In this document: positions 1-64,000 of the stretch, piece after piece | Position numbering within the stretch: position 1 is the stretch's first letter | How the letters are laid out: every line of letters begins with the position of its first letter | Origin: Candidatus Undinarchaeales archaeon | Lineage (GTDB): Archaea; SpSt-1190; JASMDC01 | Length of the DNA stretch: 64,000 bases | Assembly (NCBI GenBank): GCA_030753015.1 | Contig: JASMDC010000003.1 | Coordinates: forward strand, 1-64,000 | Direction: 5' to 3' | The notes under the pieces: model-generated | The model's input: the letters and a program-made list of their open reading frames with translations, nothing else | What the model was told of the DNA's origin: nothing | The model's database searches: none | Program-made: the position numbers and the translations under genes

Positions 1-968
1 TGCGGGAAGCGCTCGAGCACGCGTTCGCGTGCGAGCCGACCTCGTTCTCGGTCGGCGAGAGCTGTCCTGATGGCTTCTGCCGTGGCCTCGGGATCCTCGA
101 ACGGCACGTAATACCCCGTGTCGCCCACCACCTCGGGGATGGCGAACCGCTTAGTGACCACGGGCACGCACCCGCAGAGCATCGCTTCGGCCAGGGAGCA
201 GCCGAATCCCTCGTGACCCGACACCTGGACGTACACCTGCGATCGCCAGAGCAGGTCGATAACGTCGTCATTGTCCATGGGACCGGTGAACTCCACGTTC
301 GCTGACGCGCGCGACTTGAGCTCTTCCAGGCCCCCGTCCTCGCTCCCGCCCACCAGGATGAATCGTGTGTCGGGAAGGTACTGGGCCGCGTCGACGAAGG
401 TCCCATGGCCCTTGCGCCGCATGTTGGACGCCTTGATGTTGCCCACGCTCACCACGATGTCCTCACGCTCGCCACGCGGCTCGAACCGCTCGGGCCTGAA
501 ACCGAAGTGGAGGGTGCGCATGTCACGCGGTGTTGCGAACTCGAGGACCTCGCGTCGCGCCGACTCGGAGAAGGGGAGGACGAGGTCCGCGTGCTCCAGC
601 ACGTATCGGGAGACCGCCTCCTGCCATCCCGAGCACCGTGCGCCGTACGAGATTTCCGGAACGCAGGTAACGTCGTAGCCGCCGGTGACGAGCACCACGG
701 AGACCTTCCGTACCCGGGCGAGGAGCAGCGCCAGTAGCGCATGCCACCCGGCGAAGTAGACGTAGAGGAGGGAGGCGCGGCTGAGCCCGCGCCACATCTC
801 GAGCATCAGGCGCGGGAGGTTGCGGGTGGCCTGGACGCTCTCGATGTCGTACTCCTCCTCGAGGATGTCGCGGTCGCGCAGCGCGAACACCGAGAAGGTA
901 CGCGAGAGGAAGAGCACGATCGGACGTCCGCCCGGTGCCGATCCGTCCGACCCACGGTCCACCGCCAT
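1..968 (-). CDS. Glycosyltransferase family 4 (GT-B), 3' end runs off the window
   Basis: Manual translation from ATG at 968: MAVDRG...VLVTGGYD...NVEFTG...VQVSGHEGFGCSLAEAMLCGCVPVVT...IPEVVGDTG, the GT4 E-x7-E motif. Missing from the ORF track because no stop lies in the window. Confidence 0.85.
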   Translation of the reverse strand, partial: MAVDRGSDGSAPGGRPIVLFLSRTFSVFALRDRDILEEEYDIESVQATRNLPRLMLEMWRGLSRASLLYVYFAGWHALLALLLARVRKVSVVLVTGGYDVTCVPEISYGARCSGWQEAVSRYVLEHADLVLPFSESARREVLEFATPRDMRTLHFGFRPERFEPRGEREDIVVSVGNIKASNMRRKGHGTFVDAAQYLPDTRFILVGGSEDGGLEELKSRASANVEFTGPMDNDDVIDLLWRSQVYVQVSGHEGFGCSLAEAMLCGCVPVVTKRFAIPEVVGDTGYYVPFEDPEATAEAIRTALADRERGRLARERVLERFP

Positions 969-1119
969 TCCTCACAGACCTCCGTGGCGGGTACAGGGGT
1001 CTTCCTTTATTAGATGTTCGTTCTCAGCAACGGTGGTTGGACGGGTACGTCGGACTGGGCCGTCGGCGCGGCGGCAAACCTTAAAAATGGTTCCAATCCA
1101 ACCCATGCCGGGAATAGTC

Positions 1120-3600
1120 ATGCAAGAGTTCACGCCCGTGCTCACCGACAAGCGATGGAAGATCCAGCTCGAGCCCGAGATCGGCGCCACCTGGGAGAAG
1201 AAGGGCCACTATACGTTCGACCACACCAAGGACGCACAGGTGTGGTCCATCGACACCCCACCTCCCTACGCCAGCGGCAAGTGGCACCTCGGGGGGGCCA
1301 TCCACTACACGCTCATCGACATCATCGCGCGCATTAAGCGCATGAAGGGATTCAACGTGAACTTCCCCATGGGCATCGACCGCAACGGACTGCCCATCGA
1401 AGTGCAGGCTGAGAAGGAATTCAACGTCTCCATGCGCGATGTCCCCCGCGAGGACTTCCTGCGCATGTGCAAGGAGCTTTTAGACAAGTACGAGAGCCAG
1501 ATCGTGGACATGTGCCGGGCGCTGGGATTCTCTGTGAACTCGCTGGAGCATGATGGCGTGTACCGCACCGACGATCCCGGGTACCGCGCCTTGACCCAGG
1601 AAACCTTCATCGAGATGTGGAAGAAGGGCCTCATCTACGAGTCGGGCCGGCCGAACAACTACTGCACCGACTGCAACACGACCATCGCCGACGCCGAGAT
1701 CGAGTACGCGACGGCGCCCACCCAGTTCGTCCATCTCCGCTTCACCGTGAAGGAGACGGGTGACGAGCTCGTCATCGCCACCACCCGTCCCGAGCTCCTG
1801 TGCTCGTGCTCGTGCGTGCTGGTGCACCCGAAGGACGAGCGGTACGCCCATCTCCCCGGCAAGCACGCGATCGTCCCACACTACGGCATCGAGGTCCCCA
1901 TCATGACCCACCGGGAGGCCGATCCCGAGAAAGGGACCGGTGTCGTGATGATCTGCTCGTACGGTGACTCCACCGACGTGCGGCTCTACCGCGAGCTGGG
2001 CATGAAGCCCGTCATCGCCATCGACACATATGGTAAGATGCTCGACGTCGCTGGCGAGATCGCTGGATTGCCGGTGACCGAAGCACGGGAGAAGATCGTC
2101 CAGATCCTCGACGACGACGACGCCATCATCACGAAGGTGCGCATCAAGCACCCGACGCCCATCTGCTGGCGCTCCAAGACCCCCATCGAGTTCATCCCCA
2201 TGCCCGAGTACTACCTCAAGCAGGTGGACCACATCGACACCATCCGCGACTTCTCCAAGGATATCGAGTTCCACCCGCCCAACAGTCGCCAGCTCCTGCT
2301 CGACTGGCTGGACGCCGTCACTGTGGACTGGCCCATCTCCCGTCGCCGGTACTACGGAACCGAGGTGCCCGTGTGGTACTGTACGAAGTGCAACGAACCA
2401 CACGTGCCCGAGCCCGGACCCTACTACCAGCCGTGGAAGGACAAGCCGCCGTTCGACACGTGCACGAAGTGCGGGAACGGCGGGTTCCGCGGCGACGAGC
2501 GCGTGTTCGACACATGGATGGACTCGAGCATCTCACCGTTTTTCATAACAGGCTACAATCGCAACGAGGAGCTCTTCAAGAAGGCGTTCCCCTGCAGTGT
2601 GCGGCCGCAGGGCAAGGACATCGTCCGCACCTGGCTGTACTACACCCTGCTGCGCGGCTATCACCTAACCGGTAAGTCGGTGTTCGACCACGTGTGGATC
2701 AGCGGCCACGTGGTGGACGAGGATGGGCGAAAGATGTCAAAGAGCCTGGGCAACATCACCTACCCTGACCCCCTCATCAAGCAGTACGGCGCCGACGCGC
2801 TCCGGCTCTTCGGATGCCTGGAGGCCTCGCTCGGATCCGACATCCGGTTCTCCGAGGAGCGTCTCAAGGGTGCGTCCAAGTACGTCCAGAAGCTCTTCAA
2901 CATCTCGCGGTTCGTCTCCATGTTCCCGCTCGTGGAGGACCCGGCCGATGTGGAGCTACAGGGCATGGACCGGTGGGCGCTCGCGTCCCTCAACAAGATG
3001 GTCGCCGACGCCGAGAAGGGGTACGATGCACTTGACTTCCTCTTCCCCGCCGTCTCCGTGCGGTCGTTCACGTGGAGCGTGTTCGCCGACATCTACCTCG
3101 AGGCGGTGAAGCGACGGGCGTACAACTCGGACGGCGAGTTCTCCGAGGCGCAGCAGAAGGCCGCATGGTTCACCCTGCACTACTGCATGAAGACCATCCT
3201 CAAGGTCACCGCCCCGATCATGCCTTTCGTCACCGACCACGTGTGGACCACGGTGTACGCCAAGACCACCATCCATCACGAGGCCTACCCCGAGCCCACC
3301 GAGCTGGCGGAAGATGCGTTCACCGACCTCACCGGCACCATCACGCAGCTCCTCTCCTTCGTGTGGAAGGAGAAGAAGAGCGAGGACCGGAAGAAGGAGC
3401 GACCGGACGTCAAGCTCAACCTCCGCTCGGAGGTGGCCGAGCTCTGGATCCCCCCCAGCCTCGAGCCGTTCATCTTGGACATCAAGGCCATGCACAACGC
3501 CAAGGAGTGCTCGATCGGGGCCCCGGCGAGCGAGGAGGGCTACCTCGTGGCCGAGGTGGCGTCCGACCAGAAGGCCTATCTCAAGGTCTGGACCGACTGA
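1120..3600 (+). CDS. valS: Valyl-tRNA synthetase (archaeal type)
   Basis: DTPPPY..G.WHLGG (HIGH), ATTRPE and GTGVVM editing-domain motifs, DWPISRRRYYG, KMSKSLGN. Start placed at ATG 1120 after TATA-like CCTTAAAAA (~1079); ATG 1105 is an alternative. Confidence 0.95.
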   Translation: MQEFTPVLTDKRWKIQLEPEIGATWEKKGHYTFDHTKDAQVWSIDTPPPYASGKWHLGGAIHYTLIDIIARIKRMKGFNVNFPMGIDRNGLPIEVQAEKEFNVSMRDVPREDFLRMCKELLDKYESQIVDMCRALGFSVNSLEHDGVYRTDDPGYRALTQETFIEMWKKGLIYESGRPNNYCTDCNTTIADAEIEYATAPTQFVHLRFTVKETGDELVIATTRPELLCSCSCVLVHPKDERYAHLPGKHAIVPHYGIEVPIMTHREADPEKGTGVVMICSYGDSTDVRLYRELGMKPVIAIDTYGKMLDVAGEIAGLPVTEAREKIVQILDDDDAIITKVRIKHPTPICWRSKTPIEFIPMPEYYLKQVDHIDTIRDFSKDIEFHPPNSRQLLLDWLDAVTVDWPISRRRYYGTEVPVWYCTKCNEPHVPEPGPYYQPWKDKPPFDTCTKCGNGGFRGDERVFDTWMDSSISPFFITGYNRNEELFKKAFPCSVRPQGKDIVRTWLYYTLLRGYHLTGKSVFDHVWISGHVVDEDGRKMSKSLGNITYPDPLIKQYGADALRLFGCLEASLGSDIRFSEERLKGASKYVQKLFNISRFVSMFPLVEDPADVELQGMDRWALASLNKMVADAEKGYDALDFLFPAVSVRSFTWSVFADIYLEAVKRRAYNSDGEFSEAQQKAAWFTLHYCMKTILKVTAPIMPFVTDHVWTTVYAKTTIHHEAYPEPTELAEDAFTDLTGTITQLLSFVWKEKKSEDRKKERPDVKLNLRSEVAELWIPPSLEPFILDIKAMHNAKECSIGAPASEEGYLVAEVASDQKAYLKVWTD

Positions 3601-3615
3601 GAGTGCGTGGACATC

Positions 3616-4338
3616 ATGGCCAGCCTCTCCGTGAACGGTCTGTTCAAGCAGTACGACGGTCGCCCGGTCGTAAACGGCGTCTCCTTCGCCGTGGACAGGG
3701 GCGAGGTCGTCGGCCTCCTGGGCCCCAACGGTGCCGGGAAGACCACGATATTCCGCATGGTGATGGGGCTCATCACCCCTGACGGTGGCTCCGTCGTCGT
3801 GGACGGGCGGTCCGTCGACACCGATCCCGAGGCCGTACGGAAGCTCGTGGGCTACCTTCCGGAGGTCACGAGCCTCTACCGAGAGATGACGGTGCGTCAG
3901 CTTGGGGAGTACTTCGCCGACCTGCACGGCGTGCCCTTCGATGAGAAGCTCCTGGACACCGTGGGGCTCACCGAGCGGGCGGATGACCGGTTCCAGATCC
4001 TCTCCTACGGACTCCAGCGGCGTGCCGGGCTGCTCATCGCGCTCGTGCACGACCCGCCCCTCCTTGTACTGGACGAGATGACCAAGGGGCTGGATCCCGT
4101 GAGCGCACATGCGGTCCGCAACCTGGTGAGGGAGCTGGTAAAGAGCGGCAAGTGCGTGCTCTCCAGCACCCACAACCTCTGGGAGGCCGAGCGTGTGTCG
4201 GACCGTGTGCTCATCCTCAACGAGGGACGGCTGGTGCGTGAGGTCGACCTCCACAAGGAGAAAGAAGGGCTGGAGTCCATCTTCATGAAGGCGCTGGGGC
4301 TCGATCCCGACGAGATAAAGGGGGCCGACGACCAGTAG
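3616..4338 (+). CDS. ABC transporter ATP-binding protein
   Basis: Walker A GPNGAGKTT, signature LSYG, Walker B LLVLDE, STH switch. Confidence 0.92.
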   Translation: MASLSVNGLFKQYDGRPVVNGVSFAVDRGEVVGLLGPNGAGKTTIFRMVMGLITPDGGSVVVDGRSVDTDPEAVRKLVGYLPEVTSLYREMTVRQLGEYFADLHGVPFDEKLLDTVGLTERADDRFQILSYGLQRRAGLLIALVHDPPLLVLDEMTKGLDPVSAHAVRNLVRELVKSGKCVLSSTHNLWEAERVSDRVLILNEGRLVREVDLHKEKEGLESIFMKALGLDPDEIKGADDQ

Positions 4339-4360
4339 GAGCGATGCAGGGGACGGATAT

Positions 4361-6106
4361 ATGACACGGCACTTCCCTTTCCTCGACCGGCTGGCCCTTG
4401 GATCGGTGCTCTCTCTCTACGTCCTTGTCATGCTCCTCTACCTCATCTTCAACGCTACGGCGGAGGCACTGCCTGTGTCAAAGGGCATCTTCCCCGTAGC
4501 AGTGAAAGGTGACGCGCGCCTAGTGAGCGCCATGGGATACACACTCGCATCGTCGACTTCTTGGGACAGTTACTGGGTGATCGTCCAGGGGAACCGGGTG
4601 AGTATCGCCTTCCCGTCCAATATCGGAGGAAAGATCGTCGGCGGATTCCTGTACAACGATATACGGGATGTGAACGACAACATCCTCGCCGACCAGCCTC
4701 CGGGGTACCGCAGCCCTCTCCTGGTGGACGAGGACGAGCTGCGCCAGGACGTCATAATCAACTTCCGCGGCGGTGGGCTGCTCGTCCCCGAGCGTACTGA
4801 GATCGCGTCAACAGCACCGCGGGGCGAGACCGAGGTCGTGGACGATCAGCTCGATTCGTATTTCGAGGACGAACGGTTCCTCGTACAGGGAGGCCGGGCC
4901 GATCTAACGCTGGACCTTGAGCGTGCGCTCAAACCGCTCTCCTTCGAAGTGGAGGAGGAGGGAGAGGAACTGCGCGAGCCCGGTGCGGAGGTGCTCGAGG
5001 TGGTCCAACGGCTCTTCACCCCGCTAGTCCTTATCCTCCCCATCATCATAATCGCCAACCTATTCGCTCTCATTATTTCGCGCGAGAAGTACGCAGGGTA
5101 CCTGGAGGTGCTCATCCCCTATGAGGGGAGATGGGGTTACATATCACGGCGGATGGTGCCACTGATGGCGGTCGCCATGGTGCTGGAGGGCTCGGTGCTC
5201 CTGTCCATGGGTACACCTTGGCTGGATATGCTGTCTACGGTCGCACTGCTCCTCCCCATGGCCGCGGTCTACTTTCTGTCCAACCTCATGGTAGTCGTCG
5301 TGTGCTCCTCCGTAACCCAGGTCTCAAACCTCATCATCCTGGCCAATATGTTCATCTCCGCCTACTTCATCATTCCGTCCTTCTTTCTCAATGTCTCCGA
5401 GCGGGCGGCGCTCTCACCACTTTCTGGTGTTGTACAGCTCCTGAGCGGACTGCCCGTGGACACCGATGCTACCTTACGGGCCCTGTCCTTTACCCTTCTG
5501 GTCGCCATGCTCCAGGCCTACTGGCTTGTGCTGCTCTTCCGGGGAGAGCGAGTTGTGGCGGCCAATTCGCTCCGTTCGACCCTCTCATCGGCGCTGGTCC
5601 GGTACGCACCGCGGCCGGGTTTCCTTCCGTCGTTCTTCGTGGTATACGGCGCAACGGCGGTGCTGGCAGGATTTGTGGTACAGACCATGCTCGGTTTCAT
5701 GCTCGCCCGCGGCCCCTTCCTCTACCCGCTCCTCATCGCGGGATTCGTGTTCATGGAGGAGGTCCTGAAGGCCTGGCCGCTGGCGTTCCTGCGCCTCCCG
5801 AACGAGGTGAACGGACGCGAGGTGGGGTTCGGCGTCCTTATCGGAACCGCCTTCTTCCTCACCGAGAAATATCTCCAGCTGATGTTCCTCCGCCTCCTCT
5901 TCGGGGTCGACTTCCTCTACGCGCTCCTGCACACCCTGTTCCAGACCCGTGCCATATGGACGACCCTGGTGGTCCACCCGCTCGCCACGGCACTCTTCGC
6001 CCACCTCCGGTTCCGCCGGGGATGGAGCACGTGGCGTGCCCTGGCGGCCGGGACCGCCCTACACCTGTGCTACAACGCGCTCGTGCTCTCGGGGGTATGG
6101 ATCTGA
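4361..6106 (+). CDS. ABC-2-type permease fused to C-terminal PrsW-family intramembrane metalloprotease
   Basis: Multi-TM permease, then EEVLK, GTAFFLTEK, VVH and LHLCYN matching the PrsW EExxK/FxxxE/H/HxxxN motifs. Confidence 0.7.
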   Translation: MTRHFPFLDRLALGSVLSLYVLVMLLYLIFNATAEALPVSKGIFPVAVKGDARLVSAMGYTLASSTSWDSYWVIVQGNRVSIAFPSNIGGKIVGGFLYNDIRDVNDNILADQPPGYRSPLLVDEDELRQDVIINFRGGGLLVPERTEIASTAPRGETEVVDDQLDSYFEDERFLVQGGRADLTLDLERALKPLSFEVEEEGEELREPGAEVLEVVQRLFTPLVLILPIIIIANLFALIISREKYAGYLEVLIPYEGRWGYISRRMVPLMAVAMVLEGSVLLSMGTPWLDMLSTVALLLPMAAVYFLSNLMVVVVCSSVTQVSNLIILANMFISAYFIIPSFFLNVSERAALSPLSGVVQLLSGLPVDTDATLRALSFTLLVAMLQAYWLVLLFRGERVVAANSLRSTLSSALVRYAPRPGFLPSFFVVYGATAVLAGFVVQTMLGFMLARGPFLYPLLIAGFVFMEEVLKAWPLAFLRLPNEVNGREVGFGVLIGTAFFLTEKYLQLMFLRLLFGVDFLYALLHTLFQTRAIWTTLVVHPLATALFAHLRFRRGWSTWRALAAGTALHLCYNALVLSGVWI

Positions 6107-7197
6107 TGGCGGAGAGGGGCGGTGGCAGGACGTGGCGGGTGTTCCGGCACGAATTGGTCTCCACGGCCCTCAATCCTTCCTTCCTCATCGCTCTTGTCAT
6201 CCAGTGCCTGTTCGTCATGGTATGCCTCATCGTAGTATTCGTGCTGGTCAACGTCCTCTTCCCCGGAGGGATGCGCACGAGGATGCGCTACAATATCGGG
6301 GTGTTCCCGGCCGAGGATAACTTCCTGATGGACTATCTCGCCGAACCACGGTCGGCGCGAGTGCGTCCGTATGCGGACCTGGAGAGTGCCCGGGCCGACT
6401 TCCAGCAGGGCAAGCTCTGCACCCTGATCGTGCTTCCCGCTGACCTGGACCGGTTCCGTGACTCGGCCAACCAGATCATCGTTTCTGTCGTCTCTGACGA
6501 TACCAAGCTCTACTCCACGGTCTGCAAGAACTATATCATGCGGCAACTGGAGCTGCTCAATTATCAGCTCAAGCTCGAGCGCGGTCTGGACGCGGGCCTC
6601 GTTCTGTTCCGCACGGACTTCGAAGAGGACCCGAACTATACATTCTATCTGGCCCTCTACTTCTTCATGATCCCCTTCGTGTTCATCTTCCCATGTCTGG
6701 TCATGGCCACTCTTGCAGTGGACCTCTTCACACCCGAGCTGGAGGGCGGTGTTGCCGAGAGCTTGCTGTCCGCGGCCTTGCCCCGGGACGTTGTATATGG
6801 GCGCTACTGGGCGCTCATGACGCTCTCGTTCGTTCAGTTCGTGTTCTGGGTCGTTGTGTTCTCGCTCCAGCGTCTTGTGTTCGGTGATCCCGTGGGTGTG
6901 CTGATCGTGTCGGTCTGCCTGTGCGCGCTCATCATTGGAGTAGCCACCTTTCTCATCGCACGTAGCAAGGATCGCAACGCGACCTATGTCCAGCTCTCGA
7001 TGCTCATGTTCGCAGCGCTCGTGATAACCATGCCCCTGCGGAGCCTGTCGGTGGTCCGCGCCATCTCGCCCCTGGAAGTATACCCTCGGCTCTTCTTCGG
7101 TGTGGGCTCGTGGTGGCCTGCCGCCGTTGCGTACGCGGTAGGGGCGGTGCTCTGCGTGTCGCAGGCATCAAAGGTGTACGGGCTACGGACCGGTTAG
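6106..7197 (+). CDS. ABC-2-type permease
   Basis: ATG overlaps the upstream stop (TGATG). N-terminal TM, extracellular loop, E.EGG.AESLL motif and several C-terminal TMs. Confidence 0.8.
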   Translation: MAERGGGRTWRVFRHELVSTALNPSFLIALVIQCLFVMVCLIVVFVLVNVLFPGGMRTRMRYNIGVFPAEDNFLMDYLAEPRSARVRPYADLESARADFQQGKLCTLIVLPADLDRFRDSANQIIVSVVSDDTKLYSTVCKNYIMRQLELLNYQLKLERGLDAGLVLFRTDFEEDPNYTFYLALYFFMIPFVFIFPCLVMATLAVDLFTPELEGGVAESLLSAALPRDVVYGRYWALMTLSFVQFVFWVVVFSLQRLVFGDPVGVLIVSVCLCALIIGVATFLIARSKDRNATYVQLSMLMFAALVITMPLRSLSVVRAISPLEVYPRLFFGVGSWWPAAVAYAVGAVLCVSQASKVYGLRTG

Positions 7198-7235
7198 TCC
7201 GCAGCCCTATAATGGTATGATGGGCAGACGCCCGA

Positions 7236-8186
7236 TCATTCCTCTTCCTCGGCCACGTCCTCGGCTACTTCCTCGGTCACTTCCTCAGCCGCTTCCTCGG
7301 CTACTTCCTCCTTGACTGGAGGCGCCGTCTCCGCGGTCCGCGACTCGATCTGGCTCTCAAGAGCGCTGATACGCGCCTCAAGGCGCTTACGCTCAGCGAT
7401 GGCAGTGGTGCTGCGTTCAATGTCCTTGATGTAGTTGAAGCCGATGGAGAGGATTACCAGGAAGATGAAGAGCAAGGTCACACCGAGGGCCTGGAAAGGC
7501 AAACCTATCCCGGACACATCGGCAGACTTGAGAGACGCCGAAGTCTCCTTGAGCAGGTCCTCAACGGTGCCGAGGGTGGTACCGGTCTCGCTGGCGAGCG
7601 AGTCAATGTTGCCGCCCACATCGTCAACGGTGACCGTGATCTCCTTGATGGTCTCAAAGGTCTTGGCGGTCTCGGCGAGCGTCTCCGACGATTTCTTGAG
7701 CTGGGCCGCGATGTTCACCGTGTTATCCTTAGCCCCGGCGAACTGCTTGCCTGCTGTCTCGAACTCGGTCCCGATGGAGGCCGCCTGTGGGAGCATGGTG
7801 ATGGCCTTGAACTTTGTACCGATAGAGCCCATGGAGCCGGAGATCTTGTCGAGGTCATCCCCGAACGAGTTGAGCGTCCCCTCTGCGTCACCGAGCGTCG
7901 ACTCGAGCTCGTTGAGGTTCTTCTTCCCGGTGTCCGCGGTCGTTGTCACCTTTTCGGAGAGCTCGTCGAGCGAACCCTTGAACTCACCGGACAGCTGGAC
8001 GATCTTGGTCTCGTACCCGCCGACCTTGCCGGCAAGGTTGTCGATCTTTACCGCAGTGTCGCCGAGCGTGGCCTTGAGCGGTTCAGCTACCATCCCGGGC
8101 AGCATGACGATCATCGCTAGGGACATGAGGACGCCGACAGCGCCCAAGGCGATGATAAGCATTCCAATTATCTTTTCGGATTCCAT
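7236..8186 (-). CDS. Membrane protein with long coiled-coil between two TM helices and an acidic tail
   Basis: 316-aa ORF with TM at both ends, heptad-like Ala/Ser/Thr/Lys core and EEVAEEAAEEVTEEVAED tail. Confidence 0.7.
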   Translation of the reverse strand: MESEKIIGMLIIALGAVGVLMSLAMIVMLPGMVAEPLKATLGDTAVKIDNLAGKVGGYETKIVQLSGEFKGSLDELSEKVTTTADTGKKNLNELESTLGDAEGTLNSFGDDLDKISGSMGSIGTKFKAITMLPQAASIGTEFETAGKQFAGAKDNTVNIAAQLKKSSETLAETAKTFETIKEITVTVDDVGGNIDSLASETGTTLGTVEDLLKETSASLKSADVSGIGLPFQALGVTLLFIFLVILSIGFNYIKDIERSTTAIAERKRLEARISALESQIESRTAETAPPVKEEVAEEAAEEVTEEVAEDVAEEEE

Positions 8187-8231
8187 GTACGCAGGGACCG
8201 GGGAAAATATTAAATGCCTTCGCAGAACGCG

Positions 8232-8891
8232 TCAGCGCTTCAGGGAGACGATGCGGAAAGCATCCACAGCGTCGTCCGACATATCAGTTATATCCTCGAA
8301 CCGACCTATGAGCTCCCGAAGGAAGAATTCCTGGGTCACGTCGAGGTTCCGTCGTTCGATGACCTTGGATAGGATGTCAAACTTGATCTCGTCGGCATCG
8401 CGCTCGGCCTGGGACACTCGATGCGCATACTTCATGAGTACCGTCAGGTCCCGATGCTCTTCTGCGGCACCGCGCAGGCTCTCCACACACTCACGTGTCT
8501 TGGCGGCAAGGCGGAGGATATCATCGTTCAGCTCGGCGGGGAGCTCGATCTTGTTGGCAAGAAGGAGTGCCTTGGCCGCTTGCTCGATATGCTCGATAAG
8601 GTGCTCGAGCCGCTGAGCGATCGTCATGAGGTCCTGCTTCTCACTGGCGGGGAGCAGGCTCTTGGCCAGGCGTTCGGTGAGCGTGTCGAAGATAGCGTCA
8701 GCTTGGCTCTCGAGGGCCACGGCACGGTCGGCGTGCTTAGTATAGTCCGGCTCCCTGGCAACATAGCCCTTGGTCGCGGTCTCCAGCTCTTTTACGGCCT
8801 CGACCGCGATGTCCATGTGTCGGTCGAGCATGCTCGTGAACCGCGCCTCCTTCTTCCCGCCCATCCAGAAGAACGCGCTCTCAAGCACCAT
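8232..8891 (-). CDS. DUF47 / PhoU-like phosphate transport regulator
   Basis: LESQADAI...ERDADEIK...EDITDMSDDAVD duplicated acidic helical motifs. Confidence 0.85.
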   Translation of the reverse strand: MVLESAFFWMGGKKEARFTSMLDRHMDIAVEAVKELETATKGYVAREPDYTKHADRAVALESQADAIFDTLTERLAKSLLPASEKQDLMTIAQRLEHLIEHIEQAAKALLLANKIELPAELNDDILRLAAKTRECVESLRGAAEEHRDLTVLMKYAHRVSQAERDADEIKFDILSKVIERRNLDVTQEFFLRELIGRFEDITDMSDDAVDAFRIVSLKR

Positions 8892-8944
8892 TGACGGGAT
8901 ACACTACAGCCAGTTTTAAATGTCTGCCCGGCACACCTCCCGCT

Positions 8945-9559
8945 ATGGGTGGGCTTGCCCGGGGTCGAGTGACGGAGAAGGGGCGGCCGCTCATCGCCAT
9001 TTCAGGTACACCCGGGACCGGAAAGAGCGCCGTCGCAGAGGCGCTCGGGCCCCGTCTGGGGCTGCCCGTGATCGCCCTCAACGAACTTGTTCGAGAGCGT
9101 GGGTTGGGGCGCGGTTCATACGATGGCTCGATGGTCGTGGACGAGGAGGGCGTACACGAGGCGCTCAAAGCGATTGACAGGCCATCGGTCGTGGAAGGGC
9201 ACTTCGCCGATCTGGCACCGGCCGACCGGGTCAGCCGGCTCTTCGTGCTCCGCTGTCGCCCCCGGGAGCTCGCTGATCGACTAGCGCCTCGAGACTACTC
9301 CCTTGAGAAGCTCCGCGAGAACATCCTGGCCGAAGGGCTGGATACTTGCCTCATCGACGCCGTGACGGCGCTGGGCGAGGAAAGGGTGTCCGAGGCGGAC
9401 ACCACGAGGCGGTGTCCTGAGGACGTTGCCACTGAGCTCGAGAAGGTGCTCCGGGGAGAACGAACACCGCCTGTGCCAGGACGTTTCTCCCACCTTGAGG
9501 AGGCTCTCGAGATCGTGAACGGTCTGGGTGGCGTAGGTCCTGACGTCATGCTTCACTGA
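8945..9559 (+). CDS. Adenylate kinase AK6/Fap7 family
   Basis: ISGTPGTGKS P-loop, VVEGH, VLRC.P..L..RL..R.Y...K..ENI.AE. Start uncertain (8945 or 8969). Confidence 0.88.
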   Translation: MGGLARGRVTEKGRPLIAISGTPGTGKSAVAEALGPRLGLPVIALNELVRERGLGRGSYDGSMVVDEEGVHEALKAIDRPSVVEGHFADLAPADRVSRLFVLRCRPRELADRLAPRDYSLEKLRENILAEGLDTCLIDAVTALGEERVSEADTTRRCPEDVATELEKVLRGERTPPVPGRFSHLEEALEIVNGLGGVGPDVMLH

Positions 9560-10028
9560 ATTCCCAGATAGGATCGCCTACGTAGTGGAGCACTCCGACA
9601 CCCTTGCCTTGGCCACCCGCCAGCTCGTCCGCGAGATGGAGCGATCTCCCCACGGCGAGCGGTTTACCGTGAGTATCGTCCACGATAAGGACCAGGTCGT
9701 CCACTACTACGGCTGGATCACTGCGCACGATACCGGGTCGCATGACATCGGCCCCGTTAGTGACATAGGGTATGGCGCCACGGTCAACCGCGACCCGCTT
9801 CATGCCCAGGTCATCCTTAACCAGATGTCCTAGGAAAGGGAATATATCGTCGCCCATTATGACGAAGGTCCGATCTCCGTTCACGATGAGAAGGGAGAAT
9901 GTTTCGGTCTCCAACACCTCCACTTGGCCGTCGAGGATCCGGGCGGCCCGCTCCGAGAGGGACGAAGCGAGGCGCTGTCTGAAGGCCTTTACCTCCTTCT
10001 TCCGCAGGAAGTGACGCTTCGTCCTCAT
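9546..10028 (-). CDS. PUA-domain RNA-binding protein (MCT-1/Tma20-like, DUF1947+PUA)
   Basis: VDRGAIPYVTNGADVMRPGI...HGKPLAVG...GKG...LHYVGD.IW. Confidence 0.9.
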   Translation of the reverse strand: MRTKRHFLRKKEVKAFRQRLASSLSERAARILDGQVEVLETETFSLLIVNGDRTFVIMGDDIFPFLGHLVKDDLGMKRVAVDRGAIPYVTNGADVMRPGIVRSDPAVVVDDLVLIVDDTHGKPLAVGRSLHLADELAGGQGKGVGVLHYVGDPIWEFSEA

Positions 10029-10038
10029 CAGACCGGCC

Positions 10039-11445
10039 TCATGTCCGGGGTCGCAGGACCATGTATCCCACCGTTGCGATGAGCAGCACGCCGATGATGA
10101 CGGCCACGTTGGTCGAGTCGGTGCCCTTGGGGGCCGGGGTCGGAGCGGGCGTGCACGTGTTATCGGTGCAGGCCATCCCAAGAGGACACCCGCAGTCCAT
10201 GCAACAGTTGTACACTGTCTCACCAGGATCACACCGGTTATCGCCACAGGCGGGTGTCGAGGTCAGTGGTGGCCCCTCGGGGATGGTGAGCGGCCCTTCA
10301 GTGATACCGGGTGATGTTGGAGTAAGGCTCGGGAGCACTGGTTCGTCTTCCTCGTTACCGAATAGGAGCGGGGTCAGTGGAACGCGACGCTCCACCATGA
10401 AGCCTGTTTCCAGTTCCGTGGTGATGAACCCTGCGCCCCAGACGCCCTTGATGGTACACTCGAGCCGGTAGCGTCCGGCATACCAGTCGACCTGGTCGTA
10501 CGACAGGGTGATGACAATTTCAGTGGCCTTGTCACCCGTGGGCGACTGGAACGTGCAGATGTCGGGCGAGAACACACCCCTGCCGCAGAGGGTTATATTG
10601 GCAGAGTTGTCCTCGTTCTCCCCCTCCAGCCGGCACTCGGCCATCCAGTCCATATCGAAGGTAGTCACGGCTATCGTTGCCGTGACCCGGTCAAGCTCGT
10701 CCTCCCACAGGGAAGGGTGCCCGGTGAAGGGTGTGGAGAGCCACACGAGTGGTGCGAACGGAAGTTTATTGCTGATCTCGCCTGTTTCGGGATCGGTCCA
10801 GTGGACGGTCTCGTCCGTATCAATGCAGGTGGCGCAGGTCTCGTTCCAGCCGGGGCAGGTCGTAGCATTGATACATACGATTACACGGTGAACACCGGGC
10901 CCAAGGAAGCGGGCCGGGACCTCCAGGTCGAGCGTTGTCTGACCGGGAACTATCTTAGCGGATCCCTGAGAGGGGAAGGCATCGAGTTCGGCCCCGAACT
11001 CTGTGAGGATGGCGTAGGCCGTGGACGGTTCGGTGACTGTGATCCCATCTACGTGAACGGTCATGGTCGAAGATTGCTGTGGGTCACGGTCCATGTCCCA
11101 AGGCGTCGATCCCTTGGGACTGCAGTACTCGGCGGGCGGGCCACCAAGTGTCGTCCTTTGCAGGACTACGGTCGAGCCATCCGGCATCGTCCCTCGCGGG
11201 TCCACGTTCCAGTCACAGCCCGTGATAGCGACACACTCGGCGGCAGAGGGCACAAAATCACAATCCGGCCCTCCTCCGTCCGGCACCTCCTGGCTGATGG
11301 GAACGTCCCAGAGGGTGGCTTGAGCGGGATCGATTGTGATATCGCCATTGATGACGATCGTGTCCACCGCAATGACCGGGAGGCATACCATGGCAAGAGC
11401 GATAGCAAGGATTATTGGAGCGGATCGCGCAAGGGCTCGGCTCAT
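10039..11445 (-). CDS. Membrane-anchored Cys-containing surface protein
   Basis: Signal peptide, Pro/Thr linker, CGDNRCDPGETVYNCCMDC motif, C-terminal TM with short basic tail. Confidence 0.75.
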   Translation of the reverse strand: MSRALARSAPIILAIALAMVCLPVIAVDTIVINGDITIDPAQATLWDVPISQEVPDGGGPDCDFVPSAAECVAITGCDWNVDPRGTMPDGSTVVLQRTTLGGPPAEYCSPKGSTPWDMDRDPQQSSTMTVHVDGITVTEPSTAYAILTEFGAELDAFPSQGSAKIVPGQTTLDLEVPARFLGPGVHRVIVCINATTCPGWNETCATCIDTDETVHWTDPETGEISNKLPFAPLVWLSTPFTGHPSLWEDELDRVTATIAVTTFDMDWMAECRLEGENEDNSANITLCGRGVFSPDICTFQSPTGDKATEIVITLSYDQVDWYAGRYRLECTIKGVWGAGFITTELETGFMVERRVPLTPLLFGNEEDEPVLPSLTPTSPGITEGPLTIPEGPPLTSTPACGDNRCDPGETVYNCCMDCGCPLGMACTDNTCTPAPTPAPKGTDSTNVAVIIGVLLIATVGYMVLRPRT

Positions 11446-11498
11446 GACGAGGACTCTCGCATCGCAGACATAAAAGCTTAACCACATCCTGATCGGAC

Positions 11499-12257
11499 AT
11501 GGGCGGCGGCACCGTGAGCCTCATACCGGTCAAGCTCGACCGGCCCGTGGGCCCCGGCGACGGACTTGCCGCTCTCATAGTCGAAGCAGTATCGCTCTCT
11601 GACGGCGACGTGGTGGTGATGGCATCGTCGGTCGTTTCGACGGTAGAGGGCAGGTCCGTCTCACTTGATGACATCGAGCCTTCTGATAAGGCCGACGAGG
11701 TCGCGCGACAAACGGGCAAGAACCCCCGGCAGGTCCAGCTCATCCTCGACCAGGCACAGGATCTGTGTGTCAAACGCGACGTCCTCCTCACACGCCTCGA
11801 GGGCGGGCTCGTGTGCGCTAACGCCGGTGTGGATCGCTCCAACGCCGGCGATGGGCGGGCGCTCATCCTTCCGTCAGACTCTGACGCCTCGGCAGAGCTT
11901 CTCCGTAGTGAACTGGAAGCGCGGACGGGTAAGCGGATCGGGGTCGTGGTGTCGGACTCTCATGGGAGGCCGCTCCGCCTGGGGTGTATCGGTGTGGCCC
12001 TGGGTGCCTCCGGAATCACTACTCTTTATGATCGGCGCGGGGATGTTGACCTCTTCGGAAGGCCTCTGGAGAGCACTATCGTGGCTTTGGGGGACGTGCT
12101 CGCTTCGGCCGCTCAGCTTGTGATGGGCGAAGCGAGCGAGCTCATACCGGCGGTAGTGGTGCGGGGTGTGGACGTGCTTGGGAGCGGATCCGGAAGGGAG
12201 CTGATCAGACCGCCTGATAAGGAGATTTTCCTCGCCGAATGGGCCCGGGTACGTTAA
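11499..12257 (+). CDS. cofE: Coenzyme F420-0:L-glutamate ligase family
   Basis: DGDVVV..S.VVS..EG, CANAGVDRSN, SDSHGRPLRLG, D.LAS.A.LVMGE. Confidence 0.88.
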   Translation: MGGGTVSLIPVKLDRPVGPGDGLAALIVEAVSLSDGDVVVMASSVVSTVEGRSVSLDDIEPSDKADEVARQTGKNPRQVQLILDQAQDLCVKRDVLLTRLEGGLVCANAGVDRSNAGDGRALILPSDSDASAELLRSELEARTGKRIGVVVSDSHGRPLRLGCIGVALGASGITTLYDRRGDVDLFGRPLESTIVALGDVLASAAQLVMGEASELIPAVVVRGVDVLGSGSGRELIRPPDKEIFLAEWARVR

Positions 12258-12421
12258 CCTTTAAAACGAATGAAACCGCTGGTTACCTTTTTAGTGATGT
12301 GATCATGAAGGTGCTCCTTCTTCTTTTCACACTTTCAGTTGGTATCCTCAGGATGTCCATTAGAGGACACCGTGAACGGATCGAATCACGCATTACCTGA
12401 ATCCATCCCCGGGCGCGAGAA

Positions 12422-13117
12422 ATGGAGGATTACGAGAAGAGGCTCACTGAGCTGTTCATGCAGGACCTCGAACGCTGGGACCCGCTGCTGGTCTCGCTTA
12501 TCCGTAGTGATGAGATCGATCCCTGGAGCGTGGACATCCAGAAGCTCTGTACCGCCTACCTCTCATCCGTCCAGTTGCCGGACTTCCGCAAGCACGGGAA
12601 GACCGTCCTGACACTCGCCATTCTCCTCAAGCTCAAGAGCGAGGAGCTCGATGTCAAGGAGTTCTGGGACGAGGAAGAGGTGGGGGACGAGATCTGGAAC
12701 GAGGAAGATGAGGACGGCATGCCTCGCGAGCGTCCCACGGTGCCCCGCCTCGTGCCCATCCGCGCTCGGTCCGTCGAGCGTCGCGTCACCCTTGGTGAGC
12801 TGGTCACGGCTTTGCGCACGGTCATGGACCAGAAGCGCACGCGGGCGGAGCGACGTCGCGTCCTCGATGCTGCTGGCGGGCGGCGCATGGAGGTGAAAGC
12901 CGACCTCAATATCGGCCAGCTCGTGGGGCAGATGCAGGACCGCATCAACGAATTGTGGCAGACCAAAGGCTCGGCCCTGTTCTCGGAGGTCGCTGGTGCG
13001 AACCGTGACGAGGCGCTCTGGAGCCTGGTATGCCTGCTCCATCTGTACTTCGAGAACACTGTAGGTCTCGATCAGAAAGAGTGGTGGGGGGACATCCAAA
13101 TAACAGAACGATCATGA
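12422..13117 (+). CDS. scpA: Segregation/condensation protein A (kleisin)
   Basis: IDPWSVDI, LAILLKLKSE.L, R.VTL.ELV.AL, LLHL...V.L.Q..WGDI. Confidence 0.88.
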   Translation: MEDYEKRLTELFMQDLERWDPLLVSLIRSDEIDPWSVDIQKLCTAYLSSVQLPDFRKHGKTVLTLAILLKLKSEELDVKEFWDEEEVGDEIWNEEDEDGMPRERPTVPRLVPIRARSVERRVTLGELVTALRTVMDQKRTRAERRRVLDAAGGRRMEVKADLNIGQLVGQMQDRINELWQTKGSALFSEVAGANRDEALWSLVCLLHLYFENTVGLDQKEWWGDIQITERS

Positions 13118-13135
13118 TATTGAGGTGAGTTAAAT

Positions 13136-13648
13136 ATGTCAAAGGATAATGAACACAGAGCGGTCATCGAGGCAGCACTGTTCATGTCGGCCCGGTCCAT
13201 GGACGTGAAAGAGCTTTCGAGCATCATCGCAAGCTCACCACGGACCACGAAACGCCTGGTGGACGAACTCGCCGCACTCTACACAGAGCGGTCTGCTGGC
13301 CTGAGCATCCTTGAGACTGGAGATGGCTACCGGCTCTCTGTTCGGAACGAGGTCGTGGATGCCGTGGCCCACCTCGCCGAGCGAACCGAGATCTCCGAGG
13401 CAGAGATACGGACCCTGTCCGTGATCGCCTATTATCAGCCCCTCCTCCAGTCGAAGTTGGTGAAGATGCGTGGTAACAACGCCTACACACACGTGTCCGC
13501 TCTGATGGAGAAAAGGTACATCAGCGGTAAGGCCAACGGTCGTTCCCGCCTTCTCACCACCACCGAACGGTTTCGCTCCCACTTCGCCGTGTCGGGTGAG
13601 GAGCTCGGGCACCTGGCCCTCGAGAGACGTCAGCAAAAGGCCCCCTAA
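13136..13648 (+). CDS. scpB: Segregation/condensation protein B
   Basis: IEAALF, TLSVIAYYQP, RG..AY.HV..L, TT.RF..HF; directly after scpA. Confidence 0.9.
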   Translation: MSKDNEHRAVIEAALFMSARSMDVKELSSIIASSPRTTKRLVDELAALYTERSAGLSILETGDGYRLSVRNEVVDAVAHLAERTEISEAEIRTLSVIAYYQPLLQSKLVKMRGNNAYTHVSALMEKRYISGKANGRSRLLTTTERFRSHFAVSGEELGHLALERRQQKAP

Positions 13649-13720
13649 CGGACATTTGGCCCTGTCGTAACATTTTTAAGACCCTAAGGGTCCTCCGGAC
13701 CTGTCATCAGGTGAACAATC

Positions 13721-15370
13721 ATGACAGGACAACAACAGCTCGTGCTCGTTCCCCAGGCCTCTCAGGGGATAACGGGTAAGGACGCTCAGCGAATTAATAT
13801 CCTCGCCGCCCGGACCATCGCCGAGGTGGTACGGACAACGCTCGGACCCAAGGGCATGGACAAGATGCTCGTGGACACCCTCGGGGATGTCGTTATCACG
13901 AACGACGGTGTGACCATCCTCTCGGAGATGGAGATCCAGCATCCGACCGCCAAGATGATGGTTGAGGTATCCAAGGCCCAGCAGGAGGAGATTGGCGACG
14001 GTACCACCACTGCCGTGGTCATCGCCGGCGAGCTCCTCAAGCGTGCTGGAGATCTTATCGAACAGAGCATTCATCCCACTGTCATTATCAAGGGATATCG
14101 AATGGCCGACCACAAGGCACGAGATGTGCTCAAGAACATCGGGATCCCTGTTACTATCAAGAACACGAAGAAGCTCCATGCCGTCGCCACCACCGCTATG
14201 ACGGGCAAGGGAGTAGAGGGTTCCAAGGAGCATCTGGCCGATATCGCCGTTGAGTCGGTGCGGCTCGTTTCCGAGAAGGAGGGCACTAAGTACCGCGTCG
14301 ACAAGGACAGCATCAAGATCGAGAAGCGCGAGGGTGGAAGCGTGATCGATACAGCTCTCATCCGAGGCGTTGTGCTCGACAAGGAACGTGCACACAGCGG
14401 GATGCCGCGGACCGTGCGCAAGGCACGCATCGCTCTCGTTGACTCGGCCCTCGAGATCAAGAACACCGAAACGAAGGCAGAAATCCGTATCACGGACCCA
14501 ACCCAGCTCGAAGCTTTCCTCCACAAGGAGGAGCGCATCATCAAGGAGATGGTGGATGCTGTCGTCGCCACGGGCGCCAACGTACTCTTATGCCAGAAGG
14601 GCATCGACGACCTTGCCCAGCATTACCTTGCCAAGGTGGGTATTTTCGCCGTCAGGCGGGTAAAGAAGAGCGACATGAAGATGCTCGCTAACGCAACCTC
14701 CGCCCGCATCGTCACGAATATCAAGGAGCTTGCCAAGGGCGACCTCGGGTATGCCGAGGAAGTGGAGGAGACGAAGATCGCTGGCGATGAGATGGTTCTC
14801 ATCCAAAAGTGCAAGAATCCCAAGGCGGCGTCCGTTATCGTGCGCGGCGGTACCAAGCACGTCACTGAGGAGGCCGAGAAGGCCCTTGAGGACGCAATCG
14901 ACGACGTTGCTGTGGCTGTGAAGGACGGGCGGCTCGTCGCGGGAGGTGGAGCGAGCGAGGTCGAGATGGCAAGGCGGCTCAGGGAGTACGCCGGGAGCGT
15001 CGGCGGCCGGGAACAGCTCGCCATCAACGCTTTCGCCGATGGTCTCGAATCGTGCCCTCGCGCCCTGGCCGAGAATGCTGGTCTGGACCCCACGGACAAG
15101 CTGGTCGCCCTGCGAAAGGCCCACACCGGTAAGAAGGGTATCCCCTTCGGCCTCAACGTGTTCACGGGAAAGGTCGTGAACATGAACAAGGCCGGGGTGC
15201 TGGAACCCTTGGGGCTCAAGCTCCACGCCATCAAGGCCGCCAGCGAGGTTGCCGAGATGGTGCTCAGGATCGATGATATCGTGCTCGCCAAGGAGCTTGG
15301 CGGAGGCGGCGGTGGGATGCCGCCCGGGATGCCCCCTGGTGGTATGGGCGGCATGCCAGGCATGATGTAG
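13721..15370 (+). CDS. ths: Thermosome subunit (group II chaperonin)
   Basis: [33 protein letters not shown] and GGM-rich tail. Confidence 0.97.
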
Positions 15371-15392
15371 TTAAGGATTCTGCAAGATAACG

Positions 15393-15414
15393 GCGGCGGG
15401 CTTCGGCCCGCCGC
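15393..15414 (+). terminator. GC-rich hairpin with UUCG loop after thermosome gene
   Basis: GCGGCGGGC-TTCG-GCCCGCCGC perfect stem-loop about 22 nt after the stop. A terminator or 3'-stabilizing role is inferred. Confidence 0.55.
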
Positions 15415-15468
15415 GCCCTATACCAAGAAATATAAAGCTGCAGCACCGTCCCGGACAGAGGCGATTCC

Positions 15469-16113
15469 ATGGCACGGAAAGGCTCCCAAAAGAAGAAACT
15501 CGAGTCAACAAAGACCGAGAATGATTGTGGGGGTAAGGATACCAAGAAGAAGAAGGACGTGCCGAAAGAGGATACGAGTATCAAGGAAGAGAAGGTAGAG
15601 GTCGCCGAGAAGGAGCCCGAGCGGACCGTTCTTCCTCCTGCTGGCCTGAGCACGGAGGGTCTCCGCGTAGGCGTTGGGATCACATTGCTGGGGCTCCTGC
15701 TCACCCTCTTCGTCTCTCTGTCGGCGGCAGGTCCGTCTCAGGGGCGATACGTCGCCGCCAACGAGTTCTCCACATCGGTCGCCACGGTGTCCCAGGGCGA
15801 TCTCGTCTACCTCAAGGAAGGGGCCCCGACCAACGACGATCTGGCTGTGTGCGTCCTAGATATATTCACATACCCGACGATCTGTCAGGTCGTGAAGGCT
15901 ACCAATGATGGCTATCGTGTGCGCTATAGAGAAGGGGAGATCCTGAACACCACTTCCCTCAAGCAGCACCGGGTGAAGGGCGCCATCGATCCGGCGAAGA
16001 CGATTCCCGGATCCACGGTGGAGAACTACGCAAACATAGCCGCTATTGGCCTTCTCCTTACCATCGGGGGAGTGGGCGCAGTGATTATCAAAGGATTTGA
16101 ACGGGAGGTATGA
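15469..16113 (+). CDS. Hypothetical two-TM membrane protein (possibly degenerate S26 signal-peptidase-like)
   Basis: Lys/Glu-rich N-terminus, TM, QGDLVYL domain, C-terminal TM; TATA box TATAAA at ~15431. Confidence 0.65.
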   Translation: MARKGSQKKKLESTKTENDCGGKDTKKKKDVPKEDTSIKEEKVEVAEKEPERTVLPPAGLSTEGLRVGVGITLLGLLLTLFVSLSAAGPSQGRYVAANEFSTSVATVSQGDLVYLKEGAPTNDDLAVCVLDIFTYPTICQVVKATNDGYRVRYREGEILNTTSLKQHRVKGAIDPAKTIPGSTVENYANIAAIGLLLTIGGVGAVIIKGFEREV

Positions 16114-16117
16114 AACC

Positions 16118-16483
16118 ATGGCGAATGCTCGTGTTGCCAGTTATATGCTCGCGCTCATCATGCTCGTTTTCGGGGTGGTGGGCCTTCTGTACGCAGGAAA
16201 ACCGATTAGGGAGAATTCCCTTGATGAGGGCATCCCTCTTGCCGCTGCGGCCACCGCAGCACTGGTCATCGGCTATCTCGAGCTGAGGATGTTCATCATC
16301 AACGATCTCATCGAGGAAGAGGAAGCGCTCCTTGAGGAGGAGAAGAAGCTTCTCGAGGAAGAGCTGCGCCGGCTCAAGCACATAGAGGATGTGGAAATGC
16401 ACATTGAAGAAATCCTCGAGCATCCCCATCTCAGAGAGGCCGAGGTGCGGGAAAAGAAGAAGAGCGGTCCCAAGAAGAAGTGA
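16118..16483 (+). CDS. Small membrane protein with C-terminal coiled coil
   Basis: Two TMs, then EEE-rich helix; GGAGG upstream. Confidence 0.7.
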   Translation: MANARVASYMLALIMLVFGVVGLLYAGKPIRENSLDEGIPLAAAATAALVIGYLELRMFIINDLIEEEEALLEEEKKLLEEELRRLKHIEDVEMHIEEILEHPHLREAEVREKKKSGPKKK

Positions 16484-16521
16484 GCTCTCGCCGTCACTCT
16501 CGGAAGGTCGAGCTGCTCGGC

Positions 16522-17958
16522 TCAGTTGTCGGCCGGGATCCACTGCGGGCTTAGCATGTAGAGGTCAAGATCGAGCTTCCTGGCACTGTGGGTGTGTTCA
16601 AGGCGTCGTATCAGATGCTCGATAGCATGCTCGAATCCTTCTGACACTCTAATCAGGAGAACATCATGAGTACCTGATTTCACCATGAGCTGTTCGAGGT
16701 CCTCGTTATGGCAGAGAGAAAAGGAACAAATCCGCACGCCCTCGGGAGCTCCCGGCTCCATGACCTCCTGGTCCGATAGGTCGATAACACGCTCTTCCCC
16801 CGAGAAAACGACCGTAAGAAGGATTATTGTGATGATGGCTGTTGCGACGGTGAGGAAGATCGTCATACCGAAGATGGGCTGTTCGATAAGACCCTTGGAT
16901 AACGCGATGGTGGCAACGACGATTGAGACCTCGGCGCGCGGTATCATCCCCACCCCGATGCGCAGGGCCTGGACGCGTTGGAACCCTGACCACCGTGCGG
17001 CTAGGTAACACCCGACGATCTTGCTCCCCACTGCCAGAACGGTCGCGATGGAGCCCGTTACCAGGAGAGTACGCGGATCGTCCATTGTCATGTTCACGCC
17101 TACGAGCACGAAGAACACTGGAACAAGGAAGTTGCACAGCCCTTCCATCCGGCTCTCGATGATCATGCGCTCGGGAAGATCGGATAGGATTATACCTAAG
17201 AGCAAGGCGCCCGCGATATAGGCGAGACCGATCGCCTCGGCAGCCACGGCTGCGAAGCACGCTAGTGAGAGGACCACGATAAGTTCAGAATCTGCCGTTT
17301 CCATGCGCTCCACGGCAGCGATGATTTTGGGGAGTATCTTCCTCCCCACCCACACGAAAAGACCGATGAAGAGGAATATGCGTGCTGACACGGTCACAAC
17401 ACTGAGCATGCTCATGCCATCCCCGAGCGATCCGAGGACGATTGAGAGAATGAGGAGCGTGAGGATATCGTCCACCATTGATGCTTCGATGATCATAGTG
17501 GATTCGAGCAGATCGAGCTTCCCCATCTCCTCGATGACACGGGCCGTGATGCCTACGCTCGTCGAGACCAGGATGAGACCGACGATGATGGGCTCGTGGA
17601 TAGCGGTGGCATCGATACCAATACCGGTGAGGGCCCATAGGGTCCCAAGGGTGACCGAGAGGACGATGCCCGCGGAGGATATCGCGAAGGCCTTGCGACC
17701 GTAGGACACCATGGCGCGGAGGTTCGACTCAAGACCGATTCTGAACAGAAGGAAGAGGAGGGCTAGATGGCCGATATAGCTGATGAAGGTCGCAGCGTCA
17801 GAGGTCATGTCGATTATACCGATGACGGGACCGATAAGGATACCAGCCATGATCTCCCCTAGTACACTAGGGGAACGGAGCCGGTGTGCGAGCTCGCCAC
17901 CGAGCTTGGCAGACAGTACGATGATGCCTAGATACATCATCGCGGTCGTCTCGCTCAT
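16522..17958 (-). CDS. Cation:proton antiporter (CPA2 family)
   Basis: PSVLGEIMAGILIGP, LFRIGLE, TSVGIT, DDI, PVFFV.VG, GMIPRAE. Start could be 17985. Confidence 0.92.
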   Translation of the reverse strand: MSETTAMMYLGIIVLSAKLGGELAHRLRSPSVLGEIMAGILIGPVIGIIDMTSDAATFISYIGHLALLFLLFRIGLESNLRAMVSYGRKAFAISSAGIVLSVTLGTLWALTGIGIDATAIHEPIIVGLILVSTSVGITARVIEEMGKLDLLESTMIIEASMVDDILTLLILSIVLGSLGDGMSMLSVVTVSARIFLFIGLFVWVGRKILPKIIAAVERMETADSELIVVLSLACFAAVAAEAIGLAYIAGALLLGIILSDLPERMIIESRMEGLCNFLVPVFFVLVGVNMTMDDPRTLLVTGSIATVLAVGSKIVGCYLAARWSGFQRVQALRIGVGMIPRAEVSIVVATIALSKGLIEQPIFGMTIFLTVATAIITIILLTVVFSGEERVIDLSDQEVMEPGAPEGVRICSFSLCHNEDLEQLMVKSGTHDVLLIRVSEGFEHAIEHLIRRLEHTHSARKLDLDLYMLSPQWIPADN

Positions 17959-18149
17959 GGTATGATAATCCAGTGCAATCTTCACTTTTAACTCTTCTTT
18001 TTGTTTCGGCGAGAAGTCCCCTTCCGAGAGGTAAGGGATGAATCCTTAGTAATATTGAACGTGTTCGAGAAATCCCATGCGTTTTCACAGGCTGTCCGAC
18101 AATTCGTAGTTTCTACCGCTTCAAGGCCACCGAACAATGTCACAGGAAG

Positions 18150-18239
18150 TGTGCACCCTAACTTCATATGACGTGAGGTCCTTCGCATGAAGGAAAAGCG
18201 GCCCCAGAAGAAGGTTTATAAGATTGTGCACCCTAACTT
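18150..18239 (+). repeat. 15-bp direct repeat pair flanking the IS promoter
   Basis: TGTGCACCCTAACTT at 18150-18164 and 18225-18239, either side of TTTATAAG. Confidence 0.8.
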
Positions 18240-18244
18240 TAGTC

Positions 18245-18400
18245 ATGGTGTACACGGAGATCAAAACGATCAAAGGGCGGCAGTACAAGTACCTCCGCGA
18301 GAGCCTCCGGATCGACGGCCGCGTCATCCACAGGACTGTGAAGTACCTTGGCCCCGTGAAACCAAGATACAAACCCCAGAAAAAGAAGGCGAGCCAATGA
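18245..18400 (+). CDS. Small basic passenger ORF (51 aa) inside the IS
   Basis: MVYTEIKTIKGRQYKYLRESLRIDGRVIHRTVKYLGPVKPRYKPQKKKASQ. TTTATAAG box ~30 nt upstream; stop overlaps the transposase ATG (ATGA). Confidence 0.65.
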   Translation: MVYTEIKTIKGRQYKYLRESLRIDGRVIHRTVKYLGPVKPRYKPQKKKASQ

Positions 18401-19899
18401 CATACATACGATCACACCACAAACAAGCCTGGCTGCTTGCCCCGAACATCGAGGACATGATACCGGCCGACCACATCTGCTACCTCGTCGAAGCGCTCAT
18501 GGAAATGATCGACTTCACCCGGTTCGACAAGAAGTACGCAGGCCCCGGACACCCCGCGTACCATCCCCGGGTCATCCTGAAGCTGCTCGTGATGGGTGTC
18601 ATGGACAGGGTGCGCTCATCCCGCAAGCTTGCCCGGAACGCCAGAGAGAACGTCGTCTACATGTACCTCGCGGAGAAGCTCACGCCGGACTTCAGGACCA
18701 TAAGTGACTTCCGCAAGCAGAACGCCGATCTCGTCAAGCAGCTCTTCAAGGACACCGTGGCGCTCGCCAAACAGGAAGGGGTGCTCGACCTGGCCCAGCT
18801 CGCGACGGACGGGACCAAGATCAGGGCCAACGCTACCAACAAGCGCTCGCTCACCAGGGAAGAGCTCGAGTTCATGACCCGGTTCGTTGACGAAGAGCTC
18901 GATGAATGGGCCAGACAGGACCGGATAGAGGACGAGGCGTTCGGCACGCTGAGGGGATACGACCAGCTCCCGGGCAAGGGCAAGCAGAAGATGCGCGCTG
19001 CAGTACGACACTATGTGAAGCATACCAAGGAAAAGGGCGACGGGTTCGAAGAGATGGCGTCCCGAAAGCTGGAGAAAGCACGCCAGGAGATGGAACAGCA
19101 CAACCTCGACAAAGTGAGCACGACGGACACCGACTGCCGATTCATGAAGTCCAAGAAGGGAAGGCTGGAGTTCTCGTACAACCCTCAGGTCACGACGGAC
19201 GGGAATTGCTTTATCCTCGCCTCCGACGTATGCCAGGACGTGAACGACAAGAGACAACTGCAGCCCCAAGTGCTTCAGACGGAAGAGAACCTCGGCCAGA
19301 TATCCGAAGGAACGCCATGGAACTTCGACAATGGGTACTTCGGAGGGGACAACCTGGCCTTCCTCAAGGAGAAGAAGATCAACGCGTACGTCGCAACGGA
19401 AAAACCGGACCCCAACCCGTACAGCGCCGACAAGTTCATCCACGACCCCAAGAAGAAAGAATACACATGTCCCGGAGGACACGTCATGAGATTCCTCGGC
19501 GAAAGACATGAGAAGAGCCGGGGCTACAGGTACAACCTTTACCGGTCCTATAGCTGCCACACGTGCCCGCACCAGGGATCGTGCACCAAGAGAAAGGATG
19601 GCATCCGTTACCTGAAGGTCTACCCGCACCCCGAGCTCAGGGATGAGATGATCGCCAAGATAAGCACCAAGAACGCGAAGAAGACGTACCGCCAGCGTAA
19701 AGAGACCGTCGAGCCGATGATAGGATGCATCAAATACGACCTGGGGCTCGATGAGTTTCTCACGAGGGGCCTTGGAACGGTGAGAACGGAGTTCAGGCTG
19801 GCCTGTACGGCCTTCAACGTCAAGAAGATGTGGTTGCGGATGCGGGAGAGGGCCGCTGGTGTGGTCGGAAGCACACTTGCTCCCGTACATCCGTGTTGA
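18397..19899 (+). CDS. IS1182-family transposase
   Basis: GHPAYHP, SSRKL, PDFRTISDFR, DGTKI.ANA, STTDTD, FDNGY, R..TVEP.IG.IK; no internal stop. Confidence 0.93.
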   Translation: MTYIRSHHKQAWLLAPNIEDMIPADHICYLVEALMEMIDFTRFDKKYAGPGHPAYHPRVILKLLVMGVMDRVRSSRKLARNARENVVYMYLAEKLTPDFRTISDFRKQNADLVKQLFKDTVALAKQEGVLDLAQLATDGTKIRANATNKRSLTREELEFMTRFVDEELDEWARQDRIEDEAFGTLRGYDQLPGKGKQKMRAAVRHYVKHTKEKGDGFEEMASRKLEKARQEMEQHNLDKVSTTDTDCRFMKSKKGRLEFSYNPQVTTDGNCFILASDVCQDVNDKRQLQPQVLQTEENLGQISEGTPWNFDNGYFGGDNLAFLKEKKINAYVATEKPDPNPYSADKFIHDPKKKEYTCPGGHVMRFLGERHEKSRGYRYNLYRSYSCHTCPHQGSCTKRKDGIRYLKVYPHPELRDEMIAKISTKNAKKTYRQRKETVEPMIGCIKYDLGLDEFLTRGLGTVRTEFRLACTAFNVKKMWLRMRERAAGVVGSTLAPVHPC

Positions 19900-19959
19900 G
19901 GATATTCATTCTCACATCGATCGGTGTATGGTATCGAATTGTCGGACAGCCTGTTTCCG

Positions 19960-21062
19960 ACCGTGGGATGAATCGCGTTCCACGGAATGTGGGTGAACAC
20001 GCGTAAGAAGAACGGTCAATCCCAACATCAGTACCTGAATCATCAGTAGGTGTATTATGCATATTAGGGGTCTAATGATCTATTACCGGCACACCACCCC
20101 CCTATGGTATATAATGATGAACGGCCTATTACCTATTTGGGGTGTCAGCCAAGGACGATAATTGAACAGAAGACAGCGGTCGCGTCCTGCGGGCCTAGGT
20201 CCGGCCAATGATGAGCAAAGCTGAAAATGCTGGCTGATCGGTCGGGCTTGCGGTCTTCCGGGGGAAAGGTGAGGGATGCTCATAACACGGAGCGTTCATA
20301 GAGAGGTTCGCGTGCACGTGGATGTGCAGATGCCTCGACCCAGTCTGGTAACGGAAGGAGTTCTGAACGCTGTGATCAATATTCAGAATCGCTCAGGGTG
20401 GGGACCACCCGATGTGCCCGTGGAGCTGGAAACAGCGTCGAAGCGGGAAGCTCCTCCACTTGGAGAGGGGTAGTTCACAGGTCCCATCGGCAGCTCCGGG
20501 AACGATCTAAGCACAACTCGCACAAAGGACGTGAATGGGCGTTCGTCAACGAACCCACCTTTGAAAAGGGGAGCATCCCTGGTGTCCATTTGTGAAGGGC
20601 TCTCGCTCTTCCTATGGAACGCCTCACCCCGACCCCCTGGTTTCCGATGGAATAGTGCGGCCGGAAGAGGACCTGCGTCCGCTGGAGGAACGCCGGATGT
20701 AAGCTTAGAATATGGTCCGAGTGTGGCGTTCCTGAAAAATATATTAAACCCTGCTAGCACCGACGTCTGCTCTTTGTTATTCGTACGCACGGTTGCAGTG
20801 GAAATCATGATTCATCTTCAAAAAAACACATGTGCCGATGGATAGGTCCAAGAGGTCAGACCTTCGCTTCCTATGGAGTTCGGTTAAGATAGAAAATCGA
20901 GATTGTCAGGAATCTGACGGGATCGATGCGGTGAAAACAGGAATCTCCACAGGAAATGTAGGGGTAGTCATGAGAATGGATGTATAGCTTCCACTACCAC
21001 TATCTTTATAGGGTACCTTGATTTCCACTGGAGGTAGGGGTAACCCTTAAAATGGTGCTGAG
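19960..21062. promoter_or_regulatory. Probable replication origin (oriC) with ORB elements
   Basis: ~1.1-kb non-coding region upstream of cdc6 with ORB-like boxes CTCCACAGGAAATGTAGGGG (20945), TTTCCACTGGAGGTAGGGG (21022), CTCCACTTGGAGAGGGG (20454), GTTCCACGGAATGTGGG (19977) and further TTCC-N3-GGA mini-boxes (~20609, 20642, 20868). Confidence 0.8.
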
Positions 21063-22262
21063 ATGATTCAAAAGACGCTTGACAACCTCTTTGAGGAGTT
21101 CCTGACAAAGGAGAGTATCTTTACATGCAAAGGGGCGCTTCAGGCAAAGTACCAACCGAAGAACCTCCTCCACCGTGAAGAACTGGTCAAGGAGCTTGCT
21201 TCCATTCTCGCACCGACGCTCCGGGACGAGCTCCCGTCAAACATCTTCATATATGGTAAGACGGGGACCGGTAAGACCTCGGTCATCCGTTGGATCGCTG
21301 ACCAGCTCTCGAGCAAGGCTGGCTCCATCGACGTTCGTCTCAAGATTATCTATGTTAACATCAAACTCGACCGGGTGGCCGACACCGAGTACCGGCTATT
21401 CGCCTACCTCGGCGAACAGCTGGGCGCCACCATCCCCACAACGGGCCTTCCCACCTCCCATGTGTTCGATGTCTTCAAGCGCGAGGTGGACGCCAAGGAC
21501 AGCACGATCATAGTCATCCTCGACGAGGTTGATCGCCTCATCTCCAAGACCGGCGACGAGGTCCTGTACAACCTCACTCGTATGACCGGCGACCTCAAGC
21601 ACTCGAAAGTGTGCATCATCGGGATCACGAACGACCTAAAGTTCCTTGATACGCTGGATCCGCGTGTTCGGTCATCCCTATCGGAAGAAGAAATCCTTTT
21701 CCCCCCTTACAACGCTCTTCAGCTTCGGGACATCCTGGCGCGACGCGCTGAGATTGCCTTCAAGTCCGGTGTGGTCGACCAAGCCGTCGTCCGGAAGTGC
21801 GCTGCCCGAGCCGCACGAGAGCATGGCGACGCGCGCAAGGCGCTAGACCTTCTGCGAGTGGCCGGCGAGATCGCTGAGCGTGCTGGCGACACGAAGGTCG
21901 TCGAGAAGCATCTGGACATCGCTGAGGACCGCATCGACTTTGATCGTGTGCTCGAGACGGTAAAATCCCAGCCCCGACAATCGAAGGCGGTGTTGTTCAG
22001 CATCATGCGGCTCAACGGTGAGGAGGTGACGACAGGCGATGTGTACGACACGTACCGTCATATGTGCATGAACTCCGGTCTTTCCGTTCTCACACAGCGG
22101 CGGGTGTCCGATCTCATCTCAGAGCTCGACATGCTCGGGATTGTCAGCGCAAAGAAGAAGAGCCTCGGGAGGTATGGGAGAACGCGGTTCATCTCATTGC
22201 ACCTCCCCTCGGTCGTACATGGGAACATCCATGAGGTCCTTTCATCGGAGTTCGGGATGTAG
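21063..22262 (+). CDS. cdc6: Orc1/Cdc6 replication initiator
   Basis: YGKTGTGKT, ILDEVD, LDPRVRSSL, FPPYNA.QL, HGDARKALDLLR, winged helix with SLGRYGRT. Confidence 0.97.
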   Translation: MIQKTLDNLFEEFLTKESIFTCKGALQAKYQPKNLLHREELVKELASILAPTLRDELPSNIFIYGKTGTGKTSVIRWIADQLSSKAGSIDVRLKIIYVNIKLDRVADTEYRLFAYLGEQLGATIPTTGLPTSHVFDVFKREVDAKDSTIIVILDEVDRLISKTGDEVLYNLTRMTGDLKHSKVCIIGITNDLKFLDTLDPRVRSSLSEEEILFPPYNALQLRDILARRAEIAFKSGVVDQAVVRKCAARAAREHGDARKALDLLRVAGEIAERAGDTKVVEKHLDIAEDRIDFDRVLETVKSQPRQSKAVLFSIMRLNGEEVTTGDVYDTYRHMCMNSGLSVLTQRRVSDLISELDMLGIVSAKKKSLGRYGRTRFISLHLPSVVHGNIHEVLSSEFGM

Positions 22263-22265
22263 CTG

Positions 22266-24092
22266 ATGGAACGATCCAAGCTCATCGAGTGCATCCGTGA
22301 CGAGGGCTACTCCTACAACTTCACACCGGAAGCGGTGGAACTCATCGTCGACAGGGACGACCTCGACGAGATCGTCACTGCAGTTGAACAGTATGAGGAC
22401 ATCGATACGATCACAGAGGAGATTGTTGAAGCGCTCCATGAGAACCGTGAGCTTCCGGACATCGACTGGGCGTCCTTCCTCGAACTAAAGGCCCGTTGCG
22501 AGCGGGGCGAGGACGAGGGGGGATTCAAGCAAATGGTGGCGGAGCTGAGGAAGGTGTCAGTCCCCACCGAGAGCGTGAATGATAGCGCTCTTATCGAGGA
22601 ACCATCTGTTGTGGAGGCCCAATCTGGGACGACGGCCGAAGCTGCAGCGACCGCACCCCGTCTTATCAAGGAAGAGAACGGTCCCGCCATCCTCATCGAT
22701 AGCACGGTCCTTACGCAGGTCCCGACAACATCCCCCGTAGCGACCGGGGGCGCCGAGGAGGGTGTGGTGGTCGTGCTCGGCTCCCGACCGGAGACCATGA
22801 TTCGTGGGGATCTCAGGACCTCCGCCCAGGTTCTCATGGAGTATCGGGAGAGCTTCGATCAGCGAGGGACTGTGGACGATTTCATGACCTACTTCTCCTC
22901 ACGGTACAAGAAGCTCAAGAAGCTCCTTGAAGGACGTCCGGAGCTCTCGTCGCTCCTTTCCATCGAGAGGGCCGCATCGTACAATGCTGACGGAGAGTAT
23001 GGGCGAGAGGACATATCCGTTATCGGGATGGTAACAGAGAAGACGGTCACCAAGAACGGCCATATCATGCTCACTATAGAGGATCCCTCCGGTACGGTGC
23101 GGGTGCTCATCCTCAAGGACAAGCAGGAGCTCATGGAGAAAGGGAATGCCATAGTGCAGGACGAGGTCATCGGTATCCGGGGCTCCCCAGGAAAGGATAT
23201 CCTCTTCTGCAACGACCTGATCTTCCCCAACGTACACCTCCGCAACCCCATACCCCGGACCGAGGAGGAGGTGTACGCCGTGTTCATCTCCGATGTGCAT
23301 GTGGGGAGCAACGAGTTCCGTGACAAGGAGTTCGAGCGGTTCCTCAGCTGGCTCCGTGGTGAGTGGGGGGACGAGAAGAAGCGTCAGATGGCGGCACGGG
23401 TCGGTTACCTTCTGATCGCCGGCGACCTCGTCGACGGCATCGGTATCTACAAGGGTCAGGACAAGGAGCTCACCATCACGGACATCTACAAACAGTACGA
23501 GGTTTTCGCACGTTACATGGAGATGGTGCCCGAAGGTATCCAGACGGTCATAATCCCGGGGAACCACGATGTGTCCCGTGAGGCAGAGCCCCAGCCCGCG
23601 GTCTTCAACGAGTTCGCACGGGACCTGTACGAGAAGGACCGCTACATCATCTCATCCAATCCCTCGCTGGTCAGGCTCCATGACACTCTTGACGTACTGA
23701 TGTACCACGGTGCGAGCCTGGACTCCATGATCGATGCTCTCCCTCAGCTCAAGGACGGCTACAACCGCCCATCGCTGGTCATGGAGCAGCTGATCCGCAA
23801 GCGCCACCTCAACCCGATCTTCGGCCATAAGACGCGCATATTCCCCGAGCGTGAGGACCTCCTCGTAATCCAACCCGTCCCCCATGTGTTCCATGCAGGA
23901 CACGTCCATACGTACGATCATACCATGTATCGTGGTATCCATCTCATCAACTCTGGCACGTTCCAGGGGCAGACGGAGTTCCAGGTCAGGATGGGCCATC
24001 AGCCCACTCCGTCCATCGTGCCCGTATTGAATCTCAAGACGGGTAATATCAAGCGTCTCGGTTTCGCTGAGGTCAATAGAGGTGGCGTGTGA
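22266..24092 (+). CDS. polB: DNA polymerase D small (exonuclease) subunit DP1
   Basis: OB fold, then calcineurin-like motifs SDVHVGS, GDLVDGIG, PGNHD, YHG, GHVH, NSGT.Q.QT.FQ. Confidence 0.95.
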   Translation: MERSKLIECIRDEGYSYNFTPEAVELIVDRDDLDEIVTAVEQYEDIDTITEEIVEALHENRELPDIDWASFLELKARCERGEDEGGFKQMVAELRKVSVPTESVNDSALIEEPSVVEAQSGTTAEAAATAPRLIKEENGPAILIDSTVLTQVPTTSPVATGGAEEGVVVVLGSRPETMIRGDLRTSAQVLMEYRESFDQRGTVDDFMTYFSSRYKKLKKLLEGRPELSSLLSIERAASYNADGEYGREDISVIGMVTEKTVTKNGHIMLTIEDPSGTVRVLILKDKQELMEKGNAIVQDEVIGIRGSPGKDILFCNDLIFPNVHLRNPIPRTEEEVYAVFISDVHVGSNEFRDKEFERFLSWLRGEWGDEKKRQMAARVGYLLIAGDLVDGIGIYKGQDKELTITDIYKQYEVFARYMEMVPEGIQTVIIPGNHDVSREAEPQPAVFNEFARDLYEKDRYIISSNPSLVRLHDTLDVLMYHGASLDSMIDALPQLKDGYNRPSLVMEQLIRKRHLNPIFGHKTRIFPEREDLLVIQPVPHVFHAGHVHTYDHTMYRGIHLINSGTFQGQTEFQVRMGHQPTPSIVPVLNLKTGNIKRLGFAEVNRGGV

Positions 24093-24324
24093 TGGACCCT
24101 GAGACACTGACCGTTCATTTTTTGAATGTGGCCTGGTACCCACTGAGCGTGGATCCGACCGCATTCCCATCCACAGAGGGGGGCCTACACAAGTGACACT
24201 CTCTTCTCTTAACGGGAACGGCCAGGCCATCCTTGGAGATGATAACGGCCCGAAAGAAAAAATACCTGTCCGCCGGGTTGGAGGCGTGGATGTCAACTCG
24301 TGCACCGAGAATGACGCGTCCAAG

Positions 24325-27300
24325 ATGGATGTCGAGGTGTCGCCGCGCCTGTGTGCGTACTTCACTGCGTTGGAGCGTGATGCACGACAGTTGTACGAGA
24401 TCGCAGAAGAGGCAAGGAAGAAAGGCCTTGATCCTGAGTCACAGGTCAACATTCCTCTGGCCCGGGACGTAGCGGCACGGGTGGAGGGTCTCATCTCGTC
24501 CATCTATCCACAACTGACCGGCTCGGGGCTCGCCGAGGCAATCCGTTTACTGGAGGACGAATTCAGTAAGAACGATGAACGGATTTGTTTTCATGCAGCT
24601 GAACGGGTGGCGCGCGAGGAGTTCTGTAAATTCGAGAGTACTGAACAGGCACTCGATGCCGGCGTCCGTGTGGGTGTGGCATATAACACACAAGGTATCG
24701 TCACAGCGCCCCTTGAGGGCATCGCGCGGGTAAAGGTCAAGAAGCGTATGGATGGCGGCGAGTACGTAGCCATCTACTATGCGGGGCCTATCCGGAGCGC
24801 TGGTGGAACTGCCAACGCGCTCTCCGTGCTCATCACTGATTTCCTACGCTCAAAGTTCGGTTACCAGTCGTACGATCCGCTCGACAATGAAGTGGAGCGG
24901 TTCGTTACCGAGCTCGAGGACTACGATTCAAAGATCACGAACCTCCAGTTCAAGGTGTCGGCCAATGACATCCGGACAATGGTACATCACATCCCCGTCG
25001 AGGTGAGCGGCGACGCCACCGAGAAACTGGAAGTCCTCTCCTACAAGGACCTTGAGCGTGTCGAGACCAATAATATCCGGTCGGGTGTCTGTCTCACTCT
25101 ATCCTGTATCTACGGTAAGGCCTTCAAGCTCCTCAAGCGGATCAAAGGGAACCTATCCGGTTTCGAACTCGAGCATTGGATATTCCTTGAAGAGATGATG
25201 TCTAAGGGAAAGAAAGAAGAGAAGACGTCCGGTTCGAAGGGTGTCGAACCCTCCTACAAGTACATGAGCGAGCTTCCCGGGGGACGTCCGGTCTTCTCGT
25301 ACCCATCTCGAGCGGGCGGGTTCCGCCTCAGATACGGCCGGAGCAGGAATACGGGATTCGCGGCCTGCGGTGTCCATCCGGCCACTATGGTGGTGACGGA
25401 CGAGTTCATCTCCGTTGGTACACAGCTCAAGATAGAGTACCCCGGAAAGGCGACCGTCGCAATGCCAGTGGACGGTATCGAGGGACCGATCGTAAGGACC
25501 AGTGACGGATCCGTAGTCCGTGTAACTTCGATTGAGCAGGCACGCGAAGTGAGGAAGGATATCGACAAGGTGCTCTTCCTAGGGGACCTCTTGATAGGAT
25601 TCGGCGAGTTCGCTACGAACGGAAAGAAGCTCCTACCGGCTGGCTGGTGCGAGGAGTGGTGGGAGGGTCTCGTGCGTGAGAGCAACGAGGAACCGAGCAC
25701 CCCTGGTTCGTTCTCCGAAGCACTCGCGATCTCACAGCGGTTGAAGATCCCTCTCCACCCGCGGCACACACACTTCTACTCCGACCTATCACGGGATCAG
25801 CTGTCCGCACTAGCGCGATGGTTAGGGACAGGGACTATCGAGCGTGTTCCGCGAGATCATGCAGATGGGGGCACTATCATCCATCTTAGACTCAAGCATG
25901 ATGACGCTGGCAAGGATGCCCTTGAGATCGCGTGCCTACCACACTCGGTGACCGATGGTGAAGTGGTCATCGAGGGGGAAGCAGAAGAGCTACTCGTCAC
26001 CTTTGGAATGTTGGATGTAGACCGCATCGATCCATCGCGACTGCTGGGGATCTTGGACGAACTCCGTGATGCCTCGGCCCTTGAGGTCATCAACGCCGTT
26101 TCCCCGGTCATGATCAAACCTTTCGCTCCCGCGTACATTGGAACGAGGATGGGCCGACCCGAGAAAGCAGAGAGACGGATCATGAAGGGATCGCCCAACC
26201 TTCTCTTCCCTGTTGGTCGTGATGATGCGGGGGAGAAGAAGCAGCGTTCGCTCATCAAGGCCGCTCAGCACAAGACCGTGCGTGTCGAGCTAGGAAAACG
26301 CTTCTGCCCGGAGTGCAAGGAGTTCACGTTCATGGCGAACTGTCCGACCTGTGGGGCCCTCACAGAGCAGAGAAGGGTTTGTGTCCGGTGTGGCCAGGTC
26401 ACTAAACTGGACATGCATTGTGAAATACCTACAAAGAGATCGGACTTCTACCATCTTCCGTTCAAGGAGCTCATCGATGCGGCCGCCGGTAACGTAGGCG
26501 AGCGAGTGCCTGCCGAACTGAAGGGCGTGCTCGGGATGAGCTCACGCTCCAAGATACCTGAGCGTATGGAGAAGGGGATACTACGTGCCAAGCACCGCGT
26601 GCTAGTGAACAAGGACGGTACGATCAGGTTCGATGGTACGGACTGTCCCATCAGCCATTTCACGCCCATTGAGATCGGAACAACAGTGGAGCGTCTAAGA
26701 GAGCTCGGGTACGTCGAGGACATCCATGGGAAGACGCTCGAACATGAGAATCAGGTGGTCGAACTTCTAGCTCAGGATATCCTTGTGTCCGACTTTAGGG
26801 ATCCTGACGGTAAAATCGCTTCGGGAGCTGACTACTGTACTCAGATATGCAACTTCGTCGACGATCTCCTCGAGAGGTTCTATGGGATGCCCCGATTCTA
26901 CAATATTTCATGCCGCGAAGACCTCGTAGGACACCTTGTAATCACGCTCGCACCCCACACATCGGCCGCCATCATTGGAAGGATCATCGGATTCACTCCT
27001 GCCAGAGTATACTATACTCATCCTCTGCTTATTGCTGCACGTAGACGGAATGCGGATGGGGATGAGGATTCTATCTCATTGGCGCTCGATGCGCTCCTCA
27101 ACTTCTCACGGTCATTCCTCCCTGATACACAGGGGGCTCGAACCATGGACGCACCTCTCGTGCTCACACTCATACTGAATCCCTCAGAGATTGATGATGA
27201 GGTATGGGATATGGACACGAGCTGGAGGTATAATCCAGCCTTCTACGAGATGACGTACGATTATCCTGAACCGAAGGATGCAAAGAAAGCGCATAATATT

Positions 27301-27819
27301 GAACAGTATGCCGACAGGATCGGTAATAACTCTCAGTACGAGGGGCTTGGATTCAACATAGGGACGACCGATGTTAGCGCTGGACCCACTATTACTGCAT
27401 ACAAATTTCTGGGAAGTATGCTCGAGAAAGTGGATGCACAGCTTGAGCTTGGACGTAAGATACGTGCTGTGAACGTGGACGGAGTTGCTGGTCTAGTGCT
27501 AGGGACACACTTCCTTAGTGATATCAAAGGGAATATTCGTACGTTCACCAGACAAAAGATCCGATGTATCACATGTAATTCCAAGTACCGTCGCGTTCCT
27601 CTGACCGGCGTATGCACAAGGTGTGGGGGTAAGCTAATACTAACTGTCGCTCCAGGAAGTGTCTCAAAGTATATCGCACCTTCAATGAGGATCGCTGAGA
27701 ATTTCAAGATAACTCCGTATCTCAATCAGCAACTTGAGGTTGCATCAAGACGTCTTTTGTCTATGTTCGGAAAAGAGAAACATCAGCAAGTTGGCCTTGA
27801 TACTTTTCTTTCAAAATAA
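24325..27819 (+). CDS. polC: DNA polymerase D large subunit DP2
   Basis: YAGPIRSAGGTA, GGFRLRYGRSRNTG, RMGRPEKA, Zn fingers, RRNADGDED catalytic motif; no intein seen. Start ATG 24325 or GTG 24193. Confidence 0.96.
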   Translation: MDVEVSPRLCAYFTALERDARQLYEIAEEARKKGLDPESQVNIPLARDVAARVEGLISSIYPQLTGSGLAEAIRLLEDEFSKNDERICFHAAERVAREEFCKFESTEQALDAGVRVGVAYNTQGIVTAPLEGIARVKVKKRMDGGEYVAIYYAGPIRSAGGTANALSVLITDFLRSKFGYQSYDPLDNEVERFVTELEDYDSKITNLQFKVSANDIRTMVHHIPVEVSGDATEKLEVLSYKDLERVETNNIRSGVCLTLSCIYGKAFKLLKRIKGNLSGFELEHWIFLEEMMSKGKKEEKTSGSKGVEPSYKYMSELPGGRPVFSYPSRAGGFRLRYGRSRNTGFAACGVHPATMVVTDEFISVGTQLKIEYPGKATVAMPVDGIEGPIVRTSDGSVVRVTSIEQAREVRKDIDKVLFLGDLLIGFGEFATNGKKLLPAGWCEEWWEGLVRESNEEPSTPGSFSEALAISQRLKIPLHPRHTHFYSDLSRDQLSALARWLGTGTIERVPRDHADGGTIIHLRLKHDDAGKDALEIACLPHSVTDGEVVIEGEAEELLVTFGMLDVDRIDPSRLLGILDELRDASALEVINAVSPVMIKPFAPAYIGTRMGRPEKAERRIMKGSPNLLFPVGRDDAGEKKQRSLIKAAQHKTVRVELGKRFCPECKEFTFMANCPTCGALTEQRRVCVRCGQVTKLDMHCEIPTKRSDFYHLPFKELIDAAAGNVGERVPAELKGVLGMSSRSKIPERMEKGILRAKHRVLVNKDGTIRFDGTDCPISHFTPIEIGTTVERLRELGYVEDIHGKTLEHENQVVELLAQDILVSDFRDPDGKIASGADYCTQICNFVDDLLERFYGMPRFYNISCREDLVGHLVITLAPHTSAAIIGRIIGFTPARVYYTHPLLIAARRRNADGDEDSISLALDALLNFSRSFLPDTQGARTMDAPLVLTLILNPSEIDDEVWDMDTSWRYNPAFYEMTYDYPEPKDAKKAHNIEQYADRIGNNSQYEGLGFNIGTTDVSAGPTITAYKFLGSMLEKVDAQLELGRKIRAVNVDGVAGLVLGTHFLSDIKGNIRTFTRQKIRCITCNSKYRRVPLTGVCTRCGGKLILTVAPGSVSKYIAPSMRIAENFKITPYLNQQLEVASRRLLSMFGKEKHQQVGLDTFLSK

Positions 27820-27860
27820 GAAATATTTAGATAATAGATAAAATCAATTTCTGTTAGAAT

Positions 27861-27970
27861 TGACATTATAATTTACTGATATAGTTTCTGATTATATATT
27901 ATATTGACCTTATAATATACTGTTATAGTTACTATACTATAATACTATATGACCATCTAATTTACTGGTA
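27861..27970 (+). repeat. Three direct copies of a 21-bp motif at 44-45 bp spacing
   Basis: TGACATTATAATTTACTGATA (27861), TGACCTTATAATATACTGTTA (27905), TGACCATCTAATTTACTGGTA (27950). Confidence 0.85.
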
Positions 27971-28006
27971 AAACTTATCAATCTTAATTACTTCATTTTT
28001 TTCATT

Positions 28007-28459
28007 ATGATTAAAAAGAAACTAGGTAGACGTTTTTCTGATCAAGCATGTACGAACAAGTCATGTAGGAATTTCGCTGTACCAGGACTTGGTAACATAA
28101 TCGGAAATGGCACTTATCAAATCCAAGATGGTATAGTTAGGAAGTTCTTTTGTCGAACATGCAAGAAATCTTTTTGTGATCGAACTAGAACAGCTTTCTA
28201 TGATTTGCGAACTAAGGATAAGATATTCTATGATGCTCTAACACTTATTATCAAAGGCAAGAGCATAAGATCCGTTGCAAATGAGCTCGATACGACACTT
28301 GACACTGTAAGATCTTGGCTCACTCGTGCAGCATCACATCCGGACGATGTGAATTCTACACTTTCAAATCGAACTGGATTTGAGGTCGAGAAGCTCAATG
28401 AACTATGGTCATCAGTACGTGCAAAGCGGTTTTCTGAATGGAAGAGGAGAGATAAATGA
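28007..28459 (+). CDS. Truncated IS1-family (InsA-like) zinc-ribbon + HTH protein, lacking DDE domain
   Basis: C-x4-C...GNIIGNGTY...CRTCKKSF...TAFYDLRT...GKSIRSVA...DTVRSWL.RAA.H. Ends just after LNELWSSV, where IS1 transposases have DELW. Confidence 0.75.
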   Translation: MIKKKLGRRFSDQACTNKSCRNFAVPGLGNIIGNGTYQIQDGIVRKFFCRTCKKSFCDRTRTAFYDLRTKDKIFYDALTLIIKGKSIRSVANELDTTLDTVRSWLTRAASHPDDVNSTLSNRTGFEVEKLNELWSSVRAKRFSEWKRRDK

Positions 28460-28635
28460 ACCGTTAACTATTTTCCTTTCTTTTTAGCGAAAGCAAGACC
28501 AAGCATGAGTTTTGAGAACACTCCCATTTTATATTCACTGTCAGTCAGACAATACCACGATAACCTTGATATAAACGTTCTCATGATAGTAGAGTAGAAT
28601 ATTGTAGGATAATAGAGTAGTATAGTATATAGTAA

Positions 28636-28681
28636 TACCAGTAAATTATAATGTCAATTATATCAGTAAATTAGATGGTCA
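28636..28681 (-). repeat. Two inverted copies of the 21-bp motif
   Basis: TACCAGTAAATTATAATGTCA (28636-28656) and TATCAGTAAATTAGATGGTCA (28661-28681). Confidence 0.85.
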
Positions 28682-28741
28682 TTATATTTTATTGATAGCT
28701 AAAGCTAATCCGAAATTATCTTTCATTAACATTAATTCACA

Positions 28742-29629
28742 CTAGATTGCTAGTACTCTGCCCGACCTTATCGAGTCGAGTTCTTCCCTCTCATGATCAA
28801 TCTCTTTCACTGATGATTTCTCAGAGTCATCGGTGTGAGCGAACAGGTTCTCTAGATCGAGCTGGAAACTATACTGATTTATTGAGAGGTTGAAACGAAC
28901 ACCGTTCTTCTTCATGTATTTCTCAGCAAAATACGGTTTACTATGATATCGGCTTGTCTCTTCAATCTCTCCCTTGCGTGAGCCCCACCACACTTTCTTG
29001 AAATCCCCTTCCTTGAGATTTACATCAACGTAAGAGAGTATGAGACTATCAGTAAGATGGATTTCTTCCCGCATATAATTCGCTATCTTGACCTCTGACC
29101 ATCCTTCACCTTTCCTCAACTTCATTGCAAGGGCATCGATAGTCTGGTCGATTTTTCTCTCATGAATAACTTTTCCAATCCCTGAACGTTCACCTTTGTC
29201 GAGCATACCGTACGCAACGTCAAGGGCTACCAGCTCCTCCATCCACTCCGATCCATCACGAAGAGCTGCATGAGTGGCTTCATGAGCAAGTATGTAGTCT
29301 ACGATAGCAGCATTCCCTGCATGCTTTGTGTTCACGTAGATTTCAGTTTCGCTCGGTCCGAACCATCCAGGTAGCCGGGTAAGACCGCCAATCCCGTCAT
29401 CGAGCTCAGCGTACCAGAGGTTGTCGGTTGAATAAGTGTAATGGACATCGAAATGTCGGTTGACCTTACCGTAGATCTGCTCACCTTCACGTCTCAGGTC
29501 ATATGTGGAATTGATGCCGTCAGCACATTCAGGTGCGTTGATATACTCACTGATGTGATATTTGAGGTCCTTGACGATCTCATCCGTCTCGATAAAGTCA
29601 ACACCGATGGAGTCGATGAGCTCGTCCAT
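28742..29629 (-). CDS. Hypothetical protein with HExxH zinc-metalloprotease motif
   Basis: EIYVN...ILAHEATHAAL...E; TTTATAAAA box upstream on the minus strand. Confidence 0.65.
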   Translation of the reverse strand: MDELIDSIGVDFIETDEIVKDLKYHISEYINAPECADGINSTYDLRREGEQIYGKVNRHFDVHYTYSTDNLWYAELDDGIGGLTRLPGWFGPSETEIYVNTKHAGNAAIVDYILAHEATHAALRDGSEWMEELVALDVAYGMLDKGERSGIGKVIHERKIDQTIDALAMKLRKGEGWSEVKIANYMREEIHLTDSLILSYVDVNLKEGDFKKVWWGSRKGEIEETSRYHSKPYFAEKYMKKNGVRFNLSINQYSFQLDLENLFAHTDDSEKSSVKEIDHEREELDSIRSGRVLAI

Positions 29630-29725
29630 ACCCTATACCCGAGTTTTCCAAGCATGACCCTCTTTTTATAAACCTATTGGAGGGGCTTCCGGTCACCGCA
29701 TTAATCACGGACAAGAGAAAGATTA

Positions 29726-29932
29726 TCATTTGCCATGCGGGCGAATGTTCTTTGCAACGAGCTCGACGATATCAGCTGCTTGTGCATCGGACCCGGACCG
29801 GGCAATGCCTTGTGAGAGTGCTCCAAGGCACGTTTGACAAGCAGTTGCCACAATCGTCGCACCCGTATCGAGCAGTTCGCTGACGCGCTCATCAGCAATG
29901 GCTTCTGGTGTTTCATTGCGGGTGATCCTCAT
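29726..29932 (-). pseudogene. Fragment of a CCG-domain (Fe-S oxidoreductase) C-terminus
   Basis: PEAIADERVSELLDTGATIVATACQTC...DIVELVA is the C-terminal half of a CCG domain; the CCG(A)GGG start is missing. Confidence 0.55.
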
Positions 29933-29972
29933 GCCACCACGAGGCCCCTTGAGATGAGCACCTGCACTCGCA

Positions 29973-30914
29973 TCAGTGTACCTCTTTATACCGGAAGAGC
30001 AGAATACCCAGTCCGAGAAGGGAGATTGCCAGCAGTCCGCTACTGGCGAACGAGCGTGCAGGGCTGACAAGGTCGTTCCTCGGGAGGGTAGAGAACATGA
30101 GACCTTGGTCCGGGTCCATGAAGGGTTTTGTGACGTCGTACGCCCCTGTGAAAGTTCCCAAGTACATTTGGATCTCTGGCGGGATGCGGATCCCTGCACC
30201 CCCTTCGACAAGTGAGACGAACATGTTCCCAAAGTGATAACCAGCATCTACGTAATGGAGAGAGTACTCCTCATAGAGACCGGACGCCATGGTGAAAGCC
30301 CGCACCTGTACGAATCCGAGGAACGTCACCATAGCAAAGAACCCCAGCCCCATTATGATGAACGCTGTTCGTTTCGTGATGGCCGAAAGAGCGATGGACA
30401 CCGCACCCCAGACGAGGACAACGAAGAGCGAGTACACCAGCAGCATGGGCACCATCCCTAGGAGGAGGCGCAGCACATCGTACTCGAGTTCCATGGTAAG
30501 GAACCACATGTACGGTACAGCTATCAGCGCACCGGTCTGTACCAGCATCATGTAGGCGACGAAGCCTATATAGCGTCCTAGAACGATCTCGTGACGCTCG
30601 ATAGGCTTGGATACCAACAGCAGGAGCGTTCCACCGTTCTCCTCGCCCGAGATGAACCCGGCACAGCTGGAGATGGTGAACATGATGAGTGGTACACCTG
30701 CGACCCAGATGAACAGGATCACGGAAAGGTAACCTGCAAGGATCGTGCCCTGAGTCCCCAAGGGGAGGCTTTCGGTGTCAACGAGACGGTTTTCCTCCGC
30801 GGCACCAGCGAATATGAAAGGGACGAGAAGAACGACGGCAATGTAGAGGAACGTACGTCTGAAGGTGGCCATGTCCTTGAACGTACGCTTGGCGATGACC
30901 GATATTCCGTTCAT
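29973..30914 (-). CDS. ABC-2-type permease
   Basis: ISGEENGGTLLLLVSKPIER.EIVLGRY motif, multiple TMs; ATGA overlap with the ATPase. Confidence 0.88.
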   Translation of the reverse strand: MNGISVIAKRTFKDMATFRRTFLYIAVVLLVPFIFAGAAEENRLVDTESLPLGTQGTILAGYLSVILFIWVAGVPLIMFTISSCAGFISGEENGGTLLLLVSKPIERHEIVLGRYIGFVAYMMLVQTGALIAVPYMWFLTMELEYDVLRLLLGMVPMLLVYSLFVVLVWGAVSIALSAITKRTAFIIMGLGFFAMVTFLGFVQVRAFTMASGLYEEYSLHYVDAGYHFGNMFVSLVEGGAGIRIPPEIQMYLGTFTGAYDVTKPFMDPDQGLMFSTLPRNDLVSPARSFASSGLLAISLLGLGILLFRYKEVH

Positions 30915-31939
30915 CGTTGATACCCCCCGATTCGCGAGTAATAGTCCGTGACCGATCCGCTGAGCGATTCCTGCCACGCACCATCAATCTCGTCCTGATG
31001 CTGTTCATCCCACCCTTCCCCGATAACGGTCATGAAGATGCTCTCAAGGCTGAACTCCTTGGCGGCGAAGGCATTGAGCGAGAGCCCGTTGTCGGCAAGG
31101 AGCTTGGGCAGTACGAATCGCAGTCTCTCGATGTCAGCTGCCATTATGTTCACCTTATGCTTCTTGTCCAGCCAAACCTTCTCTGCCGACGCCTCTTGGG
31201 AGAGAAGGCTGAAGGCCTGCTGGTTGTCCGACGCATCTAGGATGAAGTGGTTTCCCGCAAACTCCTGCTTCAGGCCATCGATCGAGTTCTCTACCACGGT
31301 CCGCCCGTTGTTGATGATGGTCACTTCATCTGAAACCTTCTCGATCTCGGAGAGGATGTGCGATGATACGAGAACGGTAAGTTCTCTCTCGGTCACAAGT
31401 TCCCGCAGCTTCTTGAGCAGTCCGTACCTGGCGACAGGGTCTAGATTGGACGTTGGCTCGTCGAGGATGAGTATATCGGGTTCATGGATGAGGGCCTGTA
31501 CGAGAGAAAGCTTCTGGCTCATACCGGCTGAGAAGCCCTGGACGCTCCGGTCCTTGGCGTGCCCCAGGTCGAAGGTCTCCAACAGCTCCTCGGCCCGTGA
31601 CCTAGCTCGCCCACCGTCGACTCCACAGATGCGTCCCATGAGCTCGAGATAATCGAGAGCGTTCATATCATAGAACCGGGGGTGCTCGGGAGAATAGCCG
31701 ATGAGGGAACGGGCCCTCACGCTTCCGGCAGGTTGTCCCTTGATGGACGCGGAGCCCTGAGTGGGGCGTATCGCGCCGATGAGCATCTTGATCGTGGTGG
31801 TCTTTCCAGCACCGTTGAGCCCGAGGAATCCGTGGATCGTGCCCTCCTCGACACGGAGGTTCAGGCCGTCCACGGCCCTGAAACGACGCTTCCAGAAACC
31901 GAAATCCTTGGTGAGCCCCTCGGTCTCGATGGCGTGCAT
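30911..31939 (-). CDS. ABC transporter ATP-binding protein
   Basis: GLNGAGKTT, FSAGM, ILDEPT, SSH; C-terminal SLESIF extension. Confidence 0.93.
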   Translation of the reverse strand: MHAIETEGLTKDFGFWKRRFRAVDGLNLRVEEGTIHGFLGLNGAGKTTTIKMLIGAIRPTQGSASIKGQPAGSVRARSLIGYSPEHPRFYDMNALDYLELMGRICGVDGGRARSRAEELLETFDLGHAKDRSVQGFSAGMSQKLSLVQALIHEPDILILDEPTSNLDPVARYGLLKKLRELVTERELTVLVSSHILSEIEKVSDEVTIINNGRTVVENSIDGLKQEFAGNHFILDASDNQQAFSLLSQEASAEKVWLDKKHKVNIMAADIERLRFVLPKLLADNGLSLNAFAAKEFSLESIFMTVIGEGWDEQHQDEIDGAWQESLSGSVTDYYSRIGGYQR

Positions 31940-34900
31940 CAGGCAGCACCCCTAACGTACAGATAGGTGCGTCGCCCCAAGTAGCCTACAATGGAGAGCA
32001 CGATGATGCCGTTGATGAGCCAGTGGGCTAGCACCTTGCGCTTCACTATGACCGAAACGTGGGAGTAGGTGCTCCCACCAAAACCATCGGTCGTCCTGAG
32101 ACTCACCTGGTGGTTTCCGGAGGGGAGATCCAGGAAGGTGCTGGACGAACTGGTCCGGACCACAACGTTCCCGTCCACCAGCACCGAGGTGATGACGTTG
32201 GACTGTTGCTGCCAGGTCAGGTCGAATCCCGCATGGACCTCGTCCCCGTCCGAAGGAGAGGAGATCGGTACATCCCAGTCCGCTCCCACCACGTACACGT
32301 CGCCAGCAGTCGATGTAACTATGATGTCCCGTCCATCGCCCATGTTGAACACGCCCGATCCGCGGATACCTAGTTCGCGTACGATACGACCCGTGGCGAC
32401 GTCGAGAACATAGAGCGTCGGAGACGGTCGCCCGCCCTCGCGCCCCACAAGCGCAGTGAAGGCAAGCTCGCGACGCCCGTCGCCTGTGATGTCGTTGATC
32501 GTGGAAACGGCGACCGCGGGCTGGAACTGGTCGACGTCCTTACGTCCCTTGAATAGATGCACCTTATCGATCTCCTGGCCGGAGACGAGGCTGTAGAACG
32601 TCACGGTGATATCCCTCTGCCACATGGCGGTGGCGACGACGGCCAGTTCGTTCACACCGTCACCGTCCATGTCCTTGACCACCGTGGCGGGCTCGATGTT
32701 ATCGATGCGGAGGGTATCGAGCATCCAGGTCTCCATGGGATGCGGGTACCTCCACCCATCCATGTTGGCACCGGACTGCTTCACGACCAATTCGGGCCCC
32801 TGCGGGCCCCACCGCTTGAACTGCATTAGGTCGTCGGCCCCGTCACCGTCGAGGTCACGGACCCAGCGCCCGCCCCCTGAACCATCATCATCCATGGTGA
32901 GCACGACCTTCCCGAACCGACTGTCAAGGACAATTAGCTGCTCGGGCATGTCCCTGCGGTGTACGCGCACACCGATGTCCGGACGTCCGTCCCCCGTGGC
33001 ATCGTCCACCAGACGGATGTTCTCCTTGTTGAAGTTAGCCTCCTCAGGACTCCAGCGCCACAACGGCCGCCAGCTTCCTGAGCGCTCGCTCTTGAGCACC
33101 AGCACTTCCTTCCAAGAGGCTAGTAAGAGCTCGTCAATACCATCGTTGTTGAAATCGCCCAATGATCGGAGGACGTTCCGGTCATTTTCGAGGAACGACC
33201 ACTCGAGCTTTTTCACGCGGTCTTCCTCCTCCTTACCGTCCTTGAAAGGATCCTGGAAGGACCATGCTTGGTTGGTCCTTGTGAGGAAGGGTTTCCCGGT
33301 CAGTCCGTCGAGGACGTACACCTCGCGCCAGCCGCTCACGAGCACGTCGTCCACATCGTCCCCGTTGAGGTCTGACAGTGTATCGACGGCCACAACCCGC
33401 TTGCAGATCCGCAGGTTCTGCTCCCGCTCCTTGACCTCCTGACGCATGCTCCTTGCCCGTTCCTCGGCATTCCTGAGCTGGTTACGCTCCTCCTCCTCCT
33501 CAGGAGTGCGCTCCCGCTTCCAGTCGAGACGCTTCAGCCGCTCCGAATCGACCCCCAGCCTCTGGTCGATGATCGACGGATCCTTGAAGATATCGTTCCA
33601 TGTCCCATAGTGGGTTCCATCTGCGACAGGAGTGCGCCAGATGTCAGTTCCCGTGGCGCCGGAGATGAGCACGATGCGGGTCCGATCACCGTACTGGTCC
33701 CCCCAATCCCAGTCGCCTGGAGCTTGGACGAACGCAAGGATATCACGCTTCCCGTCCCCGTCCATATCGTCCGTCAGACGCACCTGCTGGAGCGTCAGAC
33801 CCGAGAGCACGTCCTTGATGGGCACCCGATACTCCCAAGCTTGCTCGTGTGTCGCACCGTCCATGACGAAAAGAAGGCGCGAGGAGCCCTGGTCGTTATT
33901 GTCCTGAGGATTCGTACGCTCGGCGGAGAGCGCTAGGAGGTCCGGATTCTCGTCACCTACAAGGTCGGCTGTGAGGTAGGTAAGCCCCGCATAGCGAGGA
34001 TAGCTCCATTGCACCCGTCCGCGCATGTCTAGCATCACCAGATCGGTGCGGTCGGATGCGAGGACCACACCATCGCCGAATGGCAGCACCCACAGCGATG
34101 ACTTGTCAAGGGCGAGCGTCATGTTCGGCTTATAGGGTGCTAGCTCGGTCATGTTGGCAGCCCACAGACGGCTCATACCTGATGTGGTAGGCATCAGCAG
34201 GGTCTCGCCAATAACAGGGAGGCGCTCGACCTGTTGGAGCCCCGCATCGTGCCGGCTCCACAGGGTGTTCCCCCTGCGCGAGGAAAGGGCCACTAACAGG
34301 CGTTTCTTCCCCATGTATCCCTGGCCGTTCTGTTGCTGCTGCTCGCCCCCACCAGGCCAGGTGGCGGCCACGATATCCTCCTGTCCGTCCCCGTCGATGT
34401 CGGGGATGATTGCGATGCGGAGGTTGAAGTAGTTGTCCATGTCAGGGGTGGTGGGGGATAGAGATTGTCCACGCATCCCCCCTTTGTAGTAGCGTGATAG
34501 CATGAGGGCGTCGTACTCGAGCACGGTGGTGTTCCATTCAACTCGCCCCGCTCGACCATTGATGAGGAGCACATTACCATCCTCGGTAGATACTACAAGG
34601 GAGTCACCAAGGGGGACGATGTCCCAAACGCTCCGCGTGACCGTTCCCATTTCGCGGTCCGATCGAGGATCCCGGAGCACCAGGGGTTCAGCGGCACGGA
34701 TCGACCAGAGCTCCTTTCCTGATCGCGCGTCGATGAGATGGACACGTCCATCCTGGCATCCCGCCGCGATGTCCGGCCAGCCATCACCAGATAGATCTTG
34801 CGTGGCGATGATCCTGAACACGTCGTTCGCTGCATCGAACCGCCAAGACAGTTCGCCCGTGATCCCGTTCAACAGGAGCACAGCTGATCCAGAGGCAGCT

Positions 34901-35382
34901 ACGAGGTCCAGAGCACCATCGCCGGTGATATCACCTATGGTTGCCAGATCCCACGTGATGGTCTCGGCATCGGTCCATCGGAGCTGGGGATCGTAGGCCT
35001 CCACGGTTGGTGTATAGCTCCAGTGGACAGCACCCAGTCCGTCAAGCGCAACGATGTTCGGGAACACCTGGTCCCGTGTCGAGTAATAGAATAGGTCGCC
35101 TGCACGTGCGATGTCCGTAACGGCCGAAGAAGCGGCTAGGAACGCGACGCGCTCTCCTGATGCGTCGATGATGTGGACGCCGCTATCGGTCCCAATGGCG
35201 ATGCGGTCGTCCCACGTCTGTAACGTGGTTATGCTCCCTGATAGCCCGCTCGAGATGTGGGCAACAATGTCCTCGCCCGCGGTCACGATGGGGATGGCGA
35301 GCATGATGGTTACGAGCGCGATAGTCGCCCAAAGGGACCCGTGCGTCCAACTCTCGCTCACGTCACGTGAGTGCCGCTGCAC
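31939..35382 (-). CDS. Large membrane-anchored beta-propeller protein (PQQ-like / FG-GAP Ca-binding repeats)
   Basis: Signal peptide; many D-x-[DNT]-GDG-x-x-D loops alternating with G.TG...W blades; C-terminal Ig-like segment and TM. Start may be slightly downstream. Confidence 0.82.
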   Translation of the reverse strand: MQRHSRDVSESWTHGSLWATIALVTIMLAIPIVTAGEDIVAHISSGLSGSITTLQTWDDRIAIGTDSGVHIIDASGERVAFLAASSAVTDIARAGDLFYYSTRDQVFPNIVALDGLGAVHWSYTPTVEAYDPQLRWTDAETITWDLATIGDITGDGALDLVAASGSAVLLLNGITGELSWRFDAANDVFRIIATQDLSGDGWPDIAAGCQDGRVHLIDARSGKELWSIRAAEPLVLRDPRSDREMGTVTRSVWDIVPLGDSLVVSTEDGNVLLINGRAGRVEWNTTVLEYDALMLSRYYKGGMRGQSLSPTTPDMDNYFNLRIAIIPDIDGDGQEDIVAATWPGGGEQQQQNGQGYMGKKRLLVALSSRRGNTLWSRHDAGLQQVERLPVIGETLLMPTTSGMSRLWAANMTELAPYKPNMTLALDKSSLWVLPFGDGVVLASDRTDLVMLDMRGRVQWSYPRYAGLTYLTADLVGDENPDLLALSAERTNPQDNNDQGSSRLLFVMDGATHEQAWEYRVPIKDVLSGLTLQQVRLTDDMDGDGKRDILAFVQAPGDWDWGDQYGDRTRIVLISGATGTDIWRTPVADGTHYGTWNDIFKDPSIIDQRLGVDSERLKRLDWKRERTPEEEEERNQLRNAEERARSMRQEVKEREQNLRICKRVVAVDTLSDLNGDDVDDVLVSGWREVYVLDGLTGKPFLTRTNQAWSFQDPFKDGKEEEDRVKKLEWSFLENDRNVLRSLGDFNNDGIDELLLASWKEVLVLKSERSGSWRPLWRWSPEEANFNKENIRLVDDATGDGRPDIGVRVHRRDMPEQLIVLDSRFGKVVLTMDDDGSGGGRWVRDLDGDGADDLMQFKRWGPQGPELVVKQSGANMDGWRYPHPMETWMLDTLRIDNIEPATVVKDMDGDGVNELAVVATAMWQRDITVTFYSLVSGQEIDKVHLFKGRKDVDQFQPAVAVSTINDITGDGRRELAFTALVGREGGRPSPTLYVLDVATGRIVRELGIRGSGVFNMGDGRDIIVTSTAGDVYVVGADWDVPISSPSDGDEVHAGFDLTWQQQSNVITSVLVDGNVVVRTSSSSTFLDLPSGNHQVSLRTTDGFGGSTYSHVSVIVKRKVLAHWLINGIIVLSIVGYLGRRTYLYVRGAA

Positions 35383-35467
35383 TTTTAAAAAGACTCATAC
35401 GTGCGCTAGCGCCCCTTTTAACTAGCGAACGTCAGCAACGGTGCTGGTGTACGACCCTCTGGCGGCG

Positions 35468-35487
35468 CTCCAGTGGAAATAAGGGGG
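35468..35487 (+). promoter_or_regulatory. Isolated ORB-like box
   Basis: CTCCAGTGGAAATAAGGGGG in the divergent intergenic region. Confidence 0.55.
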
Positions 35488-35548
35488 TGTGACCCTGTTG
35501 CTCAAGATATACTAATCCATTTAACAGAGCACCGCTTTCCTCTTTCCG

Positions 35549-36724
35549 ATGCACACTGAACGGCGGGTCCAGACGCGCCCGCGCTTCTCCTTTTCAGCAG
35601 GGGAGCCCGTCACAGCGTCCGCAGCGCTGGGCTTGAAGGGCAAGCACCCGTCCGGAGCGCATCGTACAAAACACCTGGCAGCAACGATGTTCATAGGAGG
35701 ACGTTACCGTAAGGTGCTTGTCACCCTCTCACCGCACGCCCTGGTTATAGAGCGATGTGACCGGCAGGTCCGCCTCGTTGCGTGCGCTCCCCACGCCATC
35801 GAGCAGGGAGGTGAGGACACTCTGGACCATGATATCTGGACCGGCGAGGAGGCCATCGAACTGCTCCGGTCCGGCGCAGTGGACCGCTGTGTGATATCCC
35901 TTCACAACCGCGGTCTGCTCGACTTCAATCGCTTTCCCTCACAACCCTTCGTCCAGTACGGCCGCACGGTCCGGAATCCACCCTATCGCCAGCCTAATCC
36001 CTACCACGGTTCACTTGACGCGAAGGTTGTGCTCGACCTTCATGGTTTCAGGTCCGGGACCCATAGTCGCGGCATCATCCTCGGCATCGGGAGGGTCGAC
36101 GAACTGACAATGAGAGACAGCAGGTTCGTGGGGGCTGTAAGGAGCAGCGCATCCTTTGGAGCCAACCTCCTTATCAGGATAGCTCGCGAGGCTCTCCGGC
36201 GGAGCCCTGGGATGACGCTGGAGCTGCACGCTTCCCTTGACCTGGTACGGCTCCCCTGTACCGCGGGCAACGTCCCTCGCGTCGTTCTCACCGAAGAGCG
36301 CTTGGTAGAGATGGGATTCGTGAGCGGAGAGCTTGTCGCTCTCGGACTGATCCATGACCGCAGCGGTCGGGTCGCAGGGGTGGAAATATGTCGTGAGGCC
36401 GCGGACACCGACGACGAACTCGTAGTCGAGTCAGGTGATCGTGAACGAGTGGAGCTCCCACGAAAGCTCAAGGTGACGGAGCGGATCGACTTGAGCGGTC
36501 GGCACGTCTTCACGTTCACCGGGCGAGGATTCCGTATTCGTGATGGGAGCGCATTCCGTCGCTATCTCCCGGGATTGCGTAACTACACCTTTCGCTATCT
36601 AGCAAAGAGGGGTGTTGCTTGCGTCCAGGTCGAGCAGACCAAGGGAGTGCGAGAGAGTTTCGCTCAACGGCTATCTGGAGCAGGGTGCGTTTTCCGCGTT
36701 CCAGAGGGTCAACGCTGGATGTAG
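35549..36724 (+). CDS. Hypothetical cytoplasmic protein (possible AbrB/SymE-like segments)
   Basis: 391-aa ORF with TTTAA box upstream; no clear family. Confidence 0.6.
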   Translation: MHTERRVQTRPRFSFSAGEPVTASAALGLKGKHPSGAHRTKHLAATMFIGGRYRKVLVTLSPHALVIERCDRQVRLVACAPHAIEQGGEDTLDHDIWTGEEAIELLRSGAVDRCVISLHNRGLLDFNRFPSQPFVQYGRTVRNPPYRQPNPYHGSLDAKVVLDLHGFRSGTHSRGIILGIGRVDELTMRDSRFVGAVRSSASFGANLLIRIAREALRRSPGMTLELHASLDLVRLPCTAGNVPRVVLTEERLVEMGFVSGELVALGLIHDRSGRVAGVEICREAADTDDELVVESGDRERVELPRKLKVTERIDLSGRHVFTFTGRGFRIRDGSAFRRYLPGLRNYTFRYLAKRGVACVQVEQTKGVRESFAQRLSGAGCVFRVPEGQRWM

Positions 36725-39700
36725 GCATCGTAGTTGTAGTACTGACGTGCGCTGTAATAACTGCTGTAGTCAGAGTATGTTGGCGTCGCGGCCGCGGCCT
36801 GTGTCTGGGCAAGAGCGACCGCCGCCTCATCTTGTTTCCGCTTTCGGTATACAATGAGCACGAGGGTGAGCCCTATCAGGGTCACAACAGCGACGAGCGC
36901 GCCCACTGACGAGAGGAAGGACGACGCGTCCTCGTCACCGCCACCCCCGGTCACGACCTCGTCATCACCGCCATCGTCACCCCCATCAGAGCGTGCCCGC
37001 GGGGTCGCGGTGGCTGCTGTTCCCAAGGTGCGTCCGCCACCACCACCATCGTCACGGTCATTGCCAGTACGATGGTCCTTGGTATAGTCGAGCACCGTGC
37101 TGTCCGATCCACTCCCCCCGGTATCGGTATCGGCCCCCGTTCCGTTCCCGGGATCGGGTGACGGCGTGGGCGAGGGGGCCTCATCTTCCTCCTCTTCCTC
37201 CTTAGCAAAAACGTCGATCACCTTGCGGTCGTACCCCTTCAGCTCCATGTACTTGAGCAGGTCGTACCCTGCGGCCTTCTGTGCCCCTTTGTCCTGGTCC
37301 AGGAGATAGCCGGCCCGCTTGCGTCCCATGCAGCCTCCCAGACAGGCGGTGAGGTTAGCGGGCACCGACAGGCACTGATGGCACCGGCCGCATACACCCC
37401 GGTCCTCCTCCTCCGTGTAGACCTTCGCACATATGTCCCCAAGGAGCGCGTTCCCCACGCACTTCGCGACGCACGAATCCTGGCCCAGCGTCGTCACACG
37501 ACCTGCGCAGGAGGAGCACTGCATGCAGGCGCCCATGCACCCGTCGAGTTCAGGATGGTTACCGCAGAACCGAGCGCAGATGGCACCGAGCAGGCGGGAG
37601 CGGTCGACGCACCGTTCCACAAGGCATCGCCAGATCTCTGCAGGGCTCTTCCCTGTATCGCACAGTCGGCACTCGCGGCAGGAACCGTCGGTTATGTTGT
37701 ACTGTCGTGCCAGGGTGCTGCACAACCGCATCCGTTCCATGAACGACCGGATCATCTCCCGGATATGGCTATAGCACTCCTGCCCCCGCATGACGGCGAT
37801 GGCCTTGAGAGCGTACTTGATGGCCCGGATGTACTTCTCGCGCTCGAACTCCTTCTTGGCGTTCTCGATATGCCCACGCACCGCGGCCGCTTTGGAGTGG
37901 TCGCAGATGATGTCCTCGGTACCATCGCGTCCGCTGTAGGACAGCTCGTATAGCTCCTCCGCCTCCCTGATGCGCTCGATGGCCTCCTTGCGCAGAGCGT
38001 CAGGGTCCGTGTTGGCCGTGGGGGTGATGTACTCACCATGTTTGGAGTCCTGGTAGAGCGCGGCGTTCTTGAGCAGCTCGATGGCACGGTCCGCGTACCG
38101 TATGGCGTTACGGTACTCGGCCATCTCGTACTCATCCTCGGCCTTCTCGATGAGCTCCCACGCAACGATCTTGACCTCCTCGTTCGTGCTCTTGGCATGG
38201 AGCGCCTTGGCGGTCTCGATCCGCTGTCGTGCGAGCATAGCCAGCTCGTTCTGCTCCTCGCCTTCCAGACCGGACACCAGGCTCTCCAGGTACTCCTGGA
38301 GCTCGGGATCTGTGTCACGGGCCGCTTCCAAGGGATCCACCATCTTGTAGCAGCCGTCCCTCGTGGCCGTATTGGGGATCAGGTCGCATATTGTCCTTAC
38401 TCGGTCATAGGCCTCGTTGCACATGTCGATGACATCTATGAGCGGGTCCCCTTCCAGTCCGACGTTCTTGGCTCTCTTCCCTTTGTTGCATATCTTTGCT
38501 ACGGTGTTGAATGGAAGGTCGGTCTCTCGTTTGATGGCCTTCAGCTCCCGTTTCTTCGCTTTCTTGGCAGCATTGAGCAGGCAGCCGGACAGGCTTTCAT
38601 CGTCGATGACCGATAGGCAGATGGGCACGGACTCGTAGGGCGCCTTGGACATCTTAAGCTGGGCAATACCGGAGAAGCACGAGTCACGGATCTCCCGGAC
38701 GTTGTCTGGAGAGTGGGGGATACGTTCACATGCATCGATGGCTCTGGGGAATCCACCAAGGTCGTCACGGAACGCTACGTTAGTGGCCACCTGTGTGTAG
38801 CAGTTGCCACGCTCCATCGCCGAGGCGATCCAGGTACCACACACGTCCTCGGCCCTCAACGGTGGTCGGTTGGTGACCACGGCATTGAGCACGTCGTGAT
38901 AGCACTGATCACGGACATGGCGTCCGCGGTTCGTCGTAAGGATGGTGTTGATGCAGTCGCCGTTACCACAGTTGTCAGTGATGCAGGTGCCCGAGTAGTG
39001 CCAGCAGTTCTTTCCCCAGTCGCCGCACCCCTTGTCATTGTGCACGCACTTGGAGCGGAAGCATCCCTCGTCGATGCAGGGGACGTGACGCGCAGCATCC
39101 TTGTTGTAGTACATGGACGAATCCCATTCCTCGTCCTTGGCCTTCACTCTTGAGTTGATCTTGTGGCAGGTGCTCAAGGCCTTGGTGGTGTCAGCGTATC
39201 GCAGGGAGTAAGCTGATGAGCGGTAGCATTCATTGCGGTCGGCCCATAATGATTCAAGGCACTCGGTGTGGCAGTCGTCGCGGTGGCTTGCGGCGATGGC
39301 GTTCTTGTCGCAAGGATCATCGTCAGGGCACGTCACAAGGTTGGGATCACCTTTCTCGTCGCACTTCCATGGATCGGCCGCGCACGTGGTCCCGAAGTCG
39401 ATGATCCGCGTGTCGTAGGACGAGCATCCGCCCACGACGACGTCGGCAGCGATGTCGCCGTACAGCGTGCTTCCGAGAGTGTGATAACATTCGGTGCGCT
39501 TGTACACATAGGGGATGCGGGCACAGTCATCGAAGGCGTACCTGAAAAACTCCCTGTCCGCGAACCGACGCGACATGTCCTTGTAGCAGTTGGTCCTCCG
39601 CAGTAAGGAGCGGAAGTAGGTCCAGCCATTCTCGTAGCCCCACGTGAGCCAGTGGCGCTCATCCGGTTCAAGATCGCACGAGTCGCCTGTGTGGGTCCGG

Positions 39701-41745
39701 TGCTGCTTGTAGACCAGCTTGGGGCCGGGGCCCACGAGGCACTTGTCCCGCTTGTCCCTCTCTGAAGCGCGCCCGCATTCGAAAACGCCGAGGAAGAAGT
39801 CCGGATCATGAGCGTACCCTTCGTAGAAGATGGCGTTGCCCAGGACGCACCCATCCCATTCTTTAGCCCCCTTGGGAAGGCAGGGACGGAGCGTGGGCGT
39901 GCCTTGGCCCATGAGTTCCTCTACCCTGTTGGTGCAATGGGTCTGGATGCGGCTCTCCTCGAAATCAAATTTCTCGTGGTAGGCGATGGACGAGCGGTCG
40001 TATGTGAAGTCGTCCTCCGACCGGGGCATATAGCGTATCTTCTTGACGCACACCTCGTTCTCGCACCGCCCCTCGAAGTCGTCGCATTTGGTGGTGTCAG
40101 GACGGGATATGCACTCGAACGGCCGGGCGATGTCCACACAACGACCGTTGAGGCACGCACCCTCACCCGAGTCGCACGGCACACCGTTCGCCCACTCGCC
40201 GAGGTCCTCAAGCGCGTCATCCTCGTCCAAGGAGGGCTTCGCCTTGGTGACACGCGCAGTCGAGCACATGTCCTCGGGCTCCATGAGAAGAGGCACGCAC
40301 GTATTGTACCAGCAGAGGCCCGTACGATCGCCACAGGGTGCGCCATCGGCTCCCGAGGTGCAGTCCTCGTTCCCCTCCAGTACGGTCCGGATACAGGTCT
40401 CACCGAGGCAGATGCCGAATCCACGGTTGCATCTGTAGCCATCGGTCCCGGCACCTCGGCACTCCCGGTCGCGGGTTCCTGACTGGTCCACACAGGAACC
40501 GTACATGCACTTGCCACGGAAATAGTTACATGGTTGACTGTCCGTCTTTTGGCCGCACCCGTCGAACGGCGAGGCCAGCTCCAAGCAGATACCTTTGAAG
40601 CAGATGCCCAGAGCCGAGTTGCACCCCGTACCGTCCGCGCCACACGCCGCGCCCGGGACATGCTCAAGGCACCGCCCGCCGCCGCAGACACCGAGACCCC
40701 CGTAGCATCCAGCACCGTCGTCCTTGTCCCGACACTCGTCTCGGTACGGGAGGTCGAGCACGCACCATGCGTGCAGGCAGGTCCCCTTGCCCTTCTTGCA
40801 CTTCCTGCCGTTACCCTGTCCAGCGCACTCGTCCGGCTGAGGGAACAGTATCTCCAGACCCTTTTTCTGCCAGCAGATACCGCGTCCATCGGCCACCAGC
40901 TCGCCATCATCGAGCCCCTTGCCTTCGTTACCGCGCTTACACGTGAAGTCGAGCAAATTGTTGCCCCAAACAAGGGCCGCGCATTTCTCTGCGATGCACG
41001 TTCCGAACCCGCCGTTGCAGATGGAGCCATCCGCCTTGCCATGACACTCGTCGTTGTCAGGATTAACAGGGATGCATGGCCCGAGCAAGCAGACGCCCTT
41101 CTCGTTGTCGCAGGAGTCTCTGTCCCCCTTGAAGGTGCATCCGTCGTAAGGATCGATGATCTCCATACAGTGTTTCGCGTGGCACACACCGGTGTGTTTG
41201 GCACAACGCTGGCCGTCCGAACCGTCCCCACAATCGCCCGGCTCCTTCGCGATCGTGGCTCGGCAGGCCCCGGTGACACAGATCCCTTTACTATCACCGC
41301 AGGACTGTCCGTCCTCGCGTCCCGAACATTCCGTACCGGAGACGACGGTGATATTGGTGACCATGCCCGAGCAGATGTCGTACCCGGTCGATTCCTGGTT
41401 ATTGCGTTTGGTATGCTGGATGGCGACATATCGCGCAGCTGTAGCGTTGCGGAGGGTGTCCAGGATAACGTTGAGGATGCCTAACGCAGCATTCGTGTTG
41501 CCGATGTTCGCATAATACTTTACAGCCTCTGTACAGAACTCGTCTCGTGCGATCCCGGCCTGTACCCTGCAGCGCGAGCGGCAGCGGGGCCGAGCGGCTT
41601 CGGACTCGGAGATGCAGCTATCATAGCACGTACTGAGCTGGTCGGAGTAATACCCATTATAGTCCCAATTAATGTTAAAGAAGCCGACCGAAGGAGAGAG
41701 CACCAATATCAGCGCCAGAATGATCGCAACATGTCGTCGGACCAT
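36709..41745 (-). CDS. Giant Cys-rich membrane-anchored surface protein (1678 aa)
   Basis: Signal peptide, tandem C..DG..C...G.C...C repeats, C..I....RD.CY repeats, helical repeats, CxxCxxC block, Pro/Gly/Asp linker, TM, Tyr-rich tail. Confidence 0.85.
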   Translation of the reverse strand: MVRRHVAIILALILVLSPSVGFFNINWDYNGYYSDQLSTCYDSCISESEAARPRCRSRCRVQAGIARDEFCTEAVKYYANIGNTNAALGILNVILDTLRNATAARYVAIQHTKRNNQESTGYDICSGMVTNITVVSGTECSGREDGQSCGDSKGICVTGACRATIAKEPGDCGDGSDGQRCAKHTGVCHAKHCMEIIDPYDGCTFKGDRDSCDNEKGVCLLGPCIPVNPDNDECHGKADGSICNGGFGTCIAEKCAALVWGNNLLDFTCKRGNEGKGLDDGELVADGRGICWQKKGLEILFPQPDECAGQGNGRKCKKGKGTCLHAWCVLDLPYRDECRDKDDGAGCYGGLGVCGGGRCLEHVPGAACGADGTGCNSALGICFKGICLELASPFDGCGQKTDSQPCNYFRGKCMYGSCVDQSGTRDRECRGAGTDGYRCNRGFGICLGETCIRTVLEGNEDCTSGADGAPCGDRTGLCWYNTCVPLLMEPEDMCSTARVTKAKPSLDEDDALEDLGEWANGVPCDSGEGACLNGRCVDIARPFECISRPDTTKCDDFEGRCENEVCVKKIRYMPRSEDDFTYDRSSIAYHEKFDFEESRIQTHCTNRVEELMGQGTPTLRPCLPKGAKEWDGCVLGNAIFYEGYAHDPDFFLGVFECGRASERDKRDKCLVGPGPKLVYKQHRTHTGDSCDLEPDERHWLTWGYENGWTYFRSLLRRTNCYKDMSRRFADREFFRYAFDDCARIPYVYKRTECYHTLGSTLYGDIAADVVVGGCSSYDTRIIDFGTTCAADPWKCDEKGDPNLVTCPDDDPCDKNAIAASHRDDCHTECLESLWADRNECYRSSAYSLRYADTTKALSTCHKINSRVKAKDEEWDSSMYYNKDAARHVPCIDEGCFRSKCVHNDKGCGDWGKNCWHYSGTCITDNCGNGDCINTILTTNRGRHVRDQCYHDVLNAVVTNRPPLRAEDVCGTWIASAMERGNCYTQVATNVAFRDDLGGFPRAIDACERIPHSPDNVREIRDSCFSGIAQLKMSKAPYESVPICLSVIDDESLSGCLLNAAKKAKKRELKAIKRETDLPFNTVAKICNKGKRAKNVGLEGDPLIDVIDMCNEAYDRVRTICDLIPNTATRDGCYKMVDPLEAARDTDPELQEYLESLVSGLEGEEQNELAMLARQRIETAKALHAKSTNEEVKIVAWELIEKAEDEYEMAEYRNAIRYADRAIELLKNAALYQDSKHGEYITPTANTDPDALRKEAIERIREAEELYELSYSGRDGTEDIICDHSKAAAVRGHIENAKKEFEREKYIRAIKYALKAIAVMRGQECYSHIREMIRSFMERMRLCSTLARQYNITDGSCRECRLCDTGKSPAEIWRCLVERCVDRSRLLGAICARFCGNHPELDGCMGACMQCSSCAGRVTTLGQDSCVAKCVGNALLGDICAKVYTEEEDRGVCGRCHQCLSVPANLTACLGGCMGRKRAGYLLDQDKGAQKAAGYDLLKYMELKGYDRKVIDVFAKEEEEEDEAPSPTPSPDPGNGTGADTDTGGSGSDSTVLDYTKDHRTGNDRDDGGGGGRTLGTAATATPRARSDGGDDGGDDEVVTGGGGDEDASSFLSSVGALVAVVTLIGLTLVLIVYRKRKQDEAAVALAQTQAAAATPTYSDYSSYYSARQYYNYDAYIQR

Positions 41746-41754
41746 GAAGGAGCC

Positions 41755-44700
41755 TCACTCGAGCGGTTTGAACATGCAGTTGTCGCAGGTGCAGAGGTTG
41801 AACACGGCTGTACATCCAGACCTGATCTCGACAGAGCATTCGGGATTGCATCCATCGCACTCAATGGCCAGTCGGCACTGGTCGTACCGGGTCGTGGACA
41901 GTATACGCACCTTCTCCTCTCCACCGCCGCCGGGGCTTGCTCGTAAGCGCCATGTCCGCGCTACGGTGTCCAGCCACTCTGCACTATTGACATCAATCGC
42001 GTTGAGCTCAACGACATGGTCGTTGGGCTCGAGGATGAGCGAGCCACCACCCTCTATTTCCTGGGACGTGCGTCGTGCACGCGCCTCGAAGGTGGTCCGA
42101 AGCGTCTCGTCGTCACCACGAAAGATCTCCAAGTTCGTGAAGACCTCGCGATGTACCGTGTTCAGGTCAGTGTCGCGTACGATCAGCTCGATGTTCCCCT
42201 GGAAGTTCGTGCCCATGTCGTTGCGGAGCTTCGCCCGCAAGGTCACATCCTCTCCATCGTACACCGACTCCGTCATTCTTCCCCCGCTATCAGCGAAGTC
42301 GATGCCCGTGAGGGTAAGATAAGGATTATGCACGACAAGGGCCAGTTCGGGGAACCGCTTGGCATCAAGTACGATCTCAGTGTAAATGAGGGACGGATCG
42401 TTGCGGTCCTTGACGACCACGGTCACATTGATGAACCCTCCCGCCATGTAGGTCCCGATGGATCCCAGCATCCCGGTCTTTATGGCTACCGGCTTATACG
42501 GCTCGAGAGCAGGATAATCGTTGTTGAACGTACCGGAGATATCGGTGCCCTGGAACTCAGCGAGATTGGCTATGATGGAGACCTGCTTGGTATCTGAGTA
42601 GGAGGAAACCACTTCCAGGATCGCTTCCACCGAGTCGCCCGGGTAAGCGTCCGTCGACCGCAGGTCGTTGATAAAGAACGCCGCATCCATGACCGAGATT
42701 GTGTTCGGTTCGGGTACGAAGATGCGGGGCATGACCTCGGACTCGACACGGTTTCCGGCGAAGAGGAGCGCAGCGTCCGCGAGCAGCACTTCGTTCTGCA
42801 TGGCCGCCGTCACCTCAAGCTCGAGGGAGATGTGACGTCGTGTGTCCGGGGACACGGAAATATCAGGGATCGTGCGGCTGAGGAGCGTCTGGGTCGATGT
42901 CCGGACCGTCAGCTGGAGCTCGCCGTTTGTTAGCGGATCGAGATAGTCAGTAATCTCGGCACGGAGCGTCAGTTTCTCGCCGACCTTTGCCACCCGGACC
43001 GGCTCACCGTCCGCGTCGAGCCACTCAAGGGCGGAGATGGATGGCTTCGGCCTCTTTGAGACGACGACCTCGTTACCGATGGGCACCTCCTCCAGAACAC
43101 CCTGGCAGCAGTATCCGCTGCTGCTGGTCGACGTGTGGCATTCGTCGATTTCGCCGCTGCCCTGCTCGTCGCAGTAGTCCTCAAGGCGCTCGATGGTGTC
43201 CTCGGACAACGCGGGCTCGCACCGAGCATCCTCCAGCACGAGCGGGAACAGGCCCGTTCGGCAGGCACAGCGCTTGCTGCTCGGCAGGCAGTACCCATCG
43301 GTACCGTGCTCTTGGAGACAGAGCGGCGAACAGGTATCGTCGACGGGGACCTCGCCATCGGGACACTCCTCGAGGTTGTACACGCACGAGCTATCACAGC
43401 ACAGACCCCGTCCCTCGTCGCATGCCACGCCATCGTTGCCAGCACATACTTCCTCGCCGCCGCCTTCACACGACTCTCGCTCGAGGAAGCATCGTCCGTT
43501 GCAGCACAGACCATCGCCGTCGGAGCACTCATCACCGTCATCGATACAGTCCTCTTCTTCCTCGATGACCTCCTCACAGCTCTCGCGGTCGGCGGTGCAC
43601 CACCCTTCGCAGCAGATGCCGTGATTGCCCGAGATCGTGTTGCACTGCGACTCATCCTCGCGGAGCTCACAGCAGGATGCCACGTTCTCGCAAGAGTCAT
43701 CGCAACAGATTCCGAACATGCACTGGCGCCCGTCCCGGACCCCGAGGCACTCCTCATCGATCTCCTCTTCACCCTCGAAGGGCAGCTCCTCCTCTCCCCC
43801 CTCATATGGTCCGCCGAGGGCGTCCGATGAAGCGGAGTAGAACAGACAGTCCGTGTCGTGCCACATGAAGTCGCCGGGGGAGGATGTCTTGAGGTTGTAA
43901 AGAGCGCAGCGGGTGATGATGCCGTACCGCCAGATGTACTTCTCGTAGTCGGGGGAGATGTCGTCCTCCTTGAACTGGTTCCAGGAGCAGGCGCGGTTGA
44001 TGATCATCTCCAGAGATGACGAGCGGGAGGCGTCATTGTAGAAGGACTTGGTCCACATCGACATCTCGTCAAGCTTCTCCTCGTAGTCCTCGAGGCTCCA
44101 CGACTCGCTACCGCCCGTGAGGCCGCCCTTGCCCACGTCGACCGAGTCGGCGGCCTGCCAGGACGCCTTCAGCCCCTCCAGTTCTTGTCGGATGTCGTTG
44201 TCGCAGGAGCCCGACACGGTGCAGGTGCGTGCCTTCTCCCGTAGCTTCTTGACCCACATGAGACCGGTCTTGAGGATCCCGCCGTCCTTGACCAGCTCGT
44301 TAGTGTATTTAGTTAGCTGGTTGACCTTGAAAGTGTAGGTCATGGGATCGTGGGTGTCACCGATCGAGAATAGGTCCGGTTCCACGGAACAGATGTCGTC
44401 GACGATGCCCGTGCGTTTCCCGCACTCCTTGGCCACCGACCATGTCGGGATCTGGAACGGGATGCCTATAGGTGAGGAGAATGGCTTGTTAATCTGGCAC
44501 TGGACGGGGATGAGCATGGAGGCAAGTGACGAGATCCAGCACACGGTGCAGGAGTTCCACCACAACTCGCCCGCCATCGGCGGGTATGGCGCATAAAGTG
44601 GTATCCCGAACAGGCACATCTCTCCGATGCCATGCTGGAGCAGTTCCTTGCCCTGCGCGAACACGCAGAACCCGGTCTGCACGCCCATGCCCACTTCGAT

Positions 44701-47700
44701 CACGACCAGGTTATTGAGTATGTTCTCATAGAATGTAATCGCGTTCTCGTAATACTTCACAGCGGTGTTGTAGTAGATGTAGAGGTTCGGATGCGCCTTC
44801 TCGGGACAGGCGATGAAATGCTTCATGAACTTGACGTCGCATGCCACGCCCGAGAGACAGAACGCCATGCACACGGCCTCGCCAGCAAGCTCCGCACCCA
44901 TCTGGCCCCACGAACCGCCACCGCCTGTGAGCTGGGAACCGACACCGCCGGGTGCGAAGAGCGCCGTGCACGTCATACGGATTCCATAGAGCGTAAGGAT
45001 GGCCTCGAGCTTACTGTCACCGGACTTGTCGCACCCCTCGAAGCAGGCCAGCCGCGCGGCCACGTCCTCGACGAAAGCGCACTGGCCCTTGCACCCTTGG
45101 CAGTCATCCATACAACCCCCCTTATCATAGGCAGAGAAGCACACCGCATCGCAGATGCCGTTGGTGATCTCTACCGCAAGGTCGTCGATGCACTGGGCCG
45201 CGCACTGCTTGAGGTCAGGGGCGGTCAGCGGGCACATCGTGCACTTCTGGCACACCTCCATGCACCCGGGTTCTCCCCCGCACAGCTCCTGACAGATGTC
45301 GAACAGGATGCCGTTTACACAGTCCTTTGTCCCTTCGAGGAGACACTCTTTGATTTCCCCGCCCTCCTTCCCTGCGCACTGGACGTTGGATCGGCAGCAG
45401 GTGATGCATGTCAGCGGATTGGGGAAGTTCGAGCAGAAGGCGTCGCACTCGATAAAGAGCGACTGTGCACCGATACAACCACCTAGACAAGCGAGGCGGT
45501 CACCTGCAGGTCGCCTGCAACACATACCGCATCCGAGGCACACCTCTTTGCACGACTCGTACGTGCCCTCGTCCCGCCCCTCACACGCTTGCTCGCACAG
45601 GCCGGTTATGAGAGGTGGGCACACACAGTCGAGGAAGCAGCGGTCCCGAGAGCGTTTCGTGTCCTTGAATAGGCACTCCGTACAGCCGCAGCATTGGTCG
45701 AAGCACGGGCCTGACGTCTCGCCCTGGCATACCCACGGGCACGACGCTTGGCAGATGTCCAGGGCGTTGATGCATCCCTCGTTCACTAGGCACTCACGTA
45801 CCTTGCGGGCACCACCCGCCCACAGGCACTTGGTGCATCCGAGGCACGCACCGATGTCGATACCCGCGCTGGCCTCGAGCTCCTCGCAGATGTTTGTGAT
45901 GATGATCCCCGACTTGTGGAAGAGACAGCCCGTGATGCACTCGGTCAGCTGCGCCGGCTCCATGTCACCGTTGCATCCGTACGGACATCCCTGGCAGACG
46001 ACGCAGGTTGACACGCAGCGGGTGAGCTCTTGGCCGGAGAGTCCCAGTTGGTCCTGGCAGACGGTGAGGCAGGGGATCTCCAGTGGATTCCAGCAGCTCT
46101 TCAGGCAGTTGTTGCGCTTCTCCTTCTCCTCGATGTCATAGCAGGCGAGGCATGAGTCGCACACATCGTAGCATGACTTCATCTTGAGGTTGTTGGAATA
46201 GTCCGCACAGTTCGGTGTGAGCTCGATGAGGCATTCCCCGTGCATGCAGATGCCCCGCCTGGTGGTGAGGTCGTCGAAGCACACCTTTCCGTCGGCCCCA
46301 TCCTGTTTGCATACGGATGGGACCTTGATGGTATGAGCTATACAGGCTGGGGGCCGCCCGCCCGGGTAGACGCACACACCGCTACCCGCCGAGCACCACA
46401 CCTTACGGCCACGCTCCTGCCGCTGCTGGGCAACGGAGCACTCCTCGCGCCCGTTCCCTCCCAGCTCCATGCACTTTCCCTTGAGGCACACGTGCCCGGT
46501 CGTCTCGCACAGGTACCCGTCCGGCGCGGGCTTCGTCTTCTTTGTCTTGGGGTCCTTGTAGGTGCATCCACTGGACTTGCCGTAGTGGCACTCGCCACCG
46601 AAGCAGAACCCGCTGGACCCGGACTTCTCGGGATCGGTGCAGGGCCGCCCTTCGCTGTTGGGCGCTTTACATGTGATAGGTATCTTTCGCGCGCGACGCA
46701 CGCACGCCAGCCCCCCACCGAACATCCGCTTGCAGTACTGGGGGGGTTTCTTACCTTTGCACTCGGACGGAGTGTTGGGCAGCATCAGGCATGTGCCCTT
46801 AGAGCGGTAGCAAGTAGAGCCCCCGCCGGTCGCTAGTTCGCAGCTCCACTGGCCGTTCTTCTCCGTACACACCCCCTTCTGGCCGCCCGAGGCGGTGCAT
46901 GTCATGCCCGATGTCCCAGACTTGCCGCAGTCGGCCTGGGTGAGGACCTTGCAGTACGCGCCCACTTCTACACCCGAGCTGAGGCCCGCCTGTACCCCTT
47001 CCATGCATACGCCCTCGGCGCCATCCGCGGTACGACAGGCGTGACCAGAGGTCAGCATAGTGCACTGGTCCTCCACGGCCTGGTACTTGCCTGCGCACTC
47101 TTGATAGTTATAATCGGCCAGCTTCATGCACCTGCTCTGGAAGCAGATGCCATCCTTGGAGCATCTGTCACCATCGGCCTTGCCGGTGCACGGATTCTTC
47201 GTGGCGGGCAGCACGGTCTGCACGAGCGAGTCGAGCTTGTCGCCCAACGCGTCCACTGAGCATCCGATGGGCGTATGACAAGCTATCTTGCACCCGAGCT
47301 CGAAGGCACACTTCTGGAGGCACGTCGTACGCTCCTCCTTCGGGCCGAAGAAGCAGAACGTACACTTCTGACAGAGGTCTGTGCACACACCCACCTTCAT
47401 GCTTGGTTCGCACTGTGGATCGGAAATCGTGACCTCAGAGTAGGTCTCGGTCACCGTAGTAACGCCCGACTCCGGATCGTAGTCCTCGTACTTACTGTCC
47501 TGCTGATATCCAAGGTGGATGTCGCCTCCGAAGAGGTTGCTATCACCGAATGCAACATCAGCGAAGTTCTCGCACGCGATGGTGCACACCGCGCCCCCCA
47601 GGCAGTTCATAAGTAGGCATCGCCCGACCGCCTCGCCCCAGCTCTCGTCACCCTGTGGCTTGGCGAGCAGGCAGTACGCGCAGTTCTGGCAGATGAAGTT

Positions 47701-48954
47701 ACCGCGGTCCTCGCAATTGTCCTTATTGATCTCGACCCCCATGAACTCTACTTTATCCTTCATGTTCTTGCACATGACGTTCTTGACGATGAGCGGGCAA
47801 ACCTCGTACTGGAGTATGCAGGTGATGGTGCAGTTGAGGATCTTTTCCCCGTCCCAGATGAACTTCTTCTTCTTCACGTCGTAGTAGAAACCCTCGTTGA
47901 TACACTCGCCGCACTTGTAACAGATATCGAGGCAGGATGACTCATCGATGTCCACCGGCTCGTCGGACATCTTCTGGATGAGGGCGTCACCACCAGTGCA
48001 GATACCGGCACACATGGGGCCGATGATGAGCGCGCGGACGCCACAGGCCATGAAGCAGTTGGTTTGTTCCTGCTTACCATCCACGATGATGCACTCGCAA
48101 CAGTCCTCCACCAGTGCGTTGCACTCGTACTCCACCTGCACCTGCAGCGCCTTCTTCTGTGGGATGAAAGAGAATATCCCCTCCATCATGTTCTCGCAGA
48201 CCTCCCCCAGGAGTGGGGCTGCAAGCGTCTTGCACATGCATTTGCTGATGAGGCACTTGTTGAAGACCTCTTTCCGTCCCTTCGAGGTCTTGGGGCCACC
48301 TGAGGTGGGTATCAGCGTCAAGAGGCACTGACCACAGTTCTTGCATACGTTGAAGAGCAGTTCGTTATTACTCCGACAGGGCGCCTCGCATCCCATGATG
48401 TCCTCACAGACCTCGGAGAGGATTAGGTCACCTAGACAATGCTCGACCCAGCAATTGCTCTCCTTCGAATCACCGCCTGAGCCCGAGTCCGTGATGAAGC
48501 AGTCCAGGCACCCGCAACCGATCTCAACGCACTCGTCCGTGCGGACCCTGGGTATCCACGAGGATATGGCGTACTGGCAGGGGGGCTTGAGGATCATGTC
48601 GCAAAAGGGCTTGCCCAGGCACCGGATAAGGCAGGAAGTTCTCTTGCCCTCGGGCTCCAGGGCGCACTTCACGCACTCGATACGGGTGCAGAGCTTAGTG
48701 AGGAAGGGATCGCCACCGCACAGCTCCTTGCACAGGGGATTGATGATGGCCAGCAGCTGACGGATGACGCATTCCTGAAGACATTCACTGCGGGCTCCCG
48801 AGTCACTGATGCGAATGCACTCACCGCACTCGTAGCACATGTCGAGCATCTCGTCGCCCTTGATCGTGAAGTACTTACCAGAGGATGCCGTTGTGGGAAG
48901 GAGGAAGAGAAGGAACAGTACGAGCACCGCCATCCTCCCTCGTAAAGCTACCAA
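41755..48954 (-). CDS. Giant Cys-rich secreted protein (2399 aa)
   Basis: Signal peptide, many CxxCxxC...C..C helical repeats, DG..C..G.C(C) repeats and C-terminal beta-rich Ig/CARDB-like domains; no clear TM anchor. Confidence 0.85.
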   Translation of the reverse strand: MVALRGRMAVLVLFLLFLLPTTASSGKYFTIKGDEMLDMCYECGECIRISDSGARSECLQECVIRQLLAIINPLCKELCGGDPFLTKLCTRIECVKCALEPEGKRTSCLIRCLGKPFCDMILKPPCQYAISSWIPRVRTDECVEIGCGCLDCFITDSGSGGDSKESNCWVEHCLGDLILSEVCEDIMGCEAPCRSNNELLFNVCKNCGQCLLTLIPTSGGPKTSKGRKEVFNKCLISKCMCKTLAAPLLGEVCENMMEGIFSFIPQKKALQVQVEYECNALVEDCCECIIVDGKQEQTNCFMACGVRALIIGPMCAGICTGGDALIQKMSDEPVDIDESSCLDICYKCGECINEGFYYDVKKKKFIWDGEKILNCTITCILQYEVCPLIVKNVMCKNMKDKVEFMGVEINKDNCEDRGNFICQNCAYCLLAKPQGDESWGEAVGRCLLMNCLGGAVCTIACENFADVAFGDSNLFGGDIHLGYQQDSKYEDYDPESGVTTVTETYSEVTISDPQCEPSMKVGVCTDLCQKCTFCFFGPKEERTTCLQKCAFELGCKIACHTPIGCSVDALGDKLDSLVQTVLPATKNPCTGKADGDRCSKDGICFQSRCMKLADYNYQECAGKYQAVEDQCTMLTSGHACRTADGAEGVCMEGVQAGLSSGVEVGAYCKVLTQADCGKSGTSGMTCTASGGQKGVCTEKNGQWSCELATGGGSTCYRSKGTCLMLPNTPSECKGKKPPQYCKRMFGGGLACVRRARKIPITCKAPNSEGRPCTDPEKSGSSGFCFGGECHYGKSSGCTYKDPKTKKTKPAPDGYLCETTGHVCLKGKCMELGGNGREECSVAQQRQERGRKVWCSAGSGVCVYPGGRPPACIAHTIKVPSVCKQDGADGKVCFDDLTTRRGICMHGECLIELTPNCADYSNNLKMKSCYDVCDSCLACYDIEEKEKRNNCLKSCWNPLEIPCLTVCQDQLGLSGQELTRCVSTCVVCQGCPYGCNGDMEPAQLTECITGCLFHKSGIIITNICEELEASAGIDIGACLGCTKCLWAGGARKVRECLVNEGCINALDICQASCPWVCQGETSGPCFDQCCGCTECLFKDTKRSRDRCFLDCVCPPLITGLCEQACEGRDEGTYESCKEVCLGCGMCCRRPAGDRLACLGGCIGAQSLFIECDAFCSNFPNPLTCITCCRSNVQCAGKEGGEIKECLLEGTKDCVNGILFDICQELCGGEPGCMEVCQKCTMCPLTAPDLKQCAAQCIDDLAVEITNGICDAVCFSAYDKGGCMDDCQGCKGQCAFVEDVAARLACFEGCDKSGDSKLEAILTLYGIRMTCTALFAPGGVGSQLTGGGGSWGQMGAELAGEAVCMAFCLSGVACDVKFMKHFIACPEKAHPNLYIYYNTAVKYYENAITFYENILNNLVVIEVGMGVQTGFCVFAQGKELLQHGIGEMCLFGIPLYAPYPPMAGELWWNSCTVCWISSLASMLIPVQCQINKPFSSPIGIPFQIPTWSVAKECGKRTGIVDDICSVEPDLFSIGDTHDPMTYTFKVNQLTKYTNELVKDGGILKTGLMWVKKLREKARTCTVSGSCDNDIRQELEGLKASWQAADSVDVGKGGLTGGSESWSLEDYEEKLDEMSMWTKSFYNDASRSSSLEMIINRACSWNQFKEDDISPDYEKYIWRYGIITRCALYNLKTSSPGDFMWHDTDCLFYSASSDALGGPYEGGEEELPFEGEEEIDEECLGVRDGRQCMFGICCDDSCENVASCCELREDESQCNTISGNHGICCEGWCTADRESCEEVIEEEEDCIDDGDECSDGDGLCCNGRCFLERESCEGGGEEVCAGNDGVACDEGRGLCCDSSCVYNLEECPDGEVPVDDTCSPLCLQEHGTDGYCLPSSKRCACRTGLFPLVLEDARCEPALSEDTIERLEDYCDEQGSGEIDECHTSTSSSGYCCQGVLEEVPIGNEVVVSKRPKPSISALEWLDADGEPVRVAKVGEKLTLRAEITDYLDPLTNGELQLTVRTSTQTLLSRTIPDISVSPDTRRHISLELEVTAAMQNEVLLADAALLFAGNRVESEVMPRIFVPEPNTISVMDAAFFINDLRSTDAYPGDSVEAILEVVSSYSDTKQVSIIANLAEFQGTDISGTFNNDYPALEPYKPVAIKTGMLGSIGTYMAGGFINVTVVVKDRNDPSLIYTEIVLDAKRFPELALVVHNPYLTLTGIDFADSGGRMTESVYDGEDVTLRAKLRNDMGTNFQGNIELIVRDTDLNTVHREVFTNLEIFRGDDETLRTTFEARARRTSQEIEGGGSLILEPNDHVVELNAIDVNSAEWLDTVARTWRLRASPGGGGEEKVRILSTTRYDQCRLAIECDGCNPECSVEIRSGCTAVFNLCTCDNCMFKPLE

Positions 48955-49035
48955 AACTTTCCCCTCAGGCGAGACGCAAAACAGCTCTCGCTGACCAGTA
49001 TAGGATTATTCATTTGCACGCTTTAAACCTTTGGT

Positions 49036-50031
49036 TCACGAGCGCGAAGGGGGGTCTGTATGGGCGGAATAACCGTCGGTCCCGGCGAGCGCTTCGGAAG
49101 TACTCCCGTCGGCACCCACGACACGCACGGGACCGCGTGTGACAAGGCCTATGTCCGCTGACCTGATGCCTCGTTCGGCAAGTGCCTCCTTCGCATCGGT
49201 GGCATCATCAGCTGTACAGAACGCGATCAGTGCCCCTGTTGATGATGTCGTACAGGGATCGATGTTGAACGCCCCCAACACTTTAGCCACGTCAGGATCT
49301 ACGATCAGGGCGCCCTCCTGCAGATCGGCCCCAAGCCCCGTGGCCACCCTCATCTCATCGAGTGCACCAAAGAGCCCGCCCTCAGTAAGGTCGTGCATGC
49401 AGACCGCCCAAGGACCAAGCAGGTGTGCCTCTGCCACACAGGTCGCTTCCCTTACTGTTCCTCGAAGGATCCCTGCACGCTCGGTACCCAGGACCGACTC
49501 GATGGATTCCTGTCGGCTCAAGGCGAGGTGGCACGCGGTCTCGCCGCCAAGCCCCTTGATGAGCAGGATATGCATCCCGGGACGGATGTTCGCGGGGGAT
49601 AGGAGCCGTTCGGTGAATCCCAGGACCGTGGTGACAACCACAGGCTCCGCCAGAGCGGGATAGACACCGGAGTGACCACCGATGATGGAGATGCCCAGGT
49701 CACGACAGGCCGTATCCATTTGTGAGGTGATGGTATCCAGCACCGCTACGTCTGATTCCGGAGGGAGGAGTATGTCCGAGACCAGATACTGTGGTGTGGC
49801 CCCGAACACGGCAACATCGCTGGCGGAATAGTGGACCGCTAGATAGCCCAGATGGTCCAGCGACACCCCTAGTGCAGGATCGCTGGCGATGACGAGGAAA
49901 CGGTCACCAAGGTCCAACGCACAGGCATCGTGTCCGGGGGCAGGGGGCGCTGCCAACGCGTCCGCCGGCGCACCGAGCCTTCCGAGCACGTAACGTGCCA
50001 AAAGGTCGGGGGGGAGCTTTCCCACGTCCAC
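49036..50031 (-). CDS. AIR synthase-related (PurM/HypE/ThiL superfamily) protein
   Basis: GKLPPD.L, G.DAC, ASDP, SDVAVFGATP, IIGGHS, MHDLTEGGL.GAL.EM, STGALI. Confidence 0.87.
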   Translation of the reverse strand: MDVGKLPPDLLARYVLGRLGAPADALAAPPAPGHDACALDLGDRFLVIASDPALGVSLDHLGYLAVHYSASDVAVFGATPQYLVSDILLPPESDVAVLDTITSQMDTACRDLGISIIGGHSGVYPALAEPVVVTTVLGFTERLLSPANIRPGMHILLIKGLGGETACHLALSRQESIESVLGTERAGILRGTVREATCVAEAHLLGPWAVCMHDLTEGGLFGALDEMRVATGLGADLQEGALIVDPDVAKVLGAFNIDPCTTSSTGALIAFCTADDATDAKEALAERGIRSADIGLVTRGPVRVVGADGSTSEALAGTDGYSAHTDPPSRS

Positions 50032-50098
50032 AGTCCCCTGACCCACGCAAGATATATAAGGGCGGGGGAGGGCGAGGCATTGGCAGGGGACGTAGATA

Positions 50099-50863
50099 GT
50101 GTACGACATGCTGTTCGATGACGGGTACAGGGTGGATGCCCTGGTGACCGATTTCGACAGCACGCTCACCGTCAATAACACGACACCCGGTGTTCTGGAG
50201 ATCATCTACCGACATGCAGAGGAACCTGACACGACCCGCGAGGAGATGGGCGAGCTAGTTGGCGCATACTTCGCAGAAAGGCGGGAGGCCATCGAGGGCG
50301 GAGGGAACATGGAAGAGATGCTCGAACGCTGGAGCCGGGTCGAGCGCAAGTACTCGGCCATCATAGCATCCTACTTCACGGGCGTCACACGGGAAGAGAT
50401 GAAAGAGGAGGGGTATAGCGTAGAGCTCCGCGAGCACGCGGGGCAGGCGGTGGAACATCTTAGAGAAGCCGGCGTGTCCGTTGCTGTCGATACGAACAAC
50501 TGGTCCTCTTCACTGGTAACTGCAGCACTTGAGGATCGCGTGTCCGTGGACGACGTCTACGCGAACACCCTTGTGTACGGGGACGACGACGCATGCACGG
50601 GCGAGATGATTTTCGACAACGTCGATCCCCTGGCGAAGCGCGATGCGTTGCTCGATTACAAGCAGAAGAGCGGTGCACGACAGGTTGCCTATGTCGGTGA
50701 CGGCCTCAACGACCTTGCCTGCATGGCGGCAGCGGACATCGCTTTCGCCATCAAGCCATCGGACGAGCTCTTGGACGCCATTCAAGACTATGGTCTTGAG
50801 GACCAGGTCAGGGTAGTCGAGTCCTGGGATGAGATCGAGTTAACTTTGCGCACCGACAAGTGA
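50099..50863 (+). CDS. HAD-IB family phosphatase (phosphoserine-phosphatase-like)
   Basis: DFDSTL motif I, YAN.L, K, YVGDGLND motif IV. Start 50099 or 50108. Confidence 0.87.
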   Translation: MYDMLFDDGYRVDALVTDFDSTLTVNNTTPGVLEIIYRHAEEPDTTREEMGELVGAYFAERREAIEGGGNMEEMLERWSRVERKYSAIIASYFTGVTREEMKEEGYSVELREHAGQAVEHLREAGVSVAVDTNNWSSSLVTAALEDRVSVDDVYANTLVYGDDDACTGEMIFDNVDPLAKRDALLDYKQKSGARQVAYVGDGLNDLACMAAADIAFAIKPSDELLDAIQDYGLEDQVRVVESWDEIELTLRTDK

Positions 50864-50922
50864 TTGCCCTGAAGCGGGCCGTATCCACATATAATGAAAT
50901 ATTGACATGGATGGGGCAATTA

Positions 50923-50974
50923 TACCAGTAAATTAGGGGGTCAGTACATCGGGTGACCGTCTAATTTACTGATA
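50923..50974. repeat. Back-to-back inverted pair of the 21-bp motif
   Basis: TACCAGTAAATTAGGGGGTCA (50923-50943), 10-bp spacer, TGACCGTCTAATTTACTGATA (50954-50974). Confidence 0.85.
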
Positions 50975-51045
50975 TTAGCGCCGCTTCCCTTTTACCATCT
51001 CATCCGCCCTCCCCCGGAGAAATCCTTAAAAAAAATCGTTGACCG

Positions 51046-51174
51046 ATGATGACCGTGGAGTCATACGCCCATATCGACTTCATCAAGGACTTCGATAGCT
51101 ACTTTGCTACCGATGGGATTGAACTCAACGAGAACCTCAACGACCAGTGGGCGAGCTGGATGATCTACTTCTAA
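51046..51174 (+). CDS. Putative 42-aa acidic/aromatic small protein
   Basis: MMTVESYAHIDFIKDFDSYFATDGIELNENLNDQWASWMIYF; BRE/TATA-like GAGAAATCCTTAAAA ~20 nt upstream; genome-typical codons. Confidence 0.5.
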   Translation: MMTVESYAHIDFIKDFDSYFATDGIELNENLNDQWASWMIYF

Positions 51175-51273
51175 GGTCCGCGAAAGCGCCTCCTTGCACG
51201 TATTCACCCTGCGAAATGGAGTGCTGGCCAACAAACTATATAAGGAGCCATGGGCACATCAATCTACAGGGAC

Positions 51274-51489
51274 ATGGCGACGCCATTGTCACGTCTGATG
51301 CGGGCGAACCGCGGGGAGGAGGAGCAATCCCTCCTGCTGGTAATCATCGTGGCAGTGATGGTTTTCGCCGTGCTCTGGCTCGCCATCGCAAAGTCGGGCC
51401 GAGCGGTCGCCCTGGTGTTCGCAGGTTTCTTCAAGATGATCTGGAGCACCATCAAGGGGATGACCGGGATGGATTACCTGTTCAGGTGA
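51274..51489 (+). CDS. Small prepilin-like protein (class III signal peptide)
   Basis: RLMRANRG|EEEQ then hydrophobic helix; TATATAA at ~51237. Confidence 0.7.
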   Translation: MATPLSRLMRANRGEEEQSLLLVIIVAVMVFAVLWLAIAKSGRAVALVFAGFFKMIWSTIKGMTGMDYLFR

Positions 51490-51494
51490 AGGGC

Positions 51495-51689
51495 ATGGGA
51501 CGGCTCACCGATCTTATTCGCAGTCGGCGCGGCGCCATGGGCGAAGCCATCGAGATCAACTTCTGGACCATCGTCGCTGTGCTCGTTGTGGCCGTCATCG
51601 TGTTCACGCTCTACAATTTTGCTCGACAGGCCCAGCCATCCTTCGTTCAATGGATAGCGGACATAATGGACATGTCCATGGGTGAGTGA
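51495..51689 (+). CDS. Small prepilin-like protein
   Basis: IRSRRG|AMGEAIE then hydrophobic helix. Confidence 0.72.
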   Translation: MGRLTDLIRSRRGAMGEAIEINFWTIVAVLVVAVIVFTLYNFARQAQPSFVQWIADIMDMSMGE

Positions 51690-51690
51690 T

Positions 51691-51945
51691 ATGGGTCTGC
51701 TCGCGAATCGACGGGGTGTCAAGGCCAACGTGTACGACTTCATGATCTTCGTAATAATCTTCCTGCTGGTGCTCATGCTGGTGTTCACCCTTGCTGGCTG
51801 GCGGATGGTCGAGATAATTCACAAACCTGCTGAGCAGTGGGGGGACGATACGGCCGGTAAGGCACGGGATAATATGGCCTGGAACGGGGTGAAGAAATCC
51901 ACAGGATTCATCACGCTCCCGATGGGCGGCCTCTCCCTCACGTGA
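51691..51945 (+). CDS. Small prepilin-like protein
   Basis: ANRRG|VKANVYD then hydrophobic helix; GGTGA SD. Confidence 0.72.
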   Translation: MGLLANRRGVKANVYDFMIFVIIFLLVLMLVFTLAGWRMVEIIHKPAEQWGDDTAGKARDNMAWNGVKKSTGFITLPMGGLSLT

Positions 51946-52034
51946 AATTGGTAGGTAGGTACATCAAATTACTACTACCCAATGACAACTTATATAAAAC
52001 TGTACGTATATAGTAAGTAATAGAGGGAGCACTC

Positions 52035-52247
52035 ATGCTACGCACCCTAATCAGGTCGAAACGTGGTGAGTTGGGCGGACCCACCCGCATTACTCTCAAG
52101 AAGATCCTCCCCGCGCTCATCATGATGGTGCTCTTCCTGCTCGTAGGCTTCGCCTTGCTCCGTTCACGCGGCTATCTGGACTTCGAGACCCTTACGGGCA
52201 CGTTCTCCAAGACCGTGGAATCGGGGATGGATATAGGAGGGATGTAG
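52035..52247 (+). CDS. Small prepilin-like protein
   Basis: IRSKRG|ELG then hydrophobic helix; strong TTATATAAAA promoter at ~51990. Confidence 0.72.
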   Translation: MLRTLIRSKRGELGGPTRITLKKILPALIMMVLFLLVGFALLRSRGYLDFETLTGTFSKTVESGMDIGGM

Positions 52248-52251
52248 CACG

Positions 52252-52443
52252 ATGGACGTACGCCACCTGCACCCATTGAAGAAACTGCGCCGCCTGGGAC
52301 GCGACCAGCGCGGCATTACCATGTCACGAGACATGCTCATCGGGACCGTGATCGCCCTGCTCATGCTGGCGTTCCTGCTCATGGTCATCGGTGACCGGAT
52401 CGTGCCCATGGCGAACTCGGCGCTCTCGTGGGGACCAAAATGA
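52252..52443 (+). CDS. Small prepilin-like protein
   Basis: RDQRG|ITMS then hydrophobic helix. Confidence 0.72.
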   Translation: MDVRHLHPLKKLRRLGRDQRGITMSRDMLIGTVIALLMLAFLLMVIGDRIVPMANSALSWGPK

Positions 52444-52874
52444 ACACACGTCGCGGGGTCGTTGGTATATTCTACCTCGTCCTTGCGGCAGTGATAACAC
52501 TGGCAGTCTCGATCCTCATCATGCAGTCAATGTACAGCAGGGCCGCCAATGCAGGGAAGAAACCGACCGATCAGGGCCTTCAGGGCAGGATCGTCGCTCT
52601 CTGCACTCAGCTCACCGGCCCGGACACCGTCGATGCAACAGAGACCATTGATCTCCCCGCCAAGGTGGACAGCCGCGAGGTCGCACGCCTTGTGATTGTG
52701 TACTGCTTCCCGGGGGTCTCTCCCGGCGATATCACGGTAGAGACGGACTGTTCGCGCGAAGCTCCAGGACACGTTCTCCACTGGTGCGGGCCTACCGAGC
52801 TGCTTGGTACAAAGCGCTTTACAGCAGAGATGTCCCGTGACACGGAGTTCGACGTCCGATTGAGGGTGAGCTGA
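52440..52874 (+). CDS. Prepilin-like protein with globular Cys-containing domain
   Basis: MNTRRG|VVG then hydrophobic helix; ATGA overlap. Confidence 0.75.
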   Translation: MNTRRGVVGIFYLVLAAVITLAVSILIMQSMYSRAANAGKKPTDQGLQGRIVALCTQLTGPDTVDATETIDLPAKVDSREVARLVIVYCFPGVSPGDITVETDCSREAPGHVLHWCGPTELLGTKRFTAEMSRDTEFDVRLRVS

Positions 52875-53468
52875 ATGATAGCCGTCGACTCGTTCCGCAA
52901 GGTCGTGGGATTCGTCGTCATTCTAGGTCTCATCGTTGCCCTCATATATGGCGTTGCTCACGAGAGGATATCGCGCGTGGGGAACAAGTTCGTTGACATG
53001 TTCGCGTGCCCCCCCCTCGCAACCTGCGGCACTGGATCAAAGAAGGAGTGCCCCATCTTAGCTAGCCTCGAAATGCCGATCCTCACTAAAGGCGACTCGC
53101 TCATGGCCGGCAAGTGCCGACTTCGCATATGCAACCGGAAGTCCGTTGGGGGTGAGCCCAACCGCGACTATCGGGTGGAGGTCTGCCGGAGCGCCGTGGC
53201 CAATCCCGGTAAGAAGGGGGTGGCCGAACAGGAGTGCGTCCTCCTCACCGATCCTAAAGGTAAGGTGAAGCAGTTCAACCTCGCAAAGGAAGGGGTGACC
53301 GAGTATGAGTGTGCCAATGTCTGGCGCCCTGCCGATCTCGACCTCACCCGGTCTGAGCGCGAGGTATCGATAGACCTGACAATCAACATCAAGAACAGCA
53401 CTGGGCTGTTCAAGGTGGTGGACACTAAATGGAACGTACGCTACCAGCATCCGCTCGACGAAGCATAG
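52875..53468 (+). CDS. N-terminally anchored Cys-rich exported protein
   Basis: TM near N-terminus, paired Cys; no clear class III cleavage motif. Confidence 0.7.
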   Translation: MIAVDSFRKVVGFVVILGLIVALIYGVAHERISRVGNKFVDMFACPPLATCGTGSKKECPILASLEMPILTKGDSLMAGKCRLRICNRKSVGGEPNRDYRVEVCRSAVANPGKKGVAEQECVLLTDPKGKVKQFNLAKEGVTEYECANVWRPADLDLTRSEREVSIDLTINIKNSTGLFKVVDTKWNVRYQHPLDEA

Positions 53469-53659
53469 GGCAGCTGATCCGCGGTGAACGCGGCGGGATG
53501 GCCGACGCCCCAATCTATTCTTTAGCAACGCTTATATTGGTGGCTGTGTTAATCTACCTCGTATACACATGGTTATCAAGCAAACCAGAGATGATCACAA
53601 ATGTCTTCGGAAGGACCCTAGACATGCTTACAGGAGCCTTTGAGGGGTTTTTAGGATGA
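53429..53659 (+). CDS. Small prepilin-like protein (start uncertain)
   Basis: IRGERG|GMADAP then hydrophobic helix; stop overlaps next ATG. Confidence 0.6.
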   Translation: MERTLPASARRSIGQLIRGERGGMADAPIYSLATLILVAVLIYLVYTWLSSKPEMITNVFGRTLDMLTGAFEGFLG

Positions 53660-54117
53660 ATAAGAAAGGATCTATGGACACGTCGGTCGCAGCCCTTATA
53701 GCCATCGTACTTGGTGTAGGCGTTATTGCCTTCGGTGTCTATGGGCTCAACAAGGGCCAACGGACCTCGGACAATGTGGGCGTCATGGGAGATGCGGCTC
53801 GAAGCCGCCTCGATCCCCGGACGCTGGGTAAGTGCGCTGACTGGCACGATGATGGATACCCGCTCGGTATCGACGTCCTTCAGTACACCTATGGCTTCCC
53901 CACTATGTTTACTGGACAGACTATTTCTGGATGCAAGAACCTCCCTGACAAGATGGCAAAAGCCAGGGAAGAAGGCATCCCGAGCTTGAAGTTCAGTGAC
54001 AGTGATGTGAAGCGATGCGCTACCTACTGTGCAAAGATCGCACAGGAACGGGACAAGTGCATGTCCCAGCGCGATCCGCAGGCATGCATGGCCGAGGCAT
54101 TCGCAAAGGTAAGATAA
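53656..54117 (+). CDS. Prepilin-like Cys-rich protein
   Basis: MNKKG|SMD then hydrophobic helix; CxxW and CxxxC-x9-C. Confidence 0.78.
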   Translation: MNKKGSMDTSVAALIAIVLGVGVIAFGVYGLNKGQRTSDNVGVMGDAARSRLDPRTLGKCADWHDDGYPLGIDVLQYTYGFPTMFTGQTISGCKNLPDKMAKAREEGIPSLKFSDSDVKRCATYCAKIAQERDKCMSQRDPQACMAEAFAKVR

Positions 54118-54136
54118 CCTGATACGGGGAACTACC

Positions 54137-54670
54137 ATGAGGAGACGGGGTTCGTTAAGTCAGTGGTTGGGCGGGCGCGCCAGCATGAGCGTGAGAGTTC
54201 GTCGCGCCACCATCAATCTGAGCCTTGGCATGCTTGTAGCAATGGTGTTCGTCGTGCTCCTCGTCGCAATGGGTGCGCTCTCAGCCAGTCGTACCAAGAA
54301 GGATGTGCAGAAAAGGTCCAAGGAATTCACGGTCCAGGTCCGCTCTCAGCTCCTCTCTGCCAATCCTGTTGCGAAGTCCTGCTCCTTGTGGTTCTCCCAG
54401 GGACTTGGTATGCCCACGGCCGTTAACTACTACAAGGTCCCCAGTTCGTCCAAGTATGCCACCTGGGGTTGCTGCGACGACCTGGATGGGCTCGAACATG
54501 ACAAGCTCAACGCCCAAAAGGTGAACAAGTGCCTCAAATCGTGTGGTCAGGCACTCTCACTGTTGGAGCGTTGTAGCCAGGACTGGGACATCATGGACGG
54601 AGGCAAGTACGAGGATGCCCAGACCTGTTACAAGTCACGGTTCGAAAAGGACGTGAGGTGTGTCTCATGA
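54137..54670 (+). CDS. Prepilin-like Cys-rich protein
   Basis: VRRA|TINL then hydrophobic helix; CxxW and CxxxC-x9-C. Confidence 0.75.
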   Translation: MRRRGSLSQWLGGRASMSVRVRRATINLSLGMLVAMVFVVLLVAMGALSASRTKKDVQKRSKEFTVQVRSQLLSANPVAKSCSLWFSQGLGMPTAVNYYKVPSSSKYATWGCCDDLDGLEHDKLNAQKVNKCLKSCGQALSLLERCSQDWDIMDGGKYEDAQTCYKSRFEKDVRCVS

Positions 54671-55077
54671 TCCGGACCCGCGCCCAAATGAGCTTCATGC
54701 CTCTTGCCGTGGTCATCCTTGGCCTCCTCTTCCTCACCATCGGGCTCATCCTCATCTACAACGCACGCGAAATCCAGAAGTCCGAGAAGGATATCGTCCT
54801 GTTCGAGAGTATTACATCGATACACAACATCTGCCGGTTCTGGAAGAATCCGGGACTGTACGTGGATGTCGCCATGCCTAATCAGCTTGGCGCGGCCTTC
54901 GAGTCTGCGGGGCTGAACAAAGTCAACCCATGCTCAAACAACGCAGACGGCATCAGGTATTGCATGCTGAAGTGCGAGGCGCTGGAGCGGCTCGTAATGG
55001 TGTGTAATGTGCACGGAAATGAGCGCAATGTGGAAGAGTGTAGCTCAACCAATATACGGAGCTTGCTGACGAAATGA
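54667..55077 (+). CDS. Prepilin-like Cys-rich protein
   Basis: MIRTRA|QMSF then hydrophobic helix; CxxW and CxxxC-x9-C. Confidence 0.78.
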   Translation: MIRTRAQMSFMPLAVVILGLLFLTIGLILIYNAREIQKSEKDIVLFESITSIHNICRFWKNPGLYVDVAMPNQLGAAFESAGLNKVNPCSNNADGIRYCMLKCEALERLVMVCNVHGNERNVEECSSTNIRSLLTK

Positions 55078-55086
55078 GGGAATGTC

Positions 55087-55650
55087 ATGACTAGCGAAGG
55101 GCTGATGCAGGCGCTGGTGGTGTTCATTCTGGGACTGGTGGTGCTTGCCGCCGGCGTCCAGATGCTTTCAAGGGCCAAGAAGGTCACCATGAGGAGCGCT
55201 GTCATCCCCAGTGACTACCAGGAGCTCGGCCGAATGAAGAAGCTTGTGGATAACTGTGGCGAAACAGGGTGGGGCGCGGACCTCATCCGTGGCAAGCTCC
55301 TCTCAGGTAAGGTCGAGTGCGACACTACCTGTAAGGCCAACTTCGCGGAGCACTACCGGGAAATCCCACGTGCGGTGAATGGTCTGAAGTTCATCGAGAA
55401 GAAGAGCCGGTTCTGCTCCTCCTCGGGGTGCCCGGCTACGCGCCGGTGCGCCGAGGCGATGGAACTGGCGAGCATCGGCAGTACTTCGACTTATAAAGAT
55501 AAGTTGAAAGGATACGCTGAAGCCTGTGCCCAGGTCTGCGCTTGGAGCATGCAACGTTATGAAGTGTGCGCGTCCCAGATGGCGGAGGTGTACGCCAAGG
55601 GAAGTGGCTTCAGTTCGCCCTGTGCAGACAGGGAGGCTGAACTACCGTAA
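55087..55650 (+). CDS. Pilin-like Cys-rich protein without obvious basic leader
   Basis: N-terminal hydrophobic helix; CxxxC-x9-C. Confidence 0.72.
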   Translation: MTSEGLMQALVVFILGLVVLAAGVQMLSRAKKVTMRSAVIPSDYQELGRMKKLVDNCGETGWGADLIRGKLLSGKVECDTTCKANFAEHYREIPRAVNGLKFIEKKSRFCSSSGCPATRRCAEAMELASIGSTSTYKDKLKGYAEACAQVCAWSMQRYEVCASQMAEVYAKGSGFSSPCADREAELP

Positions 55651-55662
55651 AGGTGAGGGAAA

Positions 55663-56160
55663 ATGGTTCCATCAACGACATCGAACCGGGGCCAGGGGCA
55701 GCCGGTCTGGATTCTCGTGGCCGTTCTTCTAGCGGTCATCGTGGCCGTGACCATGTATCGGCTCGTCACAAGGCTCGACGTGGATGAGCTGCCTGACATG
55801 GACAGTGAGACGGCAACGACCCGATTCACGCAGCAGTGCAAACAGTGGGATGACATGGACTGGAACCAATACAGCAAGCCCAAAGTAACGGAATCCAAGC
55901 ATTCCATGGAGTTGTATGCTTGGCGTGCGAACCAAATCCTTACGAAGGAGGAGGTTGAGGCTGGCAAGCAGGTCCAGCCGTGCGACTGTATCGTCTACCT
56001 CCACATGCGCAACCTCATCGACTACGGTGAGGTCATCCAGCTGTGGAAGCAGCACAAAGAATGCAATTCCTGGGCCAAGAACACCGGATGCTCGAAGAAC
56101 TTCTGTGGAACGGCTTCGGCAGCCTCGGAGTGCAAGAAGGCCCATGCGTGCCCTACCTAG
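55663..56160 (+). CDS. Prepilin-like Cys-rich protein
   Basis: SNRG|QGQPVW then hydrophobic helix; CxxW. Confidence 0.77.
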   Translation: MVPSTTSNRGQGQPVWILVAVLLAVIVAVTMYRLVTRLDVDELPDMDSETATTRFTQQCKQWDDMDWNQYSKPKVTESKHSMELYAWRANQILTKEEVEAGKQVQPCDCIVYLHMRNLIDYGEVIQLWKQHKECNSWAKNTGCSKNFCGTASAASECKKAHACPT

Positions 56161-56749
56161 TCCCTGCCGACGCGCCACCATCGACGTGTTCGGGCTGGTC
56201 GCTCTAGCAATATTCGGCCTTATAGCGGCCGTCCTCCTCATCCGTTTCACCGGGCTCACGATGGGTGCAATGGGCGAGACCCATGCCGCCAAGAACATCA
56301 ACGAGATAGTCGTGGGGGCCCGTAAGGCCTGCCGGGACGGTGAGGCCGTCGTGAGCGCCTTCACCGTTCCCGAGCAGTACGCGTACGTGGTACGCACCTG
56401 CAATCTGTGGGAGTGCACTGACGGCAACTGCCAGGACGAGACGATCGCCGGCCATAACTGGCCCCTGGACGCCGATAGCAAGCGCAAGGTGTTCGACAAG
56501 TTCTGCAACGGTCGTGACTCACAGAACCTCCTGGCCGCCTGCTACATAATCTATGGCGTCCACCACGACTGGGGACCGCTGGGGCAGCTCATGGGATGGA
56601 AGCGCATCGTCGCAAAGACGCGTAAGTGCGAGAACATCCACTGCGGCATACCCTACGATATCAATCTCATCATGCCCGGCAAGCAGAAGTACCGCATGAA
56701 CATCGTCAGGGACGGCGAAGCCCTGGTGGGGAGGCAGTACGATGTCTGA
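56144..56749 (+). CDS. Prepilin-like protein
   Basis: CRRA|TIDVF then hydrophobic helix; paired Cys. Confidence 0.75.
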   Translation: MRALPSPCRRATIDVFGLVALAIFGLIAAVLLIRFTGLTMGAMGETHAAKNINEIVVGARKACRDGEAVVSAFTVPEQYAYVVRTCNLWECTDGNCQDETIAGHNWPLDADSKRKVFDKFCNGRDSQNLLAACYIIYGVHHDWGPLGQLMGWKRIVAKTRKCENIHCGIPYDINLIMPGKQKYRMNIVRDGEALVGRQYDV

Positions 56750-58037
56750 GCTCCTTGGTCGCAAGCGGGGCCTCCTGGGCATCAAGTTCTGGTTCATGGT
56801 ATTTGTGGTCATGGCGTTCATGGTCGCCGTAAGCATGGCCATGAACATCCTCTATGTAGGACAGACCGTGCGGGCCGCGGACGAGCTCGGCCGGATCAAA
56901 ACGTATTTGGAGGCCGTGTGCCACGGGAACGTTGGCGACTACCGTACCTTCGGCGCCCCACCGTTCGGCGTGATCGTACGAGTAGACTCTTGTGACAAGG
57001 TGCTCGCGAAGAGCGCGGTCCGGGGTGCGGTGGGCGTGGGCGTGATGACAAAACACATAACATCGATCGCCAACATGGGCAAGAAGCCCAAGGCCCTCAA
57101 GCAGATGGCCGACAAGGCCGACGATCTCGCGAAGATGTCGGGCTCAAATGTGAAGACCGCCACTGATGCCGCTCGGATAACCGAGGCCAATCAGGCGCTT
57201 ACCAAGAACCTGGCCATGTTCAAGGATCCTAGCAAGAGACTCTTCCAGATACCTGTCCCCTCGAAGATGGCAGGGGTCCACAACAAGGTGGTGATGGCCC
57301 TGGACAAGACCGGCATCGTGTCAGCCAACGGTGCCAAAGCCCAGAAACACATCGTAGAGATCTACAAGATACAGGGGCAGCTGGGCCGCACCAAGGACGC
57401 AGCCCAAGCGGCCAAGCTGTATGCTCAATGGGGCAACCATGCCGACGAGGCCTACAAACTCGCACACACGGCCGGTCGGTTCGGCACGGGAATGAAGTTT
57501 GCACAGGGCGCGCTGTACACTAGCTGCGTGGGCACGTCTCTTGCAGGTTATGTCAAGGAGGTCGATGTCGTACCGGAAGGGGCCCAGAAGGCCATCGAGG
57601 ACGTCCACACGGCCACACGTGACTTCATCTCCGATAATGCGGGGCCCGCGGGCGGGACGGTGGGCGCCCTCCCCGCCGAGGGAGTCCCATGCCTAGCCTA
57701 CTCGCTCTCGAGAGGGGCGAGCCTCAAGGGCGCCACTGGATTCCTTGGTGGCGCGGTCACGAGCACGGCCTTCAACATCCTTGGTGGTCGGATGCTCGGT
57801 CAATCGGCCGCCATGATATCCAGCTTCGCTACCCGGTGCCCGGGAGCTAGTAATGGCCTGGCAATCTGCGTCCAGAAGTCCAAGTGCGAGGGCGATGAGA
57901 AGGGACCGTGCTCCGCTTGCGATGTTATATCCTGTCGTGTCCCCATCAAGGTTGAGTCCCGCCCCTTCGATCCGAAGATAACCGTTTCCCATGAGGGCGA
58001 CGTCGTGAAGCTCAATGGGGGTGTCGAGCCATTCTGA
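56742..58037 (+). CDS. Large prepilin-like protein with Gly/Ala-rich insertion
   Basis: GRKRG|LLG then hydrophobic helix; 431 aa. Confidence 0.77.
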   Translation: MSELLGRKRGLLGIKFWFMVFVVMAFMVAVSMAMNILYVGQTVRAADELGRIKTYLEAVCHGNVGDYRTFGAPPFGVIVRVDSCDKVLAKSAVRGAVGVGVMTKHITSIANMGKKPKALKQMADKADDLAKMSGSNVKTATDAARITEANQALTKNLAMFKDPSKRLFQIPVPSKMAGVHNKVVMALDKTGIVSANGAKAQKHIVEIYKIQGQLGRTKDAAQAAKLYAQWGNHADEAYKLAHTAGRFGTGMKFAQGALYTSCVGTSLAGYVKEVDVVPEGAQKAIEDVHTATRDFISDNAGPAGGTVGALPAEGVPCLAYSLSRGASLKGATGFLGGAVTSTAFNILGGRMLGQSAAMISSFATRCPGASNGLAICVQKSKCEGDEKGPCSACDVISCRVPIKVESRPFDPKITVSHEGDVVKLNGGVEPF

Positions 58038-58039
58038 GG

Positions 58040-58522
58040 TTGCTCGCGGCCAAGCGCGGCCAGGCATCCACCGTGTCCGAGTCCCTCTCGGAGTTCGCCA
58101 AGTTCGTGGCGGCCATCATAGTCTTCGCCCTCGTCCTCGGGGCGTTCCTTGCCCTTCTGGTCAACATGCATAAGCTCTCCCTCATCATGAACGCCCGCAT
58201 CGTGGCCGACGCCATCGCAGGGGCGATAGCGGCGGTGTCCACAGCACCCGACCAGGCCACGTTCTGCTATACTGTCCCCTCATTCGCTACATACCGCGTC
58301 GTCATCGGCGGCGGGGCCGTGCTAGTGGTGCAAGCAGGAGAACAGGCCTTCGGTATATCCCCCTACCCTGTTCCGGGCGTGGAGTCCGCCGAACTCCTCG
58401 TTGGCAAGGACCAGATGAGCGCGGTGATCGTCATTCGCAAGATACGTGTGGGCGCCTCCGAGCAGATATCGGTGACGGCCCCGGAGGAGTTCGAGTTAAA
58501 GCGGTGCGCGGAGGTTATCTAG
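58040..58522 (+). CDS. Prepilin-like protein
   Basis: AKRG|QAST then hydrophobic helix; beta-rich C-terminus; TTG start. Confidence 0.75.
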   Translation: MLAAKRGQASTVSESLSEFAKFVAAIIVFALVLGAFLALLVNMHKLSLIMNARIVADAIAGAIAAVSTAPDQATFCYTVPSFATYRVVIGGGAVLVVQAGEQAFGISPYPVPGVESAELLVGKDQMSAVIVIRKIRVGASEQISVTAPEEFELKRCAEVI

Positions 58523-58523
58523 G

Positions 58524-60158
58524 ATGCTCGAAGAACAGGTGTTCATAATCGTGATGGTCATCCTACTTGTGACCATTGTCGGTGGCGGGGTTTCTGCCTG
58601 GTTCAAGTTCACCGAGTCCATTGAGAGCGACGTCGAGTACCGGGCTGCCGTCAAGGTGGCGCACAGACTCGCAGGCTCATCACAATGCCTCACCTACCTC
58701 TCCGCGACACAACGCGCGAGCAAGAACGTGCTCGACGCCAACAAGCTCAAGCTCGCCAACGAGGTCTACGGCAGCGACCGTTCCAAGGGGCTCTTCTCCC
58801 TTGGGGGTCTCATGGGACTCGGGAGCGCTGACGGGAACCTCCCCCGCGAGCATCCGTGCGCCTTCCTCATGGGATTCCGATGGCAGGCCCATATAGTTGA
58901 TCTTGAGTTCTTCACCGACATGGAAGAGGAACAGCGAGAGGAGCTCTCTGAACGGTACGGCTGCCTCCTAGCTAAGGACTCGTGCTTATGGGATATGGGG
59001 AAACCCTTTAGCTTCACACCGCGCCTTGAGCACCTTGAGGCGAAGGACGCCGAGGAACGAAGCGATGATCACTTCTGCAGCGGCCAGGACTGGTGCGCGA
59101 GCATGAAGAACAGCTTGGATAAATGTCTCAGTAAGGGGGATGAGGACCTCAAAGGGCTGACGAATCCAACGGCCCCGGTGAAGATCCCGATCACAATCGC
59201 TATCACCAATGAGATCGGCCAGCTCGAGAAGCATATGGGCTATCTCCAGGTCGTGGTCATACCCAGCGATCGCCACTGCACCCGCGAGGACTACGGGGAG
59301 CGCGCATTTTACATGGGTGAGAACACGGCGATAATCGGTAAAGAATGCTGTCTCTTCGACCTCCAGGAAGGCGTATGCCGCGGAAACCTGCGAGCCGCGC
59401 AAGCGGTCCAGGCCAAGTTCGCCCGCACGGTGTACATTTTCTCAGGGGTCGGGACGCTCGCCAACCTAATAACCGGCCACTGCCCCGAGTACGAGTACCT
59501 CGCGAAGGATGATTACATCGCTTGTGGCTGTGAGAACAAGGGGCAGCCAATGGAGGTCATCGGCGTCGATGGCCCTCCAGTGGTCGGCACCGGTTGCCCG
59601 CGGAACAACTTCTTTGCCGTAAAGGTACAGAACCGTAACTGGGAGAAGCCTGCCACCGTGAAGGCCATCAAGCTCACTGTAGGGGGTAACGACTATCTGC
59701 CCTGCACGAAGGACACTTGTGGTCTGCCGACGGGAACGATCTGGGTGAATCCCTCCGAGGAGGTCGATCCCCGCTCGGTGGCCACCTACGTGTTCGGGGT
59801 GCCGGCCGAGGACCTTTCCGGCGACGAGGCCGAGGTCACCGTCACCATGGAGTATTCTGTCCCCAAGATTTCCTCACCCTACAAGAAGCCCAAGGACTGC
59901 CGGGAGTCGGGACACCTGTACGTGTGCACTCACATCCTCAAAGCGACCTATCCCGCCACCGGGTGCGTCGGGGAGGGATTGAAGGACGCGTGCATGGGCC
60001 AGATATGCAGCAAGGATCAGGTGTGCTGTTCTGCGGGTGGATGCATTTCCAAGGAGCGCAAGAACCATTGCGAGGCGGCGGTGACTGGGTGGGACAGCCT
60101 GAAGAAGGAAGGCGAGGCCCTCATGAAGGGCAGTCAGGAGGGCGAGAAAGATGCATAG
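58524..60158 (+). CDS. N-terminally anchored Cys-rich exported protein (544 aa)
   Basis: N-terminal TM, many Cys, Ig-like segment near the C-terminus. Confidence 0.75.
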   Translation: MLEEQVFIIVMVILLVTIVGGGVSAWFKFTESIESDVEYRAAVKVAHRLAGSSQCLTYLSATQRASKNVLDANKLKLANEVYGSDRSKGLFSLGGLMGLGSADGNLPREHPCAFLMGFRWQAHIVDLEFFTDMEEEQREELSERYGCLLAKDSCLWDMGKPFSFTPRLEHLEAKDAEERSDDHFCSGQDWCASMKNSLDKCLSKGDEDLKGLTNPTAPVKIPITIAITNEIGQLEKHMGYLQVVVIPSDRHCTREDYGERAFYMGENTAIIGKECCLFDLQEGVCRGNLRAAQAVQAKFARTVYIFSGVGTLANLITGHCPEYEYLAKDDYIACGCENKGQPMEVIGVDGPPVVGTGCPRNNFFAVKVQNRNWEKPATVKAIKLTVGGNDYLPCTKDTCGLPTGTIWVNPSEEVDPRSVATYVFGVPAEDLSGDEAEVTVTMEYSVPKISSPYKKPKDCRESGHLYVCTHILKATYPATGCVGEGLKDACMGQICSKDQVCCSAGGCISKERKNHCEAAVTGWDSLKKEGEALMKGSQEGEKDA

Positions 60159-60750
60159 GGAGTCCATCCGACGTCTCCTCGCCCGGGCGCGTCGGACCCG
60201 CCGCGGAATGGGGATGGGCACGGCCTTCACCGCGGGCCTCACCATCATGACCGTGGGGCTCGCCCTCATCGTCGCGACATCCCGCATCAAGGTCAACGTC
60301 ATGCTTGCAGAGGAGCAGGCATGGGATCCCACCTACCAGCTCCTACTCTCGCTGGCCGAGTCCACCGTTGTGATACGTGAGGGCGACCATCGTGCGGTGC
60401 TGAGCACGTTCGACATCCTCTCCATGGTGGGAGCGACACAACAGTCCAAGGTCGTCGTTCGGGTTGGTGGTAAGAGCATTACCGTTGACGTGAACGAACT
60501 GCTGGAGAAGAAGCTCAAACGTCCTTTCCAGCTCATCGGCCGGAACCAGGTCCATATCGTGCTCACGGATATGGACCAGAAGAAGGTCATCGTTGAGTAC
60601 CCGCGGCGCAACACCGTGGACTATCGTGCCTGGCTGGAGAAGGAGAACTTCGAAGTAAGCCGCGTGACCTCGGCCCGTATGCTCGTCCCGCTCCCTGACG
60701 GCACATCCACGGCCACGCTCCTCCTCCAGTATGCGGAGGTGTACTCATGA
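60151..60750 (+). CDS. Prepilin-like protein
   Basis: RRTRRG|MGMG then hydrophobic helix. Confidence 0.73.
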   Translation: MHRESIRRLLARARRTRRGMGMGTAFTAGLTIMTVGLALIVATSRIKVNVMLAEEQAWDPTYQLLLSLAESTVVIREGDHRAVLSTFDILSMVGATQQSKVVVRVGGKSITVDVNELLEKKLKRPFQLIGRNQVHIVLTDMDQKKVIVEYPRRNTVDYRAWLEKENFEVSRVTSARMLVPLPDGTSTATLLLQYAEVYS

Positions 60751-62039
60751 TGCGACGCCGTCTCAACGTCGGCCGGTCCCGCTCGGCAGTTGGCTGGTTC
60801 CTATGGCTCGCTCACGCGACCCGCGGCGTTGCCCCGGCAGTGCTCATGCTCGGTGCATCGGTCGCGCTCACCATCGGGATGTCCATGTACGTCACTGCCA
60901 AGCTCCAGGGGGACGCGGTCGTGAAGTCCATTACCCAAGAGGCGAAGATACTCAAGCGGATCCATATCAACGAGGCCGCGCGGCTCTACGCACGCCAATC
61001 CATCAGGACCGTTGTGAACCAGGCAGTGGCCGATGTTCTGCGTTACGGTGGTTTCACGGACCCCGCCTTCACCGCTCTTGGGACCGTGACCATAAGTCAG
61101 AGCAAGGTCGTGCTGCTCGAGAAATGCGAGCAACAAGGGGGAGGTGATGTGACGTGGAAGAAAGCGTGCGAGCAGGAGCTCGATCCGTTCCTGGAGGGCG
61201 ACATCACGGTCATAACGGAACGCGCTCGCGAGAGCATAGGTCAGCTTGTGCCCGAACGGATCGGGGCCGCCGTAGCAGCACATAACCGCGAGGACCAGGA
61301 CGCCATGATTCGTCTCACCTCGCCGGACATCCATATGGACTTCAACGATGATGCCGTGTCTGTTATCGTCCCGCTCAACATCACTACCTACCTTTCCAAC
61401 AAGATGGGCGTTGTCTCCTCGCCCGACTATGTTTCCGAGACGGTGCAGGTGCGCATGATGAGGCTCTTTGAGATCGGGCTGGAGGTTTCACGATTGGACC
61501 TTCACGAGCGTAGCCAAGAGGCACTGTGCGGCGTGTGCGACCGCTATCCCGATCGGCGCCCGATGGCAAAGGACCTGCGTACCATCATGGACGAGGCCCT
61601 TGACAAGATCGAGGAAGAGTATGCCGAGGAGTATGCCGACGATGGTATCACGATCTCCATCTCCCTTGTCGAAGGGACCCAGTTCCACATCTTACCGACG
61701 GCAAAGCCCTTCGATCGGGTCGAGGAGGATGGTGTGTCGGTCGTTAGCTGGAATGAACCGGAAGCGGATGACGCACCAGTTCCCTGGCAACTGTACATGA
61801 ACGGCGAGGTGGCCGAGGATCCTGCGAGCGGAAAGAAGAGCGGTCGATACGGCCTGGGCGCCGATCTTGTCATCCATGTCCGTGCAGAGGACCAGCGGAC
61901 CTACCTCCCTTATTTGGTACAGCGTGGCACGAAGATAGACTACGAGTACCGGCCCATCGCTGTGGAGTTCGTGCTCAAGAAGCGTGTGTGGGAGGGCGAC
62001 GACTCGAAGTGCTCCCTCACAGCCGAGTGCGAGGGATAG
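60747..62039 (+). CDS. Large prepilin-like protein
   Basis: ATRG|VAP then hydrophobic helix; long helix ending in L.YGG, then beta-rich domain. Confidence 0.73.
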   Translation: MMRRRLNVGRSRSAVGWFLWLAHATRGVAPAVLMLGASVALTIGMSMYVTAKLQGDAVVKSITQEAKILKRIHINEAARLYARQSIRTVVNQAVADVLRYGGFTDPAFTALGTVTISQSKVVLLEKCEQQGGGDVTWKKACEQELDPFLEGDITVITERARESIGQLVPERIGAAVAAHNREDQDAMIRLTSPDIHMDFNDDAVSVIVPLNITTYLSNKMGVVSSPDYVSETVQVRMMRLFEIGLEVSRLDLHERSQEALCGVCDRYPDRRPMAKDLRTIMDEALDKIEEEYAEEYADDGITISISLVEGTQFHILPTAKPFDRVEEDGVSVVSWNEPEADDAPVPWQLYMNGEVAEDPASGKKSGRYGLGADLVIHVRAEDQRTYLPYLVQRGTKIDYEYRPIAVEFVLKKRVWEGDDSKCSLTAECEG

Positions 62040-62128
62040 GGCGATAACGGATTACTGAAGGGCGAATCCCCCTCGATTTGCGAAAAAGTTATAGGGGGGG
62101 ACGTGAGCTTGCATGCAATCTCAGAGTA

Positions 62129-63010
62129 ATGAAAATGACGTGGCCAACGATCAGTCTGCCAAAGGACCCCGAACTAGAGGAGAAATATTTTCACGAGCTC
62201 GAGGAAGATATAATCCAGATAGAGAAGGAAGCAGGGCTCCTGGAAAAGAACGCGCCCTTCCGTAAGTACGAAAAGGAGTATTTCAAAGAGATCGGAAATA
62301 GCGCAACTCCTGTGAAGGCAAGTAGAGTAATCGAAGCTGCAAGCAGCGCAGATATTGTATATCTGGGAGATTACCATTTTTCACCTGAATGCCAAGATGT
62401 ACAACTGGCCGTTCTCGACGCCATGGCGGCGAAGAGTGCGAAGGATGGGCGGCCTCTCCACCTTGCAGTTGAGTTTTTTGCAGAGCCCTATCAGGACGCT
62501 GTGGACGAATACCTCGCTGGGAAGCTCACGCCGGGCCAGCTAGCACACCGTACGAATTTCGACGAGGAGATGGGTGTGAACTTCGAGAGCTATGTGCGGC
62601 TCCTTGACTACGCACGGGACCATGGGATCGCAGTTCACGCGACGGAGTACTCGAGGGATGATCGGAAGGGTAAGGATCTCTACGCAAGGGACGAGCACGC
62701 AGCGAATTCAATCGTCAATCTATTCGATAATGATGAAGTTGAACGGCCGCGCGTGGCAGTCGTGTACGGTACCTATCATACAAGTCCTGGACATCTCCCG
62801 AAGCAGGTCGATAGACGACTTGATGAACCTACAAGAAATGTGAGCATCATAAGCTCTGCCCCGGACATATACTGGTCACTGGCATATAGCATGCCCGGTG
62901 AAGACCTCGAGGCGGCCCGGGTGAAAGAAGATGTCTTCTACGTTCCAGAGGTAAGCGAGACGGAGCACAGCGAACGCTACCTTAACAACTTAGATGCGTG
63001 CCAACTCTGA
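62129..63010 (+). CDS. ChaN/EreA-like fold protein
   Basis: ADIVYLGDYH...Q...LAVEFF...Q..VDEYL.G...Y..LL.YAR.HGI.V.A...RDE...V.YG.YH. Confidence 0.7.
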   Translation: MKMTWPTISLPKDPELEEKYFHELEEDIIQIEKEAGLLEKNAPFRKYEKEYFKEIGNSATPVKASRVIEAASSADIVYLGDYHFSPECQDVQLAVLDAMAAKSAKDGRPLHLAVEFFAEPYQDAVDEYLAGKLTPGQLAHRTNFDEEMGVNFESYVRLLDYARDHGIAVHATEYSRDDRKGKDLYARDEHAANSIVNLFDNDEVERPRVAVVYGTYHTSPGHLPKQVDRRLDEPTRNVSIISSAPDIYWSLAYSMPGEDLEAARVKEDVFYVPEVSETEHSERYLNNLDACQL

Positions 63011-63064
63011 GACCGCGGTCTGTTCGCGTCCATTTTTTAAGCATTGAACTACTCAAGTCGCTCC

Positions 63065-64000
63065 GTGCTGGAGCGGAAGCGGGATAACCTGCGTTTCCTC
63101 CTGGACGAACTGGAGGGGTGGAAGGAGAGCGAGCTCATAACTTGTGAGCAGCACGAGACTCTTGCCAAGCGCTATAAAGAGCGCCTCGACTTAATCGAGA
63201 AGGAGACCACGGGCGAGGACGCGGTCTACCTGGAAGAGGCTTACGGGACCTGGCTCGTTCGTTTGGGCACGATGGCGGTGCTCGCGGCCTTCTCCATTAT
63301 AGCTGCCTACTCGATGGGGTGGTTCACGTCCGGCCAGAAAGTACTCCTTACCTTCCTAGGATCGGGATTATTCTGCGGTCTGGCCATTAAGCTTCGATCC
63401 GCGCTCAGAGAGACACTGTCCAACGCCCTGCTCTTTATTGGGGGCTCTCTCCTCGTAGCGGCTATCGGACTCCTATATTCCTTCGACTTCGTTGGAGCTG
63501 GAGTGGAGGCCCTTCTTCAGCTTGGAGCGGCAGTTGCGCTTGTCAAGCTTGCCGAGCGCTTCGACTCCATATGGGTGCTAATCGAGGGGATGAGCACTGC
63601 GGTGGGCGCGGGGACCCTCCTGTATCAAGAGGTGCTCCCCGAAATAGTCGTCTTACTGTGTGCTGCCGTGACCTGCGCTTGGTTCGCCCATCGCGTCATC
63701 GAGCGCTCACCCGCGGCCTTGGCGTACGACCTGTTCGTCTCGTTCTTCGTACTCGGATTCCTTGCGTGGGAGATACTGGAGATCCTGCAAGAGCACTGGA
63801 CGAACTTCCATTGGTACCTGATCCCGCTGTCGCTCCTTATCTATTCGGTCATCCTCCTTGTCACGGCTCCGCGCGTGAAGCGGAAGCATGGCGGGTGGTC
63901 AGCCGTTCCCTTCTACTTGGCAGGATGTGCCGGGACCGCCATCATGTGGGGCATGTTCGTCCTCGATTTTAGCAGGGCCATGGACTTTACGGCGCCAGTG
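63065..64000 (+). CDS. DUF2157-like polytopic membrane protein, runs off the window
   Basis: Manual translation: LLDELEGWKESELITCEQHETLAKRY followed by many TM helices. Confidence 0.7.
   Translation, partial: MLERKRDNLRFLLDELEGWKESELITCEQHETLAKRYKERLDLIEKETTGEDAVYLEEAYGTWLVRLGTMAVLAAFSIIAAYSMGWFTSGQKVLLTFLGSGLFCGLAIKLRSALRETLSNALLFIGGSLLVAAIGLLYSFDFVGAGVEALLQLGAAVALVKLAERFDSIWVLIEGMSTAVGAGTLLYQEVLPEIVVLLCAAVTCAWFAHRVIERSPAALAYDLFVSFFVLGFLAWEILEILQEHWTNFHWYLIPLSLLIYSVILLVTAPRVKRKHGGWSAVPFYLAGCAGTAIMWGMFVLDFSRAMDFTAPV

Follow-up and report, generated by a model that had tools for sequence, protein, structure and literature searches.

An orphan InsA-like gene of IS1-family descent and its conserved inverted-repeat-like sites in an archaeal genome: a candidate domesticated DNA-binding protein

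In an archaeal metagenome-assembled genome (MAG; G000, 3.85 Mb, 60% G+C) a gene of 150 codons, here called ORF150, is bracketed by five copies of a 21-bp site that corresponds to the inner part of the inverted repeats (IR) of IS1-family insertion sequences (IS). The gene descends from the first reading frame (ORF A) of such elements, has lost their catalytic part, was inherited vertically and is under purifying selection, as are its sites. Judging from sequence comparisons, we lean on balance towards reading ORF150 as an InsA-like protein that was domesticated for site-specific DNA binding, regulates its own gene by way of the array and is wired to a few host promoters. That it is ORF150 which binds the sites, and with what sign it would regulate, we infer; another host protein could bind them.

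The window (the whole analysed stretch of 64,000 nucleotides, contig C51 of G000) was recovered by a sequencing-run search exclusively from marine or seawater DNA metagenomes, with no RNA run among them. ORF150 and its sites occupy an A+T-rich island (27-39% G+C) between the gene for the large subunit of PolD and a convergent gene of 295 codons with a HExxH motif (Table 1). The product of the latter, in which this motif reads HEATH, matches no Pfam family and is conserved in the sister species G001 and in a third lineage, represented by the metagenome contig L048. An Orc1/Cdc6 gene stands behind a gap of 1.16 kb and is followed by both PolD subunits, and it is plausible that the array lies about 7 kb from oriC; the putative origin region (19850-21100) contains only a few short repeats. 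On its upstream side the same gap is adjoined by a transposase gene of the IS5/IS1182 type (DDE_Tnp_1_6, DUF772). Scans of the window with Rfam (gathering threshold) and for tRNAs gave no matches. Genomes of the genus measure 3.6-3.8 Mb, against 0.6-1.2 Mb in the 15 genomes of the same class that were sampled; either the genus has unusually large genomes within a class of small ones, or its placement is doubtful. Contamination of the checkM type amounts to 5%.

The sites follow the pattern TGACC-N3-TAATYTACTGRTA, which can also be written as TGAC-N4-TAATTTACTGRTA. Three forward copies, one of them degenerate, with start-to-start spacings of 44 and 45 bp, and two inverted copies spaced by 25 bp were confirmed exactly where the preliminary description had placed them. 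With up to three mismatches the window holds seven matches where chance gives 0.06, a number reached by none of 100 shuffles, and the array is therefore taken to be real; the two matches outside it form a head-to-head pair. The genome-wide motif scan that had been proposed as a check returned, with up to two mismatches, 15 matches in the whole of G000 and none for a reversed control pattern. The inner flank of site 2 (27926-27949) is similar to that of site 4.

Table 1. Position of genes, sites and related features in the window and elsewhere in G000, with orthologous sites in the sister species G001.
Feature	Position	Strand	Counterpart in G001	Remarks
IS5/IS1182-type transposase, 570 aa	18187-19899	+
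Orc1/Cdc6	21063-22262
PolD large subunit	24193-27819
Site 1, outermost left	27861-27881	+	15/16 fixed positions identical	0 mismatches; TGACATTATAATTTACTGATA
Site 2, degenerate	27905-27925	+	3' flank 29/30 identical	2 mismatches
Site 3	27950-27970	+	21/21 identical	0 mismatches; position of ancestral left inverted repeat
ORF150, orphan ORF A (InsA-like), 150 aa	28007-28459	+		Zn ribbon, HTH, helical tail; D->N in DELW; no slippery run
Transglutaminase-like gene remnant	28468-28591	-		last 19 codons and 5' leader
Site 4, inverted	28636-28656	-		identical across all three lineages
Site 5, inverted, outermost right	28661-28681	-
HExxH protein, 295 aa	28742-29629	-
Head-to-head site pair	50923-50974	.	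C11:3426 (for 50923)	50923-50943 (-) and 50954-50974 (+); 10-bp spacer 50944-50953; 72 nt upstream of conserved 42-codon ORF
42-codon ORF	51046-51174	+
Head-to-head site pair	C75, spacer 15949-15958		C1:50952/50983
Single site	C95:122479		C1:326107
Single site	C95:45128		C1:388333
Single site	C42:109		C2:154719
Single site	C84:131763		C5:70194
Block of three genes (L049), 2.9 kb	C84:128848-131765		absent
IS relic, 846 bp (L017 1415-2260)	C29:162598-163443		no counterpart
Match with 3 mismatches	C62:105444-105464

ORF150 is intact and carries four cysteines (C15, C20, C49 and C52), a helix-turn-helix (HTH) at about residues 70-110 and the tetrapeptide NELW at 131-134. An AlphaFold model (pLDDT 89.5) consists of a three-stranded Zn ribbon followed by six helices. 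Pfam yielded sub-threshold HTH matches only, with no IS1 N-terminal model among the families at E values up to 0.1, and a Foldseek search of the PDB with the model gave no match at E <= 0.001. The best hit of a wide VIA-align search with the model (Z 6.9) covers residues 65-112, a generic three-helix HTH of the kind found in resolvase, TrpR, GerE and Tc3, and such fold matches of a predicted structure are not informative about family. A homodimer prediction scored 0.00 and weighs neither way.

Since Pfam detects no IS1 model in ORF150, its descent was established through full-length relatives. A word-index search returned five proteins of exactly 150 aa, 80-100% identical and all with N131, together with a second group of 156-aa proteins that are 46-54% identical to ORF150 and retain DELW. 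Longer homologs escaped this word-based search but were found by an exhaustive profile search, which gave 2075 relatives, mostly of 130-170 aa and a few of full length. Three full-length proteins (P0047, P0092 and P0130), retrieved with the profile of the ORF150 clade at E values of 3e-31 to 3e-19, score 35.1, 35.2 and 41.5 bits on PF03400 (DDE_Tnp_IS1), the cut-off of which is 24.1. The five 150-aa proteins are monophyletic (100/100) in a tree, where their short tips (0.05-0.15) arise from a long stem (0.99) and the surrounding branches are IS-encoded ORF A sequences. These sequence relationships place ORF150 in the IS1 family by descent. The same Zn-ribbon and HTH module is also joined to a MarR-like winged-helix part in a protein of 300 aa (L019 1465-2367, genome G038) and is found at the C-terminus of proteins of about 500-550 aa that begin with an XRE-type HTH_3 (P0029, P0036); in these proteins the module may have been recruited anew.

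Loci of the 156-aa group are patchily distributed over MAGs of Thermoplasmatota, Halobacteriota, Methanosarcinales, Methanothrix and Methanobacterium and two bacterial MAGs. The search for full-length IS1 copies with the motif at their ends, likewise suggested beforehand, was successful in other archaea: complete relatives measure 987-1275 bp and encode, besides the 156-aa ORF A, an ORF B of 226-241 aa in the -1 frame. Like ORF150 with its NELW, ORF A ends some 20 residues beyond DELW, and translation of the remaining transposase proceeds by a -1 shift at an A9 run (GTCAAAAAAAAACAG); in the four copies checked (L036, L038, L039 and L042) the run is A9 (GTCAAAAAAAAACAG or GTTAAAAAAAAACAG) in three and A8 in L042. 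Being homologous to the ORF A of elements with this IS1 plan, ORF150 is itself an ORF A, i.e. InsA-like. Its initial characterization as a truncated gene thus stands as far as the intact frame, the Zn ribbon and HTH and the NELW are concerned, but not as to truncation, the protein not being shortened in comparison with the 156-aa ORF A of its relatives. The InsA of IS1 itself has 91 aa.

The IRs of the relatives read GGTAG-TGACCC..TA.T...TGAT(A/G), and the array motif equals their inner part, in line with the resemblance to IS1 ends that had been noted beforehand. They extend 5 bp further out than the motif, with GGT at positions -5 to -3 in 13 of 16 IS ends and in 0 of the 25 sites of G000 and G001, where only the A at -2 survives. 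From the end of the left IR (IRL) to the start of ORF A there are 34-41 nt in autonomous and relic IS copies, and 36 nt separate site 3 from the ATG of ORF150. The inner flank of the sites (GRTA-TTA...) is like that of IS left ends and unlike that of right ends (GATG-TTTTAT), which is suggestive, not strong, evidence that the sites derive from left-end-type IR copies.

The ORF150 locus has neither an ORF B nor the catalytic D, residue 131 being N in five of five variants, and where the slippery run would be, GTACGTGCAAAGCGG stands in the window. No match to PF03400 was obtained in G000 or G001, and a search of both for homologs of ORF B, in MAGs which can miss repeats, had as its sole match a truncated relic on contig C29. 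This relic has GGTGC-TGACC ends and a frame break; its ORF A of 153 aa has V where DELW has D, an A8 run comes next, and the ORF B sequence extends no further than residue 105 of 226. Apart from it, ORF150 is present in G000 as a single copy, and no direct repeat was seen outside sites 1 and 5 when the flanks were read by eye. None of the marks of an autonomous IS was thus found at the locus, neither a DDE core, a frameshift site and GGT tips nor multiple copies, variable location or target duplication. Nor is there a MITE-type presence/absence polymorphism with many copies, the locus being orthologous in three lineages and seven of the eight dispersed sites orthologous. The concern that the motif is simply the end of multi-copy IS1 elements does not hold for a genome with 13 sites and ORF B only as the fragment on C29.

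A search of 61 genomes gave a single close relative, G001, a sister species of the same genus, in which the ortholog of ORF150 has 150 aa, 86% amino acid identity and the same place after the gene for PolD DP2. Between the two species dN/dS is 0.11 (NG86) or 0.08 (YN00) at a dS of 0.86-1.08; the corresponding values are 0.04-0.06 and 0.71-0.89 for the C-terminus of PolD, from a protein-guided alignment, and 0.15-0.21 and 0.65-0.86 for the HExxH gene. The shared locus and these low ratios indicate that ORF150 has travelled with its neighbours under purifying selection, contrary to the notion of a neutrally evolving reading frame. The gene is not confined to one species at this locus either, as had been considered: besides G001, the third lineage (81% identity) has the same array at the same place, with sites 3, 4 and 5 intact, the outer TGAC of site 1 changed and site 2 degenerate, spacings of 44, 40 and 25 bp, and site 3 ending 37 nt before the ATG. 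IS1 descent, dN/dS and the shared locus together lend support to the proposal that the DNA-binding protein of a transposase has been domesticated along with an array of several sites. The other suggestion of the preliminary description, an unusual non-autonomous element, finds no support at a locus that is fixed in three lineages and has no GGT tips.

An intact transglutaminase-like gene (Transglut_core; 316 aa, L018 1962-2912, minus strand) lies in G001 between ORF150 and sites 4-5, which face its start from a distance of 84 nt. The window is without the segment L018 2022-2914, and L048 is without the gene as well, sites 4-5 being kept in both; the loss in G000 and L048 goes back to either one deletion or two. 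An interpretation of the DNA after the ORF150 stop as a decayed DDE domain was rejected, this DNA aligning to the two ends of the transglutaminase-like gene of G001.

In total G000 has 13 good sites, namely the five of the main locus, two head-to-head pairs and four singles; further motif matches are the ends of the C29 relic and a doubtful match on C62, which adjoins a spacer of very high A+T content in front of an Lrp/AsnC-like gene and may be due to chance. Flank alignments revealed an orthologous place in G001 for 12 of the 13 sites, including seven of the eight dispersed intergenic ones. Not every copy has been kept: site 50954 is deleted in G001 by a deletion that begins right after TGACC, the left half-site of the pair being retained, and the weak G001 site C4:116381 corresponds to a decayed one in G000. 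Over the 12 orthologous pairs, the 16 fixed motif positions are identical in 187 of 192 cases (97%), compared with 42 of 60 (70%) for the five degenerate positions and 519 of 745 (70%) for the 30-bp flanks (Fisher's test, p = 9e-9 and p = 8e-20, respectively), statistics that rest on one species pair, as the system is carried by two genomes and one short contig, and on classes of fixed and degenerate positions defined from the sites of G000 itself. Conservation of the fixed positions at a dS of about 0.9 indicates selection on specific base contacts.

Six of the eight dispersed sites (five of the six loci) turn their inner end toward a gene start 57-104 nt away, and conserved TATA-like blocks lie between dispersed sites and gene starts. 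The adjacent genes are the 42-codon ORF, a divergent pair formed by a GDPD gene and an acidic 109-aa ORF, a 143-aa ORF at the head of a block of glycosyltransferase genes, an M20 peptidase gene and the gene of a LarC-like protein. The positions in front of genes favour a regulatory role over a centromere-like or iteron-like one; counting against it, these genes share no functional theme, and the site C42:109 is located between two convergent 3' ends rather than at a promoter.

Some further features of the dispersed loci deserve mention. The 42-codon ORF (MMTVESYAHIDF...) is strongly conserved in G001 and has no Pfam match. Both head-to-head pairs have a spacer of 10 bp, of non-conserved sequence; this is the length of two missing 5-bp IR tips joined to each other, the arrangement of a junction at which IRR abuts IRL. 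The block on C84, which comprises the 143-aa ORF, a PMT_2-like protein of 470 aa and a GT2 protein of 297 aa, begins no more than about 10 bp from the inner end of site 131763; that this segment is a composite transposon between two sites was rejected, no inverted site being found at its far boundary. Indel edges coincide with site edges both here and at 50954 (in comparison with L026), and these coincidences may be traces of adjacent deletions once made by a transposase.

Taken together, the proposed regulator would have kept the Zn-ribbon and HTH module that once recognised the IRs of an IS, whereas all that movement requires has been lost: ORF B and its DDE core, the frameshift site at the A run, the first D of the catalytic residues and the GGT at the tips. 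ORF150 would bind the 21-bp IR-derived sites, whose bipartite build, in which 3 bp separate a TGACC box from a TAATYTACTGRTA box, would fit the two DNA-binding modules. Since site 3 takes the place of the parental left IR and promoter, 36 nt from the ATG, binding there would autoregulate the gene itself, as InsA does at the IRL of IS1. Sites 1 and 2, four helical turns apart, and the inverted sites 4 and 5 could provide cooperative or looping contacts, and the single or paired sites whose inner end faces one of six host gene starts, at a distance of 57-104 nt, would make up a small regulon. In its most complete form, which we advance tentatively and would not yet call probable, this scenario has the DNA-binding half of an IS1-family transposase captured as a transcription factor and scattered left-end-type IRs turned into operators, which stand before at least six host genes and in a five-site autoregulatory and perhaps looping array about the captured gene itself, and which have been under selection since before the two species split.

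Several other explanations have been weighed against a domesticated regulator. ORF150 might be a transposition-immunity factor, an InsA-like repressor kept to silence or out-compete incoming IS1-family elements at their ends, with the dispersed sites being incidental. The InsA of IS1 is a repressor of the promoter of its element and a competitor of the transposase for both IRs (PMC12428005). A related element did once invade G000 and is now the dead relic on C29, no intact IS1-family transposase was found in G000 or G001, and purifying selection on ORF150 would fit equally well. Immunity leaves unexplained, however, why seven of the eight dispersed sites have kept their orthologous location and 187 of 192 fixed positions agree, and why the five-site array has been retained in three lineages, so that we judge it unlikely. 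A role in chromosome organisation (centromere-like, origin-linked or bridging), in which ORF150 would pair or position DNA by reusing the ability of a transposase to synapse ends, appears to us rather more doubtful still. It would accommodate the distance of about 7 kb from the Orc1/Cdc6-PolD block, the occurrence of sites as direct arrays, inverted arrays and head-to-head pairs, the site between convergent gene ends and the missing theme among adjacent genes, but the flanks of the locus encode PolD DP2 and the HExxH protein and no ParA/SegA-type partner, there are only about 13 sites, six of the eight dispersed ones face a gene start at a promoter-like distance, and nothing links the array functionally to the putative origin, the sites being unplaced on the chromosome in a draft assembly.

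The two remaining explanations treat the locus as an element rather than as a host gene. It could be a dead, internally deleted IS1-family element accompanied by old solo ends, which only the closeness of the species makes look conserved. The motif is indeed an IS end, a genuine decaying relic does exist on C29 and some sites are lost or degenerate; yet a dS of about 0.9 predicts heavy neutral change where dN/dS is 0.08-0.11 and the length is exact in five variants, identity reaches 97% at the fixed positions of the sites but 70% in their flanks, and what follows the stop codon is the remnant of an unrelated gene, not ORF B. Decay is thereby already largely refuted and seems to us very improbable. 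Least credible of all, and hardly to be expected, is a non-autonomous mobile cassette, that is, a unit bounded by inverted sites and moved in trans by a transposase encoded elsewhere: inverted IR-like sites do bracket ORF150, and indel boundaries meet site edges at two other loci, but the unit is single-copy and occupies the same locus in three lineages, GGT tips are found at 0 of 25 sites, the flanks as read show no target duplication, and no catalytic partner was found in G000 or G001, MAGs being liable to miss repeats.

A domesticated regulator would have its closest model in the IS1 element itself. IS1 encodes InsA, with zinc finger (ZF) and HTH, and by a poly-A -1 frameshift InsAB', and InsA binds the IRs via ZF and HTH, represses the promoter overlapping IRL and competes with the transposase (PMC12428005). 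InsA is thus, like ORF150, a small protein made up of the N-terminal Zn-finger and HTH part of a transposase, and the parent elements of ORF150 share with IS1 an ORF A upstream of a poly-A -1 frameshift, in IS1 with a left IR that overlaps the InsA promoter (PMC12428005). Unlike InsA, ORF150 is an orphan without ORF B or slippery run, single-copy, at a fixed locus and vertically inherited, and it has five sites around it and others before host genes. The archaeal IS1-family elements (copies in L036, L038, L039 and L042, among others) agree with it in an ORF A that is 46-54% identical, in the IR motif and in the distance from IRL to start, but possess the GGT tips and A9 run that the ORF150 locus lacks.

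Analogous, not homologous, is the RAYT/REP (REPIN) system, described (PMC5581495) as a single-copy, housekeeping-like transposase descendant that is flanked by cognate repeats, with more intergenic copies that are often inverted pairs. ORF150 resembles it in being single-copy and flanked by presumed cognate sites, with intergenic copies that include inverted pairs; RAYTs, on the other hand, are catalytically competent Y1 (IS200-type) proteins with tens to hundreds of hairpin repeats, whereas ORF150 is the DNA-binding half of a DDE family without a catalytic domain and has about 13 duplex sites. Eukaryotic transcription factors that derive from transposases and have binding sites of TE origin, such as FHY3/FAR1, follow the same logic, the DNA-binding domain of a transposase being kept, catalysis lost and element ends serving as cis sites, as is reported (PMC6000157); ORF150 differs in superfamily and domain of life, and its predicted regulon is tiny.

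Domesticated transposases that act through old element ends are a textbook theme in eukaryotes. To our knowledge few bacterial or archaeal cases are documented, the best known being RAYT/REP, which keeps catalysis. Full-text searches, subscription journals and supplements aside, brought up no archaeal or bacterial report of an orphan regulator of the IS1 InsA type with conserved sites derived from IRs. If true, the interpretation of ORF150 as a domesticated regulator would give prokaryotes an equivalent of the 'transposon turned gene network' of eukaryotes, one in which protein and cis sites are both seen under selection in one small set of genomes; because both are visible in this way, the rewiring lends itself to direct tests, which would have to deal with about 13 sites and one protein of 150 aa and for which the predictions are clear. 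The case shows that an IS-encoded repressor can outlive its element.

Follow-up and report, generated by a model that had tools for sequence, protein, structure and literature searches.

The gene pair A-B

The window analysed here, a stretch of 64,000 nucleotides from a Candidatus Undinarchaeales archaeon (GCA_030753015.1, JASMDC010000003.1:1-64000), carries two large adjacent genes, A and B, both located on the minus strand, as are all their features described below. Gene A (41755..48954) begins with a TTG codon, 6 nt ahead of which a GAGGGG motif is found, and encodes a putatively secreted giant of 2399 aa with 9.3% cysteine and without membrane anchor. Gene B (36709..41745) begins with ATG and encodes a predicted type-I membrane protein of 1678 aa with 6.9% cysteine. 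Both ORFs were described in an initial annotation of the window, together with the spacing of 9 nt that separates the TGA stop of A from the ATG of B, and all were recovered here. A TTTAAA sequence (49022..49027) that resembles an archaeal TATA box, and that we read from the sequence as a putative promoter of the pair, lies 68 nt upstream of the A start, and the gene downstream of B is convergent. The short gap, the TATA-like box before A and the convergent gene after B suggest that the pair is probably a single transcription unit.

A and B belong to a contig of 155 kb that also carries archaeal core genes. Their orthologs occur on equal-sized contigs in four assemblies (341,699; 237,917; 124,575; 73,594) and have consecutive locus tags on one 2,995-bp record. 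Near-identical DNA was detected in marine metagenomes from 12 studies, in a water column that is mostly oxic. In two metatranscriptome libraries, all 12 contigs out of 12 were located on A and B with none in the flanks of 1.4 kb and 1.3 kb, the runs having been chosen for holding the A/B stretch and 3 of the 12 contigs falling outside the stretch used for that choice. These contigs could represent RNA of A and B, DNA carry-over being an alternative.

Domain architecture of A and B

The two structural models were derived from shallow alignments of 8-9 rows and have a low mean pLDDT of 55-57 overall, with marked differences between regions. The N-terminus of A (residues 1-25; 48880..48954) resembles a signal peptide, with RGR, a hydrophobic core (KD maximum 2.35) and TASS/G, cleavage being presumed, and the hydrophobicity scan revealed no TM-like segment beyond this N-terminal stretch. 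It is followed by a first array of seven helical cysteine repeats, or HCRs (26-578; 47221..48879), then by diverged 4-Cys beta-hairpin repeats (589-915; 46210..47190; hairpins at pLDDT 55-80), which represent the part of A that varies most among orthologs, and by a second array of seven HCRs (918-1325; 44980..46203) predicted to be all-helical (pLDDT 60-80). The central domain (1330-1720; 43795..44967) is Cys-poor, Trp/Tyr-rich and conserved, with many invariant columns, and was modelled with low confidence (pLDDT 20-40). Next to it, an acidic linker leads into Cys-rich repeats of the type G-x-CC-x3-C (1721-1960; 43075..43794), which are related to the 4-Cys repeat of B (E = 4e-4) and whose cysteines are invariant in 9 orthologs and paralogs.

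The C-terminal part of A is composed of three Ig-like beta-sandwiches (1970-2342; 41929..43047), modelled at pLDDT 80-90, and of an 8-Cys tail (2355-2399; 41758..41892) with the pattern C-x5-C-x2-C-x3-C ... C ... C-x-C-x2-C. The fold of the three domains matches Ig-like domains of adhesins, biofilm scaffolds, macroglobulins and carbohydrate-binding proteins (Z 10-13; rmsd 1.8-2.8 over ~100 residues). The tail, in which five Cys columns are invariant and three nearly so, is predicted to form beta strands (pLDDT ~80-85) and occupies the extreme C-terminus of 20 paralogs. The Ig-like domains and the missing anchor had been recognised initially but were taken for the end of the protein, which is in fact formed by this tail.

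The N-terminus of B is also signal-peptide-like (1-21; 41683..41745; KD maximum 2.30). Signal peptides had been proposed for both proteins, and hydrophobic signal-like segments were indeed found at residues 1-29 of A and 1-27 of B, from which we infer that both are exported. The array of 4-Cys repeats with a DG motif (138-572; 40030..41334) contains 11 HMM domains and precedes a central region with scattered cysteines and a helical, TPR-like end (590-1340; 37726..39978). This region was without relatives in our searches, its TPR/Arm matches being sub-threshold, and one source labels a fragment of it 'TPR repeat protein'. Next come three HCR units with homology to the repeats of A (1342-1496; 37258..37722; E = 1e-7), then an acidic stalk with many Gly, Thr and Pro residues (1497-1609; 36919..37257), no cysteine occurring in residues 1501-1678. 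The linker and TM anchor reported earlier at the C-terminus of B were confirmed: a single predicted TM helix followed by RKRK was placed at 1610-1633 (36847..36918; KD maximum 2.87) within a TM-like segment that spans 1606-1636 in the scan, and beyond it extends a Tyr-rich, presumably cytoplasmic tail (1634-1678; 36712..36846) of a type found on ~17 other membrane proteins of the same genome.

Two repeat types common to A and B

That A and B share two repeat types, as first noticed by inspection, is supported by HMM domains and by BLASTP. The HCR is a 6-Cys repeat of ~50 aa with the pattern C-x3-C-x2-C-x2-C ... C-x3-C, which occurs in 14 units in A and three in B (A versus B, E = 1e-7) and is otherwise found in this genome only in two or three paralogs. 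Its block is all-helical in the AlphaFold2 model (pLDDT 60-80). Neighbouring units overlap by sharing one C-x3-C and thus form continuous arrays rather than separable peptides. The second type is a 4-Cys beta-hairpin of ~32 aa (C-x8-C-x6-C-x4-C with DG), for which clear copies were identified in A at 589-614 (i-E 1.7e-6) and 884-909 in addition to diverged 'CC' versions at 1734-1858. The copy at 589-614 scores 13.9 bits, whereas 200 shuffled versions of A gave 5.5 bits at best, and A 1741-1866 aligns with B 371-492 (BLASTP E = 4e-4). The repeat of B was also detected in a 2845-aa ORF of contig C25. In both types the cysteines appear in regular, even-numbered modules on predicted helices and hairpins.

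Cysteines are conserved beyond the rest of the sequence

Cysteine accounts for 223 of the 2399 residues of A and 115 of the 1678 of B (6.85%), the genome-wide mean being 2.06% (3064 ORFs, naively called). Orthologs of A display 92, 72 and 46% identity. Across four orthologs, 212 of the 223 cysteines are invariant versus 37% of all positions, and the ortholog at 46% identity has kept 214 of them (96%) versus 827 of the 2176 other residues. For B, an ortholog with 83% identity retains all 115 cysteines and 1280 of the 1563 other residues. Losses among A orthologs cluster at 631-828, where Cys 816 and 828 are missing together in one ortholog. As judged from these alignments, cysteines are constrained far more strongly than the remaining residues in both proteins. 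Identity to the congener is 91% for A and 90% for B, so that neither exceeds DNA polymerase D (91%) in evolutionary rate; such housekeeping-level conservation is more in keeping with a structural coat than with an adhesin that evolves rapidly.

Relatives in databases and similarities to known systems

No significant match to A or B was obtained in Pfam, NCBIfam or PDB sequence searches, and no eukaryotic or other relative was found outside their own family. When 1.84 billion proteins were scanned exhaustively by HMMER, A 925-1960 retrieved only 3 relatives, all family members. CARDB (PF07705), for which ESM-Atlas gave a lead at 0.85, under the 0.9 level, had no Pfam match at the gathering score in A, B or the 20 C-terminal modules. 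The Wzt C-terminal domain (PF14524) scored 13.6 bits at A 1973-2026 (E 0.068), short of the 30.4 bits needed, and the corresponding fold 6o14_A (Z 12.4, rmsd 2.3, 109 residues) was tied with many other Ig-like domains. In Foldseek, the HCR model gave albumin and alpha-fetoprotein at E ~0.1, and its only other look-alikes, Tim9/10, VBP-8, nigellin and saposins, had Z 4.4-5.0, all below significance. The predicted antiparallel helices with C-x3-C recall the twin-CX3C small Tim proteins, alpha-hairpinins, saposins and serum albumin, to which the HCR has no sequence relation and from which it differs by its 6 Cys per 50 aa, its C-x3-C-x2-C-x2-C helix and its arrays of 3-7 units.

By their size, predicted export, repeats and tandem Ig-like domains (Z 10-13), A and B resemble the giant Ig-domain adhesins and surface proteins of bacteria and archaea (in bacteria, adhesin and biofilm-scaffold repeats such as RbmA, Cpe0147 and SpaP), with which they also share a paralog family, a variable body and tandem gene arrays. 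They differ by a cysteine content of 7-9%, two new Cys-repeat types, a new 8-Cys tail and the lack of any Pfam Ig, CARDB or cadherin match. In Thermococcales, a hypervariable Ig-domain module has been described in surface proteins (PMC8416519); A and B, by contrast, are not hypervariable between congeners.

A variable body joined to a conserved C-terminus is found in other systems. Variant-specific surface proteins of Giardia are CxxC-rich, type-I or exported, and combine ectodomains that vary with a C-terminal end that does not; this Cys-rich surface family is similar in organisation, but there is no homology, the archaeal proteins are 5-10 times larger with no evidence of antigenic switching, and their conserved end is either three Ig-like domains with the 8-Cys module or a TM helix with a Tyr-rich tail. 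In the T9SS CTD, PGF-CTERM/archaeosortase and LPXTG systems, a C-terminal domain serves to sort or retain cargo proteins that vary. The module of A, likewise placed on 20 otherwise unrelated exported proteins, differs from these in being ~430 aa long and without TM segment, sorting motif or family match. Overall, the domain families are new, while giant surface repeat proteins are already a known kind.

A genome rich in cysteine-rich giants and DsbA-like proteins

The genome, a metagenome assembly of 3.85 Mb (98.9% complete, 5% estimated contamination), encodes ~70 Cys-rich ORFs that include A and B and represent ~8% of all coding residues, so that the pair is not unique. The C-terminal module (three Ig-like domains and the 8-Cys tail) occurs in 20 ORFs including A, and in ~22 of the congener. 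None of the 19 paralogs of A has a B-like neighbour; most members of the module family are in tandem with each other rather than with an anchored partner, and the module thus needs no B-like protein. A giant gene next to a gene with a Tyr-tail anchor, on the same strand, is also found on contigs C73 (again with a 9-nt gap), C38, C74 and C40. The eukaryote-like flavour initially ascribed to the cysteines of the pair is a feature of the genome, in which Cys-rich giants other than A and B contain Kazal domains (2 of 20 scanned) and Dictyostelium CTDC repeats; it does not hold for A and B themselves.

The initial annotation had proposed a search for DsbA/VKOR-type oxidases. An expanded set of exported DsbA-like proteins was detected, with CPFC or CPY(C/S) sites, an N-terminal anchor and, in several, tandem domains, so that a thioredoxin-fold CxxC oxidase is present as for DsbA-type folding substrates. 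Seven Thioredoxin_4 domains above cut-off occur in four N-terminally anchored proteins, and matches to this family number 9 here, 6 in the congener and 0-2 in 15 other genomes of the phylum. The DsbB/VKOR re-oxidases gave no match in the genome (PF07884 and PF02600; controls matched), nor was Erv1 found, its control having matched in 0 of 14 control genomes. A re-oxidase without homology to these families is conceivable.

Possible role of the A-B pair

The explanation that we favour, at about even chances, is that A and B are co-transcribed, disulfide-stapled proteins of the cell surface or matrix, B being anchored and A secreted. B would expose an ectodomain of ~1,590 aa (the 4-Cys beta-hairpin array, the central region without relatives and three HCRs), carried by the acidic stalk of ~110 aa, one TM helix and the cytoplasmic tail. 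A would leave the membrane upon export, with two rods of HCR hairpins flanking the variable beta-hairpin region and the conserved central domain, each HCR being pinned via three disulfides. Its last ~430 residues, common to 19 other giants, may act as a surface-retention or assembly device. The cysteines would be structural disulfides, formed extracellularly by the membrane-anchored DsbA-like oxidoreductases.

A broader variant, improbable when taken as a whole, is that the genus builds from its ~70 proteins a covalently cross-linked matrix like the eukaryotic ECM. In gel-forming mucins and vWF, an extreme C-terminal Cys-rich domain forms intermolecular disulfides that result in a covalently linked extracellular matrix. 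By analogy only, A is likewise giant, presumably secreted and Cys-rich up to its C-terminal end, and the module of the 20 giants would polymerise or tether them through intermolecular disulfides as the cystine knot does. The TM helix and Tyr-rich tail would represent a second lineage-specific device placed on anchored partners, and A and B a matched secreted/anchored pair joined by their common HCRs. However, no VWD, C8, TIL or cystine-knot (CTCK) match was found in A or B at E <= 1, nor in the 20 C-terminal modules at E <= 0.01, and both Cys spacing and predicted folds differ.

It is also unlikely that the pair forms a two-part apparatus for contact with host or prey, in which A, once secreted, would bind to anchored B and act with neighbouring pilus-like genes in fixing the archaeon to a partner cell. 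The 9-nt gap, the near restriction of HCRs to A and B and the co-occurrence of their orthologs are consistent with such a device, and the relatives in the class are small-genome DPANN-type archaea, which live attached to hosts. However, this 3.85-Mb genome is not of the reduced symbiont type, 19 proteins carry the module of A without a B-like neighbour, and divergence is at housekeeping rather than arms-race level. As for the link drawn initially to a pilin array, 11 ORFs with N-terminal hydrophobic helices do exist 3.5 kb away (52428-62039), but they are on the opposite strand, have no pilin-family match at E <= 1 (Pfam) or E <= 0.1 (NCBIfam), and have two unrelated genes between them and the pair, one AIR-synthase-like and one for a HAD hydrolase, which leaves this link unsupported.

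Still less likely, A and perhaps B would be carriers or polyprotein precursors of numerous small disulfide-rich modules, such as protease inhibitors, antimicrobial hairpin peptides or toxins directed at other cells or at enzymes, and belong to a secreted arsenal rather than a coat. The Kazal inhibitor domains of two other giants, the weak resemblance of the HCR hairpin to plant alpha-hairpinins and saposins (Z 4.5-5) and the variability of the beta-hairpin region all point in this direction, but these structural matches are under any meaningful threshold, HCR units overlap in continuous arrays, and no processing site between units was noticed in an unsystematic look. Moreover, B is predicted to be membrane-anchored, and neither protein matches a toxin or peptidase family in Pfam or NCBIfam.

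Metal binding, raised initially as an alternative, or a redox function is very unlikely. The cysteine arrays would then bind Zn, Cu or Fe-S, in metallothionein-like sequestration or extracellular electron transfer, or serve outside the cell as a thiol buffer, and A is dense in CxxC (30), CxxxC (42) and CC (10) motifs, the C-x2-C-x2-C spacing recalling that of Fe-S ligands. However, no Fe-S (Fer4-type), cytochrome or metallothionein family matched A or B at E <= 1, His represents 0.9% of A, and the repeated CxxCH of multihaem c-type cytochromes is lacking (none in A, one in B). The even-numbered cysteine sets on regular predicted helices and hairpins, the predicted exported location in mostly oxic water and the expanded DsbA-like oxidases also argue against it. 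Finally, the idea that the ORFs arose by chance in GC-rich DNA or through faulty assembly, which the unusual TTG start and the estimated contamination might evoke, is practically refuted by the length of the two reading frames (7.2 kb and 5.0 kb), the retention of 96% of the cysteines in orthologs with identities down to 46%, identical DNA assembled independently by many studies, and the core genes of the same contig.

Returning to A and B as disulfide-stapled surface proteins, the ~70 Cys-rich proteins of this archaeon probably form a disulfide-braced cell coat. Together with the other exported members of this set, A and B would contribute to a covalently braced coat or matrix, in which contact between the two proteins and an adhesive role are conceivable, and through which the cell may contact particles or other cells.

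Organization of genes A and B

Genes A and B adjoin each other on the minus strand. Gene A (41755..48954) starts with TTG and encodes 2399 aa and gene B (36709..41745) starts with ATG and encodes 1678 aa, the TGA stop codon of A being followed after 9 nt by the ATG of B; the ORF listing and translations confirmed the sizes and spacing given in the initial annotation. The extreme Cys richness reported there was also borne out, with 223 Cys in A (9.3%) and 115 in B (6.85%) versus a genome mean of 2.06% over 3064 naively called ORFs. This caller, which keeps the longest ORFs (minimum 100 aa) and discards overlapping ones greedily, underlies all genome ORF statistics below. Upstream of A are a TTTAAA box, at a distance of 68 nt, and GAGGGG, 6 nt before the TTG start; the 3' end of B overlaps by 16 nt with a convergent 391-aa ORF (35549-36724, plus strand) that has no family match. 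Given the 9-nt gap, the motifs upstream of A and the convergent ORF after B, A and B look like a two-gene unit. Identical 9-nt spacing between consecutive giant genes is found at three loci (contig positions C36:28957/28967 and C73:111271/111281, and 41745/41755 in the window).

A hydrophobicity scan detected an N-terminal hydrophobic segment in both proteins, from which their export is inferred, and one further segment near the C-terminus of B (1606-1636, helix taken as 1610-1633) that is followed by RKRK. No second segment was found in A by the same scan, in agreement with the earlier assignment of signal peptides to both proteins and of a TM anchor to B only. A contains two N-glycosylation sequons versus an expectation of 9.9, a deficit that is slight when the Cys-rich class is taken together (0.90 vs 1.16).

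Archaeal genes nearby encode a thermosome, Cdc6, the small and large subunits of DNA polymerase D (PolD), CofE and ScpA/B. The genes downstream of A and B on the same strand encode a 1147-aa FG-GAP/PQQ beta-propeller protein (31939-35382), also large and exported, with the opposite Cys bias (0.2% Cys), followed by an ABC ATPase (30911-31939) and an ABC-2 permease (29973-30977). The window further contains a DDE transposase gene (18187-19899, plus strand) and a dip in GC to 0.43-0.48 around 26-30 kb, which covers the 3' end of the PolD gene and a 295-aa ORF without family match.

Repeats and predicted folds

Two repeat types had been described as common to A and B and both were recovered. The helical 6-Cys repeat (HCR) has a period of ca. 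50 aa; one helix carries C-x3-C-x2-C-x2-C and the following helix C-x3-C, and adjacent units have one C-x3-C in common. The HCR HMM detected 100 units in 9 proteins, of which A has 14 (26-578 and 918-1325) and B has 3 (1342-1496), and A aligns with B across this repeat at E = 1e-7. The second type, a 4-Cys repeat (C-x8-C-x6-C-x4-C with DG), forms 11 HMM domains in B (138-572) and has a clear copy at A 589-614 (i-E 1.7e-6, 13.9 bits, versus 5.5 bits for the best of 200 shuffles); further copies lie at 884-909, and the repeats at 1734-1858 are "CC" variants. A 1741-1866 matches B 371-492 by BLASTP at E = 4e-4.

The AlphaFold2 model of A 520-1340, built on a shallow alignment of 8 rows, has a mean pLDDT of 56.7; residues 920-1310 are predicted to be all-helical (pLDDT 60-80) and the 4-Cys repeats within this part of A were modelled as beta-hairpins. 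The central domain of A (1330-1720) is conserved and was modelled at pLDDT 20-40 only. With the HCR/beta-repeat model, Foldseek returned no match at E <= 0.001 and VIA-align gave Z <= 6.1, which is not proof of a new fold. Co-loss of Cys across 54 HCR units gave no disulfide connectivity because neighbouring units share a C-x3-C.

C-terminal module of A

For A 1330-2399, the model, also based on a shallow alignment (9 rows), has a mean pLDDT of 55.4 and is confident for 1969-2399 only (pLDDT 80-90), where it comprises three beta-sandwiches followed by a small beta-rich tail with 8 Cys. Foldseek searches with this C-terminus matched macroglobulin-domain arrays (E about 1e-10, low TM-scores), and the VIA-align matches, at Z 10-13, were single Ig-like domains from glycosidases, the carbohydrate-binding domain of Wzt, RbmA, adhesin repeats and alpha-2-macroglobulin. 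The Ig-like domains initially proposed for A are thus retained; the protein does not end in them, since the 8-Cys tail comes last. The last ca. 420 residues of A constitute a module common to 20 giant ORFs of the genome (1066-2845 aa), in which it is C-terminal in every case and terminates in the 8-Cys tail. Its profile matched 2 of the 17 genomes of the phylum, with 20 full-length copies in this genome, about 22 in a related genome (hereafter the congener) and no match in any of the remaining 15. A PDB profile search with the module had a single match, to an S-layer Sap domain at E 0.15, and a search of the ESM Atlas with the C-terminal 435 aa gave leads below 0.9 only. Complex prediction with two copies of the last Ig-like domain plus tail (20-row alignment, without controls) scored 0.00 versus a mark of 0.42, which has no bearing either way on self-association. 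The most plausible role of the common module is to keep the proteins at the surface or to assemble them there; glycan binding by a Wzt-like sandwich or disulfide exchange by the tail could account for retention.

Relatives and conservation of the gene pair

Neither A nor B had a significant match in Pfam, NCBIfam or PDB sequence searches. A word-indexed search of 5.8 billion clusters retrieved three A orthologs (92, 72 and 46% identity) and, besides the record of B itself, one B ortholog (83%), and an exhaustive HMMER search of 1.84 billion representatives with A 925-1960 returned 3 proteins at E <= 0.001. Among 41 genomes (this one, the congener, 15 of the same class and 24 other archaea), A was matched only in its own genome and the congener; a scan of genome contigs likewise matched the congener only, and a scan of viral contigs with A gave no match. 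For the middle part of B, none of 3148 candidates scored in a word-based homolog search (590-1340), and the ESM Atlas provided no usable match (590-1345). Judged on sequence, the HCR, the 4-Cys hairpin and the module of three Ig-like domains plus 8-Cys tail are new domain families, lineage-restricted in every search done, and none had relatives outside the lineage among the 1.84 billion representative proteins.

Cys are invariant in the four A orthologs at 212 of 223 positions, versus 37% of all positions. When A is compared with its 46% ortholog, 214/223 Cys are kept versus 827/2176 other residues, and in the 83% ortholog of B the figures are 115/115 and 1280/1563. A (residues 2-488) and B (769-1678) are 91% and 90% identical to their counterparts in the congener, compared with 91% for the PolD large subunit, so that A and B are not fast-evolving. 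At 45183 and 48855, both inside A, contigs from two DNA runs of different studies diverge into the same loose sequence, which points to variation in the population or to a paralog junction.

Several data bear on whether the pair itself is conserved. In the congener, the C-terminal part of B runs off the end of a contig also carrying PolD and the N-terminal part of A runs off the start of a different contig; these ends are compatible with the same A-B arrangement and are no proof of it. Cluster members of A type and B type list longest contigs of the same size in four assemblies (341,699; 237,917; 124,575 and 73,594), the 124,575 contig being listed for both the 72% A ortholog and the 83% B ortholog, and a 2,995-bp NCBI record carries B and A fragments with consecutive locus tags. 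Two scans of metagenome contigs recovered no contig encoding the more distant relatives.

A large set of Cys-rich giants

The 155-kb contig whose first 64 kb make up the window belongs to an assembly of 3.85 Mb (117 contigs, 98.9% completeness, 5% contamination). ORFs with a length of 1000 aa or more number 99, and 43 of them reach 5% Cys; at 300 aa or more, the same Cys threshold is reached by 70/1581 ORFs, which account for 93,157 of 1,168,030 residues (8.0%) and 52 of which have a hydrophobic N-terminus. A Pfam scan of 20 other Cys-rich giants left 14 without a family and identified Kazal domains in two, Dictyostelium CTDC repeats with CWB2 in two, Laminin_G_3 in one and FixG_C in one. The Kazal domains and CTDC repeats, Cys-rich modules typical of eukaryotes, are encoded at C36:13408-17775, C73:111281-114982, C21:83351-88645 and C64:98-4282. 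In this genome the HCR is confined to A, B, two tandem paralogs on contig C36 and, weakly, one ORF on C27, and the 4-Cys repeat of B also occurs in a 2845-aa ORF on C25. The most extreme Cys-rich giant is a 4130-aa ORF located outside the window on the same contig (C51:104057-116449, minus strand), in which Cys makes up 15.4% of the residues; its N-terminus is hydrophobic and it matches no Pfam family. Within the window, a 482-aa ORF (10039-11487, minus strand) that has 4.6% Cys, starts with a hydrophobic segment and matches no family is probably a further member of the exported set.

The end of B, a TM helix with a Tyr-rich cytoplasmic tail, recurs in 24 ORFs by a crude filter, of which about 17 are convincing and 7 Cys-rich (8-9 if two more Cys-rich ORFs, TM-anchored and with Tyr in the tail, are included). 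More pairs of a giant gene with a same-strand Tyr-tail gene occur on C73 (again with a 9-nt gap), C38, C74 and C40. Tails rich in Tyr, Gly and Gln are carried by otherwise unrelated membrane proteins, Cys-rich or not (e.g. C29:213695-214423, C43:37782-38486, C59:3010-5094 and C73:108317-111271).

Oxidative folding

A search for DsbA/VKOR-type oxidases had been advised initially, and only the first type was found. Seven Thioredoxin_4/DsbA domains above cut-off occur in four N-terminally anchored proteins, in tandem in three of the four, with CPFC or CPY(C/S) sites; neither VKOR nor DsbB was detected in the genome, the controls being matched. The Erv1 search was uninformative, its control matching in 0 of 14 control genomes. 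Thioredoxin_4 matches number 9 in this genome, 6 in the congener and 0-2 in 15 other genomes of the phylum. DsbA-like anchored proteins with one or two domains behind a Pro/Thr-rich linker are encoded at C92:124-2001, C63:4403-6688, C59:176-2290, C29:195483-197585 and C82:8797-9720, and in some a Cys-rich tail follows.

Habitat, expression and lineage

The stretch is present in contigs of 20 public runs from 12 studies, with at least half of its sampled words in 16 of the runs. Apart from one hydrothermal-vent metagenome, the sources are marine or seawater. Six contigs were obtained from each of two metatranscriptome libraries, one per study, and agree with the window save at two positions (one mismatch and one 1-nt deletion). 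All 12 fall inside A or B and none in the compared flanks, 3 of them outside the stretch used to find the runs; the parts left uncovered in the RNA runs (35300-36800 and 47825-50300) are not evidence of silence. As DNA may occur in RNA libraries, these contigs are no proof and lend weak support to the transcription of A and B.

With 3.85 Mb, and 3.6 Mb for the congener, both genomes exceed the 0.6-1.2 Mb of 15 others of the class and phylum. The PolD large subunit is nearest to that of the small genomes (49-55% identity vs 38-48% elsewhere), and public labels for the lineage conflict ("Candidatus Undinarchaeota archaeon" vs "Methanopyri archaeon"). A literature search found neither a description of the organism or a large-genome relative nor anything on archaeal Cys-rich giant proteins.

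A putative disulfide-braced coat

The exported location of A and B, the regular arrangement of their Cys in even numbers per module, on predicted helices and hairpins, and the almost complete conservation of these Cys indicate that the residues form structural disulfides. We consider the chances to be about even that both proteins are components of a disulfide-braced coat or matrix, in which B would be anchored as a type-I protein and raised on an acidic, flexible stalk and A would be secreted, as one of a 20-paralog family. The initial annotation had proposed a two-part host-contact apparatus, possibly working with a nearby pilin array (52428-62039, plus strand). This array consists of 11 consecutive ORFs, some with 4-5% Cys, each with one N-terminal hydrophobic helix that in several follows RRG or KRG; no pilin or other family was matched in Pfam or NCBIfam. 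We regard such an apparatus with pili as unlikely. Lower still is the probability that the proteins serve as a secreted arsenal. A metal or redox function, of which metal binding had been the alternative offered initially, appears improbable; the low His content, the lack of any haem or Fe-S signature, the enlarged set of exported DsbA-like proteins and a marine habitat that is oxic again point to structural disulfides. An artefact is hardly credible.

Giant exported repeat surface proteins are a known kind, and the A-B pair would work like giant Ig-domain surface or adhesin proteins, without matching these families in sequence. The likeness to Cys-rich matrix proteins of the mucin/vWF type and to families of the Giardia VSP type is by analogy only, with no match to these families in sequence. 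Giant disulfide-rich extracellular proteins are a hallmark of eukaryotic matrices and, to our knowledge, are rare in archaea.

These data indicate that an uncultured, widespread marine archaeon devotes about 8% of its coding residues to Cys-rich proteins; a large-genome sister of a DPANN-type group would be notable by itself. Should the reading of a disulfide coat be true, it would provide a new model of archaeal envelope architecture and of oxidative folding, in which DsbA domains occur in tandem and a known re-oxidase is lacking, as well as new compact disulfide-stapled repeat scaffolds and a hint of how a 3.8-Mb lineage among DPANN-type genomes of 0.6-1.2 Mb lives.

Follow-up and report, generated by a model that had tools for sequence, protein, structure and literature searches.

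A stand-alone InsA-like gene and a discrete set of IS1-type ends in an archaeal genome: a putative regulatory system derived from an insertion sequence

Insertion sequences of prokaryotes are usually viewed as mutagens or as portable promoters. In plants, FHY3/FAR1 are eukaryotic transcription factors derived from Mutator. In the REP/RAYT systems a single-copy domesticated IS200/IS605 transposase gene lies between short repeats in inverted orientation, and REP repeats are also dispersed in intergenic DNA, both as singles and as inverted pairs. The nearest recent bacterial analogue of the locus described here is that of the TnpB-derived TldR repressors, which are described as targeting the gene for flagellin, a surface-filament gene (bioRxiv 10.1101/2023.11.30.569447). 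According to a review of how prokaryotes recruit mobile elements, the transcription factors co-opted from them are mainly phage Xre/Ner, antitoxin and RHH regulators, and the term IS1 does not occur in its main text (PMC8987985); at the level of titles and abstract openings, no IS1- or InsA-derived regulator in archaea was found in the literature. For E. coli IS1 it is described that InsA represses the promoter overlapping IRL and is a competitor of the transposase for both ends, and that the ZF and HTH motifs of InsA are required for binding (PMC12428005). Ends that abut outer end to outer end, a few bp apart, are described for the circles and tandem dimers of insertion sequences of the IS3, IS30, IS21, and IS256 families (PMC3299598).

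The window analysed here is a stretch of 64,000 nucleotides, C51:1-64000, from the assembly of a marine archaeon, which has 3.85 Mb in 117 contigs and is 98.9% complete. By Pfam matches the window carries the genes for Cdc6/Orc1 (21063-22262), the small subunit of PolD (22266-24092) and the large subunit of PolD (24193-27819), which are followed by an A+T-rich stretch and then by an ABC transporter. Farther on there are very large FG-GAP/beta-propeller and unassigned ORFs together with an AIR-synthase-related gene, and a HAD hydrolase gene ends at 50863. That the block from 28 to 51 kb is a foreign island was considered and rejected; its A+T-rich part extends only from about 27.7 to 29.3 kb.

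An initial annotation of this DNA had pointed to a 21-bp site that occurs twice near 50.9 kb, back to back with a 10-bp spacer, and again 22 kb away, and all of this was borne out. As read on the plus strand the two 21-bp copies are TACCAGTAAATTAGGGGGTCA (50923-50943) and TGACCGTCTAATTTACTGATA (50954-50974), and the core consensus of the pair is 18 bp long, CAGTA[A/G]ATTA-N4-GTCA, which can also be written CAGTAAATTA-N4-GTCA. The left arm, CAGTAAATTAGGGGGTCA, is an IS1-IR-like site on the plus strand (50926..50943) with its outer GTCA end rightward, while the right arm, TGACCGTCTAATTTACTG on the plus strand, lies in the minus orientation (50954..50971) with its inner end toward the downstream promoter region. 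All 14 specified positions are identical between the arms and two of the four N positions differ (GGGG versus GACG). In this pair (50926-50971) the outer ends face each other, 10 bp apart and with no gene between them, and by sequence reading the spacer, GTACATCGGG (50944..50953), corresponds to the tips, about 5+5 nt, of two abutted IS1-type ends, the tip length being taken from real IS1-family elements. A repeat search also found a weaker palindrome of 50 nt (72%) that spans the pair. The inverted pair is real and non-random: the nearest other copy of the core is 22,262 bp away, and the window holds seven matches at no more than two mismatches against 0.13 expected, a number reached by none of 100 shuffles.

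The other copies in the window flank a gene that we call ORF150 (28007-28459, plus strand), whose product has 150 aa. To its left are three direct copies on the minus strand (27861-27878, 27905-27922, and 27950-27967) at spacings of 44 and 45 bp, with their inner ends toward ORF150 and their outer TGAC ends leftward; the last copy of this array (27861..27967) stops 39 nt short of the ATG of ORF150 and adjoins a conserved TTATCAATC box (27974-27983). To its right are two copies on the plus strand (28639-28656 and 28664-28681) at a spacing of 25 bp, in the orientation opposite to that of the left array and with their outer GTCA ends rightward. Over the whole genome there are 18 matches at no more than two mismatches and one for the reversed control pattern; by number of mismatches the counts are 7, 7, 4, and 51 at 0, 1, 2, and 3. 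With a weight matrix, 13 sites score 31.7-43.1 bits, scores that are favoured by construction since the matrix was trained on these same sites, and the highest score of the reversed matrix is 24.5. Next below the set are C62:105444, which lies upstream of an Lrp-like ORF (26.1 bits), an end of the relic on contig C29 that is described below (23.6), and a match with 19.9. The genome thus holds a discrete set of 13 sites at eight loci, five of the sites flanking ORF150. Outside the window there is a second inverted pair, at C75:15931 (+) and 15959 (-), with the same 28-bp offset and also a 10-bp spacer, and there are four single sites (C84:131766, C95:45128, C95:122479, and C42:112). The solo sites were considered as ends of a multi-copy IS body and this was rejected because similarity around each of them stops within 24-37 bp. 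A pattern scan of metagenomes for site pairs gave one contig, 99.9% identical to C75 over the overlap, and no new lineage; DNA of this organism is present in 11 studies. When three of the site loci were compared with Rfam the sole match was a sub-threshold C/D-box (sR3; 18.9 bits, E 0.22, gathering score 41).

What the motif is became clear from related loci. A search for these returned 13 loci, and in four of them (L047, L050, L051, and L052), all from other archaea or MAGs, the bounds of the element were delimited. All four examined elements are 1.16-1.28 kb long and carry an ORFA homologous to ORF150 that ends ..VELDELWTFVKKK, followed by an ORFB in another frame (frameshifted), and all four ORFBs match PF03400 with 29.4-33 bits (cut-off 24.1). 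The ends of these elements read ..atCA[AG]yyA.T[AT]A-N3-GGGTCAc[ty]Acc, and those of E. coli K-12 IS1A (NC_000913) are ..ATCAGTAAGTTGGCAGCATCACC and ..ATCAATAAGTTGGAGTCATTACC, with the inner half of our site, ATCAGTAA.TT.G, common to the IS1A end. Since the ends of the four archaeal elements and of IS1A have the same design as the motif, the motif is, as judged from this comparison, an IS1-family terminal inverted repeat with its CAGT side inward and its GTCA side outward. The terminal tip of real elements (..C[TC]ACC, about 5 nt; element start GGT..), where cleavage occurs, is absent from all 13 sites. The genome also carries a decayed IS1-family copy at C29:162593-163448, of which both ends keep the tip (GGTCAGCACC) as in real elements; in this relic protein identity is 53%, an A8 run is present, and the DDE-like remnant is broken, and by eye it has no obvious target-site duplication. 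Among the 13 sites, only those around ORF150 are oriented as expected of IS ends, with outer ends outward around a gene, and that gene has no DDE domain.

ORF150 is a four-Cys Zn-ribbon and HTH protein that is homologous to the InsA part of IS1. It matches NCBIfam NF033558 (transpos_IS1) over residues 45-145 (E 1.2e-8) with a score of 35.2 bits, which falls short of the equivalog cut-off of 100 bits, and its Pfam matches are weak and to generic HTH families. A search with a profile made from 12 close homologues (threshold E<=1e-3) gave 2102 related representatives, long forms included. Of 16 representatives scanned, five carry PF03400 DDE_Tnp_IS1 above the cut-off (P0046, P0091, P0130, P0095, and P0100) and two more carry it below, one carries a MarR/TrmB domain (P0070), and three carry an Xre-type HTH (P0029, P0032, and P0054). 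The match to transpos_IS1, the relatives with PF03400, and the likeness of the motif to IS1-family ends together uphold the earlier suggestion that the site belongs with an IS1-derived protein. In 53 sequences C20, C49, and C52 are invariant and C15 is conserved in at least 90%. An AF2 model of ORF150 (pLDDT 91, pTM 0.76) has a beta Zn-ribbon (strands 31-57) and helices from residue 71; Foldseek of this model against PDB gave no match at E<=0.001. In VIA, residues 65-129 resemble DNA-binding HTH domains (Tn3 resolvase, TrpR, GerE, and Tc3) with Z 5.5-6.9, values below 8 that support a common arrangement only. The protein stops 15 residues past the place of the first catalytic Asp, a residue replaced by Asn in all four orthologues aligned; ORF150 has NELWSSVRAKR in place of DELWTFVKKK, and for the lysine/A-run there is RAK/RAN. 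No ORFB was found downstream of ORF150, and in a sister species an unrelated gene on the minus strand follows it. No PF03400 domain was found across the 98.9%-complete assembly, in which repeats may be unassembled, and the control genomes of E. coli and M. acetivorans did respond. Judged by its sequence, ORF150 is the InsA-like N-terminal DNA-binding part of an IS1 transposase and is no longer a transposase. It is also the probable binder of the sites.

Conservation was assessed between the present genome (G000) and a sister species of the same genus (G001), and what follows reflects the single divergence between these two genomes. Among 41 genomes searched a close relative of ORF150 is found only in G001 (86% identity); the 36% match obtained in G038 is to a protein fused with a MarR-like domain. 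The motif occurs without mismatch 12 times in G000 and 11 times in G001, and the other 39 genomes contain neither an exact copy nor a close ORF150 relative. In G001 the ORF150 gene occupies the corresponding position after PolD and the 3+2 sites recur at unchanged spacings, and between the gene and the right sites there is a 316-aa transglutaminase-like gene on the minus strand that is deleted in G000. The other site loci of G001 map to site loci of G000 in seven cases out of seven, and 12 of the 13 sites of G000 have a counterpart at the orthologous position in G001. Between the species none of 156 comparisons at the 13 fixed positions shows a difference, as against 17 of 60 at position 6 and N4 (Fisher p 5e-11). 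The initial annotation had read variable N4 positions between fixed flanks as the mark of a protein-binding site, and this pattern holds both within the genome and across species; it supports the behaviour of a constrained, putative binding site. Over 40 bp on each side, flank identity is 342/480 on the inner and 295/480 on the outer side (61-71%), and synonymous divergence is 0.86 (dS) for ORF150 and 0.19-0.44 for the genes of the 51-kb locus. The dN/dS against G001 is 0.11 for ORF150 and 0.09 for its 295-aa neighbour. One degenerate site, beside a tRNA gene, differs at 3 of the 13 fixed positions. At 50.9 kb the left arm is kept in G001 as CAGTAAATTAGAGGGTCA, with one N4 change, while the right arm is lost there in an alignment gap of 36 columns that begins after GTGACC; a site 46 bp from the conserved A/T box therefore remains in G001, namely the left one, where in G000 the right arm is 54 bp from it. 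Since the right arm is missing in G001, the pair as such is not required in that species. The pair on C75 is kept in both species, and its 10-bp spacer has changed in letters and not in length. At C84 a 2.9-kb indel between G000 and G001 is bounded exactly by the site, on its inner side, and the DNA present only in G000 includes a PMT_2 glycosyltransferase.

The sites were also compared with the genes next to them. In seven gene-proximal cases the inner end of the site faces a gene start 39-95 nt away, the distances to the start codon being 39 nt for ORF150, 86 nt for the transglutaminase-like gene of G001, 74 nt for a 42-codon ORF after the 50.9-kb pair, 69 nt for an arrestin-N-like ORF, 95 nt for GDPD, 77 nt for a LarC-like gene, and 59 nt for an M20 peptidase. 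A/T boxes conserved between the species, which were read by eye, lie 30-54 bp beyond the site and, at ORF150, directly beside it. Three sites are off this pattern: the left arm of the 50.9-kb pair is directed at the HAD gene's 3' end; at C84:131766 a conserved box that precedes a C/D-box-like element is 15 bp from the outer end of the site; and C42:112 is between convergent 3' ends. The site-adjacent genes and features (GDPD, arrestin-N-like, LarC-like, M20 peptidase, C/D-sRNA-like, and convergent 3' ends) share no theme.

Downstream of the 50.9-kb pair a conserved A/T box, TTAAAAAAAA, a putative TATA box, is found at 51026..51035 on the plus strand, 54 bp past the right arm, in a block, GGAGAAATCCTTAAAAA..AAATCGTTGACCGATGAT, that is nearly identical in G001. 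The box ends 10 nt before the ATG, at 51046, of the 42-codon ORF (51046..51174, plus strand), which is conserved in G001 with dN/dS 0.32 and has no family match. The usual distance from box to transcript start is 25-30 nt. Because 10 nt to the ATG is closer than this, either the assignment of the box or that of the ORF start is uncertain. Within 50300-52300 the RNA contigs are confined to 50355-50688 and 50775-50925, and transcript starts cannot be read from contigs. A run of small ORFs follows on the plus strand (51250..54670), most of which have an N-terminal (K/R)(K/R)G and then a hydrophobic helix, the first ORF with such an RG-plus-hydrophobic N-terminus beginning at 51250. Three of the small ORFs were tested and have dN/dS 0.09-0.16; by this measure of coding constraint they and the 42-codon ORF are real genes. 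With 16 array ORFs scanned per library, no Pfam family was found at E<=0.01 and NCBIfam gave no pilin family, its only matches, weak ones (E 0.006-0.07) being unrelated; nor was an assembly ATPase seen by Pfam in 51-62 kb. The label pilin-like for this array comes from the N-terminal pattern and is weak. Of the first description of this locus, the distances, about 50 bp to the box and about 300 bp to the first prepilin-like gene, are roughly right, with the caveat just given on the TATA box. The idea that an IS1-derived protein regulates a surface-appendage cluster has fared well as to IS1 and poorly as to the appendage: this is one of eight loci and the others are by unrelated genes, the right arm is deleted in G001, no Pfam or NCBIfam pilin match was obtained, and on C66, C63, and C30, where two of the array proteins have paralogues, no site is close to them. 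A genome-wide scan, which had been proposed at the outset, gave a set that is discrete (13 sites, eight loci) and is not confined to appendage genes.

The best explanation of these findings, to which we give an even chance, is that the sites are operators derived from inverted repeats and that the protein is a domesticated InsA-like one, which would regulate its own gene and act upstream of several promoters. The site (18-24 bp) would be the terminal repeat of an archaeal IS1-family element, retained for binding and not for transposition, and ORF150 would be the remnant of the transposase of that former element, with the Zn-ribbon and HTH kept and the catalytic part gone. ORF150 would bind all 13 sites. 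At its own gene, where three sites end beside the likely promoter box, binding would result in autoregulation as in IS1, and at the other loci the site or inverted pair would act from 30-54 bp upstream of the A/T box and 59-95 nt upstream of the start codon. From such an upstream position ORF150 may either favour or impede formation of the archaeal transcription start complex. On this view an upstream operator, the pair at 50926-50971, would serve a transcript that starts near 51040-51060 and enters the array of small membrane-anchored ORFs. Whether the promoter after this pair is regulated at all, with either sign, we regard as evenly balanced on the present analysis.

Other explanations have to be weighed against this one. 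The sites may be functional and bound by a different protein, either a host transcription factor or Orc1/Cdc6, in which case the ORF150 cluster would be a second origin-like region. The motif does have CCAGT.GA in common with TCCAGTGGAAA, the canonical origin box; the main cluster, at 7 kb from cdc6, follows directly on the PolD genes, and its sites, inverted in a 3+2 arrangement, border DNA of 19-29% G+C. However, Orc1 has its own mini-ORBs, an inverted pair directly upstream of cdc6 formed by TGCAGTGGAAA at 20794 (+) and TCCAGTGGAAA at 21022 (-), with another core at 35469; since these canonical boxes adjoin cdc6, the replication origin has its own and different sites. The 13-site motif has no match to the origin recognition box core, (T)TCCAGTGGAAA, at one mismatch or fewer. 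Moreover, the motif forms IS1-family ends in unrelated archaea, by which its sequence and also its placement around an InsA-like gene are accounted for with no recourse to replication, and we therefore consider binding by another protein rather unlikely. It is also unlikely that the sites are inert, that is, solo or abutted ends left behind by old IS1-family insertions. Such an origin fits the motif being an IS end, the decayed copy with the same kind of ends on C29, the resemblance of the outer-to-outer pair to a junction of two abutted IS ends, the loss of one arm in G001, and the decay of one site beside a tRNA gene. What inert relics do not account for is the absence of change at the fixed positions (0/156, against 17/60 at the variable ones) when the 40-bp flanks are only 61-71% identical and synonymous divergence is 0.19-0.86, or the constant length of the C75 spacer while its letters changed; nor is there any IS body or shared sequence beside the solo sites.

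The two remaining explanations concern transposition and recombination. ORF150 may be kept mainly against incoming IS1-family elements, with the chromosomal sites as by-products or decoys. In E. coli, InsA is described as outcompeting the transposase at both ends and blocking transposition (PMC12428005), and no IS1-type DDE domain was found in this assembly, whereas the family is widespread in other archaea. Assemblies often omit repeats, so that little weight can be put on the lack of IS1 copies, and purifying selection on dispersed, promoter-adjacent sites would be left unexplained; we regard this role as very unlikely. The least probable reading, and a highly improbable one, is that the sites recombine or synapse, so that inversion, excision or looping of the 23-kb block from 27.9 to 50.9 kb switches the giant surface-protein genes or the array; looping or recombination of the 28-51 kb block had been suggested in the initial annotation. 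The sites at 27861-27967 and 50926 are indeed oriented like the two ends of one element, as are those at 28639-28681 and 50954, the block contains very large surface-type ORFs, and the C84 indel is bounded exactly by a site. Against this, no DDE_Tnp_IS1 domain or recombinase was found in the genome and ORF150 is devoid of a catalytic part, the terminal ACC tip of real elements and of the C29 relic is missing at every one of the 13 sites, and the sites at both block ends are in orthologous flanks in G001. The DNA contigs agree: the 50.9-kb pair is present in those of two runs, being bridged by X13 (50754-51414) and X15 (50376-51015) with no differences, and over 50300-52300 no joints, indels or other letters were found in the contigs of four runs, a point weakened by the fact that contigs drop rare variants. 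Loose ends at 50720/50756 in two DNA runs are short 37-nt pieces with seven other letters and are probably DNA of another organism. The proposal of recombination is not supported by this analysis.

We return to operators bound by a domesticated InsA-like protein and to how they compare with known systems. As in E. coli IS1, the gene of a Zn-finger and HTH protein is flanked by inverted copies of the ends of the element, and the innermost left site adjoins the promoter region of that gene. Unlike in E. coli IS1, the ORF150 locus has no insB/DDE frame, the first catalytic Asp is replaced by Asn, and the A-run is lost; the ends are multiplied to three on the left and two on the right; the locus occupies one fixed position shared by two species; eight further sites at seven other loci have no element body and are conserved; and the promoter system of the host, an archaeon, is of the TATA/BRE type. 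The archaeal elements L047, L050, L051, and L052 have an ORFA of the same family (40-54% identity to ORF150) and ends of the same design, ..CA..A.T.A-N-GGGTCA, but they are 1.16-1.28 kb long with a PF03400 ORFB, a single repeat per end, and a C[TC]ACC tip, and the ORF150 locus lacks all three of these features. The 50.9-kb pair, unlike the junctions of IS circles, has no element body on either side, and the arrangement is stable at the orthologous C75 pair.

It is a tentative proposal, to which we give somewhat less than even weight, that an IS1 element has here been turned into a small regulatory system, in which a selected, stand-alone InsA-like gene is combined with tip-less ends that would serve as operators at eight loci, among them the inverted pair before the array of small surface-type ORFs. 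Selection appears to have retained both halves of an IS1-type pair of protein and end once transposition had been lost. If ORF150 binds the sites, this small and clean set of 13 would be a simple model of how a transposon can seed a regulon in archaea, and it would offer a defined 18-bp operator with a 150-residue binder from an uncultured lineage. If the proposal is true, the proteins of other archaea in which this module is fused with MarR/TrmB or Xre domains would mean that recruitment occurred repeatedly, and the system would be a prokaryotic, protein-only counterpart of those in eukaryotes where a factor and its binding sites come from one transposon. With TldR and FHY3/FAR1 it would have in common the loss of catalysis, purifying selection, and the control of host genes, proposed in the present case, by a transposon protein. 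TldR differs in being RNA-guided and in coming from the TnpB of IS200/IS605-type elements, and unlike both TldR and FHY3/FAR1 a protein-only InsA-like module would here read copies of its own former ends. The arrangement of REP/RAYT, with a single gene between inverted repeats that are also dispersed, is similar in layout, but RAYT is a catalytically active HUH enzyme and REPs form hairpins and number tens to hundreds, whereas the ORF150 system has 13 double-strand IS1-type ends and no catalytic domain.

Next to ORF150 (28007-28459), which codes for a Zn-ribbon/HTH protein akin to the N-terminal part of IS1 transposases, a gene has been lost. The same-genus sister species, G001, carries a 316-aa transglutaminase-like gene on the minus strand (G001:C31:3726-4676), and comparison of G001:C31:3726-4762 with window 28460-28640 showed that this gene is gone in G000, the genome under study, where the promoter-proximal stub alone is left (..cttgatataaacg..cactgtcag). 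The A+T-rich stretch adjoining ORF150 also holds a 295-aa ORF on the minus strand (28742-29629) that has a HEATH (HExxH-like) motif and is 86% identical to its counterpart in the sister species; a Pfam search with this ORF gave zero matches.

The two species also differ at the copy of the 18-bp IS1-end-like site on contig C84. Here G000 has a 2.9-kb segment (C84:128848-131765), which contains an ORF for a PMT_2-type glycosyltransferase and is partly covered by locus L012, whereas the sister species has 59 bp in its place, and one boundary of the segment falls exactly at the site. On the same contig is a highly conserved element (C84:131826-131894, which is L012:1561-1629) with a C-box-like ATGATG and a D-box-like CTGA, and a conserved TTATAAT box lies about 40 bp before its start. 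When this element was searched against Rfam it matched the C/D-box family sR3 with 18.9 bits and an E value of 0.22, which is under the gathering score.

At C29:162593-163448 there is a decayed IS1-family copy in which an ORFA-like frame with 53% identity to ORF150 is followed by an A8 run and then by a broken DDE-like frame, and the GGTCAGCACC tip is retained at both ends; a counterpart of the 2.6 kb around this copy is absent from the sister genome. A degenerate copy of the site adjoins a tRNA gene in both species (G000:C29:76951-76968 and G001:C4:116384-116401), and it is decaying in both, the decay being more advanced in G000.

Two canonical archaeal origin-box cores, TGCAGTGGAAA on the plus strand (20794-20804) and TCCAGTGGAAA on the minus strand (21022-21032), form an inverted pair with about 230 bp between them directly 5' of cdc6 (21063), which is followed by the genes for the small and large subunits of PolD. 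This pair is likely to be the replication origin. A full origin-box-like sequence with its G-string, CTCCAGTGGAAATAAGGGGGTGTG, lies 14 kb from cdc6 at 35468-35491, between the divergent starts of a 1147-aa FG-GAP ORF (31939-35382, minus strand) and a 391-aa ORF (35549-36724, plus strand), and it may be a regulatory site bound by Orc1.

The segment at 20084-20479, just behind a DDE_Tnp_1_6/DUF772 transposase ORF (18187-19899), matches a repeat, a high-copy element at which the assembly is broken up. It is present on many contigs, among them C28, C29, C32, C37, C52, C67, C82, C87, C95, and C117, and frequently at their ends. The assembly of G000, for which the contamination is stated as 5%, is 3.85 Mb and that of the sister species 3.6 Mb, while the 15 other genomes of the same phylum that were compared are 0.6-1.2 Mb.

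Zn-ribbon/HTH modules of the ORF150 type are also found fused to other DNA-binding domains. One type of fusion, with a MarR/TrmB-type winged helix, is seen in proteins of 291-300 aa (L021:1465-2367 in genome G038, and the homologue P0070), and the other, with Xre-type HTH domains, in three homologues of about 500 aa (P0029, P0032, and P0054). The IS1 DNA-binding module may have been recruited independently in the MarR/TrmB and Xre fusions.
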